Part shown: positions 1 through 18,870 of the stretch, in pieces
Layout: the number at the start of each line of letters is the position of its first letter
Position numbering within the stretch: position 1 is the first letter of the stretch
Virus record (IMG/VR): IMGVR_UViG_2740892232_000009
DNA length: 18,870 bases
From: a virus
Lineage: Duplodnaviria > Heunggongvirae > Uroviricota > Caudoviricetes
Strand: one strand, 5' to 3'
The notes under the pieces: generated by a model
Told to the model about the DNA's origin: nothing
Database searches by the model: none
The model's input: the letters and a program-made list of their open reading frames with translations, nothing else
Translations under genes and position numbers: made by a program

Positions 1-717
1 TCAAGATGCGGGTGTGAGCACCTGAAAGTGATCGTTAATTCGGGATGTCAGTGAGTCCGCTATATTCGGCAGGGTCTGGTTAAAAAAGACAGATATTGCT
101 TCCCTGAACTCTCGCGTACTGCTGAAGTAGCGATTATTCCGGGTATGTTCGTTCATTAATTTCCACATTCTTTCTATCGGATTCAGGTTTGGACTGTAAG
201 GGGGAAGGTAATGCAGCCTGATATTTACCACTTCCGCCCAGTCTTTCACTAACTGTGAACGGTGGTAACCTGCTCCATCCAGAATAACGTGGATTTTCTG
301 GTTATAATCAGGATAAACCTTTCGTATCTCATTGAAAAAACGGGATACATTATATTCATTAATGGTTTTATATTCGCAGATTAGCGGTGACGTCAGTGCT
401 TTCAGATTCAGCGCCCCCATGATATTCAGGCGTGTGCGGCTGCCTGTTGTTTTTACTGCTTTTTTCTGGCCTTTGCGTATCCAGCCATAGCTGATTTTAG
501 TGGCCTGAGTCGGATGGACTCCATCAATAAAAAGAATCGGCTCATCACCCACAGTTGTTTTCAGTTCCTTATAGTATTCAATGAATTGCCTTTGTTTCTC
601 TTCACTGAATTTATGGGGGACGCCTGACGGTTTTTTGTAGGTGACACCATTACGATGCAGCCACTTATTCATCCCCGGAATGCTGAAAATGATGTTCCAT
701 GTCCGGGTGACAAACGC
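1..717 (-). mobile_element. IS630-family insertion sequence fragment: DDE transposase ORF, C-terminus complete (stop at 1-3), N-terminus lost in the assembly gap
   Basis: ORF 1..672 translation has IS630-type DDE spacing (DGVHPTQ ... LDGAGYHRS ... NPIERMWKLMNE). The frame stays open upstream of the annotated Met as far as the N-run at 718, so the true N-terminus is missing. Family call is from recalled motifs, not a search. Confidence 0.8.
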
Positions 718-727
718 NNNNNNNNNN
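718..727. other. Assembly gap (10 N), unknown true size
   Basis: Run of n characters at 718-727; both flanking ORFs are truncated at it. Confidence 0.99.
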
Positions 728-1846
728 CGCCGGGTTCGCTCCTGCCGTCAACAGCCAGCAGGCAAAAGTATGCCGCGTATGGTACGGATTACGGCGGCGA
801 ATACCAGCACGTTTTACTGCTGCATTCCATCTCGCACCCAAACTGCTTACCGAGTAATAAGGTTTCTGTTTTCCGTTACACACTCTGGGCATGAAAACAA
901 AATGCAGTTTTTGCTTTTCGGTTCTGCCGTACTCCCGATGATAAAAAGTGATTTCGCTTTTGCGATGATGCCCGGTCAGTTTGTATTGCTCCTTCAGTGC
1001 TTCAAGAGCAGGCTGCAGTAGTGTTACTGTCCGGATCCCGGCATTTGTTTTTGGGGGACCGAACATATCAAGTATCGTCAGGTTTCTTCTGACATTCACT
1101 ATTCCCTTTTCGAGATCCACATCCTCCCACGCCAGAGCTGCCAGTTCCCCGTGACGAAGTCCTGAGTAAACGGCAAATTTCCACAAGTTCTGGCTCTGTC
1201 CTTTTTCACTTTCCATTAATGCATTGAATTCTGTTTTAGATAACGGATCAGGCTTTATTCTGTTTCGCTGTAATTTTTTTACTCCTTCAAATGGTTTGGT
1301 TGATATAAATCCCGACTGATACGCAAAACGCAACAGCGAACAGAGCAGGGCGATATAGTTATCAACTGTGCGCACGGTTCTTCCTTTTTTGTTGGATCTT
1401 GGATTATCCAGGTAAAGCGTTTCTCCATGCAGCAGTTCATTCCGGTAGTTTAAGATATCGCTATAACGAATATGTGATATCGGGGTACTTTCACAAATTA
1501 TTATTCTGAGTGTTTTTAATTGTGATTTCGTTTTCTTCATTGTGTTTGTTGTTAACTCTGTCTCTTTAATTTTTGTCCAGATATCACAAAGTTCTCCGAA
1601 CGTTTTTATGACTCTCGTTGTCACCATTTTTGCCCCAGTGCTGGACTGGGGAAAACGTCTTAAATACTCAAATTCACCGGAGTTTATTTCATGAACTATC
1701 AGCGATCTTAAATTTCCGGCCTTTTTAATATTACTGTTTGTAATCTCCCAGCCTTTTAATGTTTCCCGACATCGTTTTCCTCGAAACATGAACCAGATGC
1801 GAATGTATCTACCTCTAATCTCGACACCTGTTGGTAATTTAGACAT
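728..1846 (-). CDS. intR: Tyrosine-family phage integrase, 3' end missing in gap (about 373 aa present; catalytic C-terminal segment not seen)
   Basis: ORF 665..1846 translation begins MSKLPTGVEIRGRYIRIWF and carries the conserved HTRHTFACWLL box before the X residues. Everything after the gap in that ORF is read-through into the IS. ATG at 1846. Confidence 0.85.
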
Positions 1847-1847
1847 A

Positions 1848-2063
1848 TCATGAGTCTTTGATAAACTGATTTATCTTTGGATAGTTGTACCAGATAATCC
1901 CTCGCTTACTGTCTGGCTTCCCTAAAGGAGATACTCGTTTGAAGTGGAATCCTTCCACCCAACAGTTCTGGCGGTATGCTTCAATTTGTCTGGCCCCCAG
2001 ACCAGTGCGAAGCATCAGGCCGTATTCAACCATCCACTCTTCATTAAAGATTACTTGTGCCAT
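1848..2063 (-). CDS. xisR: Excisionase-like small DNA-binding protein (71 aa)
   Basis: Translation [44 protein letters not shown]... ATG at 2063 preceded by GAGGTG with 5-nt spacer. Stop lies immediately beside the int start, the usual xis-int arrangement. Confidence 0.8.
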
Positions 2064-2162
2064 CGCATCACCTCTGGCAGGCGCCAATGTTAGACTGAAA
2101 TTGACGCCCGATGTTGATTATTAATAATCAGCTATGAAGTTTTAATTTGAATACAATGCAAT

Positions 2163-2351
2163 TCACGAGGACTGAAGTCTCTCGCAATTAAAATTTATCA
2201 GTTTTACTTTCTGCTCTCTGGAAACGGCTGCTTCTTTTTTACCTGAGAGCATTTTTTCGCATTCTGATTTCGTTAGTTTAGATTTTGAATATCTTGTCCA
2301 GTTAGTAGGAGTGCCACCTTCCTTTTCAATAGTGGCGGTAATTTTATACAT
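2163..2351 (-). CDS. ydaC: Small Rac-prophage protein of unknown function (62 aa)
   Basis: ATG at 2351 directly preceded by GGAGGTG on the minus strand. Sits between xis and ralR as in Rac. Longer ORF-track start at 2423 would overlap ralR. Confidence 0.6.
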   Translation of the reverse strand: MYKITATIEKEGGTPTNWTRYSKSKLTKSECEKMLSGKKEAAVSREQKVKLINFNCERLQSS

Positions 2352-2538
2352 GAACACCTCCATTATTATTTCCAGTGGTTCGTTTATTCCATCTTTCGAG
2401 TGCTTCTTTTTCACTTCCACCATAACCGGTTCGGGATTCGCATCCGTTACACTTCGCTCGGTAATATCCTGAAATGGCTTTCACCGTTACTGATGGACAA
2501 CCACAAAATGGACATGGTTTAACATTGTCATATCTCAT
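2344..2538 (-). CDS. ralR: Restriction-alleviation protein (Lar/RalR family, 64 aa)
   Basis: Translation MRYDNVKPCPFCGCPSVTVKAISGYYRAKCNGCESRTGYGG..., with the CPFCG and CNGC zinc-ribbon-like Cys pairs. ATG at 2538. Confidence 0.85.
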   Translation of the reverse strand: MRYDNVKPCPFCGCPSVTVKAISGYYRAKCNGCESRTGYGGSEKEALERWNKRTTGNNNGGVHV

Positions 2539-2594
2539 AATTTTTCTCATAAAAAATATTTCAAGTTGGCGGTGCATTACACCGCCAGACTGAA

Positions 2595-3404
2595 TTATTC
2601 CTCTGAATTATCGATTACACTGTATTCCCCGGTTAATACAGAGGAATCTGCAGGATCGATTGTCAGTGGTTCCTTTTCATCCATTGATACTGCACGCTGG
2701 ATCTCAATTGATACGGGCAGATATTTGAACAGGCGACGAATAGCTGTTTTCTTTGCCATTTCTTCCCAGTGAGTTACCCACGGCCCGTTATTACCAGCTT
2801 TACTCTGGCTGCGCACCAGCTCAATCTGTCTGCGCGTCATAACTTCAAACTGAGTACCTCCGTCTTTCAGTCTTGCGACAGCATAGACGTGGGTAACCGG
2901 GGCATCTTCGTTTTCTCCTGGGCGGTGTATTAACTTTTCATCAAGGCCAAATTCGAAATTAAATTCGTCACCTTCACGGACAACACGGGCTGACAGGCTG
3001 GCGATTTGACCTGAACGGCGAGCCAGATCAATCATGCCGCGATAGCCAATGATTAGCTGAACGTTTTTTTTACCGCTCTTTTCGTTTTTATTACCAAAAG
3101 GCAGTAAATATGCATGACCGAGGGCGCTACCTGGCTCAAGTCCGAGCTGTGAACACTGTACGATTGCACTGACAAAACTCATAGTGTCACAGTTTCCTAA
3201 CGCCGGAACTTTACGAATTTCTGTGGTGGCGATACGGATCATACGTTCAGCCGTCATATGGCGTGGAAGAGCTGCTGCCAGTTGCTCTTTCATTGATGGC
3301 TGGTTAATAAAACTAATCACGTCGTTATTTTTAATTGCTGCTGGTGCACGGTTTCCCTGAGTTTTTTGCAGATCGGCTTTTGCGATTGGTGGTTGCTTAG
3401 TCAT
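2595..3404 (-). CDS. recT: RecT single-strand annealing protein (269 aa)
   Basis: Translation from [28 protein letters not shown]... Start ATG 3402-3404 overlaps the recE stop (3397-3399), indicating translational coupling. Confidence 0.95.
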
Positions 3405-5997
3405 TTGCATATTCCTTAGCCCAGCGGGGCAGTGATAACGTCTTAATAGCTGGCCATTCATCGGTATTGAGGCAGTCAGCCAGGGTTCGCAGATTGCGGT
3501 GATATTCCAGCTGACCTGCCAGTTTTGCTTCTTCGCCCATCATGAAAATTTCAACCGGATAACGTCCGCATTCAATAGTTGTGCTGGCAACCAGAAAAAC
3601 GAAAGTTGGCTGCACTCCAAACTGTGCTTCATAACCGTCACTGTAGAATGCATCCTGAACGTGATAGCGGTAGTCGTAATAAGCGGTTTTGAATCGTTGA
3701 ATATCCGCCGTAGTTTTCACGTCCATGATCCAGTGAAATTCAGGGATAATTTTGTCCGGACGGCACCGACACAAAATTCCTGTTTCAGGATCTTCCCAGT
3801 AAATTGATGATTCAGCGTGTCCGGCGCTTTCAACAAGCCATTGCCCCAGCGGCAAAGCCATAACGCTTTGATACATCAGTTCAATTTTCCGGCCTTCTTC
3901 CGCAGTGATAACCATTTTTCCTGTGCTTGCGCATTCCATCAGAAACGCTTTCTCTTCTTCTTTTCCGGCGTTTGTACGGCGGTTAAATTCAGGTGCTACG
4001 ATAAAGCGGTTACTGAATTCTTCCGGTTCAAGTACCCGGCAGTGGAAAGCAGTTCCTAAATCGAGCGTTTTTGTCTTTGTGGTGTCCACGGGGGCATTTT
4101 TACGCCACAAATACAGTGCCGGAGTATCAGCAATGTCATCGAGCTGAGACTTACTGACACCGGGACCTGCGTGGTAATTCTCATTCGAAATTCCGTAATA
4201 AATACCTGGCTCTATGTCTTCTACGATTACGGGATCTGCGACTTCGCCAGTTTCATCACTGCAATCGCGATGCGGATCGCTGCCAGCATTCTCATTGTGC
4301 GGATGTTCAGCGCCTTCCATTTCCTCCGGATCATTTTCCTTAGCTTCAACCTGATTCTCTTCATCGAATGTTTCCTGGTTTGTTGCGTCGCCCATCACCG
4401 CACCACAGTCAGGGCAGTTATCCCCGCCAGTCTGGCCGTAGGCATTGCAGGCTATTTCCGGTTCCTGTTGCACTACTGGCTCAGGTTGTTTCATATCCGG
4501 GCTGGTTTTTTCCGTTTCTGGCTGGTTCTGGTACACAGAATCGCGAGTCTGGATCCCCTTAACCCATTTCGGATCGTTCGGGTCGCTAATTCCGTCAACA
4601 AATTCACCACGTGATGCAGCAAGCAATTTATCGGCATCGACAGGATTTTTTGATGGAATGTTTTTCCGGGCTTCATGGAGTTCTGCCCGCAGTTCCTGAT
4701 ATTTCGCATCAACAGAATTTACCTGTGACTGAGCATCCAGCGGCTGCGTGTCCTGATGATGTTTAGTTGCGTCCGGTTCCATTGTTTCAGCCTCTCCCTG
4801 TTCATCTGCCGTTGTTCCAGATGGTTGCAGTTTTTCTTCATCATCCTGTTTTCCTTCTTCTGTTACTCGCTGCGGCATCGGGGCAGAGGAGCGACCGCAG
4901 GCAATATCCACGATTTCCGGATCAGGGTTGGCATGATCGGTTTCAGTCAGTACTTTGTTCAGATATTCAGTGACGTGCGCGGGGATGACCTCGATCCCAA
5001 TTGGTGCTTCTTTTACGGACGCAACCACGATGGCGCGGGAATAATCCAGCCCGCCAGGCATGGTGATGAATTTGTCGCGGAAAACAGAAAAGGGCGGTTT
5101 ATTTTCAGCGATAATTTCCTCAATGCGTTTAGCGTGTGCCGGATGAAGGTTATAGATGTCCAGATCCATTGAACGGGCCAGTACGCCAGTGGCTACGTCG
5201 CGCGCCAGTGACGTCAGATCGTGTACGAAACCTTCGCCGCGATCGGTGAGGTTTCCGCCGCCAGCATTAGCACCGGAAGCCGTGCGAGTGATGTGTGAAA
5301 CACGATTACCCTTCATCCACTCTTTTGTCAGCAGTCCTCGATCGGTGTAGTCAGCGTTCAGGTATGCTTCGAAAAAAGCAGTTATCAGTCCCAGGTTTGA
5401 ATTACCAGGATTAGGGAAAACTTTGTCAGTGTCACGAACCAGTTTGTGGAGTTCGCGAATTTCCAGCGGGTCGAGCAGGCTGGTTTTGTGGGAAACAGCC
5501 AGGGCAGTAACAGCCGGTAGTTCTTCAGCCCGAGCAATGTGTAATGCCTGGAGTCCGTCGCGTGAAACGTGCGTTACCGGTTTTTCGCTGCCGTGTTGAG
5601 CAAGCCAACGAATGGGCAGTTCCTGGCCAGAAATTGGGAGTAGCATATTCTCCTCAATCTCAGTCATGTCTTCGCCGTTGACGTTGGTATTGCCTTGATA
5701 GTGAGCGTTGTCTGGTGCTGCTCCCGGTTTTAGTTCCCATGTCATGGAGTCTTTGCTGAGTTGATAGCGTTCACTCCAGGTAAAATCGATCTCACCTTCA
5801 GCGGGCAGGTCATTAACGACAGGAAAATTCGTGGCAACAGCTTTAAAATAGCTGCTCAGTTTTTTACCTGACTTAACGATCAGGTAGTCCAGAGTGGCAC
5901 AGGTCGATTCAAAATCGTTGCTTGCCCACAGGACGACGTCAGGTTCACCGGATGATTTTTTCGCTTTCCGTAACAGGAAGAGTGGTTTTGTGCTCAT
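3397..5997 (-). CDS. recE: RecE exonuclease VIII (866 aa)
   Basis: 866-aa ORF with acidic low-complexity middle and a C-terminal nuclease region, directly upstream of and overlapping recT. Matches recalled Rac RecE in length and sequence. Confidence 0.95.
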
Positions 5998-6098
5998 TGT
6001 TTTTTAACCTCAACTCAGATTAAAATTCGTTTTGTTCAGTGAATGATCTTGCCGGATACACACTGTTCATAGCCTGCGCCATACGCAGGCTATTTCTT

Positions 6099-6374
6099 TC
6101 AGATTTCACCTTTTAATTTCATTGCAATTAGAGTTGCCAGAAATTCGGCTTTTTTTTCTGCGGGCAGATTCTTTCCGATATGCACCAGGCACATTTTTTT
6201 GACACCTTCATCAAGTGTTTTTACGTTGCCTGATGGACCATCGATATCAACCACAGTGAATGGGGTTTCTTTATTTTCTGTTTTAATTACGTAGCCAATG
6301 CGCTTTCCTTCCAGATTCACCTCGTGAACAATGTCATCGGTAGTTACAACAGTGGCTTCATAATTGGTAATCAT
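6099..6374 (-). CDS. racC: RacC (91 aa), function unknown
   Basis: Translation MITNYEATVVTTDDIVHEVNLEGKRIGYVIKTENKETPF... ATG at 6374 preceded by AAGGAG. Confidence 0.85.
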   Translation of the reverse strand: MITNYEATVVTTDDIVHEVNLEGKRIGYVIKTENKETPFTVVDIDGPSGNVKTLDEGVKKMCLVHIGKNLPAEKKAEFLATLIAMKLKGEI

Positions 6375-6448
6375 GTTTTTCTCCTTAATTAAGGTTGAGC
6401 GAATACCTGCCATTTCTGGCATAAATTCAGTTTCGAATAGTCAATTAA

Positions 6449-6619
6449 TTAAAGTTCATGTGCCATCTGGTCTTTTTCGGCACAAGCTTCACTGCAATAT
6501 TTTCTCGGTTCGTCTTTTGATAAAATCCCGTGCATGAAGTGAAGCATTCTTTCAATAGCTTTGCTTTCTTCAACGTCTTTTTTGCAAAGGTGGTAAGCAC
6601 ATTTTATTTTCTTAGTCAT
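6449..6619 (-). CDS. ydaE: Small Cys-rich protein (56 aa), absent from the ORF track because it is under 60 aa
   Basis: Hand translation of the minus strand gives [56 protein letters not shown]. Start ATG 6617-6619 overlaps the kilR stop (6619-6621) by one base (ATGA). Stop TAA at 6449-6451. Confidence 0.75.
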   Translation of the reverse strand: MTKKIKCAYHLCKKDVEESKAIERMLHFMHGILSKDEPRKYCSEACAEKDQMAHEL

Positions 6620-6840
6620 CACCATGACTCCGCCTTTACAGGTAAACCATCACGACCGAGGAAGACTTTAATCATGCGGTCAGTAATGCATGTTTTTGTG
6701 GTCAGGTTACGAATATATAGTTTTCGCTTTTTAATATTGTTTGCCGAGGCAATATATGTCCGGCCTTCATGAAGAACATAATCGCCAGGAGTCACACACT
6801 GACGTGGTATTTCATCAGTTCCGAAGTGATGTGCAATCAT
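6619..6840 (-). CDS. kilR: KilR cell-division inhibitor (73 aa)
   Basis: Translation [46 protein letters not shown]... ATG at 6840 with GGAG 6 nt upstream; an in-frame ATG at 6852 is an alternative. Confidence 0.85.
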
Positions 6841-7281
6841 AATTATCTCCATTTTTACAAATGAACTTTGTTGATGCGGTGCCTGGTGCCTCCAGGTGAC
6901 TGCAACCAGTTAACAATTACAGTCGGCTTTCCCACCCAAACCAATAAGGACTAACATGACTTTTAACTGTGCCACGTGCGCTTAGCCGCATTCACCGCAT
7001 CACAAAATTCACTTTAAAAAGGGCGGACATCAGCCGAACTTCAAGAAAAAAACTGATGCCGCCAGGACTACACACAGTAATGTCGTTATTTACAACCGGA
7101 GGCGCACTCCCACCATTTAAATTTAACAGACAAGACCGACTCTTTATGGATATCGGAAATGCGCCTTCGTGTTGTGCCCGGTTTTATTTCACCACCTCCG
7201 GGCTTCGGTGGTCTCGGCTATACCCCTACAGCGAGAGCTTGTGTTAACATTTCAATACCCTTACAGTTGAGAGTTATTGAT

Positions 7282-7770
7282 ATGTTGGATGTATTTACTC
7301 CATTGTTGAAACTTTTTGCTAACGAGCCACTCGAAAGACTTATGTATACGATTATCATTTTTGGTCTCACTCTCTGGCTGATACCGAAAGAGTTTACTGT
7401 CGCATTCAATGCTTATACTGAAATACCTTGGCTCTTTCAGATTATCGTTTTTGCCTTTTCTTTCGTGGTCGCCATTTCCTTCTCAAGATTGCGAGCACAT
7501 ATTCAAAAGCATTATTCATTACTACCAGAGCAACGAGTATTGCTTCGTTTATCTGAGAAAGAAATCGCTGTATTTAAAGATTTCCTTAAAACAGGAAATC
7601 TTATTATCACTTCTCCTTGCCGTAACCCGGTTATGAAAAAATTAGAACGGAAGGGCATCATTCAACATCAGAGTGATAGCGCAAACTGTTCTTATTATCT
7701 CGTCACCGAAAAATACTCCCATTTTATGAAGTTATTCTGGAACAGCAGGAGTAGACGTTTTAATCGTTAG
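7282..7770 (+). CDS. sieB: Superinfection exclusion protein B (162 aa), membrane protein
   Basis: Translation from MLDVFTPLLKLFANEPLERLMYTIIIFGLTLWLIPKEF..., with hydrophobic N-terminal segments. ATG at 7282; the longer ORF-track start at 7159 is an unsupported upstream extension. Confidence 0.85.
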   Translation: MLDVFTPLLKLFANEPLERLMYTIIIFGLTLWLIPKEFTVAFNAYTEIPWLFQIIVFAFSFVVAISFSRLRAHIQKHYSLLPEQRVLLRLSEKEIAVFKDFLKTGNLIITSPCRNPVMKKLERKGIIQHQSDSANCSYYLVTEKYSHFMKLFWNSRSRRFNR

Positions 7771-7922
7771 CTTACTGTGTGCTTCTCCAACCATCGGCGC
7801 GCACCAGTTTCGGTTTTAAATGTTTTGCTTTTGGTATACGTCATGGCAGTGAACGTTCCATCCTGGTTGGGGAACACGCCGCACACCAGGGATTCGTTGT
7901 TGCCGAGGTCGATTTTTTGCAT
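7767..7922 (-). CDS. ydaF: Small protein (51 aa), absent from the ORF track
   Basis: Hand translation gives MQKIDLGNNESLVCGVFPNQDGTFTAMTYTKSKTFKTETGARRWLEKHTVS. ATG at 7920-7922, stop TAA at 7767-7769, convergent with and overlapping the sieB stop. Confidence 0.65.
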   Translation of the reverse strand: MQKIDLGNNESLVCGVFPNQDGTFTAMTYTKSKTFKTETGARRWLEKHTVS

Positions 7923-7932
7923 TTTGCGAATC

Positions 7933-8067
7933 TCACATCTTGTTGCTACGTATAGCGACTTCTGCCTGCCAGAGATCCCAGTCGTTGCTGCGTAAAGCCT
8001 GCACAGCCTGGTTGTAAGTGATACCGCAACAATCCATCAAATACTGAACTACTTCGTAATGCACCAT
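7933..8067 (-). CDS. ydaG: Small protein (44 aa), absent from the ORF track
   Basis: Hand translation gives MVHYEVVQYLMDCCGITYNQAVQALRSNDWDLWQAEVAIRSNKM. ATG 8065-8067 preceded by GGGGAGAGATAAG on the minus strand. Confidence 0.65.
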   Translation of the reverse strand: MVHYEVVQYLMDCCGITYNQAVQALRSNDWDLWQAEVAIRSNKM

Positions 8068-8234
8068 CTTATCTCTCCCCTTAACGCCGGGTGGCGGAAC
8101 TAACTGCTGCACTGCAAAATTTGAATCCCGCCGTCATGTTCATACGCCTCGGGCTGGCTACTTAACCCCTGACCACTGCCTGGTAACTCGAAGTATTGCC
8201 CTGCGTTCTGTGGGGCGGGGTGGGTTGGTAGGTA

Positions 8235-8276
8235 TATAATGTACTTTGTGTTCATTGTTGTAAAGTACTTTAAGTA
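8235..8276 (-). promoter_or_regulatory. Leftward pL-like promoter candidate with two operator-like palindromes (O1 8240-8252 GTACTTTGTGTTC; O2 8264-8276 GTACTTTAAGTAC)
   Basis: On the minus strand: -35 TTTACA (plus 8258-8263), 17-bp spacer, -10 CATTAT (plus 8235-8240). O2 is a perfect 6+1+6 palindrome; O1 lies in the spacer. The two sites start 24 bp apart. Confidence 0.5.
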
Positions 8277-8354
8277 CATTCTGTGTGTAAAAAAATGAGA
8301 TGGGATAAAGTGAAGCACAAACCCGGAGGGGGACGCTACCGGATTTATGCTGGT

Positions 8355-8774
8355 TTAAGAGGCTTTTTGTTTTTTCTTTCGTGCTAACTCTTCGTAAATT
8401 GCATTGTACTTCTGTTTTTTCTCCTCAAGAGTTTTTAAAAGTTCATCTGTCTCACTGTCAGGGAGCTCGTCCAGAAGGTCAATGATGATTTTTTGTCTTG
8501 GATTTAACTCCTGATAGAAACGTACCTGTCCACTTTCTTCTGTATCCTCTCCCAAAAGATAGGTTGGTGTTGTTCCAATGAGTGTTGCTAATTCCCTTAA
8601 TTTCTCTCGGCGAGGAATTGTTTCGCCATTAAACCATTTGCTAACCGCTTTTGGTGTTAATTTCATTCGACGGGCAATTTCTGCCTGCCTTCCATGTTGT
8701 TCATAACCAGCGTTTTCACAGGCTAGCGCAAGCCTACTGGCGAACTCTTTACGCGCTTTATCTTCATGAACCAT
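8355..8774 (-). CDS. racR: Prophage repressor, XRE/Cro-CI-type helix-turn-helix, no peptidase domain (139 aa)
   Basis: HTH-like segment QAEIARRMKLTPKAVSKWFNGETIPRREKLRELATLIG. Occupies the cI position, divergent from ydaS. ATG at 8774. Confidence 0.75.
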   Translation of the reverse strand: MVHEDKARKEFASRLALACENAGYEQHGRQAEIARRMKLTPKAVSKWFNGETIPRREKLRELATLIGTTPTYLLGEDTEESGQVRFYQELNPRQKIIIDLLDELPDSETDELLKTLEEKKQKYNAIYEELARKKKQKAS

Positions 8775-8853
8775 AAGTTCAATGATATTCGCTCTTGAAT
8801 GTACTGTCAGTTCTGTTATAGCATGTACTCAAAGTTCACATTGTGAGGGTGAT
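8775..8853. promoter_or_regulatory. Divergent racR / ydaS control region with two operator-like sites (O3 8801-8813 GTACTGTCAGTTC; O4 8825-8837 GTACTCAAAGTTC)
   Basis: Same half-site pattern (GTACT-N3-AGTWC) and same 24-bp spacing as O1/O2. Leftward promoter candidate: -35 CTGACA (plus 8805-8810), 17 bp, -10 TATCAT (plus 8782-8787), which would start transcription at or beside the racR ATG. Confidence 0.5.
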
Positions 8854-9108
8854 ATGAACCAGAAAACACTTGAAGATGTAATCAAAACTGTTCGCGTTTC
8901 TGTTGTGGCCGACGTTTGTGGTGTCAGCCAAAGAGCAATCTACAAATGGATGGATAACGGAAAATTGCCTCGCACAGAATATACCGGCGAAACAAATTAC
9001 GCTGAAAAAATCGCTCATGCATCAAACGGATTATTTTCTGCCGATGCAATTTTAACTATTGGCAAAAATAAAACTACTACGAAAAAGCTGATGGGAGTTG
9101 ATTCATGA
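8854..9108 (+). CDS. ydaS: Cro-like HTH protein in the cro position (84 aa from the ATG at 8854)
   Basis: ATG at 8854 preceded by GAGGGTG. HTH-like segment VADVCGVSQRAIYKWMDNGKLP. The longer start at 8782 would leave no room for a promoter beside racR. Stop overlaps the ydaT start (ATGA at 9105-9108). Confidence 0.7.
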   Translation: MNQKTLEDVIKTVRVSVVADVCGVSQRAIYKWMDNGKLPRTEYTGETNYAEKIAHASNGLFSADAILTIGKNKTTTKKLMGVDS

Positions 9109-9527
9109 AAATCAAGCATGAGCACATCGAATCAGTGTTGTTAGCCCTGGCTGCTGAAAAAGGGCAGGCATGGGTAGCCAATGCCATTACTGAAGAATAT
9201 CTGCGCCAGGGGGGCGGCGAATTGCCCCTGGTACCAGGCAAGGACTGGAACAATCAGCAGAATATCTATCACCGTTGGTTGAAAGGTGAAACGAAAGCGC
9301 AAAGGGAAAAAATTCAGAAACTGATCCCTGCGGTTCTGGCAATCCTTCCGCGCGAGCTGCGTCACCGACTCTGCATCTTCGATACCCTGGAACGCCGTGC
9401 ATTACTGGCGGCGCAGGAAGCGTTAAGTACGGCAATTGATGCGCATGATGATGCAGTCCAGGCCGTTTACCGGAAAGCGCATTTCAGCGGCGGCGGGTCT
9501 TCCGACGATTCTGTCATTGTTCATTAA
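9105..9527 (+). CDS. ydaT: YdaT (140 aa), co-transcribed with ydaS
   Basis: Translation MKIKHEHIESVLLALAAEKGQAWVANAITEEYLRQGGGELPLVPGKDW... Start overlaps the ydaS stop. Confidence 0.85.
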   Translation: MKIKHEHIESVLLALAAEKGQAWVANAITEEYLRQGGGELPLVPGKDWNNQQNIYHRWLKGETKAQREKIQKLIPAVLAILPRELRHRLCIFDTLERRALLAAQEALSTAIDAHDDAVQAVYRKAHFSGGGSSDDSVIVH

Positions 9528-9539
9528 GCAAAAGTTTCC

Positions 9540-10397
9540 ATGCTGTTTGTGCTTATTCTAAGCAACCGGGCAGCATCATACGGGGCAATTATGGCCGCAT
9601 TACCATACATGCAACTGTACATAGCTGATTACCTGGCTGACACCATGCATTTGTCAGCAGAGGAGCATGGTGCGTATTTGTTGCTGATGTTCAATTACTG
9701 GCAAACAGGAAAGCCAATACCTAAAAACAGGCTGGCAAAAATTGCCCGTCTGACTAACGAGCGATGGGCTGATGTTGAACCATCCTTGCAGGAGTTTTTT
9801 TGCGATAACGGCGAGGAATGGGTGCATCTTCGGATTGAGGAAGATCTGGCATCAGTCAGGGAAAAATTAACCAAAAAATCAGCCGCAGGAAAAGCATCTG
9901 TTCAGGCCAGAAGAAGCAGAAAGGAAGCAGATGTTCAAACAAAACAAGAGAGAAATTTAACAGGTGTTCAAACAGATGTTGAAGTGGTGTTTGAACATGA
10001 TGTCAACACAAAGGCAACTAATAAAGATACAGATAAAGATCTAAAAAAAGATCCCCCCCTAAATCCCCCCCGGGGGAATCGAGGTGTCAAAAAGTTTGAC
10101 CCTCTGGATATTGCTTTGCCGAACTGGATTTCTGTCTCGCTTTGGCGTGAGTGGGTTGAATTTCGCCAGGCATTGCGTAAACCGATTCGAACGGAGCAGG
10201 GCGCTAACGGGGCGATACGGGAGCTGGAAAAATTCCGCCAGCAGGGTTTTTCACCTGAGCAGGTGATTCGACACAGCATCGCCAATGAATACCAGGGCTT
10301 GTTCGCGCCAAAAGGTGTTCGACCTGAGACGTTACTCCGACAGGTTAACACCGTCTCGTTACCGGATAGTGCGATCCCGCCAGGCTTCAGGGGGTAA
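9540..10397 (+). CDS. ydaU: YdaU-like replication-module protein (285 aa), function not established
   Basis: Long ORF directly upstream of the DnaC-like gene. Alternative start ATG at 9591 has a slightly better upstream G-run. Acidic/basic low-complexity middle (KDTDKDLKKDPPLNPPRGNRG). Confidence 0.7.
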   Translation: MLFVLILSNRAASYGAIMAALPYMQLYIADYLADTMHLSAEEHGAYLLLMFNYWQTGKPIPKNRLAKIARLTNERWADVEPSLQEFFCDNGEEWVHLRIEEDLASVREKLTKKSAAGKASVQARRSRKEADVQTKQERNLTGVQTDVEVVFEHDVNTKATNKDTDKDLKKDPPLNPPRGNRGVKKFDPLDIALPNWISVSLWREWVEFRQALRKPIRTEQGANGAIRELEKFRQQGFSPEQVIRHSIANEYQGLFAPKGVRPETLLRQVNTVSLPDSAIPPGFRG

Positions 10398-10403
10398 CTG
10401 ACC

Positions 10404-11150
10404 ATGAAAAATATTGCGGCAGGCGGCATTCTTGAACGTATCCGTAGACTGGCCCCGCCACATGTAACCGCCCCATTCAAAACGGTAGCGGAGTGGCGCG
10501 AGTGGCAACTTTCCGAAGGCCAGAAACGTTGTGAGGAGATCAACCGTCAGAATCGTCAGTTGCGGGTGGAAAAAATTCTGAATCGCTCTGGCATCCAGCC
10601 ATTGCACCGCAAATGCTCGTTTTCGAATTACCAGGTGCAGAACGAAGGGCAGCGATACGCGTTGAGTCAGGCGAAATCCATCGCTGATGAACTGATGACC
10701 GGGTGTACAAATTTTGCGTTCAGCGGAAAACCTGGTACCGGGAAGAACCACTTAGCGGCAGCTATCGGGAATCACCTGCTGAAAGACGGTCAGACAGTGA
10801 TTGTGGTTACCGTGGCTGATGTTATGAGTGCCCTGCACGCCAGCTATGACGATGGGCAGTCAGGCGAAAAATTTTTGCGGGAACTGTGCGAAGTGGATCT
10901 GCTGGTTCTTGATGAAATTGGCATTCAGCGCGAGACGAAAAACGAGCAGGTGGTACTGCACCAGATTGTTGATCGCCGGACAGCGTCGATGCGCAGCGTG
11001 GGGATGCTGACAAACCTGAACTATGAGGCCATGAAAACATTGCTCGGCGAGCGGATTATGGATCGCATGACCATGAACGGCGGGCGATGGGTGAATTTTA
11101 ACTGGGAGAGCTGGCGTCCGAATGTCGTCCAGCCAGGAATTGCGAAGTAA
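10404..11150 (+). CDS. ydaV: DnaC-like AAA+ helicase-loader / replication protein (248 aa)
   Basis: Walker [11 protein letters not shown] and Walker [10 protein letters not shown] are visible in the translation. Position matches the lambdoid P/DnaC-like gene. Confidence 0.85.
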
Positions 11151-11172
11151 TTTTTACCGGGAGAAAAATTTA

Positions 11173-11934
11173 ATGGAGACTGTTTTTGACGCACTGAAAG
11201 CAATGGGAAAAGCCACATCCATAGAACTTGCTGCGCGACTTGATATCAGTCGTGAAGAAGTGCTGAACGAACTATGGGAACTGAAAAAGGCTGGTTTTGT
11301 TGATAAAAGCGCGTACACCTGGCGTGTGGCTGATAACAACGTTCAGCAGGAACAGCCAGCGCAGGCAGAACTGCCGGAAGAAACCACCACAGCAACAGTA
11401 GCGAAAATCTCAGAGTGCGATTTAACCGCGACGATTGAACAACGCGGACCACAAACGGCTGATGAGTTGGCTACATTGTTCGGTACCACATCACGCAAAG
11501 TGGCTTCAACGCTGGCAATGGCTATCAGCAAAGGTCGTCTGATTCGCATTAATCAGAACGGTAAATTTCGTTACTGCATACCGGGTGATAATTTACCAGC
11601 AGAGCCGAAAGTTGAATCGGTAGCGGAAACCGATGGTAAAGCCTTTCCTCAGCCAGCAGGTGTTGCGTTACCAGTACAGGAAGCTGCAACACAGGAAGAT
11701 ATTAAAACAGAAACTGTGGCTGATATTGTGCAGTCGTTGCCATCGTTTACTGAAACGCGAGCGGATGACCTGGTTTTACCATCGCTGCATATGGCAAACC
11801 GCGAATTGCGTCGGGCGAAAAGTCATGTCCAGAAGTGGGAGCGAGTCTGCGCCGCGCTGCGGGAGCTGAACAAGCACCGGGATATTGTTCGACAGATTAC
11901 GGATTCTTCCCGCCGTATTGTATCGGAAAAGTGA
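11173..11934 (+). CDS. ydaW: YdaW-like protein with repeated HTH-like segments (253 aa from ATG 11173)
   Basis: Translation [43 protein letters not shown]..., with a second similar segment [36 protein letters not shown] lies 9 nt upstream of the ATG. The ORF-track start at 11122 overlaps ydaV. Confidence 0.65.
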
Positions 11935-11949
11935 TTGCCGGAGGCGCTT

Positions 11950-12279
11950 ATGGCAAAAGTATTTACACAAGAAGGGCGGGAAAAAATTAAAGGGCAGGTT
12001 GTTGAACTCGTGCGCCATAGTGGGCGCGAGACGTTACGACAACTGGAAGCTAAGACAGGTGCGACAAGATATCTGATGAACCTTCTTGCCAGAGAATTGG
12101 TTGCGAGCGGTGATGTATACAACTCTGGTTACGGGTTATTTCCCTCAGAACAGGTTCGTAAAGACTGGCAAAACGCCCGCAAAAAACTATCAAGGGCAAA
12201 GGTGAAGAAACCGGTTGTGGTTGATCCTGACCTTATCTGGTCATTACCTGACGGAGAAATCCGTCGCCTTAGTCTTTGA
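11950..12279 (+). CDS. Hypothetical protein (109 aa) with one HTH-like segment resembling those in YdaW
   Basis: ATG 11950 preceded by GGAGG (11940-11944) with 5-nt spacer. Segment ETLRQLEAKTGATRYLMNLLARELVASGDVY. No family recognised. Confidence 0.55.
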   Translation: MAKVFTQEGREKIKGQVVELVRHSGRETLRQLEAKTGATRYLMNLLARELVASGDVYNSGYGLFPSEQVRKDWQNARKKLSRAKVKKPVVVDPDLIWSLPDGEIRRLSL

Positions 12280-12314
12280 TAATAGGTTTATAATGTTGAA
12301 AAAGAGTCTAATAG

Positions 12315-12347
12315 TTGACATTGTATGAAATATGATTGTTATATAAA
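12315..12347 (+). promoter_or_regulatory. Promoter-like element upstream of the NTPase gene
   Basis: Perfect -35 hexamer TTGACA at 12315-12320, followed 18-19 bp later by an A/T-rich -10-like stretch TTATATAAA (12339-12347), about 35 bp before the ATG at 12381. Confidence 0.45.
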
Positions 12348-12380
12348 ATGATTTTTTTGGATACTGTTTAAGGTAAACAA

Positions 12381-14639
12381 ATGAAACCAGAATACTTAAG
12401 AAAAATAGAATCATTGCAACGTGAGGTTGATGATTTCCATCCAGTGCTAAGAGCGCTTCTACCACGTTTGCCGACTGTTACACATGTTGAATATAAGCAA
12501 GGACCATCAGAAAAAGGTGCTGATTTTGTCATAATTAAACGAGATGAGGCATTAGACGAGGAAATATATATTGGTGTTATTTGTAAAGTTGGAAAGATAA
12601 TTCAGTCAAATAGTGAGGTTGAACGACAAATAGAAGAGTGTCAATTATATCCACGCTTTATTTCTTCTGGCTCTAAGAACATACATTTGAATGAAATTTG
12701 GGTTATTACTAATTCATCGATCTCAAATAATGCTCAAGAAAAAATTTACTTGAAATTCAAATCTACAAATATAAAATTTATAGAGGGTGAAAAAATATGT
12801 TCTTTAATCAGTAAATATTACCCAGAGTTTTGGGATTTCGAATCCATTAATTATGAACAATACTTAACAGATACATTGCAAACCATAAGTGATACACCTG
12901 AAAGCTCTTTTTTTGGTAGTGTTGGCATAAATAACCTTATTGATAGATATGTAAGCAAGGAAGATCATAAAAAACGCAGACACAGGCCGTTAAAACTGTA
13001 TAGTGTTGTGAGAGCCGAGAGATTTATTTTTTTAGAGGGAACCGTTGGCTCTGGGAAAAGTACTTTGCTGAAACAGTTAATTAGAAAAATAAAAGAAGAA
13101 TATTCTTACGAAAAAGACTACATCCTTCCAGTATTTTGTCAATACAAGGATGTTCTAGAAAAAAAACTTAATGTTGAAAATATAATACAAAGTGTGTTAA
13201 GTAAGTACAAAATACAACATGATGGGAATATTTTATTAATTGTTGATTCGGTGGATGAAGTAAAGGAATCACTTGAGGAAAGGCAAAACAACTTCAGGGA
13301 CATTGTAGAGAAAGTATCCAGGAATGATAAAATTCGATTACTAGTTGCTTCAAGAATTATGGATTCTCTTCAGGACTATGAAGTTATCGATCAGATGTTT
13401 GCAAGATACTCGATAATACCACTTAGCACAGGTCAAATAATCGACTTTGTAGATAAAATCTGCAATGACATTAAAATAACAAATAAACTTAAAAATGGTA
13501 TAGAAAAAACACCACTATTTAAGTTCATTCCCAGGACTCCAGTGAGCGCTATTCTTCTGGCAAGAATACTCTCTGATGAGATTAAAGAATTACCATCTAC
13601 AATGACAGAACTATACTCAAAATACAGTGAGATAGTATTGGGACGATGGGATACATCTAAGGGATTATTATCGCAAACAGAATATGATGTAATAAGTAAT
13701 ATATTAGTAGAAATTGCGATATTTATGATGGATAACTCTCTAAACTGCATATCAATTTCAGAAGTGCAGGACATGTTTTTAAATTATTTGGCCAAAAGAA
13801 ACTTGAATGTTGATGAGGACAAACTTTTCAAAAGACTAATTTATCGCAGTGAAGTAACAACAGTTAATGTTAGAAGTAATACGTTCTCATTTCTACACAG
13901 ATCATTCATGGAGTATTTTTACGCTGAAGGACTTAGGAAGCGTGGCCTAATAGACATAAATGATAATATTTATGATATTTATTGGGCAAATAGTTATTTC
14001 TTCTATTTTGGTTTGTTAAGAGACAATGAATATCTTATTGATAAAATTAATGAACTTAAACCTAGTAACGATAAAACAAGATTTTTAAGGTTATTTTATA
14101 ACGGTTCTTTTTATTTGGCTTCATATCTAACTCCGTATAAAAAAATAACGAGGGGAGTCCTTTTATCATATATAGATGCAGGTAAATTATATGTTGATAT
14201 TCTCAAGGGAAATACCGACATCCCGCTGAAGGAGTTTTCACCAGTAGCTCTTCTTTGTATTTTCACAAAGTGTTTAAGTAACAATTACGCATATGATTTT
14301 TTCAAATCTGCCTTGGAAGACTTGTCAGTTCAAATTGAACAATATGAGGAAATTGGTGAACATATTGATTATGCACGTTTCTTCATAGCATCAACACTGA
14401 ATGAGCTCGGGGATAAATCCGCATTTGATAGCTTAGTGGAAAAAAATAAATTAGGTGTTTTGATTAATTTAGGGATAACTCACGTTACAGACGACTCAGG
14501 GCTACTTAGCACTACGGTTGATAAGTACCTGAAAAAATTCAATAAAAAAGTACGAAGTAACCATGATATGTCTAATTATATATCTAAGTTATATGAGGAA
14601 TCTACAGGTTCCTTACGTACAAACCTGCAAATTCAATAA
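12381..14639 (+). CDS. STAND / NACHT-type P-loop NTPase (752 aa) with N-terminal restriction-endonuclease-like (Mrr-like) region; candidate antiphage defence protein
   Basis: Walker A LEGTVGSGKST (residues 218-228, nt 13032-13064). Walker B with the NACHT acidic pair LLIVDSVDE (286-294). Sensor-1-like LLVASR (320-325). N-terminal GPSEKGADFVII ... EIYIGVICK resembles the Mrr catalytic motifs. Gene is visibly AT-rich relative to its flanks. Confidence 0.7.
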   Translation: MKPEYLRKIESLQREVDDFHPVLRALLPRLPTVTHVEYKQGPSEKGADFVIIKRDEALDEEIYIGVICKVGKIIQSNSEVERQIEECQLYPRFISSGSKNIHLNEIWVITNSSISNNAQEKIYLKFKSTNIKFIEGEKICSLISKYYPEFWDFESINYEQYLTDTLQTISDTPESSFFGSVGINNLIDRYVSKEDHKKRRHRPLKLYSVVRAERFIFLEGTVGSGKSTLLKQLIRKIKEEYSYEKDYILPVFCQYKDVLEKKLNVENIIQSVLSKYKIQHDGNILLIVDSVDEVKESLEERQNNFRDIVEKVSRNDKIRLLVASRIMDSLQDYEVIDQMFARYSIIPLSTGQIIDFVDKICNDIKITNKLKNGIEKTPLFKFIPRTPVSAILLARILSDEIKELPSTMTELYSKYSEIVLGRWDTSKGLLSQTEYDVISNILVEIAIFMMDNSLNCISISEVQDMFLNYLAKRNLNVDEDKLFKRLIYRSEVTTVNVRSNTFSFLHRSFMEYFYAEGLRKRGLIDINDNIYDIYWANSYFFYFGLLRDNEYLIDKINELKPSNDKTRFLRLFYNGSFYLASYLTPYKKITRGVLLSYIDAGKLYVDILKGNTDIPLKEFSPVALLCIFTKCLSNNYAYDFFKSALEDLSVQIEQYEEIGEHIDYARFFIASTLNELGDKSAFDSLVEKNKLGVLINLGITHVTDDSGLLSTTVDKYLKKFNKKVRSNHDMSNYISKLYEESTGSLRTNLQIQ

Positions 14640-14650
14640 TAAATAGATTG

Positions 14651-14685
14651 TCACATTGAAGGTAACGTATCGACCTTCAATGTGA
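14651..14685 (+). terminator. Perfect 13-bp inverted repeat (TCACATTGAAGGT / ACCTTCAATGTGA, 9-nt loop) 11 bp after the NTPase stop; possible terminator
   Basis: Arms at 14651-14663 and 14673-14685. The downstream tract is only moderately U-rich, so intrinsic-terminator function is uncertain. Confidence 0.4.
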
Positions 14686-15007
14686 TGATTATCCTCTTGA
14701 TAATATAGCTTAAGCTACTTTCGACTTTCTGAGACAAAGAGATTGCAGAATGTATCAATCATAGTGAAGCTATCGTAAATGTTCGCACGTCGCTCAAATC
14801 AGATAGTCATATTTGAGTGAACTGCTTACTCAAAATGCTGGTTGGGGCCTGACTTAATACATCTGAAGAAGTGTTGGTTATGTTTGGCTGTTGTGTTCCA
14901 TTGCCAAAGAAAAAATAGATAAACTATACCCAATAGTTGTATTGAATCACTGACGAGACAGCCTCATATTTATCAGGACTGGTGTGCGTCCAATACAGGA
15001 GGTTGTC

Positions 15008-15097
15008 GTGCTGGTTCTCAAATGTGCGCTGGCTATTGCTGCTGTAATAGCAATTTATTGTCTTGCTGTTGTTCTTATGGATCGCCTTTCTGATTGA
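15008..15097 (+). CDS. Candidate small hydrophobic peptide (29 aa), single predicted transmembrane helix
   Basis: AGGAGG at 14997-15002, 5-nt spacer, GTG at 15008. Translation (M)LVLKCALAIAAVIAIYCLAVVLMDRLSD, stop TGA 15095-15097. Promoter-like TTGAAT (14942-14947), 17 bp, CATATT (14965-14970) upstream. Confidence 0.4.
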   Translation: MLVLKCALAIAAVIAIYCLAVVLMDRLSD

Positions 15098-15308
15098 TTT
15101 TATATTGGCGAGGTGACGGGAGTTAAGTAGAATTGCTGCGGGTGCTTGAGGCTATCTGCCTCGGGCATGAACACCAAAGGCAGATAGAGAAAAGCCCCAG
15201 TTAACATTACGCGTCCGGCAAGACGCTTAACATTAATCTGAGGCCAATTTCATGCTTTGCACATGTAGGTTAGCCTCTTACGTGCCGAAAGGCAAGGAGA
15301 AGCAGGCT

Positions 15309-15464
15309 ATGAAGCAGCAAAAGGCGATGTTAATCGCCCTGATCGTCATCTGTTTAACCGTCATTGTGACGGCACTGGTAACGAGGAAAGACCTCTGCGA
15401 GGTACGAATCCGAACCGGGCAGACGGAGGTCGCTGTCTTCACAGCTTACGAACCTGAGGAGTAA
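15309..15464 (+). CDS. hokD: Hok-family type I toxin (51 aa)
   Basis: Translation MKQQKAMLIALIVICLTVIVTALVTRKDLCEVRIRTGQTEVAVFTAYEPEE. AGGAG at 15295-15299 upstream of ATG 15309. An in-frame upstream ATG at 15252 gives the 70-aa ORF-track version. Confidence 0.85.
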   Translation: MKQQKAMLIALIVICLTVIVTALVTRKDLCEVRIRTGQTEVAVFTAYEPEE

Positions 15465-15471
15465 GAGACCG

Positions 15472-15493
15472 GGCGAGGGAGAAATCCCTCGCC
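15472..15493 (+). other. 9-bp stem with GAAA tetraloop (GGCGAGGGA-GAAA-TCCCTCGCC), 8 bp after the hokD stop; 3' structure of the hok mRNA or weak terminator
   Basis: Perfect complementarity read directly from the sequence; no U-tract follows. Confidence 0.45.
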
Positions 15494-15930
15494 ACCTCTG
15501 ATGTATTATGCATCCTCAACGCACCCACACTTAACCAGCTTTGGCGGGTTTATTTTATCTGTAAATATTTTTATAAAAATAATGCCCACGCACAGCATAA
15601 AACAAAAAGTATTACAGATAAAAAAGGAGCGTAATGTGCAGATTTGTTGTTTTCCATATTTACTCACCTTAATATGATTAATCCTGATAGGGTTGTTATT
15701 TCAGTGGTTTTCAAATGAGATATTATGGTGATCTGGTAGATTTGCATAACATTAAAATTTAATTTGTTTAACCGCTTTTAATAATAAGCGTTGTTTTTAT
15801 CCCAGCAATCTGTTGTTTGGTTTTTATTCCATCAATGTGGGGGCTTTACACTGGAATCAGTTTATTTATACTTTATACGTCGGCCTGAACAACTGGCATC
15901 TGCTGCACTGCGCCATCGAGAGATTGACAA

Positions 15931-16530
15931 ATGGCGCATATACAACTGGTCAAACAAACCTCTTCTGGTTTACTTCTCCCGGCGACGCCGGAGAGTTGCG
16001 ATTTCCTGCATCAAATCAAAATAGGTGAGTGGATACACGCAGACTTTAAGCGTGTGCGTAACTACGCATTCCACAAGCGTTTTTTCAAACTCCTGCAACT
16101 GGGATTCGATTACTGGACTCCGGTCGGTGGGGCGATCACGCCTCGCGAACGAGAACTGCTGTCTGGTTTCGTTGATTACCTGTGCGAATCAGTTGGTCGG
16201 GAACACACGCCAGCCCTGAGTGATGCCGCAGAGCAATATCTGAATACAGTTGCGACACGCAGAACTCGGGATACGGCATTGCTAAAGTCGTTTGAGGCTT
16301 TTCGCGAGTGGGTAACCATTCAGGCTGGATTTTACACCGAACATTTTTATCCGGACGGTAGCCATGGGCGTCGGGCGAAATCCATCGCTTTTGCGAATAT
16401 GGACGAAACCGAGTTTCAGCAGGTTTATAAATCTGTTCTGAATGTGCTGTGGAACTGGATTCTGTTCCGTAAATTTTCCTCTCCGGAACAAGTCGAAAAT
16501 GTGGCCGCGCAGCTGCTGGAGTTTGCGTAA
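15931..16530 (+). CDS. nin-region protein of unknown function (199 aa), upstream of and coupled to the YbcO-like gene
   Basis: ATG 15931; stop TAA 16528-16530 overlaps the next start (TAATG). Family not confidently recognised; position corresponds to the lambdoid nin region. Confidence 0.6.
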   Translation: MAHIQLVKQTSSGLLLPATPESCDFLHQIKIGEWIHADFKRVRNYAFHKRFFKLLQLGFDYWTPVGGAITPRERELLSGFVDYLCESVGREHTPALSDAAEQYLNTVATRRTRDTALLKSFEAFREWVTIQAGFYTEHFYPDGSHGRRAKSIAFANMDETEFQQVYKSVLNVLWNWILFRKFSSPEQVENVAAQLLEFA

Positions 16531-16820
16531 TGGTGGATTTACGTAAAGCGGCGCGGGGGCAGATGTGCACCGTCAGAATTCCTGGCTACTGCAATCACGA
16601 TCCGGAAACGTCTGTGCTGGCGCATTACCGACTGGCGGGAACGTGCGGAATAGCGACAAAACCACACGATATGCAGGCGGCGATTGCCTGTAGCTCATGC
16701 CACGATCTAATCGACGGGCGGGTAAAAACCAGCGATTACACCAAAGAAGAATTACGCCTGATGCATGCAGAAGGTGTTTTTCGCACACAAGAAATCTGGA
16801 GAAAGGAGGGATATTTGTGA
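16530..16820 (+). CDS. YbcO-like Cys-rich protein (96 aa), putative metal-binding nuclease family
   Basis: Translation MVDLRKAARGQMCTVRIPGYCNHDPETSVLAHYRLAGTCGIATKPHDMQAAIACSSCHDLIDGR... closely resembles recalled DLP12 YbcO. Cys spacing C13, C21, C39, C54, C57. Confidence 0.75.
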   Translation: MVDLRKAARGQMCTVRIPGYCNHDPETSVLAHYRLAGTCGIATKPHDMQAAIACSSCHDLIDGRVKTSDYTKEELRLMHAEGVFRTQEIWRKEGYL

Positions 16821-17359
16821 TTTACCCAACGAATACAGGAAAAAGCGGAGAACACCTTCGTCTCGCCACGCTGGAAAGTGTCTGGATTCAGGGCAAACTG
16901 CGTATGTGGGGGCGCTGGTCGTATATTGGCGGTGGCAGGTCAGGAAATATGTTCAATCAGTTGTTGGCATCCAAAAAATTGACGAAAACAGCCATCAATG
17001 AAGCCCTGCGCAGAATGAAAAAAGCGGGAATAGAGAAAGCTGAGCTGGAAGCGTTTTTGAGAGAGATGATCAACGGCAAGCAAAAGAGCTGGCTGGCGCA
17101 TTGTACTGATGCAGAGGCGTTATGTATTGATCGGGTCATAAGTGAGGTGCTGGCAGAGCATCCAGGATTGATTAGCGTCCTTCGGCAACGGTATGAGGGG
17201 CGGGGGATGACCAAACGCAAAATGGCTGAATTGCTAAATGATGCACACCCAGAGTGGTGTTTTAGCACATGCGAAAAGCGAATTGCTAATTGGTTGGCCG
17301 TTGCTGAGTATGCGCTATACATTCCCATGCGAGAATCATTCGCTCAAAAAACGGCTTGA
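16817..17359 (+). CDS. Q-like late-gene antiterminator (180 aa from GTG 16817)
   Basis: GTG at 16817 overlaps the YbcO-like stop (GTGA) and is preceded by AGGAGGG with 6-nt spacer. Translation contains ESVWIQGKLRMWGRWSY. Position is last before the tRNA / lysis region. The ORF-track start at 16697 is an out-of-context extension. Confidence 0.65.
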   Translation: MIYPTNTGKSGEHLRLATLESVWIQGKLRMWGRWSYIGGGRSGNMFNQLLASKKLTKTAINEALRRMKKAGIEKAELEAFLREMINGKQKSWLAHCTDAEALCIDRVISEVLAEHPGLISVLRQRYEGRGMTKRKMAELLNDAHPEWCFSTCEKRIANWLAVAEYALYIPMRESFAQKTA

Positions 17360-17444
17360 TTTTTTACGCGTAAACTGCTTCAATTTTGCTACGCTTCGCA
17401 AAGCTGTATCGCGAGGCGAATCAAGCGCAATTAAACTTTAATAG

Positions 17445-17475
17445 AACCCGCCATCAAGCGGGTTTTGTTGTTATT
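17445..17475 (+). terminator. Rho-independent terminator about 85 nt after the Q stop
   Basis: Stem AACCCGC (17445-17451), loop catcaa, GCGGGTT (17458-17464), followed by TTGTTGTTATT. Confidence 0.7.
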
Positions 17476-17620
17476 ATGGTGTGATATAAGAAACGACATT
17501 TAATATTGCCTTCAAAATAAATTTGTTTATATATTGTCGCGTATATTTTAAGTGAAGGTGAAATGTTCACATAAAATAAAAATACATAAATAAATTTACA
17601 TAGCTTGACGCAAAGTGTTG

Positions 17621-17648
17621 TTGCGATTGGAATATTAAATCGTATCAT
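17621..17648 (+). promoter_or_regulatory. Promoter-like element upstream of the tRNA pair (possible tRNA or late promoter)
   Basis: -35 TTGCGA (17621-17626), 16-bp spacer, -10 TATCAT (17643-17648), within a very AT-rich stretch. Predicted start near 17655, at the base of the hairpin. Confidence 0.35.
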
Positions 17649-17655
17649 CGAAAAC

Positions 17656-17721
17656 GGTTCTGAGGGGGAACTCTTCTTTGCTCGGTGATATCGCTCGGTG
17701 ATATCGCTCCCCTGAAGAACC
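17656..17721 (+). repeat. Long imperfect hairpin enclosing a tandem 13-bp direct repeat (GCTCGGTGATATC x2 at 17680-17705), ending 3 nt before tRNA-Thr
   Basis: Outer arms GGTTCTGAGGGGG (17656-17668) and CCCCTGAAGAACC (17709-17721) pair at 11 of 13 positions including one G-T wobble. Each repeat unit contains a GATATC palindrome. Confidence 0.6.
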
Positions 17722-17724
17722 AAT

Positions 17725-17800
<76 letters not shown>

Positions 17801-17803
17801 TAT

Positions 17804-17878
<75 letters not shown>

Positions 17879-18241
17879 GCATTTAAAACAAGCCTTATTG
17901 TATTACGGCACTGGCGTATTTTTTTATTACGTGGGAGCAGGTTGTTTTGAAAAAGCATTCTGTTCTCTGGCTATGATTTGAGGCCGGGTGTAGCCTCAGT
18001 GCTAATTTTTTACGGCAGCAGAATGGTGCATTATCGGTGGAGATTTTGTATTTCCTGGCAGGGTCGGTGATGCATCATTTTGGTGTTGTAAAAGCACCAC
18101 AGAGGCGCTCCTCAGTGCGAGGGTGGTTTAAAGAGTCGGTTTAGCGGGAAACCACAGTATCCATGCAGCACGGAATACTTCGGGAGGCACCCGACGCCTC
18201 GGTTTAATAACAATTAAAAAATTCATCCCTTGCATTGACCA

Positions 18242-18267
18242 ACCGCCATATCTGGCGGTTTTTTTTA
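18242..18267 (+). terminator. Canonical rho-independent terminator
   Basis: Stem ACCGCCA (18242-18248), loop TATC, TGGCGGT (18253-18259), followed by a run of eight T. Confidence 0.8.
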
Positions 18268-18654
18268 TTCCTTTCTCAGGACAAAAAAAGACACGAGCAT
18301 ACAGGAATACTCGTGGGACAACGTCCTTTAGATAGCAATTTGCGAGAGGGTGAAAAGTAGCGCGGTCGTCGGATTAAGACCGCGGGACAAAGTCCATGAA
18401 GAATAATAAGTATTGGCCCCTTCTGGGGACATGTTCATACTACTAAGCTTCAGAAGTGGTTTAAATCATCAAATTAACCTTAATTTTCGATAAGTCTTAT
18501 TTCATTTCTTTGCGCCACACCTGGCGCGCATCAAATAACGCCACGCAAAGGGCATCTGCGGATGCCGGTGCTTTTGACGGGGTGTTTTTTACGGGCCGCT
18601 GGTGGCCATTTTTTGTTTCCATTACACAGCGCCCGCATCTGCGAGGTGGGGGTT

Positions 18655-18870
18655 ATGAAATCCATGGATAAGTTAACAACAGGTGTCGCCTATGGCACCT
18701 CCGCAGGCAGTGCTGGCTACTGGTTTTTACAGTTGCTCGATAGAGTCACGCCCTCACAGTGGGCAGCAATAGGTGTGCTGGGTAGTCTGGTGTTTGGCCT
18801 GTTGACGTATCTGACAAATCTTTATTTCAAGATTAAAGAAGATAAGCGTAAGGCTGCACGGGGAGAGTAA
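18655..18870 (+). CDS. Phage 21 S-type pinholin (71 aa) with dual-start MKSM motif; first lysis gene
   Basis: Translation [81 protein letters not shown] precedes ATG 18655; second in-frame ATG at 18664. Stop TAA is the last three bases of the window. Confidence 0.85.

Follow-up and report, generated by a model that had tools for sequence, protein, structure and literature searches.

A truncated integrase gene beside a truncated insertion sequence

The left end of the DNA analysed here, a stretch of 18,870 nt that we refer to as the window, raises the question of whether the integrase gene of a prophage has been disrupted by an insertion sequence (IS) or only appears to have been. An integrase gene (int) and a transposase gene, both on the minus strand, are each cut short at a run of 10 Ns. 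The int piece is located at positions 728–1846 (minus strand) and comprises 1119 nt, or 373 codons; on the basis of nucleotide identity and Pfam matches it corresponds to codons 1–373 of the 411 codons of intR, which encodes the tyrosine recombinase of the Rac prophage. In E. coli KK19-02, RefSeq annotates a 411-aa intR between xisR and ttcA, and window 728–1846 matches the first 1119 nt of that gene with 100% identity. Both domain matches are present in the fragment, one to the arm-DNA-binding domain at the N-terminus (Arm-DNA-bind_2, E=9e-26) and the other to the C-terminal catalytic domain (Phage_integrase, E=6e-17, model positions 6–147 of 172). Within the window int ends after HTRHTF...ANPA, with the C-terminal His and the nucleophilic Tyr lying beyond, and the 38 residues that are missing are FIASQMGHETAQMVYEIYGMWIDDMNDEQVAMLNARLS, among which are the GH motif and the candidate catalytic Tyr. 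The first-pass annotation of this locus, according to which the int frame is lost at the N-run 38 residues early and the catalytic tyrosine region falls outside the window, was correct on both points.

Adjoining int is an intact copy of the Rac excisionase gene xisR (1848–2063, minus strand; placed using RefSeq KK19-02 coordinates via a gap-free alignment), beyond which are the Rac early genes rcbA, ralR, recT and recE (2142–5997, minus strand; placed using the RefSeq annotation of matching loci together with open reading frames). ttcA is found on the same scaffold. The presence of rcbA, ralR, recT, recE and other such genes beyond xisR identifies this as the left arm of a Rac-type prophage. 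Consistent with this assignment, the gene order matches that of the Rac prophage of E. coli K-12 (intR-xisR-rcbA-ralR-recT-recE-racC-ydaE-kilR-sieB, in ttcA), the integrase is as in Rac, given its 100% nucleotide identity to a RefSeq-annotated intR, and the two prophages share an integration locus between ttcA and uspF. K-12 Rac is a defective remnant of roughly 23 kb; the closest complete relative of the window prophage is ~50 kb and retains lambdoid late genes. The variant in the window also differs from K-12 Rac by the presence of a gene for a 752-aa NACHT protein. (This gene, which specifies a NACHT-domain NTPase, is located at 12381–14639 on the plus strand between a DUF977 gene and hokD, a position at which other Rac variants carry quite different cargo: a BCCT transporter with DUF2254 and LysR, a DNA methylase with HATPase, SIR2_2 with an adenosine deaminase, an ORC/CDC6-like protein, or KilA-N/BstA_C. 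The position resembles a variable hotspot, perhaps one for defence or moron genes.) A prophage 99.98% identical to window 2381–18870, with 3 mismatches, is carried by a chromosome-level contig of 4.9 Mb (GCA_964044995.1; locus L051), where it runs on into lambda-like late genes (Nu1/GpA terminase, Bor).

On the other side of the Ns, positions 1–717 (minus strand) contain the 3′ 717 nt of the transposase gene of ISEc40, an IS630-family element, as judged by nucleotide identity and Pfam. These 239 codons, the stop codon at 1–3 included, encode a 238-aa partial transposase that corresponds to residues 104–341 and is 99.7% identical at the nucleotide level, over 717 nt, to the ISEc40 transposase gene (341 aa) of FEX669. 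Matches to DDE_3 (PF13358, E=7.6e-38) and HTH_33 (PF13592, E=8e-13) are found in the fragment; ~370 nt of the 5′ part of the IS are missing, and ~15 nt of its right end are located just beyond the window edge. The earlier description of this side of the gap as a 5′-truncated IS630-family transposase in the same orientation as int is thus borne out by nucleotide identity, Pfam and strand.

The gap itself (718–727) is the sole N-run in the window and in the 20.7 kb of the source scaffold that we examined. Both breakpoints are internal to genes: on one side there is nothing but int sequence right up to the Ns, and on the other the IS breaks off partway through the transposase gene. When we looked at the gap for an IS terminus abutting int, none was found on the int side. 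The gap is best read as a join of two contigs that are not neighbours in the genome, although the window by itself, as the first-pass annotation had stated, is unable to decide between a scaffolding artefact and a genuine insertion. (Note that the source record calls a 393-aa product at window 665–1846, minus strand, equivalent to L044 8872–10053, that runs from int through the 10 Ns into 17 out-of-frame IS codons; this read-through protein is an artefact that is on record in a protein collection.) Stop codons are present at both ends of the window, that of the transposase at 1–3 and that of essD at 18868–18870, so that the window seems to have been trimmed to gene boundaries in the manner of a predicted provirus. 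Just outside it are a remnant int 3′ end and ttcA.

The source scaffold contains a second copy of the int 3′ end

The scaffold that holds the window is CCPW01000051.1 of assembly GCA_000753035.1 (122,008 nt), and the first 10,717 nt of the locus that we extracted from it (L044) are the exact reverse complement of window sequence. What lies around the gap can be read directly from this scaffold. In the direction of int, the Rac genes are followed by xisR, int nt 1–1119 and the 10 Ns; past the gap come the 3′ 717 nt and the right end of ISEc40, a 68-aa ABC-3 fragment and 1.2 kb, and farther on fragments of hok and DUF1627, int nt 1005–1236, a spacer, the core within ttcA, and dbpA. Thus, the right end of the IS is in a permease pseudogene that belongs to a prophage remnant, not in int, and int nt 1005–1119 are present on both sides of the gap. 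The second copy of int sequence (nt 1005–1236) begins 2,294 nt past the gap. The first-pass annotation had suggested that the int 3′ end and attL might simply have gone unsequenced; both are in fact on the same scaffold, ~1.6–1.9 kb past the left edge of the window. (We also sought the attR side of the same clone through a homology search with the 68-aa permease ORF, which returned only other variants.)

The segment that is present twice, int nt 1005–1119, corresponds to window 728–842 (minus strand), and its copies are at L044 9876–9990 and 12294–12408. Only three positions, int nt 1011, 1074 and 1119, separate the two copies, and the assembly shows no difference between them from nt 1120 on. 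Of the three, nt 1119 is window base 728, that is, the base that touches the Ns and the last SNP that discriminates between the copies; from nt 1120 on, the copy on the ttcA side is an exact match to L043, a metagenome contig described below. The odds of an unrelated break falling on one of three SNP positions are ~3 in 1236, and a contig that ends at the last base separating two copies is a signature of an unresolved repeat. We had set aside the int 3′ end as the repeat in question because in complete genomes it occurs in a median of 1 and a maximum of 2 places, but this objection does not hold for the source strain, which has two copies.

ISEc40 occupies a rare site in an old Rac remnant

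ISEc40 was found in 604 of 5,426 complete E. coli genomes, in a median of 1 and a maximum of 3 places per genome. Its sites include (a) the interval between sfaX/papX and iroN, in 146 genomes, (b) a T6SS vgrG island, and (c) an island with fic and a DNA cytosine methyltransferase. Site (a) agrees with the literature, in which ISEc40 is located next to the chromosomal iro locus of E. coli (PMC13533425). A fourth site (d), found in 10 of the 5,426 genomes (e.g. CFE299), is an ABC-permease pseudogene in a Rac remnant beside ttcA. In CFE299, uspF is followed by a "metal ABC transporter permease" pseudogene that ISEc40 interrupts; after a further ~1.2 kb come fragments of the hok region and of DUF1627, then int nt 1005–1236 and ttcA. 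This locus is an old, heavily deleted Rac remnant. The locus occurs without the IS in many more genomes than with it, and in one of 32 metagenome contigs with ISEc40 (L008) the IS is separated by 1.56 kb from the terminal 232 nt of int, which are followed by ttcA and dbpA. (In the Rac variant GCA_050709895.1, trkG and a ParB_N gene are followed, at L050 21321–22259, by two full-length ABC-3 permease genes of 285 aa, which presumably resemble sitC/sitD and are a likely origin of the permease pseudogene in the remnant.)

The part of the source scaffold past the gap is 99.89% identical to the remnant and ISEc40 of CFE299. Relative to the empty site, as present in the complete genome of strain EC28, ISEc40 at the filled site in CFE299 and in the source is inserted within TATATA, which from the sequence looks like a clean transposition into that target. 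The exact position of the TA duplication is not assignable inside the TA run, and the inverted repeats of ISEc40 are imperfect; a TA-rich target is nonetheless what would be expected given the TA duplication that IS630/Tc1-mariner elements typically produce. Compared with ISEc40 elsewhere, the copy considered here is at a rarer site and has only its 3′ 717 nt assembled. ISEc40 joined to intR as in the window was found in none of the 5,426 complete genomes, and no precedent for int::ISEc40 was found among the 32 metagenome ISEc40 loci. Moreover, scanning viral contigs for the gap-spanning sequence and for a 41-mer from the IS side gave no match, and among the genome contigs scanned there was only a partial relative of ISEc40 (96%), in a Klebsiella MAG.

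The IS fragment itself has alleles of more than one kind. It differs from the permease-site copy of CFE299 at window 66, 73, 574, 645 and 683; relative to the site (a) copy of FEX669 it differs at 144 and 298 and is of the site (a) type at 574, 645 and 683. Such a mixture of site (a) and site (d) types suggests a consensus into which at least two copies of ISEc40 were collapsed, and this collapse may have contributed to the break on the IS side. (When window 717, where the IS side breaks off, was compared with other copies of ISEc40, there was no SNP at that position to account for the stop.) We also considered whether the IS was the repeat responsible for the break on the int side and rejected this idea, as ISEc40 is a low-copy element and neither contig ends at an IS terminus.

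Spacer alleles show that the DNA beside ttcA is phage-derived

We compared alleles at int nt 1011/1074/1100/1119 and at spacer and core nt 1252/1257/1262/1291. The window, L043 and KK19-02, which represent the arrangement with an intact int beside ttcA, are of type TGCG at the int positions and CTCA at the spacer and core positions. Other intact ints beside ttcA are of various types at the int positions and have C1252/T1257 in every copy examined. The remnant copies of L008 and CFE299 are AATA and TAAC, and that of EC28 is AACA and TACC, such that all three carry T1252/A1257. The "remnant" copy of the source scaffold is AACA at the int positions and CTCA at the spacer and core positions, where it is identical to L043. 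In other words, the alleles of the source copy are those of a remnant as far as nt 1119 and of the intact-int type from nt 1252, a combination that occurs in no natural remnant examined and that is the pattern expected from a switch of copies between nt 1119 and 1252. The spacer alleles show that the DNA beside ttcA in the source strain is phage-derived, as is expected from IntR-mediated integration at the ttcA core and not from entry of the phage via the IS.

The distribution of mismatches follows the repeats. Over 10.7 kb, the source and CFE299 differ at 12 positions, 10 of which are in two repeated segments (5 in the IS and 5 in int nt 1100–1291), and over the 1,576 nt of unique remnant DNA there are 0 mismatches between them.

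An intact int is present beside ttcA in closely related DNA

Seven contigs share the exact RecE protein of the window prophage, and the one presented here (L043) is a 112.7-kb metagenome contig from a MEGAHIT k141 assembly. L043 is 100.000% identical to window 728–15997 (15,270 nt) and matches the host flank of the source at 7,443 of 7,446 nt, the only mismatches being the three int SNPs; there are no differences between L043 and the source outside the repeat. In L043 a complete 411-aa int is located directly beside ttcA, without an IS. Note that k=141 is sufficient to span the 133 nt between the SNPs at nt 1119 and nt 1252. L043 can serve as an independent surrogate for gap-closing sequence, albeit one that comes from a different sample and might not be from the same strain. 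Both L043 and KK19-02 carry MGHETAQMVYEIYG, the C-terminal catalytic set, which by extension would be contiguous with the rest of int in the source strain. In 10 further Rac variants, moreover, a 411-aa int adjoins ttcA in every case.

E. coli EC28 carries a Rac remnant and a Rac-like prophage in tandem

As a query for the predicted attR junction we used a chimeric sequence consisting of the DUF1627 fragment, the old int 3′ end, the spacer, the core and the right end of a Rac prophage. A full-length match was found in one complete genome, that of E. coli EC28 (NZ_CP049101.1). The order of genes in EC28 is uspF, the permease pseudogene, the DUF1627 fragment, the int 3′ remnant, the core, ynaM, ydfK, pinR and tail genes, and then, through a prophage of ~62 kb, recE, recT, ralR, rcbA, xisR, intR (411 aa), ttcA and dbpA. 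The att core is ~43 nt and overlaps the 5′ end of ttcA. The ttcA locus of EC28 therefore has the layout that we propose for the source strain, an old Rac remnant and a Rac-like prophage in tandem; it differs in that the permease pseudogene is without ISEc40 and the prophage is a different Rac-type variant. (At 14619–25503 of the EC28 locus, L056, an element of ~10.9 kb splits the portal gene of the Rac-like prophage. It contains genes for an integrase, an Icd-like protein, a primase, SSB, a major capsid protein, a head decoration protein and a small terminase subunit, and looks like a phage satellite inside a prophage.)

Discussion

Our findings indicate that the truncation of int is very probably an assembly artefact, brought about by an old remnant and a newer Rac-like prophage in tandem, whose int 3′ copies were collapsed and mis-joined. 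The older generation would be a remnant of ~3 kb in which the split ABC-permease pseudogene with ISEc40 is accompanied by the fragments of hok and DUF1627 and by the 3′-terminal 232 nt of an old int. A strain bearing this remnant, with ISEc40 already in the dead permease gene, would then have been lysogenised by a Rac-like phage at the ttcA core, such that the newer generation would be a complete Rac-like prophage, inserted by IntR at the att core that lies within the 5′ end of ttcA. The order in the source strain would thus be uspF, permease′::ISEc40::permease″, the hok and DUF1627 fragments, the old int 3′ end, spacer, core, the right end of the prophage, the rest of the prophage, xisR, an intact intR, spacer, core and ttcA. 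Of this order, the attR-side junction (old int 3′ end, core and prophage right end) is what we infer from the comparisons above.

Lysogenisation of this kind would duplicate the segment from int nt 1005 to the core. A short-read assembler would presumably be unable to phase the identical stretch and may have attached the remnant copy to ttcA, leaving the prophage contig to end at nt 1119; the scaffolder would then have put the prophage contig before the remnant contig with a 10-N spacer, which we assume stands for a minimal or negative gap. Mis-joins at collapsed repeats in short-read scaffolds have contigs that end at the last discriminating base, a joined contig with the alleles of the other copy, and a short fixed N spacer between sequences that are not adjacent, all of which is the case here. 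The repeat that marks the break, however, is the int 3′/attL segment and not the IS. Thus, of the artefact that the first-pass annotation had put forward, namely a scaffold join at a repeated IS copy with the real int 3′ end lying elsewhere, the artefact and the real 3′ end find support in the intact int beside ttcA in L043, whereas the proposed cause does not stand: what is repeated at the break is the int 3′ end with the attL region, the second copy of which belongs to an older Rac remnant.

We considered whether the sample might instead have been mixed or heterogeneous, containing a clone with only the remnant together with a Rac lysogen of that clone (or cells no longer carrying the prophage), the haplotypes of which were merged by the assembler. 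The join at the Ns would still be an artefact and int would still be intact in the lysogen. Such a mixture would account for the path from the remnant to ttcA in the scaffold, which is the arrangement of a non-lysogen, and for the identity of the L043 and source flanks outside the repeat. That path, however, has C1252/T1257/C1262/A1291, whereas the remnant-only copies examined have T1252/A1257, and a genuine non-lysogen or a cell cured by Int and Xis should retain the old spacer. As a single tandem genome explains everything, with EC28 as a precedent, we regard a mixed sample as unlikely.

More unlikely still is a genuine disruption of int by ISEc40, in which the gap would hide the 5′ 370 nt of the IS and the left end of the IS would be located inside the last 117 nt of int. 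A phage carrying int::ISEc40 could have integrated by homology with the IS already resident in the remnant, in which case the order in the scaffold would be real and the outcome an excision-defective prophage locked beside the remnant. The order and orientation of the scaffold (the 5′ part of int, the gap and the 3′ part of the IS, on the same strand) fit such a disruption, a TATA target is present 3–6 nt past the int breakpoint in intact int, and a break at the nt 1119 SNP would also be expected, as nt 1120 onward would still be duplicated. Nevertheless, the right end of the IS is in the permease pseudogene rather than in int, with the same junction in CFE299. Entry through the IS further predicts an old-type spacer beside ttcA, where the intact-int type was found, and the int of L043 is intact beside ttcA in an assembly whose k of 141 is able to span nt 1119–1252. 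Together with the absence of any precedent in the 5,426 complete genomes or the 32 metagenome ISEc40 loci, these findings speak against the insertion into int, blocking excision, that the first-pass annotation had offered as its second explanation.

Least credible of all is a direct fusion of int nt 1119 to an internal position of ISEc40, through a microhomology-mediated rearrangement or a tandem-duplication or circular junction, in which the Ns hide a few bases and reads would span ...GACAAACGCCGGGTTCGC...; both breakpoints are gene-internal and there is a 6-nt microhomology, AAACGC, at window 710–735 (the IS side ends in ...ACAAACGC and intact int reads ...ATAAACGC across the breakpoint). 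The microhomology, however, was noticed post hoc and is probably due to chance, and the SNP at nt 1119 fully accounts for where int breaks off. Ns would not normally be left in the assembly of a continuous junction, and a second novel junction, from the remnant to ttcA with a spacer of the intact-int type, would have to be real too.

The truncation that was flagged at this locus is almost certainly not real biology. On the tandem reading, IntR would be intact and, together with XisR, could recombine the two cores, excise the prophage and leave the remnant behind; ISEc40, being in a dead gene at the far (attR) end, should not affect excision. Rac, IntR and XisR, ISEc40, and a tandem of remnant and prophage are all already known. 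The case nevertheless calls for caution, as a prophage whose int appears truncated or interrupted by an IS in a draft assembly would be counted as "locked-in" and non-excisable, and here int is almost certainly intact. The cause is a general one: re-lysogenisation of a site at which a remnant of an earlier related phage persists duplicates the int 3′ end and att, and short-read assemblies collapse the duplication.

Follow-up and report, generated by a model that had tools for sequence, protein, structure and literature searches.

The closest described systems to the locus examined here are the immunity regions of the phages HK022 and 933W. The HK022 region contains the genes for CI and Cro, the operators OR1-3 and OL1-3, and a far-right operator, OFR; cooperative binding and OL-OR looping have been demonstrated for its CI protein (PMC8053113). 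The 933W phage has 5 natural operators, OR1-3 and OL1-2, which are 15 bp in length and symmetric about the central base pair, with G at position 2, A at position 3 (where T is bound better), A at position 4, C at position 5, and T or C at position 6 (PMC3317979). Specific binding by the 933W CI protein is lost with the K46A substitution, and residues K42 and K46 are located on the bases in a structural model (PMC3317979). The 933W repressor was reported not to bind cooperatively at OR1 and OR2, and the CI proteins of HK022 and 933W already differ from one another in cooperativity.

In the Rac prophage of Escherichia coli K-12, the RacR operators have been footprinted and conform to (T/A)TAGGC-n3-GCCTA(T/A) (PMC9638921). 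Loss of the repressor derepresses both flanking operons of K-12 Rac (bioRxiv 10.64898/2026.09.06.749655), and on the left side the loss of RacR derepresses ydaG through intR (bioRxiv 10.64898/2026.09.06.749655; PMC6765115).

The stretch analyzed here, which we refer to as the window, consists of 18,870 bp from the virus record IMGVR_UViG_2740892232_000009. It was identified as a Rac-type prophage at ttcA, with a backbone of ttcA, intR, recET, kilR, sieB, ydaF, and ydaG to the left and ydaT, ydaU, and ydaV to the right. The homology to K-12 ended at about 8226-8231 and returned at about 9099, which delimits a cassette of approximately 870 bp that extends from a few bases left of the PL -10 hexamer to the start of ydaT. 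Since these borders enclose everything from OL through cro, both operator sets travel with the repressor. Judging from the sequence comparisons below, it is highly probable that the palindromic sites in this cassette, which has replaced racR and ydaS, serve as operators in a lambdoid immunity switch with the HK022/933W specificity (Table 1).

Table 1. Predicted regulatory features of the immunity cassette (positions refer to the window).
Feature	Position	Strand	Description
Immunity cassette	8226..9099 (approx.)	none	OL, repressor, OR, cro; replaces racR/ydaS of K-12 Rac
PL candidate	8236..8264	-	-35 TTTACA (8264-8259), 17-bp spacer, -10 CATTAT (8241-8236); promoter scan
OL1	8241..8253	none	GTACTTTGTGTTC; occupies the PL spacer and reaches the -10
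OL2	8265..8277	none	GTACTTTAAGTAC; perfect palindrome; abuts the -35 of the leftward promoter
Immunity repressor, 139 aa	8355..8774	-	HTH_3 N-terminal domain of the HK022/933W CI type
OR3	8768..8780	none	GAACCATAAGTTC, reverse complement GAACTTATGGTTC; spans the repressor ATG (8774-8772)
PRM candidate	8782..8810	-	-35 CTGACA (8810-8805, inside OR2), 17-bp spacer, -10 TATCAT (8787-8782)
PR candidate	8795..8822	+	-35 TTGAAT (8795-8800), 16-bp spacer, -10 TATAGC (8817-8822); read from the sequence
OR2	8801..8813	none	GTACTGTCAGTTC; inside the PR spacer, over the PRM -35
OR1	8825..8837	none	GTACTCAAAGTTC; closely follows the PR -10 and covers the predicted PR start
Cro-type regulator, 84 aa	8854..9108	+	63% identical to HK022 Cro, E 4e-35

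An earlier note on this DNA had described 4 palindromes of 13 bp with the half-sites GTACT and AGTWC, arranged in 2 pairs. All four 13-mers were present and the coordinates given for the right pair were exact, whereas the left pair was located 1 base further to the right. Likewise, the half-sites were exact in 3 sites, but the site at 8241 contained 1 mismatch, T for A at position 9, which was already visible in the sequence that the earlier note itself had quoted. The identical spacing of 24 bp from start to start in both pairs was exact, and a scan of the whole window recovered the motif in these 2 regions only. Three exact matches to GTACT-N3-AGTWC were found against 0.01 expected, and when up to 1 mismatch was allowed the 4 sites were still the only matches in the 18,870 bp (7 strand-matches against 1.25 expected; 0 of 200 shuffles reached 7). 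The count of 2 plus 2 sites did not hold, however, because a fifth site of the same family, OR3, with a score of 9/10, had been overlooked; there are thus 3 OR sites, the third over the start codon, and 2 OL sites. All 5 sites scored 9 to 10 out of 10 against the symmetric consensus GWACT-N3-AGTWC, and 5 of the 6 matches in the window with a score of at least 9/10 fell within about 600 bp.

The motif G(A/T)ACT-N3-AGT(A/T)C matched the published 933W consensus, the HK022 sites located here, and, in the 933W-type phage 24B, the operators annotated as OR1, OR2, and OR3, and the sites conform to the 15-bp dyad nG(A/T)ACTn-n-nAGT(A/T)Cn of the HK022/933W specificity group. The window and HK022 have in common the half-sites, the 13-bp core, the OR spacing of 24 and 33 bp (the latter between OR2 and OR3), and the OL2-TTTACA-OL1 layout with its 24-bp spacing. 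The OR3 13-mer, just downstream of the PRM -10, was identical to that of HK022, where it also covers the ATG, and was collinear with the annotated OR3 of phage 24B. OL1 aligned with HK022 OL1 (GAACTTTAAGTAC) and with homologous sites in the Tritos, Shigella, Salmonella, and Klebsiella loci; one of its half-sites contains a non-consensus inner base, a type of change that weakened binding in 933W.

The HK022 sites were assigned from our motif scan in combination with indirect descriptions. The scan gave HK022 matches 53 bp from OL2 and about 270 to 290 bp downstream of OR, which is where OL3 and the extra operator downstream of cro are placed in the literature (PMC8053113, citing Carlson and Little 1993). 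The window differs from HK022 in this respect, as no match of at least 8/10 was found either 53 bp from OL2 or at the far-right position downstream of cro. The set of 3 OR and 2 OL sites without OL3 is instead shared with 933W and 24B (PMC3317979, PMC5977221). Residues K42 and K46 of the repressor are conserved in these phages as well. In 24B, the cI start is likewise covered by OR3, and the OR sites are spaced by 24 and 32 bp, with 32 bp between OR2 and OR3 as compared to 33 bp in the window.

The earlier note had also proposed a leftward promoter upstream of ydaG, within the left pair of sites, and a repressor promoter with a TATCAT -10 hexamer that ends 7 nt before the ATG at 8774, in an intergenic gap of 79 bp (8775-8853). 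The length of the gap was correct, and both candidates were genuine consensus matches at these places and the only 2 matches of the promoter scan in 7900-9200. The PRM candidate agreed with the consensus at 10 of 12 positions. All 3 candidates were collinear with hexamers in HK022: PL with TTTACA-17-CATCAT upstream of nun, PRM with CTGATA-17-TATAGT followed by 7 nt and ATG, and PR with TTGACT-16-CATAAT. The PRM candidate also agrees with the annotation of phage 24B, in which pRM starts 1 nt before the cI ATG. Given the distance of only 7 nt between the -10 and the ATG, we infer that the repressor mRNA is leaderless or nearly so. The PR candidate, which we likewise infer, is weak, with a -10 hexamer of TATAGC and a score below the threshold of the promoter scan; it is followed by a Shine-Dalgarno sequence, GAGGG (8845-8849), and by the cro ATG at 8854. 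Transcription from the PL candidate would proceed through ydaG and ydaF and onwards to kilR, recET, and int. The transcripts are predicted to begin at about 8774 for the repressor, about 8829-8830 for PR, and about 8229 for PL.

It was also noted that the predicted PRM -35 is wholly overlapped by OR2, which fits poorly with a lambda-style activation of PRM from OR2. A search of 7900-8900 against Rfam for put-like or other structured RNAs in the 160-nt PL leader gave no match at E <= 1, and the predicted fold of this leader was no better than that of shuffled sequence (z = -0.57). The LexA box CTGT-N8-ACAG, sought as an SOS route via an antirepressor, was absent from the window.

The interdigitation of the sites with -35 and -10 hexamers, which are themselves conserved, and the presence of Cro homologues alongside the sites raise the question of whether the conserved blocks merely reflect promoter architecture, or binding by Cro alone, rather than recognition by a CI-like repressor. 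We consider this very unlikely. Dyad symmetry around a variable N3 center is not a promoter feature, neither OR3 over the ATG nor the HK022 site between cro and cII is a promoter, and for the 933W homologue, whose recognition helix contains the same lysines, direct binding of the repressor to this consensus has been measured (PMC3317979).

The genes on either side of the gap had been named racR and ydaS, and the sites were accordingly taken as RacR operators that control racR, ydaS, and ydaG. The Rac prophage backbone and the location of the genes at the racR and ydaS positions speak for these names, but the proteins do not. The similarity of the repressor to K-12 RacR in BLASTP amounted to 12 of 33 identities, confined to the helix-turn-helix, and the protein encoded by the divergent gene had no match to the YdaS family PF15943, to which K-12 YdaS itself matched at 2.6e-31. 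The pairwise E-value between the Cro-type protein and K-12 YdaS was 0.027, whereas its identity to HK022 Cro was 63% and that to Cro of phage 24B 49%. The footprinted RacR motif (PMC9638921) occurred 6 times around K-12 racR but was at chance level in the window, with 4 two-mismatch matches against 4.6 expected and none of them in intergenic regions, and the homology to K-12 was broken exactly across the region. At the level of sequence, the RacR reading is thus already refuted, and we assign it practically no probability. Since the repressor is not RacR, the gel-shift assay with purified RacR suggested in the earlier note would involve the wrong protein.

The 2 Rac prophages nevertheless resemble each other in layout. 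Both contain the prophage backbone, a module in the same position with divergent genes for a repressor and a cro-like protein, an operator over the repressor ATG, a palindrome pair that flanks a -35 hexamer to the left of the repressor, and a YdaT-box at the start of ydaT (PMC11879457). In K-12 Rac, RacR-type TAGGC-N3-GCCTA palindromes occupy the positions equivalent to OL and OR, but the repressor and cro proteins are unrelated to those of the window and the intergenic region is 123 bp as compared to 79 bp. The lambda-like PaaR2/YdaS/YdaT switch of the Rac-like cryptic prophage CP-933P is similar in that it has both OR and OL sets, a leaderless repressor gene and a CII-like YdaT protein (PMC8630535), whereas its repressor is different and co-transcribed with a toxin-antitoxin pair and its operators are GTTTAGTAA-type palindromes of 18 bp. 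These repeats differ in sequence from the sites in the window, and the PaaR2 operator type was ruled out.

The repressor of the window, which corresponds to WP_000233320.1, was 100% identical to the annotated CI protein of phage Tritos, a phage of which no mention was found in the literature. It consists of an HTH_3 N-terminal domain, a flexible linker, and a DicA-like C-terminus of 2 helices. The N-terminal DNA-binding domain was 47% to 51% identical to those of the HK022 and 933W CI proteins (47.5% for HK022, and only about 51% for 933W), and the recognition helix, TPKAVSKWFN, is one residue apart from that of HK022 (V to I). Residues K42, S45, K46, W47, F48, and N49 were invariant among the repressor of the window, the 933W-type CI of phage 24B, HK022 CI, and 3 further homologues.

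Lambdoid CI proteins typically, although not universally, contain a self-cleaving S24 domain that is stimulated by RecA. An S24 peptidase domain was not found in the repressor of the window, for which Pfam returned helix-turn-helix families only. According to the alignment and an AlphaFold model, about 55 helical residues, with helices at 92-103 and 106-138, stand where the HK022, 933W-type, and Klebsiella homologues have the S24 domain. A BLASTP alignment with K-12 DicA from the Qin prophage (E 5e-15; 29% identity over 112 aa) runs through residues 88-137 and includes the C-terminal LxELPxSExD helix region. The repressor thus has the composition of a short repressor of the DicA type, with an Xre-type helix-turn-helix and a short helical C-terminus in a total of about 135 to 139 aa without a peptidase domain; DicA differs in its recognition helix, and presumably in its operator, and has DicC as its partner. 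A Foldseek search of the AlphaFold model against PDB recovered generic Xre helix-turn-helix proteins only (P22 c2, 434 repressor, SinR, and DdrO), none of them at E <= 0.001, and the sole match in a sequence search of PDB was the N-terminal domain of P22 c2 (E 0.006). The replacement of the RecA-cleavable S24 domain by a DicA-like helical pair is an unusual feature of this switch, and on this basis RecA-mediated cleavage of the repressor is not expected.

To study the conservation of the sites, diverged loci were collected by a protein search and contig look-ups; a scan of genome contigs with a single protein gave only one identical Shigella locus. The OR footprint was examined in 9 aligned loci, with repressors down to 47% identity. 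The OR sites were located at -63, -39, and -6 from the ATG in 8 of these loci, and the ninth, HK022, had the same spacing, with the annotated start codon equally positioned within the site, so that OR3 was found at the same offset in 9/9. None of the related loci that were examined had lost any of the 3 OR sites. The spacing of 24 and 33 bp was also observed in Klebsiella phage 2b, the Salmonella loci, and the metagenome loci. OL2, TTTACA, and OL1 were retained in 8 aligned loci despite unrelated flanks, with the 24-bp offset in 8/8, and wherever the DNA of an examined locus extends that far, 2 OL sites with this offset were found to surround a TTTACA -35. The information content was 1.84 bits at the specified positions as compared to 1.19 bits outside the sites.

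The whole cassette was present in 1047 of 5426 complete E. coli genomes (about 19%), including O157:H7, O104:H4, and O103 strains. Variation was recorded among 9 related cassettes, namely the window itself, that of phage Tritos, and those from a metagenome locus, a Shigella genome, and 5 E. coli genomes. Of the specified positions, 3 of 50 were variable, as compared to 49 of 150 among the remaining non-coding positions (Fisher p = 8e-5).

A Rac-type prophage is as a rule defective, an OL1 half-site is weakened, and an OL3 or far-right site of the HK022 kind is missing, all of which might suggest a decayed switch in a cryptic prophage, with operators present by descent, a repressor that is not made or irrelevant, and motifs that are relics. 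We find this improbable in view of the patterns of change. The 5 E. coli genomes had 0 differences across the 79-bp OR region but 6 to 10 changes in the 129 bp of non-coding DNA beside OL, and the repressor gene in 4 of the 5 contained 4 synonymous and 0 non-synonymous changes. The identity of the repressor to CI of a sequenced phage and the presence of the intact cassette in such a large number of genomes also argue against decay. Furthermore, the downstream genes ydaT and kilR are toxic in K-12 once derepressed (PMC5700373, PMC11879457), and this toxicity would favor the retention of a functional repressor.

We therefore return to the interpretation of the sites as operators of an HK022/933W-type immunity switch. 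The lambda-like logic put forward in the earlier note, with one repressor acting on 2 operator sets, a PL-like set on the ydaG side and another between the divergent genes, and with a repressor mRNA that may be leaderless, is strongly supported by the conservation in about a dozen related loci and by homology to the HK022 and 933W switches, which have been studied experimentally. The divergent repressor and cro genes are separated by 79 bp with 3 dyads interleaved with the PR and PRM hexamers, and another operator set with this sequence, at 8241-8277, surrounds TTTACA-17-CATTAT at a distance of about 530 to 590 bp from OR; the RecA-cleavable S24 domain typical of lambdoid repressors is lacking. 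The operator type is already well studied in HK022 and 933W, and the sites are almost certainly binding sites for the repressor and Cro.

In the mechanism that we propose, dimers of the 139-aa repressor would recognize the 15-bp dyads through the helix-turn-helix, with base contacts made by lysines K42 and K46 of the recognition helix. Occupancy of OR1 and OR2 would switch off the rightward operon, which includes cro, ydaT, and the replication genes, and occupancy of OL1 and OL2 would switch off the leftward operon from ydaG to int. Binding to OR3, which covers the repressor start codon beside the PRM -10, would provide negative autoregulation, and the Cro homologue is expected to act at the same sites in opposition to the repressor. 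Repressor binding, the order of occupancy, cooperativity across 24 bp, and OL-OR looping should all be read as predictions. Because the C-terminal domain of the repressor is different, cooperativity and looping are not simply transferable from HK022 or 933W.

These results correct an easy mis-annotation, in that many "Rac" prophages contain an HK022/933W-type immunity cassette and neither RacR nor YdaS. For such prophages, the K-12 results on RacR, including its essentiality, the cross-talk with C-proteins, and the operator sequence, are not transferable. The analysis provides a predicted operator map, with 5 sites and 3 promoters, for a repressor that roughly one in five sequenced E. coli genomes encodes, and indicates that both operator sets and the repressor gene move as a single recombination unit. 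With its DNA-binding domain of the HK022/933W type and its tail of the DicA type, the repressor represents a clean natural domain swap, which may be used to probe how the C-terminus contributes to cooperativity, looping, and inducibility. Since the repressor nearly matches HK022 CI in its recognition helix and shares the operator consensus of the 933W repressor, it could conceivably also act in trans at operators of HK022-type or 933W-type phages, which would confer an SOS-insensitive cross-immunity or dampen the induction of a co-resident Stx prophage. Although we regard this as a rather doubtful prospect, it would represent a naturally occurring pairing of a single DNA-binding specificity with 2 different oligomerization and induction domains, and it raises cross-immunity with HK022-like and Stx phages as a testable question.

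The regulatory element in the window is an immunity region of the HK022/933W type, with a variant repressor architecture, that is widespread in E. coli. The surrounding prophage backbone is that of Rac, with intR, xisR, ralR, recT, recE, racC, ydaE, kilR, sieB, ydaF and a ydaG homologue to the left and ydaT, ydaU and ydaV to the right, and the window was 100% identical to a prophage inserted beside ttcA in E. coli M8. A comparison with K-12 showed that the Rac homology ends at ~8226-8231 and restarts at ~9099. The stretch in between, which was unrelated to K-12, contained 2 pairs of palindromes and 2 regulator genes, and 1047 of the 5426 complete E. coli genomes contained the cassette whole.

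The earlier note had described the palindromes as 4 copies of GTACT-N3-AGTWC. Reading of the sequence placed the right pair exactly where the note had it and recovered the 13-mers of the left pair one base further to the right, with a start-to-start offset of exactly 24 bp in both pairs. The motif was confined to these 2 regions in a scan of the whole window, as had been proposed: 3 sites matched exactly versus 0.01 expected, and with at most one mismatch the 4 palindromes were the sole matches in 18,870 bp, a count reached in none of 200 shuffles. The palindromes are therefore real and non-random. A scan with the symmetric consensus identified a fifth site, OR3, which spans the repressor ATG and is located 33 bp from the site at 8801, so that the window contains three OR and two OL sites, the same operator count as in 933W. 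The reverse complement of the window OR3 is identical to OR3 of HK022. It was also noted that the first 3 codons of the repressor gene (8766-8774) encode M-V-(H/Q) in all repressors of this family, likely because ATGGTTCA constitutes one half of OR3 and is doubly constrained, as coding sequence and as operator. Only one further site scored 9/10 or better, GAGCTGCCAGTTC at 1135-1147 within intR, and it falls inside the chance expectation of ~1.4 such matches per window in a first-order Markov simulation.

Coordinates of the regulatory sites, candidate promoters and RNA genes in the window
Feature	Position	Strand	Sequence	Basis
OL1	8241-8253		GTACTTTGTGTTC	left pair, direct reading of 7600-9500
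OL2	8265-8277		GTACTTTAAGTAC	left pair, direct reading of 7600-9500
OR3 (fifth site)	8768-8780		GAACCATAAGTTC; reverse complement GAACTTATGGTTC	scan with symmetric consensus
OR2	8801-8813		GTACTGTCAGTTC	right pair, direct reading of 7600-9500
OR1	8825-8837		GTACTCAAAGTTC	right pair, direct reading of 7600-9500
PL candidate	8264 to 8236	minus	TTTACA-17-CATTAT	promoter scan
PRM candidate	8810 to 8782	minus	CTGACA-17-TATCAT	promoter scan
PR candidate (weaker)	8795-8822		TTGAAT-16-TATAGC	collinear with HK022 TTGACT-16-CATAAT
RalA antitoxin sRNA	2167-2345			Rfam, gathering threshold
sok antitoxin RNA beside hokD	15140-15314			Rfam, gathering threshold
Two adjacent tRNA genes near right end	17725-17797, 17804-17875			Rfam, gathering threshold

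The 933W operator is 15 bp long and symmetric about the central base pair, with G at position 2, A at position 3 (T is bound better), A at 4, C at 5 and T or C at 6 (PMC3317979). Written as nG(A/T)ACTn-n-nAGT(A/T)Cn, it is the motif of the earlier note in symmetric form. The operators annotated in GenBank for phage 24B are GTACTTTCAGTAC (OR1), GAACTGAAAGTTT (OR2) and GTACTCATGGTTC (OR3). HK022 contained 3 motif matches between cro and cI, 2 just past cI around a TTTACA, one more 53 bp beyond, and one between cro and cII that is a perfect palindrome. The last 2 positions agree with the published OL2-OL3 distance of 53 bp and with an extra CI operator reported ~300 bp downstream from OR (PMC8053113, after Carlson and Little 1993). 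The HK022 site assignment is indirect but coherent.

The repressor (139 amino acids; 8355-8774, minus strand) had 100% identity to the protein annotated as CI in Escherichia phage Tritos, and its N-terminal ~75-100 residues were 63% identical to CI of Klebsiella phage 2b, 50.7% to CI of 933W-type Stx phages and 47.5% to CI of HK022. Residues K42, S45, K46, W47, F48 and N49 were invariant in the repressor alignment; in the recognition helix of 933W, K42 and K46 are identified as base-contacting and specific binding is lost in K46A (PMC3317979). The divergent gene (8854-9108) encodes an 84-amino acid protein that was 63% identical to Cro of HK022 (E 4e-35); its identity to Cro of phage 24B, a phage of the 933W type, was 49%. 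Its start at 8854 is preceded by a GAGGG Shine-Dalgarno sequence and aligns with HK022 Cro from residue 1. A longer ORF of 108 amino acids, from an ATG at 8782 to 9108, crosses the operators and has the length given for Cro in the Tritos record (108 amino acids, 327 bp).

The attribution of the 2 genes to RacR and YdaS in the earlier note was refuted. The repressor shared only 12 of 33 positions with K-12 RacR, all in the helix-turn-helix, and the divergent protein had no match to the YdaS family, whereas K-12 YdaS matches PF15943 at 2.6e-31. The footprinted RacR operators are of the form (T/A)TAGGC-n3-GCCTA(T/A) (PMC9638921), a motif that was present 6 times around K-12 racR and at chance level only within the window. 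The names racR and ydaS therefore denote position only. In the ydaG-racR gap of K-12 MG1655 (locus L002), the RacR-type palindromes TAGGTAATGCCTA (3131-3143) and TAGGCTATGCCTA (3156-3168) are located 25 bp apart on either side of a minus-strand TTGACA, at the position equivalent to OL, and we interpret this pair as the K-12 analogue of OL/PL. The RacR literature that we found mentions O1-O3 between racR and ydaS only, and no such analogue.

The S24 domain for self-cleavage that is present in CI of HK022, 933W and Klebsiella phage 2b is absent from the repressor. An AlphaFold model contained a low-confidence linker (77-90) and helices at 92-103 and 106-138, and the C-terminus was homologous to that of the Qin prophage repressor DicA (29% identical across 112 amino acids, E 5e-15); the alignment showed the DicA-like tail in the Salmonella homologues as well. 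The protein thus joins a DNA-binding domain of the HK022/933W type to a body of the DicA type, and its insensitivity to RecA is predicted. A search of the window for a LexA box gave no match.

A promoter scan of 7900-9200 yielded 2 matches only, the PRM and PL candidates. The -35 of the PRM candidate lies within OR2, with OR3 immediately downstream of the -10. In the PL candidate, OL1 is located in the spacer and OL2 abuts the -35, and in the PR candidate OR2 is located in the spacer and OR1 over the predicted start, with GAGGG and the ATG of cro further downstream. All 3 are candidate assignments, made by consensus match and backed by the collinear arrangement in phages that have been studied. 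The PRM candidate ends 7 nt ahead of the repressor ATG, so the repressor mRNA may be leaderless or nearly so, as the earlier note proposed. A similar proximity is seen in phage 24B, where the annotated pRM start precedes the cI ATG by one base, and paaR2 and lambda cI are leaderless genes (PMC8630535). Between the PL candidate and ydaG there is a leader of ~160 nt (8068-8230, minus strand) that is common to K-12 Rac and Tritos; it gave no match in Rfam, and the fold predicted for it was no stabler than that of shuffled sequence.

To compare the arrangement among relatives, we used loci from Salmonella and metagenomes with repressors 89%, 65% and 62% identical to that of the window, together with S24-type homologues (72% identity over the aligned part, 55% of the query). 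Three OR sites were located at -63, -39 and -6 from the start codon in all loci (spacings of 24 and 33 bp), and an OL pair 24 bp apart was present in each locus with DNA reaching far enough. The information content in ungapped alignments was 1.84 bits at the specified operator positions versus 1.19 outside the sites, and the OL2-TTTACA-OL1-CATnAT block was conserved amid fully diverged flanks. Variation across nine closely related cassettes affected 3 of the 50 specified positions versus 49 of the 150 remaining non-coding ones (p = 8e-5); each of the 3 already had a non-consensus base or was the innermost base, at which the 933W repressor tolerates T or C (PMC3317979). Five E. coli genomes had zero changes in the 79-bp OR region, and 4 of the 5 had 4 synonymous and no non-synonymous changes in the repressor gene.

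The Salmonella loci kept the OL pair with a HigB-like gene pair inserted between it and the repressor gene. These HigB-toxin and HTH genes, at 3053-3720 and 3088-3755 in the S. enterica loci L007 and L008, recall the arrangement of paaR2-paaA2-parE2 in CP-933P and rexAB in lambda. The loci of the S24-type homologues (L012-L014, ~1946-3208) retain the three OR sites, but the place of cro is taken by a Q-antiterminator gene with lysis genes after it; this suggests that the prophage has undergone deletion or rearrangement.

A perfect YdaT-box, TTGATTCATGAAAATCAA at 9098-9115, sits exactly on the right border of the swapped cassette, with the ydaT start codon (9105) within its 6-bp spacer. The box is identical to the consensus of CP-933P, whereas the first half of the K-12 box is ATGATT, and a YdaT-activated reverse promoter has been described in K-12 (PMC11879457). 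Given the position of the box at the border, a promoter of this kind would need to fall inside the HK022-type cro. Elsewhere in the window, the product of a 752-amino acid ORF (12381-14639) is described in the identical M8 record as a NACHT domain-containing protein, and the prophage may carry this ORF as a cargo gene for defence.

A standard lambdoid switch is the best-supported reading, and the lambda-like interpretation of the earlier note is supported. Repressor dimers on OR1 and OR2 would block PR and those on OL1 and OL2 would block PL, OR3 would serve autoregulation of PRM, and Cro would contend for the same operators. Cooperative binding to sites spaced by 24 bp is reported to occur in HK022 but not in 933W (PMC8053113, PMC5977221). 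Loss of RacR in K-12 derepresses ydaS, ydaT and ydaU-W as well as ydaG, ydaE, kilR, racC, recE, recT, ralR, xisR and intR (bioRxiv 10.64898/2026.09.06.749655), with a similar pattern in earlier work (PMC6765115). These K-12 results independently support the view that, in a Rac backbone, the repressor controls the operons on both sides. The HK022/933W type of immunity region is known, and what is new is this member of it. Its main value lies in the corrected annotation and a concrete operator map, and it raises the question whether there is cross-immunity between this element and HK022-like or Stx phages.

Follow-up and report, generated by a model that had tools for sequence, protein, structure and literature searches.

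A predicted HK022-type immunity switch in the racR-ydaS position of a Rac-type lambdoid prophage

The three genes at positions 8355-9527 of the window (the whole 18,870-nucleotide stretch of viral DNA analysed here) raise the question of whether they form a toxic operon guarded by its repressor, as in the original prediction of racR, ydaS and ydaT, or a switch of another kind. Judged from sequence comparison, the locus is, with a probability of about 0.85, the immunity (lysis-lysogeny) switch of a Rac-type lambdoid prophage beside ttcA, in which an HK022-type cassette replaces the racR-ydaS allele. The switch is of the lambdoid CI/Cro/CII type, a kind already known, and does not overturn the current understanding of lambdoid switches; the allele itself is uncharacterised. 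The genes are as follows:

8355..8774, minus strand: prophage repressor, 139 aa, with an HK022-type XRE DNA-binding domain (aa 1-80) and a DicA-like helical tail (aa 81-139)
8854..9108, plus strand: Cro-like regulator, 84 aa, homologous to HK022 Cro rather than to YdaS
9105..9527, plus strand: ydaT, 140 aa, a CII-analogue transcription factor orthologous to K-12 YdaT

The layout that had been proposed, a repressor divergent from a two-gene operon, was borne out. All three open reading frames were intact, the repressor and Cro-like genes diverged from a 79-bp intergenic region, and the stop and start of the Cro-like gene and ydaT overlapped at 9105-9108 in the ATGA that had been noted. The Cro-like gene had a ribosome binding site (GAGGG) 5 nt 5' of its start, and a terminator scan found none between the genes. 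Over 8200-9700 the window matched E. coli M8 at 100%, and the annotated order in that strain is ttcA-intR-xisR-...-kilR-sieB-ydaF-(repressor)-(HTH)-ydaT-ydaU-ydaV. The M8 prophage is full-size, with complete lysis, head and tail modules. The PGAP annotation does not name the repressor racR in strain M8 and uses that name in K-12-type strains.

Comparison with the K-12 proteins upheld one of the three gene names. K-12 RacR aligned with the window repressor at 36% over 33 aa only (E 1e-4); the 12 identical residues among these 33 were all inside the HTH and the remainder was unaligned. K-12 YdaS aligned with the Cro-like protein over 18 aa (BLASTP, 6/18 identical residues, 33%, E 0.027), and the family PF15943 (YdaS_toxin; gathering threshold 30 bits), on which K-12 YdaS scores 107.7 bits, gave no match to the Cro-like protein at E<=0.01. 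The third protein shared 137 of its 140 residues (98%) with K-12 YdaT and scored 44.4 bits on PF06254 against a cut-off of 21. It matched phrog_163 ("CII-like transcriptional activator") and the PDB entries 3c4r and 8bt1, and kept H56-R57-W58 of K-12 YdaT (IYHRW conserved), of which H56 and R57 matter for DNA binding and W58 for the fold (PMC11879457). Low identity to the K-12 proteins, which the original prediction had named as grounds for its own rejection, was found for two of the three genes, with ydaT orthologous. In addition, a cognate binding site was present at the start of ydaT:

9098..9115: YdaT-box, a perfect inverted repeat, TTGATT-CATGAA-AATCAA, whose spacer contains the ATG of ydaT and the TGA of the Cro-like gene

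This was the sole perfect match in the window to TTGATT-N6-AATCAA, the published YdaT binding consensus; the box footprinted at the same place in K-12 is ATGATTCATGAAAATCAA (PMC11879457), with A as its first base where the window box has T. A box-like site was also noted at 2114-2131, 5' of xisR. The K-12 ydaS and ydaT genes are separated by 22 nt, whereas the window pair overlaps.

Pairwise alignment with K-12 Rac gave near-identical flanks and an unalignable interior. The left break was at about 8225, directly after GGGGCGGGGTGGGT, and the right break at 9098/9099, at the first base of the YdaT-box, which marks the right junction of the exchanged segment:

8226..9098: exchanged immunity cassette, 873 bp, with the left operators and pL, the repressor gene, the right operators and pR/pRM, and the Cro-like gene

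Outside these limits, ydaT and the remainder are K-12-like on alignment. The K-12 Rac and window loci have the same chromosomal site, flanking genes, ydaT and CI/Cro/CII-like logic, and K-12 Rac likewise has left and right operator regions inside an exchangeable cassette. However, the K-12 Rac repressor, Cro-like gene and operators are unrelated to those of the window, and K-12 uses GCCTAAT-type repeats.

The window cassette was identified in 1047 of 5426 complete E. coli genomes, in which it was 98-100% conserved, and the K-12-type cassette in 1085 of the same 5426. The same 873 bp were present in four phage records at 97.9-99% identity; the deposited phage vB_EcoS-666R9 is a 38.7-kb Rac-type genome carrying the cassette. 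Since at least two unrelated cassettes occupy one slot at similar frequency, results on RacR essentiality and cross-talk and on YdaS toxicity are not automatically transferable to strains with the window allele, and the presence of racR and ydaS cannot be assumed when Rac-type prophages are annotated. The cassette represents a clean natural module exchange whose joints are defined, the left one being where the leftward early transcript starts and the right one the YdaT-box.

The closest known system was the HK022 immunity region (cI - oR/pR - cro, oL/pL; GenBank X16093). HK022, HK75 and O276 had approximately 70% nucleotide identity across window positions 8614-9024. The Cro-like protein was 63% identical to HK022 Cro over 73 aa (E 4e-35) and matched phrog_35; a PDB sequence search with it returned nothing meaningful. 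The repressor was 47% identical to HK022 CI over 99 aa (BLAST, E 6e-32), and the identities of its residues 1-80 were 53% to HK022 CI, 68% to Omnitron CI and 69% to Klebsiella phage 2 CI. Its recognition helix (TPKAVSKWFNGE in the window repressor, TPKAISKWFNGE in HK022) was invariant across 12 short and long homologues. A homologous Cro and a homologous repressor DNA-binding domain were found together with operators alike in sequence type and layout. After cro, HK022 has a lambda-type cII, whereas the Cro-like gene of the window abuts ydaT through the YdaT-box.

The predicted operators and promoters are listed below, with the operators described by the 17-bp pattern ATGTAC-N5-GTWCAT:

8239..8255: predicted left operator a, ATGTACTTTGTGTTCAT, with 0 mismatches to the pattern, overlapping the -10 of the pL-like promoter
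8263..8279: predicted left operator b, AAGTACTTTAAGTACAT, at a spacing of 24 bp from site a and overlapping the -35 of the pL-like promoter
8766..8782: predicted right operator 3, ATGAACCATAAGTTCAA, spanning the repressor start codon and transcription start
8799..8815: predicted right operator 2, ATGTACTGTCAGTTCTG, between the pR -35 and -10 (HK022 counterpart TGTACTATCAGTTCC)
8823..8839: predicted right operator 1, ATGTACTCAAAGTTCAC, directly 3' of the pR -10 (HK022 counterpart TGAACCATAAGTTCA)
8236..8264, minus strand: predicted pL-like promoter, -35 TTTACA (8264..8259), 17 nt, -10 CATTAT (8241..8236)
8782..8810, minus strand: predicted pRM-like promoter, -35 CTGACA (8810..8805), 17 nt, -10 TATCAT (8787..8782)
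8795..8822, plus strand: predicted pR-like promoter, -35 TTGAAT (8795-8800), 16 nt, -10 TATAGC (8817-8822), with TG at 8814-8815

An operator pair had been claimed for this locus. Repeated operator-like sites were indeed present, but they numbered five, with two of them outside 8355-9527. The pattern was derived from the window sequence itself and its statistics are therefore partly circular: matches with <=2 mismatches in the 18.9-kb window amounted to 9 strand hits against 2.5 expected, a count reached by 2 of 200 shuffles, and all fell inside the two regulatory regions. Five of the six core sites with <=1 mismatch were within 223 nt of non-coding cassette DNA. The 7-mer ATGTACT alone was not enriched across the window (4 against 1.8 expected, with 4 reached by 22 of 200 shuffles). 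The informative operator signal is the 17-bp palindromic pattern and its clustering only, and the independent support comes from the positional match to the annotated sites of HK022. Left operator a sits where HK022 has an "oL pot. repressor binding site", TGTACTTAAAGTTCA; the HK022 counterpart of left operator b is AGTACCAATAGTACA, at an equal 24-bp spacing; and the 15-bp core of right operator 3, TGAACCATAAGTTCA, recurs unchanged in HK022 as the annotated oR site at the start of cI. The operators of the two regions share TG(A/T)AC half-sites, and both regions have two left and three right operators, 24-bp and 33-bp spacings, and pL and pR hexamers at the same positions. Across four diverged cassettes the operator half-sites were kept, with varying spacers. 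Equivalents of the extra HK022 operators (a third left site and a site 3' of cro; PMC8053113) were sought in the window, and no convincing site was seen.

A promoter scan gave 9/12 consensus matches for the pL-like promoter, which would serve the leftward early operon ydaG, ydaF ... kilR, recET; the HK022 pL is equivalent in position, with -35 TTTACA and -10 CATCAT. The pR-like promoter was missed by the consensus scan because its -10 is without the canonical final T. It aligned column by column with the annotated HK022 pR (TTGACT ... CATAAT), which suggests that it functions as a promoter. The pRM-like promoter had 10/12 consensus matches, and a TATnnT hexamer was present in the same column as its -10 in HK022, Omnitron and Klebsiella phage 2. 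Based on the distance of 7 nt from this -10 to the repressor ATG, the repressor mRNA is predicted to be leaderless, by analogy with lambda cI and paaR2 (PMC8630535). The predicted pRM -35 is inside right operator 2, a geometry unlike that of lambda.

Beyond its DNA-binding domain the repressor differed from its HK022 relatives. The CI proteins of HK022, Omnitron and Klebsiella phage 2 have 235-236 aa, compared with 139 aa in the window. HK022 CI (235 aa) has a self-cleavage and oligomerisation domain, scoring 69.5 bits on Peptidase_S24 (PF00717), whereas a Pfam search with the window repressor identified HTH_3 (37.9 bits) with Peptidase_S24 absent, the protein ending 59 residues past the DNA-binding domain. 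The repressor is not of the LexA/CI self-cleaving type (HTH plus Peptidase_S24). In the database search both architectures, short and long, were found with the shared DNA-binding domain.

The sequence relative of the short tail was DicA of the K-12 Qin prophage (b1570), to which the repressor was 29% identical over 112 aa, tail included (E 5e-15). On the NCBIfam DicA model (NF007257) it scored 56.8 bits against a cut-off of 101, with positions 20-132 of 135 aligned. DicA (135 aa) and the window repressor (139 aa) both consist of an XRE HTH, a linker and a helical tail, have a matching tail motif (LSPKE/LNPRQ ... LPESE/LPDSE) and match phrog_5736. In contrast, the DNA-binding domain of DicA is only about 23% identical to that of the window repressor, whose partner is HK022-Cro-like and not DicC-like; DicC, considered as the partner of a DicA-like repressor, gave no alignment with the Cro-like protein. 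An AlphaFold2 model of the repressor had the HTH domain, the linker and three helices, with only helices after the linker. Foldseek of this model against the PDB gave generic XRE-HTH matches only, none significant for the tail, and a PDB sequence search found the P22 C2 N-terminal domain only. The weak structural neighbours of the model include the antirepressor-inactivated short repressors 5d4z and 9iaq. A defence-system role was unsupported by PADLOC, which gave weak HTH matches (RmrA, CapH) for the repressor and none for YdaT.

Based on these comparisons, we speculate that the repressor is a natural domain-swap, in which HK022-type operator recognition is joined to a DicA-type helical tail that replaces the RecA-sensitive S24 domain. 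With cross-repression with HK022-type phages and the YdaT-box as a recombination joint included, the proposal is tentative, and we give it somewhat less than an even chance. If this speculation is correct, DNA-binding specificity would have been kept in repressor evolution while the induction/oligomerisation domain was exchanged, HK022-type phages and Rac-type/Tritos-type prophages would cross-repress, and the YdaT-box would be a conserved recombination joint for immunity cassettes of unrelated specificity before diverged YdaT alleles. Were HK022 operator specificity kept, approximately one-fifth of E. coli genomes, those with the cassette, would harbour a prophage whose immunity against HK022-immunity phages is insensitive to SOS.

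The repressor of phage Tritos was identical to that of the window. In Tritos, a temperate phage that forms virions and plaques, the cassette with this repressor serves as the immunity region, and the Tritos repressor was expressed 24-fold over the prophage background in the lysogen (PMC9928086). The YdaT-box is kept in Tritos, where it is 5' of a YdaT only 33% identical.

These findings bear on the interpretation of the three genes as racR, ydaS and ydaT orthologues that form a TA-like, addictive module, with a repressor guarding two toxins. The gene order and orientation are those of K-12 and YdaT is nearly identical, K-12 racR is undeletable and derepressed ydaS/ydaT are toxic (PMC5700373, PMC5700377), YdaT over-expression causes filamentation through rcsA (PMC11879457), and the CP-933P immunity region has been described as addictive (PMC8630535). 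However, the repressor is not RacR and the Cro-like protein is not YdaS, which refutes orthology for two of the three genes; both belong to an HK022-related cassette, and a viable phage has the identical module as its immunity region. Control would be transcriptional, from a divergent promoter, and not by protein-protein neutralisation in one operon: the co-transcription of a type II TA pair is not seen here, the repressor being divergent from the Cro-like gene and ydaT. Even in K-12 the TA/addiction interpretation is disputed, with the literature arguing for YdaS as a Cro analogue and YdaT as a CII analogue (PMC5917428, PMC8630535, PMC11879457). The TA interpretation is not supported for the window locus, which it suits even less than K-12, and we consider a module of RacR-guarded toxins extremely improbable. 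Loss of the repressor is likely still harmful, as an ordinary consequence of prophage derepression; silencing of LF82 prophage repressors was detrimental (bioRxiv 10.64898/2026.01.05.697630).

The same data argue against a fossil switch in a cryptic prophage, decayed to the point where its regulatory activity has gone. K-12 Rac is cryptic, the DUF977 gene adjoining the switch is a pseudogene in strain M8, and the pR -10 is non-canonical, all of which would be consistent with decay. We nevertheless regard it as very improbable, based on the intact state of all three genes in a cassette conserved in more than 1000 genomes, the expression of the identical repressor in the lysogen of plaque-forming Tritos, the retention of operator half-sites across 70%-identical relatives while spacers varied, the complete lysis, head and tail modules of the M8 prophage, and the deposition of vB_EcoS-666R9 as a phage.

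For a functional HK022-type immunity switch, which we prefer, induction should not depend on RecA-mediated cleavage, as the repressor has no counterpart of the S24 domain by which HK022 CI cleaves itself. In other phages, antirepressors inactivate short HTH repressors that end in a helical tail. The switch might still be SOS-inducible if a LexA-controlled antirepressor from outside the window inactivated the short repressor, as in Gifsy-type systems, and the nature of the weak structural neighbours 5d4z and 9iaq would fit such a route. Two observations led us to consider it unlikely: no LexA box was found anywhere across the 18.9-kb early region in the window, and in one study of a polylysogen (PMC9928086) Tritos, whose repressor is identical, was absent from the prophages for which induction by ciprofloxacin or trimethoprim was reported. 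The missing ciprofloxacin induction of Tritos in that single polylysogen study is no proof of SOS independence.

Taking the locus as an HK022-type switch, we propose the following scheme, which for operator occupancy, promoter activity, Cro binding, the position of the leftward promoter activated by YdaT and the induction route is a prediction from the sequence. The 139-aa repressor, which probably dimerises by its C-terminal helices, would bind the 17-bp pseudo-palindromes at the three right and two left operators via its HK022-type helix-turn-helix. It would shut pR, and with it the Cro-like gene, ydaT and then the replication genes ydaU and ydaV, as well as pL, and with it ydaG, ydaF ... 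kilR, recET, and, at the operator over its start codon, would limit its own transcription into a probably leaderless mRNA. If repression failed, the Cro-like protein would be produced from pR and would be expected to act on the same operators, locking the lytic state. YdaT would be translated off the pR mRNA via the ATGA overlap and would bind the YdaT-box at its own start codon; as shown for K-12, it would then drive leftward transcription that replenishes the repressor, as a CII-like lysogeny-establishment arm. The YdaT-activated leftward promoter in K-12 maps inside ydaS, and within the Cro-like gene a leftward YdaT-dependent promoter was sought by eye with none assignable. Under this scheme, control would be independent of SOS, and there may be cross-immunity with HK022-type phages.

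A similar arrangement has been described in CP-933P of O157:H7 (paaR2/ydaS/ydaT), in which the CI analogue is short, non-S24 and leaderless and is encoded divergently from the Cro analogue and from YdaT, the CII analogue, the YdaT-box consensus is the same TTGATT-N6-AATCAA as in the window, and the system is bistable (PMC8630535, PMC9986795). CP-933P has a paaA2-parE2 toxin-antitoxin pair behind the repressor (PMC8630535), whereas no TA genes follow the window repressor. CP-933P also uses GTTTAGTAA-type repeats, and its YdaT shares only about 30% identity with the Rac type (PMC11879457, PMC8630535).

The region that the original prediction had read as an intact racR-ydaS-ydaT module was real and had the anatomy drawn for it, with three intact open reading frames and an ATGA overlap between the Cro-like gene and ydaT at 9105-9108.

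Open reading frames of the region
8355..8774, minus strand: HTH repressor gene, intact, 139 aa
8854..9108, plus strand: Cro-like gene, intact, 84 aa, start codon ATG at 8854, closely preceded by a GAGGG ribosome-binding site
9105..9527: ydaT, intact, 140 aa

Alignment to the K-12 proteins supported only one of the three gene names. The window YdaT was identical to that of K-12 at 137 of 140 residues. K-12 RacR matched the window repressor over 33 HTH residues only (36%, E 1e-4), and K-12 YdaS matched 18 residues of the Cro-like protein (E 0.027), which had no match to PF15943 in a Pfam search; K-12 YdaS scores 107.7 bits against this family. Identity was therefore low for two of the three genes, and the RacR and YdaS assignments were rejected.

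DNA alignment with the K-12 Rac prophage was near-perfect to ~8225, then failed, and identity returned at 9099 (TGATTCATGAAAATC...). These breaks indicated that an 873-bp cassette (8226-9098) stands in place of the 1063-bp K-12 racR-ydaS cassette. Blastn against phage genomes identified the whole cassette at 98-99% identity in four records (vB_EcoS-666R9, vB_EcoS-673R7, vB_EcoS-613R10 and Tritos, a plaque-forming phage of strain LF82), where its genes are annotated as "CI repressor" and "Cro". Positions 8614-9024 were ~70% identical to the cI-oR-cro region of the phages HK022, HK75 and O276, and similar matches were found in several Klebsiella and Citrobacter phages. The repressor, cro, the two operator regions and the two early promoters all lie in the cassette, which thus has the content expected of a classical immunity region in a lambdoid phage. 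The feature belongs to a known class of lambdoid immunity switches; as far as our literature search went, the allele has had no earlier characterization.

Repeat finding identified ATGTACT-containing repeats flanking the repressor gene on both sides, and a scan for ATGTAC-N5-GTWCAT (up to two mismatches) gave matches at no more than five positions across all 18.9 kb of the window. The operator-like sites of the original prediction were therefore borne out, but not their number, which had been given as a pair.

Predicted regulatory sites of the cassette
8239-8255 and 8263-8279: predicted left operators, left of the repressor gene, ATGTAC-N5-GTWCAT
8766-8782, 8799-8815 and 8823-8839: predicted right operators, right of the repressor gene, ATGTAC-N5-GTWCAT
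8264..8236, minus strand: pL-like promoter, TTTACA-17-CATTAT, from consensus scan
8810..8782, minus strand: predicted repressor promoter, CTGACA-17-TATCAT, from consensus scan
pR-like promoter, TTGAAT-16-TATAGC with an upstream TG, from alignment with the annotated pR of HK022

The pattern had nine strand matches versus an expected 2.5, a number that 2 of 200 shuffles also attained, and five of six window matches to its 15-bp core, with one mismatch allowed, fell within the 223 nt of non-coding cassette DNA (~0.02 expected); these statistics overstate the significance because the pattern was derived from the window sequence itself. The GenBank record of HK022, with repressor sites annotated twice at oL and three times at oR, provides independent evidence for the predicted operators. 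The HK022 and window sites have in common TG(A/T)AC half-sites, 24-bp and 33-bp spacings and their positions relative to the genes, and the core over the repressor start codon, TGAACCATAAGTTCA, is identical in both. Across four cassettes that are ~70% identical, the operator half-sites were conserved and the 5-bp spacers varied.

The pL-like promoter coincided with the annotated pL of HK022, and the pR-like promoter had been missed by the consensus scan because its -10 lacks the final T. The TATnnT hexamer of the repressor promoter was conserved at one alignment position across the four relatives, and as this promoter ends 7 nt before the repressor ATG, a leaderless mRNA is predicted. Its predicted -35 lies inside right operator 2 (region 8782-8815), and the predicted transcription start falls at the center of operator 3. 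As lambda is arranged differently, positive autoregulation of the lambda type may not apply.

The Cro-like protein was 63% identical to HK022 Cro (E 4e-35). The first 80 residues of the repressor were 53% identical to HK022 CI and 68-69% identical to the CI proteins of Omnitron (Citrobacter) and Klebsiella phage 2 LV-2017, and the recognition helix, TPKAVSKWFNGE, was invariant in 12 homologues, with HK022 having I in place of V. These three CI proteins are 235-236 aa long and that of HK022 has a Peptidase_S24 domain (69.5 bits), whereas Pfam identified no such domain in the window repressor, which ends 59 residues past its DNA-binding domain. The window repressor was 29% identical to DicA, the short repressor encoded by the Qin prophage, over 112 residues that included the tail (E 5e-15). 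The repressor also matched phrog_5736, and scored 56.8 bits with the NCBIfam DicA model, under the cut-off of 101. An AlphaFold2 model (mean pLDDT 82.5) had a five-helix HTH domain, a low-confidence linker (residues 78-83) and then three helices, the last of 33 residues; a Foldseek search with it returned generic XRE-family matches only. In a large protein database, the same DNA-binding domain occurred in both a short architecture (E. coli, Salmonella) and a long S24 architecture (Klebsiella, Raoultella and others). Based on its HK022-like DNA-binding domain, lack of S24 and DicA-like tail, the repressor is a natural chimera.

The right joint of the cassette coincides with a YdaT binding site. 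In K-12, such a site, ATGATTCATGAAAATCAA, was shown by footprinting to cover the start codon of ydaT, and bound YdaT activates a leftward promoter inside ydaS, raising racR expression up to 29-fold; the CP-933P consensus is TTGATT-N6-AATCAA (PMC11879457). The window matches this consensus perfectly just once, with TTGATTCATGAAAATCAA at 9098-9115, the first base of which is the cassette boundary. The ATG of ydaT and the TGA of cro both fall in the spacer of this box, and the ATGA overlap therefore belongs to it. Tritos has the same cassette and box followed by a YdaT only 33% identical, which suggests that exchangeable modules meet at a conserved joint formed by the box and the first few ydaT codons. 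The left joint, also common to Tritos, lies in conserved sequence where the leftward transcript begins. We consider mildly new the chimeric repressor, with its HK022-type specificity domain and DicA-type tail, the predicted operator specificity common to HK022 and the cassette, and the YdaT-box as a putative module joint.

Scanning for the YdaT-box at up to two mismatches, for which ~2.4 chance matches are expected in the window, also gave a one-mismatch site, TTGATTATTAATAATCAG, at 2114-2131, ~39 bp before the start codon of xisR. The site could mark a promoter for xis/int that is activated by YdaT in a CII/pI-like manner. The site is present in K-12 Rac and phage 666R9, but this conservation is uninformative because the surrounding DNA is ~99% conserved.

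The original prediction had likened the module to a toxin-antitoxin pair. For K-12, two 2017 papers showed that the essentiality of racR stems from the toxicity of derepressed ydaS/ydaT (PMC5700373, PMC5700377). Later publications, namely Jobling's letter (PMC5917428), the CP-933P work (PMC8630535) and the 2025 YdaT study (PMC11879457), argue that RacR, YdaS and YdaT make up a prophage switch as the analogues of CI, Cro and CII and do not form a toxin-antitoxin system, toxicity arising in this view from ectopic or derepressed expression, e.g., YdaT activating rcsA. Indirect experimental support for the cassette as a switch comes from Tritos, whose repressor has an amino-acid sequence identical to that of the window. 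Tritos forms virions and plaques, and in the LF82 lysogen transcription of its repressor gene exceeds the prophage background 24-fold; the prophages reported as ciprofloxacin-induced did not include Tritos, and trimethoprim slightly lowered its yield (PMC9928086). Silencing of the LF82 prophage repressors by CRISPRi was reported to be detrimental (bioRxiv 10.64898/2026.01.05.697630). As the window has no LexA box and the repressor no S24 domain, we favor SOS-independent control of the switch, although an antirepressor encoded elsewhere in the prophage, outside the window, may still act on it.

A search of 5426 complete E. coli genomes detected the cassette in 1047, nearly all at ≥95% identity, and the K-12 racR-ydaS cassette in 1085. 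These counts fit the earlier observation that racR and ydaS occur, always together, in only about one-third of strains (PMC5700373). In ~618 genomes the cassette was joined to K-12-type ydaT/ydaU as in the window. In Tritos (6001-7305) it lies within a Qin/DicB-type left arm (dicB, dicF, ydfD), and the YdaT that follows resembles PDB 3c4r; this arm and the 33%-identical YdaT indicate that the cassette moves between backbones. The K-12 cassette (query L002:9616-10678, from K-12 Rac) fell into two identity classes, with 585 genomes at ≥95% and 504 at 80-90%, which suggests a third, diverged RacR-type immunity allele.

The 1.5 kb of the window around the switch was 100% identical to E. coli M8 and many other strains. 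The annotated order in M8 is ttcA-intR-xisR-rcbA-ralR-recT-recE-racC-ydaE-kilR-sieB-ydaF, two unnamed HTH genes and ydaT-ydaU-ydaV; the prophage is of the Rac type, at the Rac attachment site. The M8 prophage goes on to a lysis cassette and terminase, portal, capsid and tail genes, and it is full-size, in contrast to the 23-kb K-12 remnant. The deposited 38.7-kb genome of phage vB_EcoS-666R9 has the same left arm and immunity genes as the window.

The prophage carries two bona fide type I toxin-antitoxin loci, namely the RalA antitoxin sRNA opposite ralR (2167-2345, Rfam 220 bits) and a sok-type antisense RNA adjoining hokD (15140-15314, Rfam 116 bits). A 752-aa ORF (12381-14639, plus strand), flanked by the replication genes and hokD in the place that ydaW/rzpR/trkG occupy in K-12 Rac, is annotated in M8 as a NACHT domain protein and may be a prophage-borne defense gene; PADLOC gave only weak P-loop matches to it. 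Downstream of the DUF1133 (Q-like) gene are two adjacent prophage-borne tRNA genes, tRNA-Thr(TGT) at 17725-17800 and tRNA-Gly(TCC) at 17804-17878, both on the plus strand.

Follow-up and report, generated by a model that had tools for sequence, protein, structure and literature searches.

The best-described relative of the system discussed here is bNACHT25 of Escherichia coli ECOR11, a member of bNACHT clade 6 (Kibby et al. 10.1101/2022.07.19.500537; Conte et al. PMC12169576). bNACHT25 is an anti-phage, STAND/NLR-like switch that is triggered by T2, T4, MS2 and other Emesvirus ssRNA phages (PMC12169576; 10.1101/2022.07.19.500537). Its sensing is indirect and requires both the host chaperone DnaJ and the DnaJ–DnaK interaction; once activated, its N-terminal PD-(D/E)xK nuclease degrades cellular DNA and phage production stops, and the D48A substitution abolishes both defence and DNA degradation (PMC12169576).

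Two further groups invite comparison. Avs (AVAST) systems are likewise STAND NTPases built as one polypeptide, in which an N-terminal nuclease effector is combined with a C-terminal sensor, and lead to an abortive-infection-type outcome. However, they directly bind terminase or portal proteins, in contrast to the indirect, DnaJ-dependent sensing published for bNACHT25. The defence hotspots of P2 and P4 prophages, for their part, are short intervals between conserved phage flanks, whose content differs between related prophages, includes validated defence genes and is lower in G+C than the backbone.

Here, we describe a locus within an 18,870-nucleotide stretch of DNA from a virus of the Caudoviricetes (IMG/VR record IMGVR_UViG_2740892232_000009), referred to below as the window. 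Its features are compiled in Table 1. We consider it very likely that the low-G+C island at this locus is a one-gene anti-phage defence cassette, i.e. a bNACHT25 allele that a Rac-type lambdoid prophage carries as a moron, in a variable slot between DUF977 and hok/sok.

Table 1. Features of the locus, with positions in the window
Feature	Position	Strand	Evidence
DUF977-family gene, truncated	11950..12267	+	Pfam DUF977, E=2.4e-16
Replaced low-G+C segment (island proper)	12268..14865	+	BLAST breakpoints vs L002/L003, alignments, composition
Candidate own promoter of the NACHT gene (inferred)	12315..12345	+	read from sequence
bNACHT25-allele gene, 752 aa, single-protein NLR-like anti-phage system	12381..14639	+	identity to WP_001702659.1
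PD-(D/E)xK / Mrr-like nuclease effector domain, N-terminal, aa 23-143	12447..12809	+	weak Mrr_cat match, invariant residues
NACHT NTPase core, aa 214-331	13020..13373	+	Pfam NACHT 36.7 bits (cut-off 26.7), NPHP3_N 37.3 bits
NCH1 C-terminal helical domain, aa 576-741	14106..14603	+	Pfam PF22728, E=1.2e-38, 133 bits, nearly whole model
Strong hairpin, 7 nt past the NACHT stop codon	14646..14690	+	RNA fold, inverted repeat
Conserved prophage backbone with hok module, outside the island	14866..15906	+	92-94% identical in L002, L003, L009, L010
Small hydrophobic ORF, putative, 29 aa (MLVLKCALAIAAVIAIYCLAVVLMDRLSD)	15008..15097	+	ORF comparison, alignment
Promoter-like site for hok/mok mRNA, TTGGCG-17 nt-TAGAAT	15105..15133	+	consensus scan
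hok mRNA leader / sok region, Rfam RF01794	15140..15314	+	115.8 bits (gathering score 59), E=7.9e-27, full model length
mok-type frame, 70 aa, in-frame extension ending at the hokD stop	15252..15464	+	ORF list
hokD, 51 aa	15,309-15,464	+	Pfam HOK_GEF 81.7 bits, RefSeq annotation

A bNACHT25 allele in a replaced, compositionally foreign segment

An earlier note on this DNA had proposed a compositionally distinct accessory island of markedly lower G+C at 12,280-15,500, located between the replication and nin/Q modules. Both the position of a foreign insert between the replication genes (ydaU, ydaV, DUF1627, DUF977) and the DUF1367/DUF1364/DUF1133 (Q-like) module and the drop in G+C are borne out, the latter far beyond the variation in the rest of the window. 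The replaced segment comprises 2,598 bp with 32.0% G+C, as compared to 45.9% in the remainder of the window and ~49% in both flanks. Among 1,108 windows of the same length taken elsewhere (mean 0.457, sd 0.025), the minimum is 0.418; the segment (0.320) falls short of the mean by about 5.5 sd. The sliding-window and codon-usage calculations suggested in the note agree: in 500-nt windows, G+C is 0.48-0.53 across 10,001-12,250, 0.30-0.33 across 12,251-14,750 and 0.50 across 15,001-15,500, and GC3 is 0.268 in the NACHT gene vs 0.41-0.61 in ten other genes of the window. The segment from 12,268 to ~14,865 is compositionally foreign.

As for its bounds, the left edge given in the note was nearly exact (12,267/12,268), whereas the right edge lay ~640 bp too far downstream. 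The left junction is sharp, with homology to related prophages stopping at 12,267 in both BLAST and alignment; the right one is fuzzy (~14,790-14,866), since prophages with other cargo become homologous again at 14,866, or perhaps already from ~14,790. At the left junction, the native DUF977 frame ends and is followed by four foreign codons and a stop (to 12,279). DUF977 proteins of relatives, from which the window diverges after 12,267 in the alignment, continue for ~35 more residues, and RefSeq lists the gene as a pseudogene without its C-terminus. The insertion has truncated the DUF977 gene, and the segment has replaced its 3′ end together with whatever lay downstream of it.

A repeat search found no repeat pair bracketing 12,268 and 14,865, nor terminal inverted or direct repeats or a target-site duplication; the best pair, a 14-nt inverted repeat of 86%, lies well inside the segment. 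The ORF list contains no recombinase gene in the segment either, and a transposon or site-specific-recombination island was rejected on these grounds. Entry of the cassette may instead have occurred by illegitimate or flank-guided recombination.

The only intact gene in the segment is the ‘NTPase’ of the earlier note, whose product is identical to bNACHT25 (WP_001702659.1, as encoded in the L004 locus) at 743 of 752 positions without gaps (98.8%), both proteins being 752 aa long. This accession was named bNACHT25 in the two studies that characterised it experimentally (10.1101/2022.07.19.500537; PMC12169576), and the exact window protein is present in public databases, in RefSeq as ‘NACHT domain-containing protein’. 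The nine substitutions (window residue first, bNACHT25 residue second) are I108V, R235K, V265I, N315S, I318V, I447M, S499T, T590A and K609H; aa 1-107 are identical. At the DNA level, the segments are 97.3% identical and occupy the same genomic position, the L004 copy likewise lying in a Rac-type prophage, behind the same truncated DUF977. The two loci differ downstream of the segment, where the window carries the hok module and the L004 lineage an IS3 element.

The domain architecture, PD-(D/E)xK + NACHT + NCH1, is that of bNACHT25. Although the Pfam Mrr_cat match to the N-terminal domain is below threshold (E=0.0064, 17 bits vs a cut-off of 21), E15, D48 (codon at 12,522-12,524) and K69 do not vary among 16 homologs, whose identity goes down to 32%, pointing to the N-terminal PD-(D/E)xK effector with D48 that is expected of bNACHT clade 6. 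In the NTPase core, Walker A (GSGKS, aa 223-227) and Walker B (DSVDE, aa 289-293) contribute the family-invariant residues G223, G225, K226, D289, D292 and E293. The window protein keeps all invariant residues of the family (E15/D48/K69, Walker A and B, H506) and also shares S508 with bNACHT25. Judged by its NACHT module, NCH1, predicted nuclease and near-identity, it appears to be the bNACHT25 orthologue within clade 6. Membership in Avs was rejected: PADLOC (2023 models) returned no match to an Avs-type STAND ATPase model and only weak generic P-loop matches (HerA with 23.6 bits, mad8, VakA, TRIP13), and in contrast to Avs proteins the window NTPase belongs to the NACHT clade and carries an NCH1 C-terminal domain.

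The hok module and small ORF as prophage backbone

The earlier note had counted three cargo units with separate expression signals. This stands for the NTPase gene, but the small hydrophobic ORF and hokD belong to conserved backbone of ~48% G+C; since only the NTPase gene lies within the replaced segment, the three do not form one island. A single 3.2-kb island (12,280-15,500), in which NTPase, small hydrophobic peptide and hokD were acquired together as three cargo units, would account for their adjacency on the same strand, each with its own plausible start signals, and for one low-G+C patch in the hok region (15,501-16,000, 0.37). Yet 14,866-15,500, past the right junction, has 47.6% G+C (0.476), and the region up to 15,906 is 92-94% identical in L002, L003, L009 and L010, i.e. 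in prophages whose cargo is unlike that of the window: where NACHT would be, they have AIPR, DUF5677, two hypothetical genes or no gene annotation at all. Moreover, this backbone region is matched in 4,845 of 5,426 complete E. coli genomes, as opposed to 18 for the NACHT segment, and in ECOR11-type prophages NACHT is present but the adjacent hokD module is missing, its place being taken by IS3. Alignment to related prophages, a check proposed in the note, delimits the slot, with breakpoints coinciding at 12,267 and 14,866. These breakpoints refute the single island, to which we assign virtually no probability. The hokD/mok/sok genes and the small hydrophobic ORF are neighbours of the cassette rather than its cargo, and their occurrence is not limited to NACHT-carrying prophages.

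The small ORF is preceded by a ribosome-site sequence (AGGAGG, 14,997-15,002). A 37-aa version starting at GTG (14,984) was rejected, this codon being GTA in all six relatives with other cargo. The ORF is conserved in nine of ten other loci that have the region and frameshifted in L002; no Shine-Dalgarno-plus-start match was found in phage HannyBb, and searches of Pfam and NCBIfam gave no match. While older GenBank records (>300 contigs) list it as a ‘putative membrane protein’, it is without annotation in the RefSeq records examined.

Further downstream, the HOK_GEF ORF, the overlapping mok frame and the sok/leader RNA together indicate a hok/sok module; the corresponding positions of phages Rac, 933W and VT2-Sakai carry mok, hok and sok annotations. 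In the Rfam search, RF01794 matches the hok strand; Sok itself is antisense to the leader. The promoter-like site is located 7 nt ahead of this match, where homology to hokW of Stx phages begins. From ~15,120, the module is 93% identical to hokW/mokW/sokW of Stx phage 933W, whereas hokD (relF) of K-12 Qin matches only from ~15,295 onward, so that the upstream region of Qin differs.

The proximity of the two units raises the question of whether NACHT gene and hok/sok form a functional pair, with hok/sok as an addiction element that stabilises the slot cargo or Hok as a second executioner. Such a pairing would fit the finding that hok/sok directly follows the slot in most of the sampled prophages, as well as the arrangement in K-12 Qin, where relBE lies directly upstream of hokD. 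However, there is no sequence coupling between the two transcription units, which are separated by a hairpin, and the ECOR11-type prophages lacking an adjacent hokD speak against dependence as well. In addition, bNACHT25 works alone when cloned (10.1101/2022.07.19.500537; PMC12169576), and a survey found hok not to be enriched near defence systems (10.1101/2025.08.07.668861), making a functional pair very unlikely.

Candidate expression signals, spread and proposed role of the cassette

Upstream of the NACHT gene, a candidate promoter consists of TTGACA (12,315-12,320) and TGnTATATA (12,337-12,345), with a 16-nt gap to the TG; its -35 to -10 spacing is long (19 nt to the hexamer), and a consensus scan did not report this site. 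Both elements are conserved in a Citrobacter sedlakii context in which DNA homology does not begin until 12,290. A Shine-Dalgarno sequence, AAGG, follows at 12,371-12,374. At the other end, the hairpin has a stem of 18 bp, within which 13 bp form a perfect inverted repeat (-23.2 kcal/mol, z=-5.0, none of 200 shuffles as stable). The structure at 14,646-14,690 is probably either a terminator or an RNA-stability element, but a clear U-tract is absent. It falls within the 68-nt downstream stretch that the Citrobacter locus also has.

The DNA shared with this non-prophage context, a genomic island, comprises the gene with ~90 nt upstream and ~70 nt downstream, indicating that the gene moves together with short flanks of its own. 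More distant relatives reside on Enterobacter conjugative plasmids, and the transferred unit has a constant low G+C (0.33) in all three contexts examined (E. coli, Citrobacter, Enterobacter). In E. coli, the 18 segments are single-copy and chromosomal. Twelve are 99.3-99.9% identical in DNA although the strains stem from different hosts and countries; six of the 18 are split or truncated, suggesting that the gene is often lost or inactivated, while the window copy is intact.

By analogy to bNACHT25, phage infection would be sensed indirectly in a DnaJ-dependent manner and switch on the nuclease, leading to degradation of cellular DNA. Transcription in the lysogen would start from the gene's own promoter, at a time when the early-right operon is repressed, and would end at the hairpin. 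The prophage may gain by shielding its host from unrelated phages. Phage resistance conferred by the window allele is predicted from the ECOR11 allele, the tested protein differing at nine residues.

In E. coli, H-NS often silences AT-rich DNA of foreign origin, for which reason expression in the window strain is not guaranteed. The NACHT gene might then be an inert passenger: AT-rich xenogeneic DNA that is silent, e.g. H-NS-bound, or decaying in a degenerating prophage. Its very low G+C, the disruption of one third of the E. coli copies, the ISEc40 insertion that cuts the window's prophage integrase and the truncated DUF977 could all be read in this way. On the other hand, the ORF is intact across 752 codons with every family-invariant residue kept, and the near-identity of the 12 copies across hosts and countries also speaks against an inert passenger. 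Furthermore, the bNACHT25 coding sequence from an ECOR strain, cloned with its endogenous regulatory region ‘where possible’, defended K-12 (PMC12169576). We therefore regard an inert passenger as unlikely, and an active defence cassette as the better reading.

The DUF977–hok interval as a variable slot

The earlier note had also suspected that the cargo at this position varies, and this is clearly the case: beyond the rarity of the NACHT segment (18 of 5,426 genomes), a 60-record sample contains at least 11 different gene contents between DUF977 and hokD. Conserved flanks thus enclose content that differs between related elements. The example given in the note, K-12 Rac with lysis-gene remnants and trkG as alternative cargo, does not hold, as a single 8.7-kb deletion spans the slot there instead. 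It runs from inside the DUF1627 gene (‘ydaW’ of K-12) to inside the Rz gene and removes the whole slot along with the nin, Q, holin and lysozyme genes; trkG is also present in relatives of the window prophage, downstream of the lysis genes.

Other occupants of the slot include PD-T7-1 (E=4e-157 in defence-gene matching), PDC-S15 (E=1e-98), an AIPR/AbiU-like gene (E=1e-23), DUF5677, QueH, an alpha/beta hydrolase, IS elements, a HEPN/RES-NTD-like + GNAT-like pair and the DUF7167 cluster of CFT073-type prophages. Together with bNACHT25, the first three amount to known or candidate defence genes in four of seven cargos examined, a raw count. All examined cargos are lower in G+C than their own flanks, and validated defence genes, PD-T7-1 among them, also occupy the slot in isolated lambdoid phages.

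The slot is probably a lambdoid defence hotspot. It resembles the P2/P4 hotspots in the properties outlined above, but is situated in a lambdoid Rac-type phage, between the replication module and hok/nin, and its left junction cuts into a backbone gene. A limited literature search found no description of the DUF977–hok slot. Going further, we tentatively raise the possibility, which we think more doubtful than not, that the interval from DUF977 (the Ren position) to hok/sok in Rac-type and other lambdoid phages and prophages is a hitherto undescribed, P2/P4-like defence hotspot whose uncharacterised occupants are new anti-phage systems. If so, DUF5677, the HEPN/RES-NTD-like + GNAT-like pair, the CFT073-type DUF7167 cluster, the alpha/beta hydrolase and QueH would be candidates for such systems, and the conserved 29-aa hydrophobic peptide next to hok might be anti-phage, too.

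The gene itself is already known, being a bNACHT25 allele and an example of a known phenomenon. Because a near-identical allele has been cloned, mutated and studied, and the NACHT protein is annotated in RefSeq, the mechanistic gain is small. The value lies in the context, which assigns bNACHT25 to a Rac-type prophage and, within it, to a defined slot of 2.6 kb. As this slot holds validated defence genes, the thousands of E. coli prophages with the same flanks offer a cheap hunting ground for new ones. The context also poses a testable question, namely whether a sensor that guards DnaJ activates itself upon induction of its own prophage: a lambdoid prophage may itself need DnaJ/DnaK for replication, so how would its induction avoid triggering its own bNACHT25?

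A bNACHT25 allele in a prophage segment of low G+C content

The replaced segment of this Rac-type E. coli prophage, at 12,268 to ~14,865, carries a gene that, judged by its sequence, belongs to the bNACHT family as an allele of bNACHT25, the anti-phage NLR-like protein of E. coli ECOR11 (WP_001702659.1; Kibby et al. 10.1101/2022.07.19.500537, Conte et al. PMC12169576). The predicted protein is identical to WP_001702659.1—the accession also annotated at the equivalent position in strain LC-1302-2020—at 743 of 752 residues without gaps, and the nine differences spare D48, Walker A, Walker B and also H506/S508, the two positions at which mutation hyperactivates bNACHT25 (10.1101/2022.07.19.500537). 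It matches the Pfam models of the NACHT NTPase (36.7 bits, above cut-off) and of NCH1, the NACHT C-terminal helical domain (133 bits), and its N-terminus matches the catalytic domain of Mrr restriction endonucleases below threshold. E15, D48, K69, G223/G225/K226, D289/D292/E293 and H506 are invariant among 16 aligned homologs, down to 32% identity, and present here; every feature of the bNACHT family and of bNACHT25 that can be tested at the sequence level was found. A PADLOC scan (2023 models) returned generic P-loop matches only and was uninformative, probably because its models miss the clade of this protein; no Avs model matched, and the protein is not of the Avs type. NCBIfam holds no specific family for it, and a PDB sequence search found no solved relative. 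An identical protein is already public as 'NACHT domain-containing protein [Escherichia coli]'; the gene is known, and the arrangement of the slot that it occupies is ordinary in principle.

bNACHT25 belongs to clade 6 of the bacterial NLR-related proteins and has a PD-(D/E)xK DNase as its effector (10.1101/2022.07.19.500537; PMC12169576). Its DNA degradation is set off by infection or when either the coat protein or the L protein of MS2 is expressed, and is abolished by D48A (PMC12169576). It senses infection indirectly, by a route that needs the host chaperone DnaJ as well as the DnaJ-DnaK interaction, which its authors read as guarding (PMC12169576). From the near-identity of the two proteins, we infer that the window allele would act by the same mechanism.

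The earlier note had placed a low-G+C island at 12,280-15,500. The fall in G+C is correct and beyond chance: sliding-window values are 0.30-0.33 at 12,251-14,750, whereas the 2 kb on its left give 0.48-0.53 and 15,001-15,500 gives 0.50. With boundaries taken from comparative alignment with related prophages, the segment (12,268-14,865) has 32.0% G+C and the remainder of the window 45.9%; the lowest of 1,108 equally long windows in that remainder has 41.8% (mean 45.7%, sd 2.5%). GC3 of the NACHT gene is 0.268, compared with 0.41-0.61 in ten other window genes. The proposed right limit, however, lies ~640 bp too far, because 14,866-15,500 has 47.6% G+C.

Boundaries, candidate expression signals and spread of the segment

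L002 and L003, two related prophages in which the slot between the DUF977 gene and the hok module is occupied differently, match the window as far as 12,266/12,267 and then once more from 14,866 onward. In the nucleotide alignment, the left junction falls exactly after 12,267, inside the DUF977 reading frame, past which the window has four foreign codons and a stop versus ~35 further codons in the relatives. The right junction is less sharp, with clear homology from about 14,845-14,866 and a short motif, TCGCTCAAA, that hints at homology remnants from ~14,790. No direct or inverted terminal repeats or target duplications bracketing 12,268-14,865 were found, so that transposition was rejected, and no recombinase gene is encoded within the segment. 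On these two grounds, the segment looks like an illegitimate or flank-guided replacement rather than a transposition or site-specific insertion. A 7-bp hairpin in the DUF977 coding sequence (12,249-12,266; GACGGAG-AAAT-CCGTC), which is kept in relatives, has its 3′ foot exactly at the left junction.

Putative expression signals surround the NACHT gene (see table). The bNACHT25 coding sequence was taken from an ECOR strain together with its endogenous regulatory region where possible and conferred defence in K-12 (PMC12169576), consistent with autonomous expression. The upstream spacer measures 113 nt, has 23% G+C and contains -35-like and extended -10-like elements, and AAGG precedes the ATG. 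Both elements are kept in a Citrobacter locus whose homology begins only at 12,290. They are rated only a candidate promoter because their spacing is long (19 nt) and a simple consensus promoter scan did not list the site. The stop codon is followed by a stable hairpin; a second one, at 14,790-14,850, is not significant (z=-1.0).

Features of the NACHT segment and of the adjoining hok module (window coordinates)
Feature	Coordinates	Strand	Basis and remarks
Candidate -35, TTGACA (perfect)	12,315-12,320	+	Sequence inspection
Candidate extended -10-like, TGnTATATA	12,337-12,345	+	Sequence inspection
NACHT gene	12,381-14,639	+	Single long ORF of the segment, 752 aa
Hairpin	14,646-14,690	+	18-bp, 7 nt past stop; -23.2 kcal/mol, z=-5.0; without clear U-tract
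29-aa ORF, strongly hydrophobic	15,008-15,097	+	GTG start six bases past perfect AGGAGG (14,997-15,002)
hok promoter-like site	15,105-15,133	+	Consensus scan
sok/leader RNA	15,140-15,314	hok strand	Rfam match, 115.8 bits
mok-type frame		+	70 aa, sharing the hokD stop codon
hokD	15,309-15,464	+	ORF, annotation, Pfam

Of 5,426 complete E. coli genomes, 18 have the NACHT segment, in each case as one chromosomal copy. Outside E. coli, a protein of 92% identity is encoded in Citrobacter sedlakii, in a small island that also carries a zeta toxin, an IS3-family element and an integrase fragment; DNA homology between this locus and the window is limited to 12,290-14,707. Enterobacter conjugative plasmids carry 75%-identical DNA (an Enterobacter adelaidei plasmid being the sole locus found in a collection with one genome per species), and more distant homologs are spread across Gammaproteobacteria; a phage collection yielded no match to the segment, even in distant mode. 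The mobile unit is thus the gene with ~90 nt upstream and ~70 nt downstream. Since the homolog has 33% G+C in both the Enterobacter plasmid and the Citrobacter island, regardless of the surroundings, the low G+C content belongs to the gene lineage.

The NACHT gene is split or truncated in six of the 18 E. coli genomes (L005, L007, L008, L018, L019, L020), with four frameshifted or split ORFs, one copy with an IS3 at its 5′ end and one IS1-associated deletion. These disruptions could mean that the gene is costly, or they could be indel errors at AT-rich homopolymers in long-read assemblies.

The hok module and the prophage backbone

The NTPase gene, a small ORF and hokD had been regarded as three cargo units of the island, a view that does not hold for the latter two, which lie in backbone DNA (14,866-15,906) that prophages with different cargo share at 92-94% identity; the small ORF was rejected as cargo on this position. 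The hok module of the window is complete and, from ~15,120 onward, corresponds to hokW/mokW/sokW of 933W-type phages. A survey of hok loci saw no general enrichment near defence systems (10.1101/2025.08.07.668861).

The small ORF sits just upstream of the hok promoter and is found in many lambdoid prophages and phages whatever the cargo. A 37-aa version would start at GTG 14,984, a codon that reads GTA in six out of six relatives with other cargo, while the 29-aa version is kept in nine of ten other loci sharing the region, the L002 copy being frameshifted; phage HannyBb gave no SD-start match for it. Pfam and NCBIfam contain no matching family. The ORF is called 'putative membrane protein' in older GenBank records (several hundred contigs) and is unannotated in the RefSeq records examined. 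Its variation comprises a few synonymous and a few conservative changes besides the one frameshifted copy, yet conservation does not establish it as coding, because the flanking non-coding DNA is equally conserved.

The best match of the window among E. coli chromosomes, strain CFSAN061771 (99.1% identity across 729-17,421), puts it in a Rac-type prophage adjoining ttcA. The gene order is intR, xisR, rcbA, ralR, recT, recE, racC, ydaE, kilR, sieB, ydaF, a repressor/cro pair, ydaT, ydaU, ydaV, the DUF1627 gene, a DUF977 pseudogene ('missing C-terminus'), 'NACHT domain-containing protein', hokD, DUF1367, DUF1364 and DUF1133 (Q-like), with lysis genes and trkG beyond. Window 1-717 is ISEc40 (IS630 family, DDE_3 transposase), an element of which many E. 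coli genomes have copies with 99.7% identity. It has inserted into the prophage integrase gene at its 3′ end (int ORF 665-1846 (-), 393 aa versus 411 aa); the prophage is probably excision-defective. This insertion is apparently specific to the source strain, because matches start only at 729 in all of the best 14 of 17 genomes sharing at least 80% of the window. At the other end, the window leaves the closest genomes past 17,421, making the late region mosaic relative to CFSAN061771; the match goes on as a second piece, and the divergent part (17,422-18,870) includes a P21-type holin S gene from 18,562.

K-12 Rac had been taken to bear alternative cargo here, namely lysis remnants and trkG. 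Alignment instead reveals one deletion: K-12 Rac is collinear with the prophage family as far as a point within the DUF1627 gene that corresponds to window 11,622, and resumes 8.7 kb on, inside the Rz gene (rzpR), so that DUF977, the cargo slot, hok, nin/Q-like genes, holin and lysozyme are gone. K-12 'ydaW' is the 5′ part of the DUF1627 gene and not DUF977 (12753-13313 in the K-12 MG1655 Rac record, L006, versus window 11122-11934). As close relatives of the window prophage also have trkG, after the lysis genes, this break in collinearity marks a deletion that removed the slot rather than another cargo.

A variable slot between DUF977 and hok

The suggestion that the slot is variable is borne out: the hok region downstream is found in 4,845 of the 5,426 E. 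coli genomes versus the NACHT segment in 18, and many other contents occur between DUF977 and hokD. A survey of 60 records spread down the ranking, with cargos of ~2.5 kb or less, recovered a DUF5677 protein, an AIPR-family protein, one or two hypothetical proteins, a hypothetical protein with an HTH regulator, an alpha/beta hydrolase, QueH, KilA-N, DUF7167 with three or four hypothetical proteins (CFT073 type), DUF4014 with hypothetical proteins, and IS elements. In the isolated phages Tritos and mEp460_ev081, a ~445-aa opposite-strand gene fills the same slot. PADLOC identifies the gene of mEp460 as PD-T7-1 (E=4e-157) and that of Tritos, which has an FRG domain, as the candidate PDC-S15 (E=1e-98); the AIPR protein has a match to AbiU (E=1e-23).

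The DUF5677 protein (at 2163-3188 of the related prophage L010) and both L003 proteins (3624-5603), a 320-aa protein with a weak HEPN/RES N-terminal-domain match beside a 333-aa protein with a weak GNAT match, had no PADLOC defence-model match. Together with the DUF7167 cluster of CFT073-type loci (H33), they could be defence candidates. Every cargo examined is lower in G+C (0.36-0.44) than the flanks (0.47-0.53), the NACHT segment being the most extreme. Given these varied contents of lower G+C, including defence-model matches, the slot behaves like a prophage defence hotspot in this sample of cargos of ~2.5 kb or less.

A similar arrangement is known from the defence hotspots of P2/P4 (PMC9122126; 10.1101/2022.05.12.491691), whereas the slot described here lies in a lambdoid phage and at a different position. 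A limited literature search found nothing on this slot or on 'Rac prophage' paired with NACHT, and the searched bNACHT25 paper (PMC12169576) never mentions prophages. Within the limits of that search, this particular slot may be undescribed, while the principle is well established. Brenes and Laub have reportedly dealt with E. coli prophage defence systems and could already describe it. The main value of the slot is as a place to search for further defence genes.

Follow-up and report, generated by a model that had tools for sequence, protein, structure and literature searches.

Described clade 6 bacterial NACHT proteins

The closest described systems are bNACHT25 and bNACHT32, which are 81% identical as published and belong to clade 6 of the bacterial NACHT defence proteins, a clade carrying NCH1 and an N-terminal PD-(D/E)xK DNase (Conte et al. 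2025, PMC12169576). bNACHT25 is listed under accession WP_001702659.1 in this study and was described as the protein of E. coli ECOR11 under the same accession by Kibby et al. (bioRxiv 10.1101/2022.07.19.500537), who also report that a D[GAS]hDE signature separates NACHT from other STAND NTPases. MS2-like ssRNA phages (Emesvirus) are restricted by both proteins and Qbeta-like phages by neither, while bNACHT25 additionally confers protection against T2 and T4 (PMC12169576). The exchange D48A abolishes defence by either protein, plasmid DNA is degraded in a D48-dependent manner on MS2 infection, and at an MOI of 2 the culture stops growing (PMC12169576).

In bNACHT25, the exchanges H506L, H506P, and S508P render the protein toxic without phage; the histidine mutant is rescued by D48A and counteracted by orf015 of T5 (bioRxiv 10.1101/2022.07.19.500537). 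H506 is the equivalent of NLRC4 H443 and was mutated as such, and disease-type winged-helix mutations hyperactivate both NLRC4 and bNACHT25 (bioRxiv 10.1101/2022.07.19.500537). Defence requires dnaJ and a DnaJ able to partner DnaK; protection against T2 and T4 is lost upon dnaJ deletion and with the J-domain mutants H33Q and D35N (PMC12169576). The MS2 coat protein suffices for activation, yet it does not bind bNACHT25 directly. DNA degradation by hyperactive H506L persists in the absence of dnaJ, so that DnaJ is placed upstream, at the sensing step (PMC12169576). A guard-type mechanism was proposed by the authors of the bNACHT25 work.

Identity of the gene and variation among its alleles

The window, i.e., the whole stretch of 18,870 nt that was analysed, contains an ATG-initiated ORF of 752 aa at positions 12381-14639 on the plus strand, exactly as delimited in an initial annotation made from the sequence alone. 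Its product is WP_033801850.1, the protein also found in strain CFSAN061771, and aligns gap-free with bNACHT25 at 743 of 752 identical residues (98.8%). E. coli LC-1302-2020 carries the gene for WP_001702659.1 itself in the corresponding prophage slot. The identity to bNACHT32 (WP_057688292.1, P0141 of a cluster look-up) amounts to 82% over 749 gap-free aligned aa, consistent with the published value for the bNACHT25/bNACHT32 pair. With these identities the protein falls into clade 6, and the suggestion of the initial annotation that it may represent an uncharacterised clade has to be abandoned. Based on sequence comparison, the gene is a natural allele of bNACHT25 and very probably a clade 6 antiphage system that is NLR-like, consists of one protein, and shares the bNACHT25 mechanism. 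Architecture, effector activity, and the unusual DnaJ-dependent sensing of this protein have all been published, and the object is thus known. It is called antiphage here, in agreement with the initial annotation, on account of its 98.8% identity to bNACHT25, whose defence was proven experimentally.

From bNACHT25 to the window allele, nine substitutions were observed, namely V109I, K235R, I265V, S315N, V318I, M447I, T499S, A590T, and H609K. D48, K226, the DSVDE motif, H506, and S508 are the same in both alleles. Two of these changes, H609K within NCH1 and M447I within the helical region, are not trivial, and the regions concerned may take part in sensing. bNACHT25 and bNACHT32 act alike at 81% identity, though their comparison was not exhaustive. 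As small changes in the sensor region of STAND proteins can shift specificity, the nine differences from the tested protein could in principle have yielded a bNACHT25 relative with an altered trigger range or lost activity, H609K and M447I being examples of such changes. We consider this very unlikely. All nine substitutions are located in variable columns of an alignment of 36 family members, I109 and I318 being the commoner state and K609 being tied for the commonest. At the DNA level, 38 of the 49 differences between the two genes fall in synonymous codons, and the dN/dS of 0.063 (Nei-Gojobori) points to purifying selection. bNACHT32, despite only 82% identity to the window protein, keeps the phage range as well as the D48 and dnaJ dependence (PMC12169576).

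Occurrence in natural genomes points in the same direction. When 5,426 complete E. coli genomes were searched by megablast, 18 proved to contain the region, each time as a single chromosomal copy annotated as 'NACHT domain-containing protein'. At least 80% of the region is present in 17 of the 18 carriers. Most carriers have an uninterrupted ORF; in at least one, LD67-1, it is split into two ORFs.

Domain architecture and family conservation

The protein is composed of an N-terminal PD-(D/E)xK nuclease, followed by a NACHT NTPase and the helical NCH1 domain. The NACHT module (12993-13940, plus strand, residues ~205-520) comprises a P-loop NBD, a helical domain, and a winged helix, and was delimited by Pfam, conservation, and Foldseek. 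GTVGSGKST at residues 220-228 fits the Walker A pattern GxxxxGK[ST], LLVASR is located at 320-325, and PLS at 347-349, all of them as initially annotated. The Walker B motif LLIVDSVDE was likewise recognised in the initial annotation, but was placed at 286-294 and is actually located one residue earlier, at 285-293, with D289, D292, and E293 as the acidic residues. As a consequence, the exchanges D290A and E294A suggested there would strike S290 and V294. DSVDE (289-293) fits the D[GAS]hDE signature at and after Walker B, and the Pfam model NACHT (PF05729) matches residues 214-331 with 36.7 bits at a cut-off of 26.7.

In the AF2 model of the full-length protein (pLDDT 82.2), the NBD/helical/winged-helix fold was recovered, and in a Foldseek search NOD2, NLRP3, and NLRC4 were the best matches (E-values of 4e-11 to 2e-10), followed by Avs4 and Avs3. 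The central NACHT/STAND NTPase predicted from the sequence was thereby substantiated by profile, signature, and fold. The resemblance to the animal NLRs NLRC4, NOD2, and NLRP3 lies in the fold of the NACHT module and in H506; in contrast to these, the window protein has neither an LRR sensor nor a CARD/PYD adaptor, and a fused nuclease takes the place of a recruited caspase.

The C-terminal 400 residues had been interpreted as one sensor domain, which does not hold: the part up to residue ~520 belongs to the helical and winged-helix portion of the NACHT module, and residues 576-741 (14106-14603, plus strand) constitute NCH1 (PF22728, 133 bits at a cut-off of 27), which is all-helical in the model.

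A homolog search yielded 176 proteins at E<=0.001; among the 120 listed, most are full-length with ~750-830 aa, and the named sources are almost all Gammaproteobacteria, namely Enterobacterales, Pseudomonas, Aeromonas, Marinobacter, and Stenotrophomonas. The family alignment consists of 36 members with identities down to 31%; bNACHT32, found by the cluster look-up and not by the homolog search, was left out of the alignment used for structure modelling. At E<=0.01, NCH1 was matched in all 36 members, NACHT in 34, and Mrr_cat in 10. Invariant columns include E15, E44, D48, K69, Q83, and E105 in the N-terminal part and G223, G225, K226, D289, D292, E293, R325, and H506 in the NACHT module, and residue 508 is S or T throughout the family.

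The nuclease domain (12381-12830, plus strand, residues 1-150) was assigned by AF2 fold and conservation, with D48 and K69 as key residues. Two segments highlighted in the initial annotation, GPSEKGADFVII and EIYIGVICK, are indeed present at residues 41-52 and 61-69, respectively. The Pfam model Mrr_cat remains below threshold (17.0 bits at a cut-off of 21, residues 23-143), and PDB sequence searches returned nothing for this assignment. Since the sequence profile is weak and the PDB sequence searches were empty, the domain was examined by its fold. The AF2 model of residues 1-200 (pLDDT 81.4, pTM 0.71) displays an alpha/beta core with the restriction-endonuclease fold, and nuclease activity with D48 as the catalytic residue is predicted for the window allele. 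Thus, of the Mrr-type nuclease proposed earlier the fold is retained, but the profile match is sub-threshold and the canonical acidic position of the (D/E)xK motif, two residues before K69, is occupied by I67, which is I or V throughout the family. Due to this non-acidic residue, the second metal ligand must come from another position, for which the invariant or near-invariant residues E15, E44, E86, and E105 are candidates.

Relation to Avs proteins

The sensor of Avs4 is a large repeat-type domain. Avs4 (AVAST type 4; PDB 8dgf) has a length of ~1,500 aa and, according to the title of the 8dgf entry, recognises the phage portal by direct binding. The resemblance of the window protein to Avs4 is structural only: the window protein differs by its NCH1 domain and D[GAS]hDE signature, has no Avs match in PADLOC, and is near-identical to bNACHT25, which senses indirectly via DnaJ. 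Scans against PADLOC-DB 2.0.0, NCBIfam, and PHROGs returned generic P-loop matches and no family-level assignment. Membership in the Avs/AVAST group (types 1-5) was rejected on the basis of the NACHT signature, the NCH1 C-terminus, and the lack of an Avs model among the weak, generic P-loop matches in PADLOC-DB 2.0.0.

An Avs-type mode of action, in which a phage protein would be the direct ligand of the C-terminal domain and DnaJ would be required just for presenting or folding it, is unlikely in our estimation. The restricted phages, T2, T4, and the ssRNA Emesvirus phages, have no homologous proteins in common, none of the Avs models of PADLOC matches, and the C-terminus is NCH1 instead of a TPR-type sensor. 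Indirect sensing of the bNACHT25 type is the preferred reading.

Prophage context and the cargo slot

The genomic context was annotated by means of a RefSeq record in which the NACHT gene region is 100% identical and the 5.7-kb surroundings are 99.3% identical. According to this annotation, the gene is part of a Rac-type prophage integrated beside ttcA. Upstream, intR, xisR, rcbA, ralR, recT, recE, racC, ydaE, kilR, sieB, ydaF, and two repressor-type HTH genes are found, followed closer to the gene by ydaT, ydaU, ydaV, a DUF1627 gene, and a truncated DUF977 gene. Downstream, hokD is followed by DUF1367, DUF1364, and DUF1133 genes, two tRNAs, and then the lysis genes. The initially assumed position between the replication module and the nin/Q module is therefore borne out, with ydaU, ydaV, DUF1627, and DUF977 on one side and hokD and the DUF1367, DUF1364, and DUF1133 genes on the other.

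The left edge of the slot is formed by the truncated, ydaW-like DUF977 gene at 11950-12267 on the plus strand (window position = locus coordinate minus 720), which is a pseudogene in RefSeq with its C-terminus missing. For definition of the cassette edges, two prophages with an intact DUF977 gene and hokD, but without the NACHT gene (L005 and L006), were compared by blastn. Similarity to their intact DUF977 genes of 141 aa ends at 12267; it is lost at 12267/12268 and regained at 14865/14866, so that an AT-rich cargo cassette of 2,598 bp with a single defence gene spans 12268-14865 and replaces the 3' end of the DUF977 gene. The GC content is 0.22-0.38 inside the cassette vs. ~0.50 outside. For the gene itself it is 0.320 (GC3 0.268), compared to 0.495 and 0.498 for the flanking blocks 9540-12279 and 15931-17359, respectively. 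Both the pronounced AT-richness of the gene and its nature as a single-gene insert, as read from the sequence beforehand, are in good agreement with these values and boundaries. Terminal direct or inverted repeats were not found at the cassette ends, so that a signature of the transposon type is missing; in appearance, the cassette is a module acquired by recombinational exchange.

bNACHT25 shares with the window protein the length of 752 aa, the order PD-(D/E)xK-NACHT-NCH1, and the prophage slot, which in both cases follows the truncated DUF977 gene. The bNACHT25 copy of LC-1302-2020 is followed downstream by an IS3 element, whereas the window keeps hokD/sok at this place. bNACHT32 has the same architecture and the same key residues, but differs by 18% divergence and by its location: relatives clustering with it at 90% identity come from the Enterobacter cloacae complex and from a plasmid of Enterobacter kobei, not from the Rac slot. 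Mobile surroundings are also typical of the more distant members of the family, which occur as single genes next to a PIN/MazE pair or a resolvase or on plasmids of Enterobacter and Pseudomonas. Among the phage isolates of INPHARED, no homolog was detected by megablast or tblastn; the gene was thus seen only in prophages and plasmids and not in sequenced phage isolates.

In other E. coli genomes, the same slot is occupied by genes encoding an Sll1717-family P-loop ATPase, DUF5677, an alpha/beta-hydrolase, QueH, KilA-N, ORF6N, DUF551, DUF4014, DUF7167, and several unnamed proteins. The Sll1717-family protein shows partial matches to the PADLOC candidate PDC-M36A. It is tempting to speculate, albeit tentatively and with the odds somewhat against it, that Rac-type and related lambdoid prophages possess, at the DUF977-hokD junction, a swap-in hotspot for single-gene defence cargo, and some of the other cargo genes could be uncharacterised antiphage genes.

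Given the abundance of toxin-type genes in the host prophage (ralR/RalA, kilR, ydaT, and hokD/sok) and the toxicity of hyperactive bNACHT25 alleles (bioRxiv 10.1101/2022.07.19.500537), the gene could also be regarded as a prophage addiction or maintenance toxin, whose nuclease would act against cells upon loss or disturbance of the prophage, killing them, and whose role would not primarily be defence. Such a function is highly improbable, as the cassette has no partner antitoxin gene, wild-type bNACHT25 is non-toxic when induced (bioRxiv 10.1101/2022.07.19.500537), bNACHT25 cloned away from the prophage still protects against phages (PMC12169576), and homologs occur outside of prophages, on plasmids and adjoining resolvases. 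Considering the self-contained cassette in a cargo slot of a Rac-type prophage, the gene probably protects the lysogen against other phages.

Transcription signals

In the upstream non-coding region (12281-12380, plus strand), the initial annotation had noted a promoter-like element with a perfect TTGACA. This hexamer is present at 12315-12320, but a -10 hexamer at a distance of 16-18 nt was not found, and the site was not called in a consensus promoter scan. Of the -10-like elements, TGtTATATA (12337-12345) lies nearest, with a spacer of 19 nt. Promoter-like matches are not enriched in the region (18 compared to 13.5 +/- 4.3 in shuffles). Judged by the sequence elements, a promoter at TTGACA is plausible. 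The published bNACHT constructs were expressed from native upstream regions (PMC12169576; bioRxiv 10.1101/2022.07.19.500537).

Seven nt past the stop codon, a stable hairpin with an 18-bp stem and a 9-nt loop starts (14646-14690, plus strand; RNA fold dG of -25.5 kcal/mol, z = -5.4 vs. shuffles), of which a 13-nt core is perfectly complementary. It is a candidate transcript end or stabiliser. A T-run does not follow the hairpin, and for this reason it remained uncalled in the terminator scan.

Proposed mode of action

Since all experimentally probed residues are conserved in the window allele, we infer from the 98.8% identity that it acts by the same mechanism and does what bNACHT25 does. In the resting protein, the NACHT module probably keeps an ADP-bound 'off' state, with H506 of the winged helix as part of the lock. 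Phage infection would disturb a host process that runs through the DnaJ and DnaK partnership, and this disturbance would switch the NACHT module on. Activation would free the N-terminal PD-(D/E)xK nuclease with D48 and K69, leading to degradation of the cell's DNA, and at high multiplicity of infection culture growth would halt, i.e., an outcome resembling abortive infection would be expected. Published work on bNACHT25 likewise treats the ADP lock, oligomerisation, and the exact nature of the DnaJ-linked ligand as inferences.

Replication of lambdoid phages needs DnaJ and DnaK. More speculatively, a DnaJ-guarding sensor encoded just after the lambdoid replication genes might interact with lambdoid replication.

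Significance of the locus

Due to the fact that a near-identical protein has already been described and mechanistically studied, the discovery value of the gene is small. The initial reading of the sequence nevertheless correctly picked out a real NLR-like defence gene, including the catalytic strand and the domains. As the protein is not flagged by PADLOC-DB 2.0.0, it would be overlooked in automated defence annotation relying on this library. What is added here is the natural setting of bNACHT25: the gene resides in a self-contained, AT-rich cassette within a ttcA-integrated prophage of the Rac type and occurs in 18 of 5,426 complete E. coli genomes. This setting is not dwelt on in the two previous studies (PMC12169576; bioRxiv 10.1101/2022.07.19.500537). 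Furthermore, the variable prophage slot could be mined for further cargo.

Variable cargo between the DUF977 gene and hokD

In Rac-type and related E. coli prophages, the DUF977-hokD junction serves as a cargo slot of variable content, with flanks at window 11950-12267 and 14866-15551, as observed by comparison with loci L004, L005, and L006 of other prophages. In other genomes the NACHT cassette is replaced by genes encoding a Sll1717-family P-loop ATPase, a DUF5677 protein, an alpha/beta-hydrolase, QueH, KilA-N, or ORF6N, or by DUF551, DUF4014, and DUF7167 genes. Partial matches to PADLOC PDC-M36A were obtained for the Sll1717-family ATPase of the slot.

Toxin-antitoxin loci, a small ORF and tRNA genes

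A hokD/sok type I toxin-antitoxin locus is situated at 15140-15464 on the plus strand according to Rfam and RefSeq annotation, with sok (Rfam RF01794, 115.8 bits) spanning 15140-15314 and the hokD coding sequence 15309-15464 (+). In contrast, an IS3 element occupies this position in LC-1302-2020, the genome examined as reference for bNACHT25. Just upstream of the hok/sok locus lies an unannotated ORF of 29 codons (15009-15097, plus strand), which starts with GTG 5 nt 3' of an AGGAGG motif and encodes the markedly hydrophobic peptide VLVLKCALAIAAVIAIYCLAVVLMDRLSD. L005 and L006 have also kept this ORF, with two amino-acid changes; it could encode a small membrane peptide or simply represent a piece of the hok leader region.

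A second type I toxin-antitoxin pair, RalR/RalA of the Rac prophage, is located at 2167-2538, where the RalA sRNA (2167-2345, plus strand; Rfam RF02694, 220 bits) overlaps ralR (2344-2538) on the minus strand. Furthermore, two prophage-borne tRNA genes, tRNA-Thr(TGT) and tRNA-Gly(TCC), are situated at 17725-17878 (+), immediately 3' of the DUF1133 gene and 5' of a tolA-like fragment.

Annotation of the NACHT gene

In one carrier genome, E. coli LD67-1 (L003, 6083-8340), the annotation splits the NACHT gene into two ORFs, of which one is labelled "hypothetical protein" and the other is a shorter NACHT protein. Due to the fact that several frameshifts are also present in adjoining prophage genes, this suggests either decay of this copy or assembly errors. 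Given its near-identity to bNACHT25, for which defence was shown experimentally, the NACHT protein of the window (12381-14639) is predicted to be of a validated defence type. None of the models of PADLOC-DB 2.0.0 recognised this protein, the top match being HerA with 23.6 bits, restricted to the P-loop. Thus, bNACHT genes of clade 6 would be overlooked by defence annotation built on this library.

Follow-up and report, generated by a model that had tools for sequence, protein, structure and literature searches.

Read from its sequence, the hok locus of the window (the whole 18,870-nucleotide stretch of viral DNA that was analysed) is a complete hok/mok/sok module, extending from the hok promoter (15105-15133) and the mRNA +1 (G15140) through the fold-back inhibitory element, fbi (15515-15526). 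The cassette very probably works in the same way as that of plasmid R1. The basis for this within the window is the integrity of the elements, the thermodynamic prediction of both mRNA conformations, the conservation and covariation of their helices, and the identity of the core to a tested homologue. The module, its elements, its prophage location and the in-frame mok have all been described previously and are already known. A first-pass annotation, made from the letters of the window and its open reading frames, had placed a hokD type I toxin locus at 15140-15495. This interval omits the hok promoter (15105-15133), fbi (15515-15526) and a terminator-like hairpin (15533-15556); it stops at about the expected end of the truncated, translatable mRNA, and fbi was thereby excluded. 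The features of the module, in order along the window, are:

15105-15133, plus strand: hok/mok mRNA promoter, with -35 TTGGCG (15105-15110), a 17-nt spacer and -10 TAGAAT (15128-15133), predicted by a consensus scan (9/12 matches).
15140-15151, plus strand: tac (translational activator element), GGGUGCUUGAGG, at the 5' end of the hok mRNA; predicted to pair with fbi when the RNA is full-length and with ucb once it is truncated.
15152-15187, plus strand: 5' hairpin, an exact 10-bp complement, predicted in both mRNA conformations and part of the Rfam consensus structure.
15190-15198, plus strand: ucb (upstream complementary box, or anti-SD), AAAAGCCCC; predicted to pair with the mok SD as long as the RNA is full-length and with tac after truncation.
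15190-15260, minus strand: predicted Sok-like antisense RNA of ~60-71 nt, transferred from sokW of 933W and sokC of K-12, with its 3' end at 15190-15202.
15240-15244, plus strand: mok Shine-Dalgarno (SD) sequence GAGGC, 8 nt 5' of the mok ATG and invariant in 39 loci.
15252-15464, plus strand: mok reading frame of 70 aa, in frame with hok as a 19-codon N-terminal extension, taken from the list of open reading frames and their translation.
15267-15295, minus strand: putative sok promoter, with -35 TTGCCT (complement of 15290-15295), a 17-nt spacer, -10 TAACCT (complement of 15267-15272) and a predicted +1 at G15260, read from the sequence.
15273-15277, plus strand: dcb (downstream complementary box), GCCUC, which pairs with the mok SD in the Rfam consensus and, by prediction, in the truncated RNA; invariant in 39 loci.
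15294-15299, plus strand: hok Shine-Dalgarno sequence AAGGAG, read from the sequence, 9 nt 5' of the hok ATG.
15309-15464, plus strand: hok toxin gene of 51 aa, with a match to Pfam PF01848 HOK_GEF and identity to K-12 HokD (RelF).
15472-15493, plus strand: 3' hairpin, a 9-bp stem capped by GAAA, which by homology would be the terminal stem-loop that protects the active, truncated mRNA.
15514-15526, plus strand: fbi, CCUCAACGCACCC, paired with tac in the MFE structure and lying beyond the interval first reported.
15533-15556, plus strand: weak terminator-like hairpin with a U-rich tail, predicted by folding, 3' of fbi.

The Hok reading frame had been described as intact, with 51 aa and an AGGAG ribosome-binding site, and all of this was seen. 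The start codon lies at 15309, not 15310. The product matched PF01848 HOK_GEF with E = 1.2e-23 (82.9 bits) over profile positions 1-42 of 42 and was 100% identical to K-12 HokD, so the toxin is unchanged relative to K-12; together with the hokD labels in RefSeq, this upholds the naming of the locus as a hok (HokD) type I toxin locus. Two minus-strand open reading frames that overlap hok (15278-15442 and 15439-15528) were attributed to the structured nature of the region and set aside.

An ATG at 15252, in frame with hok and 57 nt upstream of it, had been reported to give an N-terminally extended product, an arrangement set apart from that of plasmid hok/sok. The start codon, the 70-aa product and the contrast with R1 are all correct, but the arrangement is not unusual: the frame is mok, and it is annotated as such in mokC/hokC and mokW/hokW. 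It overlaps hok and has its own Shine-Dalgarno sequence, with GAGG 8 nt upstream of the ATG at 15252, a geometry like that of mokW and mokC. An in-frame mok was found in 66 of the 77 phage and prophage (IMG/VR) loci with an identical Hok, the other 11/77 having no in-frame mok start, and also in most chromosomal homologues and one plasmid variant. In K-12 mokB/hokB, mok is out of frame. The mok ATG of R1 lies 58 nt 5' of hok in the +1 frame, whereas that of the window lies 57 nt upstream in frame; Mok of R1 also has 70 aa, and the published R1 numbering (AUG at 116-118 and 174-176) agrees with the 58-nt offset (PMC9841398). The canonical R1-type sequence is 100% identical in more than 2600 plasmids. 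In R1, mok needs only to be translated as far as the start of hok (PMC9841398), and the mechanism should therefore not depend on the frame. The 70-aa Mok-Hok frame is still open in relatives that have no hok ATG, and its product could therefore be a functional long isoform of the toxin.

The -10 hexamer of the predicted mRNA promoter lies 6 nt 5' of G15140, which corresponds to the first position of the Rfam model and of all 39 aligned homologues; GGG(U/C)GCUU forms the mRNA 5' start in 39/39 of them. Rfam RF01794 matched 15140-15314 on the plus strand with 115.8 bits (gathering score 59). As the match lies on the plus strand and includes the hok SD and AUG at its 3' end, what the 'sok' model represents is the leader of the hok mRNA, and it gives no position for Sok; a Rfam 'sok' match on the hok-sense strand thus invites a wrong-strand assignment. 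Nothing else credible was returned by a permissive Rfam search of 14800-15800.

Two hairpins had been put forward as the fold-back structures that keep hok mRNA silent. Both stems are real. In the leader, CTATCTGCCT (15152-15161) is the exact reverse complement of AGGCAGATAG (15178-15187), and at the 3' end the 9-bp GNRA-capped stem GGCGAGGGA-GAAA-TCCCTCGCC occupies 15472-15493. They are, however, local and constant, and the predicted fold-back is instead the pairing of 15140-15150 with 15515-15526. The 10-bp repeat of the leader is contained in the longest inverted repeat of the whole 18.9-kb window (15141-15161 with 15178-15198, 21 nt), and the 5' hairpin has 93.3% of its cells paired across 39 loci, with 3 pairs changed on both sides. 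Because the window holds 27 inverted repeats of at least 9 nt, a 9-bp stem is not rare in itself, and the reality of the 3' stem rests on its conservation: 97.5% of cells are paired across 39 homologues, with A-U to G-C exchanges, and a compensatory change separates the window from 933W (15476 A>G with 15489 T>C). The stability of the terminal 3' stem-loop was found to protect the truncated R1 mRNA in a mutagenesis study (PMC9841398). Downstream of fbi, the terminator-like hairpin at 15533-15556 carries an A15537×G15546 mismatch at a place where the K-12 hokD stem is perfect, and it is not common to 933W. A promoter/terminator scan listed neither this post-fbi hairpin nor the sok promoter, both of which were read by hand and from homology.

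When the RNA was folded, the published full-length and truncated conformations were reproduced, including a predicted fold-back pairing. In the MFE structure of the full-length RNA (15140-15528), 15140-15150 pairs with 15515-15526 with one bulged C, and GCCCC (15194-15198) pairs with the mok SD GAGGC (15240-15244). In the truncated RNA (15140-15496) the predicted MFE structure switches, 15140-15147 pairing with 15192-15198 and the mok SD pairing with GCCUC (15273-15277). The full-length RNA had an energy of -160.1 kcal/mol, compared with -114.7 ± 5.4 for shuffled sequences (z = -8.4); the MFE structure of this 390-nt RNA has a low ensemble frequency of 0.0002. The tac/fbi, ucb/SD, tac/ucb and SD/dcb interactions, and the mechanism that they serve, are known from plasmid R1 (PMC9841398). 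For the window, folding thus predicts the closed, untranslatable form, in which tac and fbi join the two ends of the mRNA.

Conservation of these pairings was assessed in hok loci from Escherichia, Shigella, Kluyvera, Citrobacter, Pseudocitrobacter, Pantoea and Photorhabdus, together with four annotated loci. In the 39-sequence alignment the full-length structure was 91.4% paired, compared with 40-50% when the partners were slid by 1-3 columns, and the truncated structure was 87.6% paired. The tac/fbi helix was 93% paired in the 39 loci. The ucb-mokSD, tac-ucb and mokSD-dcb helices were 94-99.6% paired across homologues, the tac/ucb helix (99.6%) being almost invariant. Position 4 of tac, which is unpaired in the tac/ucb helix, covaries with fbi, as U-A in 26 of the 39 loci and C-G in 11. 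Changes in tac and its complement are coupled: the Escherichia type GGGU…/…ACCC is replaced by GGGC…/…GCCC in Photorhabdus and Pantoea, and GAGG/CCUC by GAGA/UCUC. The proportion of cells paired is biased towards these structures, since it was the window sequence that they were derived from, but the double changes are independent of that. MAFFT sets the outer half of tac/fbi one column off for Photorhabdus, which has no bulged C; the resulting cells in columns 399 and 401 are unpaired in appearance only, and duplexes computed for each locus show that those pairs are kept. Duplex windows of 70 nt upstream and 80 nt downstream gave sprawling duplexes and uninformative z-scores, and a 12-nt tac probe was used instead. 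Its duplex in the window lay at stop+49 (-21.1 kcal/mol), with an equivalent place in 35 other loci, so that 36 loci, the window included, have the complement of the probe 45-56 nt beyond the stop codon.

The Sok-like antisense RNA had been expected on the minus strand around 15230-15310. Homology to sokW and sokC bears out the strand, and moves the position: the predicted RNA runs from ~15260 to 15190, and 15267-15295 would be its promoter, so that the earlier interval covers the 5' part of Sok and the promoter but leaves out the body of the RNA. The sokW annotation of 933W (L001 2571-2641), likewise on the strand opposite hok, corresponds to 15190-15260 of the window, and K-12 sokC overlaps mokC by 9 nt, from which the 5' end of Sok was predicted at 15260. 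The predicted fold comprises a 15-nt single-stranded 5' tail (15260-15246), a long hairpin and a short UUU tail. The putative -10, TAACCT, agrees with consensus at only 3/6 positions, which accounts for its absence from a simple promoter scan. The whole promoter stretch, both hexamers included, is identical to its 933W counterpart, and so is the Sok hairpin. On prophage Sp5, sokW transcribed from its own promoter neutralises HokW, and mutations in that promoter abolish the effect (PMC8621323).

The locus varies most in a hypervariable patch of 20 nt (15245-15265), which spans mok codons 2-5, the predicted target loop and the single-stranded 5' tail of Sok. Its mean pairwise difference is 0.26-0.34, compared with at most 0.03 in the hok coding sequence, and it varies even among loci with 100%-identical toxins. 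We consider it unlikely, though worth stating, that the patch is under diversifying selection that gives each prophage hok/sok copy a private Sok-target specificity; if this were true, co-resident copies would be kept from cross-neutralising one another.

Alignment with characterised hok loci showed that the core regulatory elements are intact and identical to those of 933W hokW-sokW. The hokW/mokW/sokW locus of 933W and Sp5 (VT2-Sakai) shares ~93% DNA identity with the window over the module, lies like it on a lambdoid prophage, and has the same architecture of a 70-aa in-frame mok, a 51-aa hok and an opposite-strand sok over the mok start. The tac, ucb, Sok hairpin, mok SD, dcb, sok promoter hexamers, hok SD and fbi are identical in both. 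The -10 of the hok promoter is also common to both, whereas the two loci are unrelated in its -35 region and beyond fbi. Six of the 15 positions of the Sok 5' tail differ (15245-15259), as does the Hok C-terminus (…FTAYEPEE in the window, …FVDYESEK in 933W); HokW differs from the window Hok only in these few C-terminal residues. The 933W locus is near one end of the deposited record, while that of the window lies between the replication genes and the nin region. The hokW-sokW pair is a working type I toxin-antitoxin system, in which HokW is toxic and is counteracted by sokW from its own promoter, and HokW is 44% identical to R1 Hok (PMC8621323). Plasmid R1 hok/mok/sok (parB) has an equal element set and the same predicted full-length/truncated switch (PMC9841398), with a mok of 70 aa and a toxin of ~51-52 aa in both R1 and the window.

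K-12 hokC(gef)/mokC/sokC likewise has mok in frame with a 57-nt extension, a stop codon shared by mokC and hokC, and tac and fbi sequences that are nearly those of the window; its Hok is ~82% identical to the window Hok. The hokC leader, however, is 150 nt long and has no hairpin insertion, compared with 169 nt in the window, and the K-12 hokC copy has an IS186 ~20 nt from its end. The subfamily of the window differs from the Rfam consensus, hokC-type and Photorhabdus loci by an insertion of ~18-20 nt in the hok leader/Sok hairpin.

K-12 Qin hokD (relF) occupies an equivalent lambdoid prophage position, upstream of the nin/Q region, and its DNA is 95.7% identical to the window over a stretch that begins at the hok SD (15295) and takes in fbi and the terminator. 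It has no promoter, tac, ucb, sok or mok start, all of which are present in the window copy, because relBE abuts the hok SD there. Since the homology starts only at 15295, K-12 hokD is a 5'-truncated derivative and the window copy the complete form. The window is therefore not of the K-12-type relBEF arrangement: it has the full leader, no relB or relE, a protein that is HokD and an untruncated architecture. That relBE genes are not adjacent, as they are to hokD in K-12 Qin, had been noted from the sequence; tblastn found none in the window, and in Qin relE does abut hokD. The only tblastn match in the window was of 28 aa (E = 0.03). This absence is expected in a Rac-like prophage, given that the junction of relBE with hokD in K-12 Qin arose as a derived truncation. 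In IMG/VR loci with an identical toxin, the full leader was present in 77/80 and the relE junction, the K-12-type truncation, in 2/80.

The cassette sits in the early region of a Rac-like lambdoid prophage. Positions 729-17418 are collinear (blastn, 99.1%) with a Rac-like prophage of E. coli CFSAN061771, in which the order is int-xis-ralR-recET-kilR-sieB-repressors-ydaTUV, a NACHT gene, hok and DUF1367/DUF1364/DUF1133. A whole-window comparison at constant offset to the best E. coli match was unusable because the two ends differ. The slot directly upstream of hok holds variable cargo. A conserved unannotated block upstream holds a small hydrophobic open reading frame that has no NCBIfam or Pfam match.

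Megablast of the 461-nt region returned matches in 4727 of 5426 complete E. coli genomes, with at least 80% query coverage in 3924, so that ~72% of these complete genomes have a locus of this kind, at a median of 2 places per genome and up to 10. The locus is always annotated hokD among the E. coli matches, in thousands of RefSeq genomes. Matches were also found in 79 phage records, among them 933W and VT2-Sakai at 93.3%, where mokW, hokW and sokW are annotated.

By analogy with R1, the promoter at 15105-15133 would make a stable mRNA from G15140. In the full-length mRNA, tac would be clamped to fbi (15515-15526) and ucb would hide the mok ribosome-binding site, barring both ribosomes and Sok. 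Slow 3' trimming to the hairpin at 15472-15493 would strip fbi; in R1, exonucleolytic processing of the 3' end is known to yield the truncated, active mRNA, and RNase III to cleave the Sok-mRNA duplex (PMC9841398). Thereupon tac would pair with ucb, and the mok SD would move into an SD/dcb hairpin that presents the Sok target. While it is made, the short-lived Sok (~15260 to 15190, minus strand) would pair across the mok start and the duplex would be destroyed. Once Sok synthesis stops, mok would be translated, the hok start would open and the 51-aa membrane toxin would be made and damage the membrane. Transcription, 3' processing, Sok action and toxicity would all follow the precedent of the work on R1 and hokW-sokW.

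The most likely role would be prophage addiction and/or help with lysis on induction, as reported for Sp5. A possible reading, though one that falls short of probable, is that the locus serves the phage lifecycle or defence rather than addiction, Hok either speeding lysis, as on Sp5, or aborting infection by other phages alongside the NACHT gene. Deletion of hokW-sokW halves the release of Sp5 progeny, and HokW is made on RecA-dependent induction (PMC8621323), as an accessory function would predict. In a recent survey, hok was enriched in prophages, whereas its frequency close to known defence systems showed no enrichment (12% compared with 9.4% expected; bioRxiv 10.1101/2025.08.07.668861). 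This counts against such a reading, as does the NACHT neighbour protein, which has no confident PADLOC match. Abortive infection could nevertheless be a role. Nothing in the sequence tells an accessory role from addiction, and this alternative concerns the biological role only, leaving the molecular mechanism unchanged.

It is quite improbable that the module is a silent relic, intact in sequence but no longer killing or regulated and persisting only by riding the prophage. Chromosomal hok loci of K-12 have been reported to be inactive, so an intact sequence does not prove activity. The nearest relatives of the window (99.6% identity) have the hok start changed from ATG to ATA in addition to V41A, which indicates that this lineage tolerates or selects inactivation. 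The weak sok -10 and terminator, the loss of the in-frame mok start in 11/77 related loci and the truncation of K-12 hokD at the hok SD point the same way. Against these stand the presence of every regulatory element, identical to those of the functional hokW-sokW (PMC8621323), an unchanged toxin, and the purifying conservation of both RNA conformations across genera; in addition, no IS element or rearrangement was found near the locus. The preferred reading is accordingly a complete cassette that very probably works as in R1.

The significance of the locus beyond its correct annotation is slight. RefSeq-style annotation marks the 51-aa hokD coding sequence only, and mok, sok and the tac/ucb/dcb/fbi RNA elements consequently go unrecorded. 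The window copy provides a natural full-length reference for the HokD toxin and is the ancestral, complete version of the hokD that K-12 has in truncated form, where the junction with relBE is a derived insertion of cargo. The hypervariable Sok-tail patch and the loss of the start codon in sister prophages offer small leads on cross-talk between copies and on selection against toxin expression.

The hok locus, a hok/mok/sok type I toxin-antitoxin module, is 99.6% identical to its nearest relatives, which occur in 11 E. coli genomes; one of these, L002, was inspected directly. The window differs from these relatives at two positions in 461 nt, both of which lie within Hok:
window 15311 (L002 16212): start codon, ATG in the window and ATA in the relatives
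window 15430 (L002 16331): V41A in the relatives' Hok
The ATA-start coding sequence of the relatives retains the hokD label in PGAP annotation, and the 70-aa product of the mok frame is still open in these genomes.

The Rfam family RF01794, named 'sok antitoxin (CssrC)', matches 15140-15314 on the + strand, which is the hok-sense strand. Because its consensus ends at the 3' side in the hok SD and AUG on that strand, RF01794 models the hok mRNA leader, and reading the family name literally places Sok on the wrong strand.

Directly 5' of the hok promoter lies an unannotated block of approximately 275 nt (14866-15139, + strand) that is approximately 92% conserved in 1769 E. coli genomes; the Stx2 phage 933W has no matching block. 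The block contains:
14997-15002, + strand: AGGAGG, upstream of a small ORF
15008-15097, + strand: strongly hydrophobic 29-aa ORF with a GTG start, reading LVLKCALAIAAVIAIYCLAVVLMDRLSD after the start codon
Substitutions in this ORF are mostly synonymous or conservative, with the exception of a single genome, CH4793, in which 2 nt are deleted and the SD is degraded. Searches of Pfam and NCBIfam with the ORF returned zero matches.

The slot adjoining hok on its upstream side carries cargo that varies among lambdoid prophages (the window and loci L059, L060, L061 and L003). In the window it holds:
12381-14639, + strand: NACHT protein, 752 aa, carrying an NCH1 domain and matching Mrr_cat weakly at its N terminus
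This protein is rare (12 of 5426 genomes) and gave no confident match in PADLOC. Other cargo comprises DUF5677 (strain 55989), an AIPR family protein and a large hypothetical protein, and the slot is occupied by relBE in the K-12 Qin prophage.

On the downstream side, homology between 933W and the window stops directly 3' of fbi, the 3' fold-back element, which therefore marks the end of the conserved cassette. Beyond fbi, the stem of a terminator-like hairpin (15533-15556, + strand) is interrupted by an A15537×G15546 mismatch and capped by a UUUG loop, whereas the equivalent hairpin of K-12 hokD has a perfect stem and a UUCG loop.

Two further features were located elsewhere in the window:
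2167-2345, + strand: full-length RalA antitoxin RNA (Rfam RF02694, 220 bits)
17725-17878, + strand: tRNA-Thr(TGT) and tRNA-Gly(TCC), within segment 17419-18640
RalA is the antitoxin RNA of the RalR/RalA type I pair, and its presence in addition to hok/sok gives the prophage two unrelated type I toxin-antitoxin systems. The otherwise 99.1% identical prophage of E. coli CFSAN061771 lacks segment 17419-18640, with tolA-like fragments in its place, and also differs from the window's first 728 nt.

The most variable stretch of the hok locus is 15245-15265 (both strands), which overlaps the 5' single-stranded tail of the predicted Sok, the loop predicted to be its target, and codons 2-5 of mok. Measured in two sets (9 close loci, and 63 distinct IMG/VR loci with 100% identical Hok), mean pairwise difference was 0.26-0.34 here compared with at most 0.03 in the hok coding sequence. 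Variants of mok codons 2-5 include LCTC, LYTR, LDTC, NGKS and SHKC, among others. This variability could reflect neutral drift, or Sok specificity diversifying between co-resident copies.

Follow-up and report, generated by a model that had tools for sequence, protein, structure and literature searches.

Small RNAs of the Q-to-lysis region and RNAs linked to tRNA genes

The Q-to-lysis region of lambdoid phages, or its neighborhood, carries toxin genes (stx) as well as genes for the sRNAs STnc100, PasD, StxS, AsxR, and AgvB. The niche of the STnc100 family is situated between the Q gene and the lysis genes (bioRxiv 10.64898/2026.05.13.724894; PMC12370729). RNA-seq reads were reported for 11 STnc100 copies of EDL933, and one of them was confirmed by Northern blot analysis (PMC5331693). 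In addition, the Hfq-bound sRNA EcOnc27 overlaps STnc100 downstream of stx2B (PMC12711010). RIL-seq and Northern blot analyses revealed that PasD is an Hfq-dependent sRNA (PMC8550237), and its authors accepted PasD1 as a relative of STnc100. They also proposed a seed for PasD, which lies in the linker that is equivalent to positions 18201-18240 of the DNA described here (PMC8550237 supplement). The locus analyzed in this study resembles STnc100, PasD1, and PasD2 in its niche and strand. It also has the same build: several hairpins are enclosed by a closing helix, with a hairpin of the CGGGAGGCACCCG type adjacent to the 3' strand of that helix, and an A/U-rich linker then leads to a Rho-independent terminator.

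RNAs that are linked to tRNA genes are the next group for comparison. In E. coli, the sRNAs 3'ETS-leuZ (glyW-cysT-leuZ), which is bound by Hfq, and RtT (tyrT operon) are derived from the trailers of tRNA operons. Like these two, the RNA described here is found behind the last tRNA and ends at the operon terminator, and its release by tRNA processing is predicted; in contrast, 3'ETS-leuZ and RtT are chromosomal, shorter, and unrelated to it in sequence. Species 1 and 2 of the tRNA cluster of phage T4, as well as ROOL and GOLLD, are structured tRNA-linked phage RNAs with an unexplained function. They share with the present case that a phage-encoded structured RNA is physically linked to tRNA genes, but their hosts and sizes differ, and their families were not among the Rfam matches of the region, either at the gathering score or at E <= 10. 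The last example is the lambda 6S RNA/StxS, the short pR'-tR' transcript. It is similar in that a short non-coding element between Q and S precedes a strong terminator that is read through by the Q-modified polymerase.

A structured RNA behind two tRNA genes

The Q-to-lysis slot of an E. coli prophage was analyzed, which comprises positions 17879-18654 of the window, i.e., of the whole stretch of 18,870 nt. The slot consists of three parts (Table 1). On balance, it probably contains RNA genes and not a protein-coding moron. Its first element, the trailer RNA, is located between a Q-like gene and the lysis cassette of a lambdoid prophage on the strand of the late genes. It is likely, with some reservation, to represent an unannotated, tRNA-linked form of prophage sRNAs of an already known type. 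An earlier note on this DNA had placed the segment between Q and lysis genes, which agrees with the Q-like gene of DUF1133 type upstream (PF06576, PF06530) and the P21-type holin downstream. A terminator scan of positions 17300-18870 revealed six terminator-like sites, compared to 1.8 +/- 1.3 in shuffled sequences.

Table 1. Coordinates of the features in and around the Q-to-lysis slot
Feature	Position	Strand	Evidence or remark
Late-promoter candidate TTGATT / 17 nt / TTCAAT, followed by a terminator	17358-17386; 17439-17470		Directly after the Q-like gene
Sigma-70-like promoter, -35 TTGCGA / 16 nt / -10 TATCAT	17621-17648	+	Promoter scan; predicted
Leader hairpin GGTTCTGAGGGG ... CCCCTGAAGAACC, abutting tRNA-Thr	17656-17721	+	Conserved; read from sequence
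tRNA-Thr(tgt)	17725-17800	+	ARAGORN; Rfam tRNA model
tRNA-Gly(tcc)	17804-17878	+	ARAGORN; Rfam tRNA model
Trailer RNA, ~390 nt	17879-18270	+	Structured; directly 3' of tRNA-Thr/tRNA-Gly
5' multi-hairpin domain	17879-18006	+	Closed by long-range helix 17907-17915 / 17993-18003
Long imperfect G.U-rich hairpin, ~30 bp	18007-18094	+	Folding energy, covariation
Apical small stem and loop of long hairpin	18039-18055	+	Small stem 18039-18044 / 18050-18055, loop UUUGU
Near-invariant apical bulge UGGCAGGG	18056-18063	+	
STnc100-like multibranch domain	18102-18200	+	Covariation, Rfam RF02076, model R1
Closing helix GAGGCG / CGCCTC	18102-18107 / 18195-18200	+	Encloses four hairpins
Hairpins inside closing helix (the last one CGGGAGGCACCCG)	18110-18122, 18123-18155, 18156-18179, 18181-18193	+	
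Unpaired A/U-rich linker ending in conserved UUGCAUUGACCAA	18201-18240	+	Consensus structure
Intrinsic terminator, stem 18241-18260, T-run to 18270	18241-18270	+	Terminator scan
Module D, candidate convergent sRNA of ~146 nt (about 18430 to 18285)	18283-18465	-	Terminator, covariation, fold
Module D promoter-like match TTTAAA / 17 nt / TAGTAT	18465-18460 / 18442-18437	-	Weak, unscored
Module D terminator, hairpin 18315-18292, T-run 18291-18283	18315-18283	-	Terminator scan
Module E, terminator-rich holin leader	18498-18617	+	Consensus structure
Module E hairpin GCGCCA/TGGCGC	18512-18527	+	Compensatory changes
Module E second hairpin, U-run 18585-18590	18547-18575	+	G.U pairs valid on + strand
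Module E hairpin GGCC/GGCC, T-run 18609-18614	18594-18607	+	Terminator
Holin-specific leader and ribosome-binding region	18618-18654	+	Changes together with holin type, identity 0.55-0.60
P21-type holin S gene, RefSeq essD	Starts 18655	+	Pfam PF04971, E = 4.8e-35

The two tRNA genes scored 73.8 bits (tRNA-Thr) and 65.6 bits (tRNA-Gly) with the Rfam tRNA model, and at the gathering score tRNAs were the only Rfam matches of the region. The predicted promoter at 17621-17648 may drive the array, and in all context types the tRNA array is preceded by an equivalent site, i.e., TTGCTC-16-TATTAT, TTGAAG-16-TATTAT, TTGCAA-17-TATTAT, and TTGCAG-17-TATTAT. The pairing of the leader hairpin is preserved despite sequence changes in other leader types, e.g., GGTTCCGAGGAG/CTCTTGAGGAACC, and the same leader precedes a tRNA-less unit in three loci (L011, L023, L117).

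Immediately behind the last tRNA, and on its strand, the trailer RNA extends to the first strong terminator. Between tRNA-Gly and position 18241 the scans listed no promoter-like site, and a weak hairpin at 17978-17999 as the only terminator-like site. The layout is thus that of a trailer and not that of a stand-alone gene of ~200 nt with its own promoter, because the scan shows no promoter-like site between tRNA-Gly and the 3' domain. All copies of the first scan for which upstream sequence was available are found behind tRNA-Gly, with the exception of the recombinant L042. Among further copies, 35 of 53 have tRNA-Gly(tcc) or tRNA-Arg(tct) at a distance of 202-220 nt or 425-465 nt upstream, and the RNA was also found behind DNA-methylase genes and an IS1 element. 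Of 5426 complete E. coli genomes, 201 (about 4%) carry the RNA unit, among them the reference pathogens EAEC 042 (NC_017626.1, 1549820-1550210) and APEC O1, and the 60 copies listed all lack an annotation of it. Strain 19KM1766N is another carrier of the unit. When species-representative genomes were scanned with the apical 26-mer, a single genome was found, that of Escherichia ruysiae.

The 5' domain folds in a strand-specific manner, with z-scores of -3.18 on the plus strand versus -0.19 on the minus strand, and RNAalifold helices 1-5 contain six pairs with compensatory changes. Two GAGGC-N-GCCTC repeats had been described before as short hairpins. Both sequences do exist, yet according to the covariation they do not fold locally; instead, GCC 17993-17995 has its partner at 17913-17915, in the helix that closes the 5' domain, and CGCCTC 18195-18200 has its partner in GAGGCG 18102-18107.

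The dominant feature of the region is the long hairpin at 18007-18094. Its folding energy is -41.5 kcal/mol on the plus strand (z = -7.67), versus -12.5 kcal/mol on the minus strand (z = -1.25). In alignments, 96-98% of the cells form pairs, compared to 32-58% with a shifted partner. Most pairs of the stem vary on one side by G.U exchange, and compensatory changes were found in 3-7 pairs. With 52 distinct hairpin variants, which include copies retrieved with an independent anchor, 98.3% were paired and seven pairs were compensatory. The near-invariant apical motif is UAUUUCCUGGCAGGG. The first sequence set had been picked by an exact match to the apical 26-mer, and, while the motif is retained also in copies that were retrieved through a different anchor sequence, this second set reduces the selection bias only in part. 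Matches of the region to microRNA-like Rfam families were rejected, as they merely reflect the hairpin shape.

The same analysis of the whole trailer unit, based on 42 distinct variants, yielded 86 consensus pairs, and 98.8% of the cells pair, compared to 38-55% with shifted partners. Changes on both sides were seen in 12 pairs and 55 cells, versus 1-4 pairs and 1-7 cells in the shifted controls; the variants represent a few recombining lineages, and the compensatory cell counts therefore overstate the number of independent events. The G.U-rich, strand-specific pairing indicates selection on an RNA and not on a DNA site. Both a non-coding RNA and a tRNA trailer had been suggested for this segment, and these two options coincide in a conserved, strand-specific, covarying structure behind tRNA-Gly. 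An ordinary conserved spacer, which the earlier note had named as the finding that would speak against it, does not fit, since the pattern of conservation among relatives is that of a structured RNA, and since phages exchange the segment as a module. The long hairpin, the link to STnc100/PasD, and the minus-strand unit had not been mentioned in that note.

The 3' domain of the trailer RNA was compared with the STnc100 family. The Rfam model RF02076 (STnc100) aligned over its full length with positions 18075-18270 at 22.0 bits (E = 0.008), which does not reach the gathering score of 47 bits. The order of the helices is the same, and the 13-mer hairpin CGGGAGGCACCCG as well as the GUGCG loop are identical to the consensus of the model. 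The closing helix, the hairpin of the CGGGAGGCACCCG type, the linker, and the terminator, i.e., the architecture common to STnc100 and PasD, are all present in the window copy. Covariation was observed also in this domain: at one pair of the closing helix, 26 sequences have CG and 15 have UA, and two pairs of the hairpin 18156-18179 have compensatory changes in 12 and 8 sequences, respectively. The strong terminator reported earlier was recovered by the scan at 18241-18270. Its stem comprises 8 bp and is followed by eight T; it is kept in all variants, and changes in the stem are compensated.

For the reverse comparison, the covariance model R1, built from the multibranch 3' domain, was used. 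It matched the canonical STnc100 copy of locus L042, which itself scores 109 bits on RF02076, with 19.9 bits (E = 0.0012). The tRNA-less unit of L117 is intermediate, with 81 bits on R1 and 36 bits on RF02076. The PasD1 of EPEC scores 37.7 bits on RF02076 and thus is likewise below the gathering score. R1 did not match PasD1 or PasD2 at E values up to 10 with default filters, and when the region was compared by BLAST with the E2348/69 loci of PasD1, PasD2, and PasA, the holin alone matched. The weak but reciprocal similarity to STnc100 suggests that the 3' domain, the linker, and the terminator constitute a divergent, sub-threshold relative of STnc100/PasD. The window copy differs from STnc100/PasD in that it shows no promoter of its own, is preceded by two tRNAs, a 5' domain of ~130 nt, and the 30-bp hairpin, and has a unit length of ~390 nt compared to about 200 nt. 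The sequence of its linker also differs from the PasD seed; by analogy, the linker is a candidate for the Hfq-binding and seed region. In four loci (L105, L112, L118, L127) the 3' domain occurs as a stand-alone gene with a promoter-like sequence and a terminator, directly after the same Q-like gene.

The minus-strand module and the holin leader

The next element, module D, is located on the opposite strand and may encode a convergent sRNA. Its fold has a z-score of -3.96 on the minus strand versus -1.70 on the plus strand. The consensus consists of 27 pairs, six of which are compensatory, and includes U.G pairs that are valid on the minus strand only. Five hairpins are formed; one of them is the CGCGGTC/GACCGCG stem at 18361-18384 that had been noticed before and whose pairing is kept by compensatory changes in relatives. 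The promoter-like match is 8/12 and is absent from the output of the scan; both sequence types retain its spacing and its -10 element (TAGTAT or TAATAT). As expected of a self-contained insert, short-form loci exist that lack the whole module. It resembles PasA of EPEC, as read from the PasA sequence, in its position upstream of the holin, the opposite strand, and the end at an intrinsic terminator. However, it has no sequence similarity to PasA/PasC of EPEC, and its predicted length is about 146 nt compared to 84 nt.

The last element is module E, which is conserved ahead of two differently annotated holin types. The GCGCCA-cacc-TGGCGC stem, already seen in the earlier note, is present, and compensatory changes preserve its pairing in relatives. 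In phage Ayreon, the last hairpin of the module carries a terminator annotation. It was considered whether module E is a stable structured RNA, but the single-sequence fold yielded a z-score of -1.6, and neither strand was significant; the module is therefore read as a hairpin followed by tandem terminators. For the three terminators at 18241-18270 (plus strand), 18315-18283 (minus strand), and 18594-18614 (plus strand) it was found that the stems covary and that the T-runs stay on the expected side.

Proposed function, alternatives, and implications

The following mechanism is proposed. The sigma-70-like promoter upstream of tRNA-Thr would give rise to one transcript, which would comprise the leader hairpin, tRNA-Thr, tRNA-Gly, the trailer of ~390 nt, and the terminator 18241-18270. 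RNase P and RNase E, in maturing the tRNAs, would set the trailer free. It may then be cut once more, in the long stem by RNase III or in the A/U-rich joint at ~18088-18101 by RNase E, to give an RNA of ~170-190 nt, the counterpart of the stand-alone STnc100/PasD sRNAs. In the lysogen, this RNA could act in trans, with Hfq bound to its U-tail and its A/U-rich linker. Further downstream would follow the convergent minus-strand sRNA candidate with its own terminator, and then two plus-strand terminator hairpins. Together, the terminators would prevent that the promoter activity of the tRNA genes and the RNA unit reaches the holin gene, and readthrough of the complete series would be limited to late transcription that the Q-like antiterminator has modified. 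An sRNA-like role of the trailer RNA is proposed because of its relationship to the Hfq-bound, trans-acting STnc100/PasD (PMC8550237) and because stand-alone copies exist. The promoter-like element and the terminator of the unit as a whole match the build of a gene that is expressed in the lysogen.

It is unlikely, although it deserves consideration, that the structures act mainly in cis on the late transcript and not as a trans-acting sRNA. The long hairpin would then be an RNase III site, at which the lysis mRNA is cut away from the tRNAs or through which its stability is determined, the terminators would be Q-dependent checkpoints, and the minus-strand RNA would be an antisense brake on the late and lysis transcripts. 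Indeed, Q-modified late transcription has to traverse the whole region to reach the holin, a duplex of ~30 bp is a typical substrate of RNase III, any late read-through transcript would be complementary to the minus-strand unit over its full length, and module E is conserved immediately upstream of both holin types. In favor of a trans-acting RNA are the stand-alone genes of the 3' domain in four loci, the kinship to the Hfq-bound, trans-acting STnc100/PasD (PMC8550237), and the presence of both a promoter-like element and a terminator in the unit itself. The cis and trans readings of the trailer RNA are mutually compatible. A second alternative would equate the region with a lambda-type pR', Q-utilisation site, and tR', so that ~18045-18267 (~200 nt) would be the counterpart of the 6S RNA/StxS. 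The distances are similar to those in lambda, i.e., ~200 nt from the ultraconserved core to the terminator and ~390 nt from the terminator to the holin. This explanation is nevertheless very unlikely: the scan revealed no promoter-like site in 17879-18654, the unit is found with unrelated upstream genes and does not travel with one Q gene, and its pairing is G.U-rich and strand-specific. A promoter within the ultraconserved core was considered and discarded, since the hexamers are poor by eye, none was listed by the scan, and the folding is strand-asymmetric. Instead, positions 17358-17470 fit the pR'-tR' layout, and the late-promoter candidate at 17358-17386 is conserved with the Q-like gene in other loci where the terminator differs. 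The role of the 6S RNA/StxS in this phage thus more likely belongs to that segment, which lies outside the finding described here.

A decayed protein-coding moron or a small-protein gene is the most improbable of the explanations that were considered, and hardly any weight can be given to it. The slot does hold protein morons elsewhere, e.g., stx (PMC12370729) and, adjoining the lysis genes in SerU-LTIIb, LT-II. In addition, annotators have called plus-strand ORFs of 96-132 aa and a minus-strand ORF of 105 aa in relatives, and PGAP has called a minus-strand ORF of 41 aa. However, when the annotated ORFs of the relatives (133 and 97 codons on the plus strand, 105 aa on the minus strand) were translated, they turned out not to be conserved. 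The absence of any ORF of at least 60 aa inside 17879-18654, stated previously, was verified, and the sole longer ORF touching the region (18562-18870, 102 aa) is the holin frame extended upstream. ORFs of the window of at least 30 aa are each intact in 0-33% of the distinct variants; the 41-aa ORF (minus strand, 18497-18622) in module E is intact in 2 of 30 variants and a 36-aa ORF in module D in 1 of 20. Furthermore, the length of the T-run 18006-18013 varies among relatives and shifts the frame, and the substitutions keep base pairs, not codons. The remnant of a lost moron, which the earlier note had offered as one option, was thus not supported: each small ORF is kept in at most one third of the variants, and the ORFs annotated in relatives are not conserved.

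A more far-reaching view, which is quite unlikely, is that the tRNA-linked units are a distinct family of large modular phage RNAs and more than sRNA precursors. This family would comprise the ~390-nt form and the related forms in which the 3' domain starts 425-465 nt behind the tRNA. It would be built from the 5' domain, the 30-bp hairpin with UGGCAGGG, and the STnc100-like domain, and the apical motif would serve for protein binding or as a decoy. By analogy to the linkage of ROOL and GOLLD with tRNA genes, it is possible that these RNAs and the tRNAs of the same transcript contribute jointly to counter-defence or to the takeover of host translation. STnc100/PasD would then have arisen by reduction of a larger ancestral RNA to a stand-alone form.

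Taken together, the preferred reading of the trailer RNA as a tRNA-linked sRNA variant extends the STnc100/PasD group well past the Rfam threshold, and it shows a fusion that recurs in many prophages, in which tRNA genes, a 5' domain, and a long conserved hairpin precede the sRNA-like domain. Two leads are open to direct experiments, the invariant apical motif and the candidate minus-strand RNA. If the origin from a tRNA trailer is true, phage tRNA genes and prophage sRNA genes would be linked in one transcription unit, and a phage example would join the few known sRNAs that are derived from tRNA spacers. The tRNA-linked long form, the tRNA-less form, and the stand-alone form would then represent a concrete evolutionary series for the origin and the reduction of prophage sRNAs.

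Setting of the region between the Q-like gene and the holin gene

The window represents a Rac-like lambdoid prophage of E. coli, and strain 19KM1766N is 100% identical to it across 17879-18654, the 776 nt between tRNA-Gly and the holin gene. In the full prophage YdfR, lysozyme, Rz-like and trkG genes follow the holin gene. The label "Q-to-lysis slot", which had been used in the earlier note, is correct because of this flanking gene order, with a Q-like gene upstream and a P21-type holin gene and lysis genes downstream. The same note had described the slot as free of long ORFs, and indeed no ORF of at least 60 aa was found inside 17879-18654; the mechanical ORF 18562-18870 is an upstream extension of the holin frame.

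Several other loci were recognized in the prophage. Rfam matched RalA on the plus strand at 2167-2345 (220 bits); in the type I toxin-antitoxin pair RalR/RalA this RNA is the antitoxin, and its presence is typical of Rac prophages. The Rfam match to the sok antitoxin RNA at 15140-15314 (115.8 bits) points to a hok/sok-type locus ahead of the DUF1367 gene, and in the relative L004 RefSeq annotates a Hok/Gef protein at the equivalent position. Upstream of the late control region, at about 13484-14872, RefSeq annotates an NACHT-domain NTPase in the prophage of the identical strain (locus L003, 1606-2994). Possibly this is a defence gene carried by the prophage; in relatives (L005) a similar position is occupied by IteS, an S8 anti-phage peptidase.

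Features of the region and its flanks, in the coordinates of the window
Feature	Position	Strand	Description
DUF1367 gene and YbcO-type gene			first in order, upstream of the Q-like gene
Q-like gene			180 aa, DUF1133; also above the Pfam Phage_antitermQ cut-off; PHROG family "anti-termination protein Q-like"
Terminator-like hairpin	17439-17470		after the Q-like gene
AT-rich stretch			between this hairpin and the tRNA genes
Sigma-70-like promoter	17621-17648		TTGCGA, 16 nt, TATCAT
Leader hairpin	17656-17721		GGTTCTGAGGGG ... CCCCTGAAGAACC; directly abuts the tRNA-Thr 5' end
tRNA-Thr(tgt), then tRNA-Gly(tcc)			directly before 17879-18654
Long-range helix	17907-17915 with 17993-18003	+	closes the 5' domain in the consensus structure
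Long imperfect hairpin	18007-18094	+	about 30 bp; -41.5 kcal/mol, z = -7.67
Closing helix	18102-18107 with 18195-18200	+	GAGGCG with CGCCTC; one pair CG in 26 sequences, UA in 15
Four hairpins	enclosed by the closing helix	+	in one, 12 and 8 compensatory sequences at two pairs
Block D	18283-18465	-	candidate sRNA
Block E	18498-18617	+	consensus with three elements
Block E, small hairpin	18512-18527	+	compensatory changes
Block E, longer hairpin		+	G.U pairs, then U-run
Block E, GGCC/GGCC hairpin		+	followed by T6
P21-type holin gene	start 18655		downstream of 17879-18654

Fold and tRNA linkage of the RNA unit

The strongest feature of the region, which the earlier note did not contain, is the long hairpin at 18007-18094. 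On the minus strand the same segment reached only -12.5 kcal/mol (z = -1.25), an asymmetry caused by many G.U pairs. Among 31 distinct variants pairing was kept in 96% of the cells, versus 36-55% when the partner column was shifted; 17 of the 30 pairs changed on one side with pairing kept, and compensatory double changes were found at three. As these variants had been collected as exact matches to the apical 26-mer, a second scan was anchored on a 17-mer of the 3' domain. With its copies included, the 52 distinct hairpins showed 98.3% pairing (32-58% after shifting) and compensatory changes at seven pairs, while the apical motif UAUUUCCUGGCAGGG was nearly unchanged. In the recombinant copy of locus L042 (about 3806-4861, minus strand) the unit starts in the middle of the hairpin; the 5' arm is replaced with unrelated sequence, and the ultraconserved apical core is the exact site of the breakpoint. 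A canonical STnc100 with 109 bits lies some 600 nt upstream of the unit.

The consensus from 42 distinct sequences of the whole unit (17879-18270, plus strand, 392 nt) comprised 86 pairs in 14 helices, with pairing in 98.8% of the cells. Changes on both sides occurred at 12 pairs (55 cells), versus 1-4 pairs (1-7 cells) in shifted controls. Also the 5' domain folded alone favored the plus strand (z = -3.18, versus -0.19 on the minus strand). Two short GAGGC/GCCTC hairpins proposed previously had to be abandoned, as consensus structure and covariation explain both sites better by alternative pairings. The proposed plus strand intrinsic terminator, in contrast, is real (stem 18241-18260, then eight T), and so are the stems 18361-18384 and 18512-18527, both of which covary. 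Terminator-like sites are enriched in 17300-18870, with six versus 1.8 +/- 1.3 in shuffles. No pairs form in the A/U-rich linker 18201-18240, after which comes the U8 tail; Hfq-binding sRNAs are usually built in this way, with an unpaired A/U-rich linker and a U tail.

Between tRNA-Gly and 18241 the scan detected no promoter-like site and, as the only terminator-like site, the weak hairpin 17978-17999. A sigma-70-like promoter precedes the tRNA array in every context type, and the leader hairpin covaries between leader types and is kept, abutting the first tRNA, in most of them. Its loop contains an exact 13-nt tandem duplication (GCTCGGTGATATC twice, 17680-17705), which is a single copy in closely related loci. 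All first-scan copies with upstream sequence, except the recombinant L042, are preceded, at about 150-160 nt, by a tRNA-Gly(tcc), the last gene of a tRNA array of variable composition. The covariance model found 53 further copies. A tRNA precedes 35 of them at a distance of 202-220 or 425-465 nt (tRNA-Gly(tcc) in 31, tRNA-Arg(tct) in 4), 14 have no tRNA, and 4 are undecidable. In three loci (L011, L023, L117) the same leader is joined directly to a structured RNA unit that lacks a tRNA. From the scan results, the conserved upstream promoters and the systematic tRNA linkage we infer a transcription unit of promoter, leader, tRNAs, structured trailer and terminator. The promoter-like match with the best score, 10/12 (TCGGCA, 16 nt, TATAAT, 17792-17819), covers the tRNA-Thr 3' end and the 5' part of tRNA-Gly and is probably a chance match to conserved tRNA sequence.

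Proposed relation to STnc100 and PasD

The earlier note had considered a non-coding RNA. At the Rfam gathering score nothing besides tRNAs was found across the region, but at a relaxed threshold STnc100 (RF02076) matched 18075-18270 on the plus strand over the full model length (22 bits, E = 0.008). Unit and model have their helices in the same order, and two elements, the CGGGAGGCACCCG hairpin and the GUGCG loop, agree exactly with the model consensus. The STnc100 family consists of prophage sRNAs and has multiple copies in Salmonella LT2 (PMC10794520), and its commonest neighbours in prophage regions are Fels-1 prophage genes (bioRxiv 10.64898/2026.05.13.724894). Eleven copies in EDL933 have RNA-seq reads, and a Northern blot confirmed one of them (PMC5331693). 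A copy found 75 nt after stx2B (PMC12370729) overlaps EcOnc27, an sRNA bound by Hfq (PMC12711010). Two Hfq-dependent sRNAs of EPEC, PasD1 and PasD2, were related to STnc100 by Zhu, Shabalina and Storz. [quoted passage not shown] The predicted PasD seed was placed by its authors in the linker equivalent to 18201-18240 (PMC8550237).

To test the link, a covariance model, R1, was built from the 3' domain. R1 detected the canonical STnc100 of L042 with 19.9 bits (E = 0.0012) and the tRNA-less unit of L117 with 81 bits. The latter reached 36 bits on RF02076, about equal to PasD1 (37.7 bits). The R1 search gave no match to PasD, and in a BLAST of the region against the Pas loci the holin was the only common sequence. 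Our reading is that the 3' domain would be a divergent member of the STnc100/PasD group, scoring below Rfam's own membership threshold for STnc100.

The second scan yielded several forms. Some tRNA-linked units are like that of the window; others differ in the apical part or have a 5' region that is much longer. Further units come after the same leader hairpin without tRNA, at times in tandem with a tRNA-linked unit. In addition, the 3' domain occurs on its own, with a separate promoter-like sequence, immediately behind the same Q-like gene and a terminator. The stand-alone forms start a few nt ahead of the closing helix, and the start of PasD appears to match this position. A cut of the trailer between the long hairpin and 18102 would produce an equivalent RNA, and RNase III in the long duplex or RNase E in the A/U-rich joint are candidate enzymes. 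Six loci (L011, L023, L117, L126, L144, L153) contain two STnc100-like units in tandem, e.g., a tRNA-less and then a tRNA-linked one, which suggests that the module was duplicated or recombined repeatedly.

Blocks D and E, distribution and interpretation

The minus-strand terminator of block D (hairpin 18315-18292 and T-run) faces the plus strand terminator. The block has two sequence types, whose terminator stems are wholly different yet both able to pair, with the T-run on the minus-strand side in each. On the minus strand the consensus comprises five hairpins with 27 pairs, six of them with compensatory changes; its U.G pairs are valid on this strand only, and the fold is more significant there (z = -3.96, versus -1.70). 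A weak promoter-like match is kept at 18465-18437 (TTTAAA, 17 nt, TAGTAT; TAATAT in the other type), which predicts an RNA of about 146 nt. This candidate sRNA would also be antisense to late transcripts that read through the block. In position and orientation the candidate resembles EPEC PasA, whose sequence places it directly ahead of the holin on the opposite strand; the two have no sequence similarity.

Block E is read as tandem terminators; its single-sequence fold is not significant. The GGCC/GGCC hairpin and holin leader are common to many lambdoid phages, and in phage Ayreon the hairpin is annotated as terminator between a methylase gene and the holin. The block is retained in front of two holin types that are annotated differently, and the genes upstream of it are unrelated (Q-like gene, DNA methylases, IS1 element). 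Together with 18241-18270 it would prevent transcription that starts at the constitutive tRNA/RNA promoter from entering the holin gene.

At least 80% of the length of the 776-nt region was covered in 199 of 5426 complete E. coli genomes (81-100% identity), and of the 392-nt unit in 201, including EAEC 042 and APEC O1. Among the matches listed, it was unannotated or called a 41-aa hypothetical protein. Among sequenced phages the unit is present in only two, vB_EcoS-683R6 and the LT-IIb phage SerU-LTIIb. In the latter (L002) the tRNA-plus-structured-RNA unit is duplicated (1122-2456 and 3028-4127), with tRNA-Arg/Gly in one copy and tRNA-Thr/Gly in the other; a holin gene or fragment follows each copy, and LT-IIb enterotoxin genes lie downstream. 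The 26-nt core retrieved 91 stretches from IMG/VR and a single match, E. ruysiae, from species-representative genomes. In the alignment of relatives blocks are swapped independently, namely the 5' block, the ultraconserved core, the middle block (with a shorter alternative form), the terminator, block D (about 225 nt, missing as a whole in short-form loci) and block E. The slot is thus conserved and modular, and the feature is real and more than spacer; structure, strand, conservation and tRNA linkage of the module were shown by the sequence analysis.

The remnant of a lost moron was one option of the earlier note. No small ORF is intact in more than a third of the variants, also within the unit; the 36-aa ORF of block D is intact in 1 of 20 and the 41-aa ORF called by PGAP in block E in 2 of 30, and a decayed coding moron was rejected. 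It is also unlikely that the region is a lambda-type pR'-qut-tR' region, because sequence fitting that description sits elsewhere, directly after the Q-like gene (17358-17470). There, promoter-like TTGATT, 17 nt, TTCAAT right after the stop codon is followed by a conserved stretch of about 50 nt and the hairpin 17439-17470; where the same Q-like gene occurs in other loci, roughly the first 70 nt are retained but the terminator differs. The arrangement looks like pR'/qut of this phage, with a short transcript (about 78 nt) ending at tR', which would be analogous to lambda 6S RNA or StxS. A purely cis-acting role in late mRNA processing is possible, and it is compatible with the sRNA reading rather than exclusive of it.

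Taken together, the region is an unannotated RNA module, whose expression, processing and function are predicted from its sequence: a putative tRNA-linked, extended variant of a prophage sRNA of the STnc100/PasD kind, followed by a second candidate sRNA and a terminator set.
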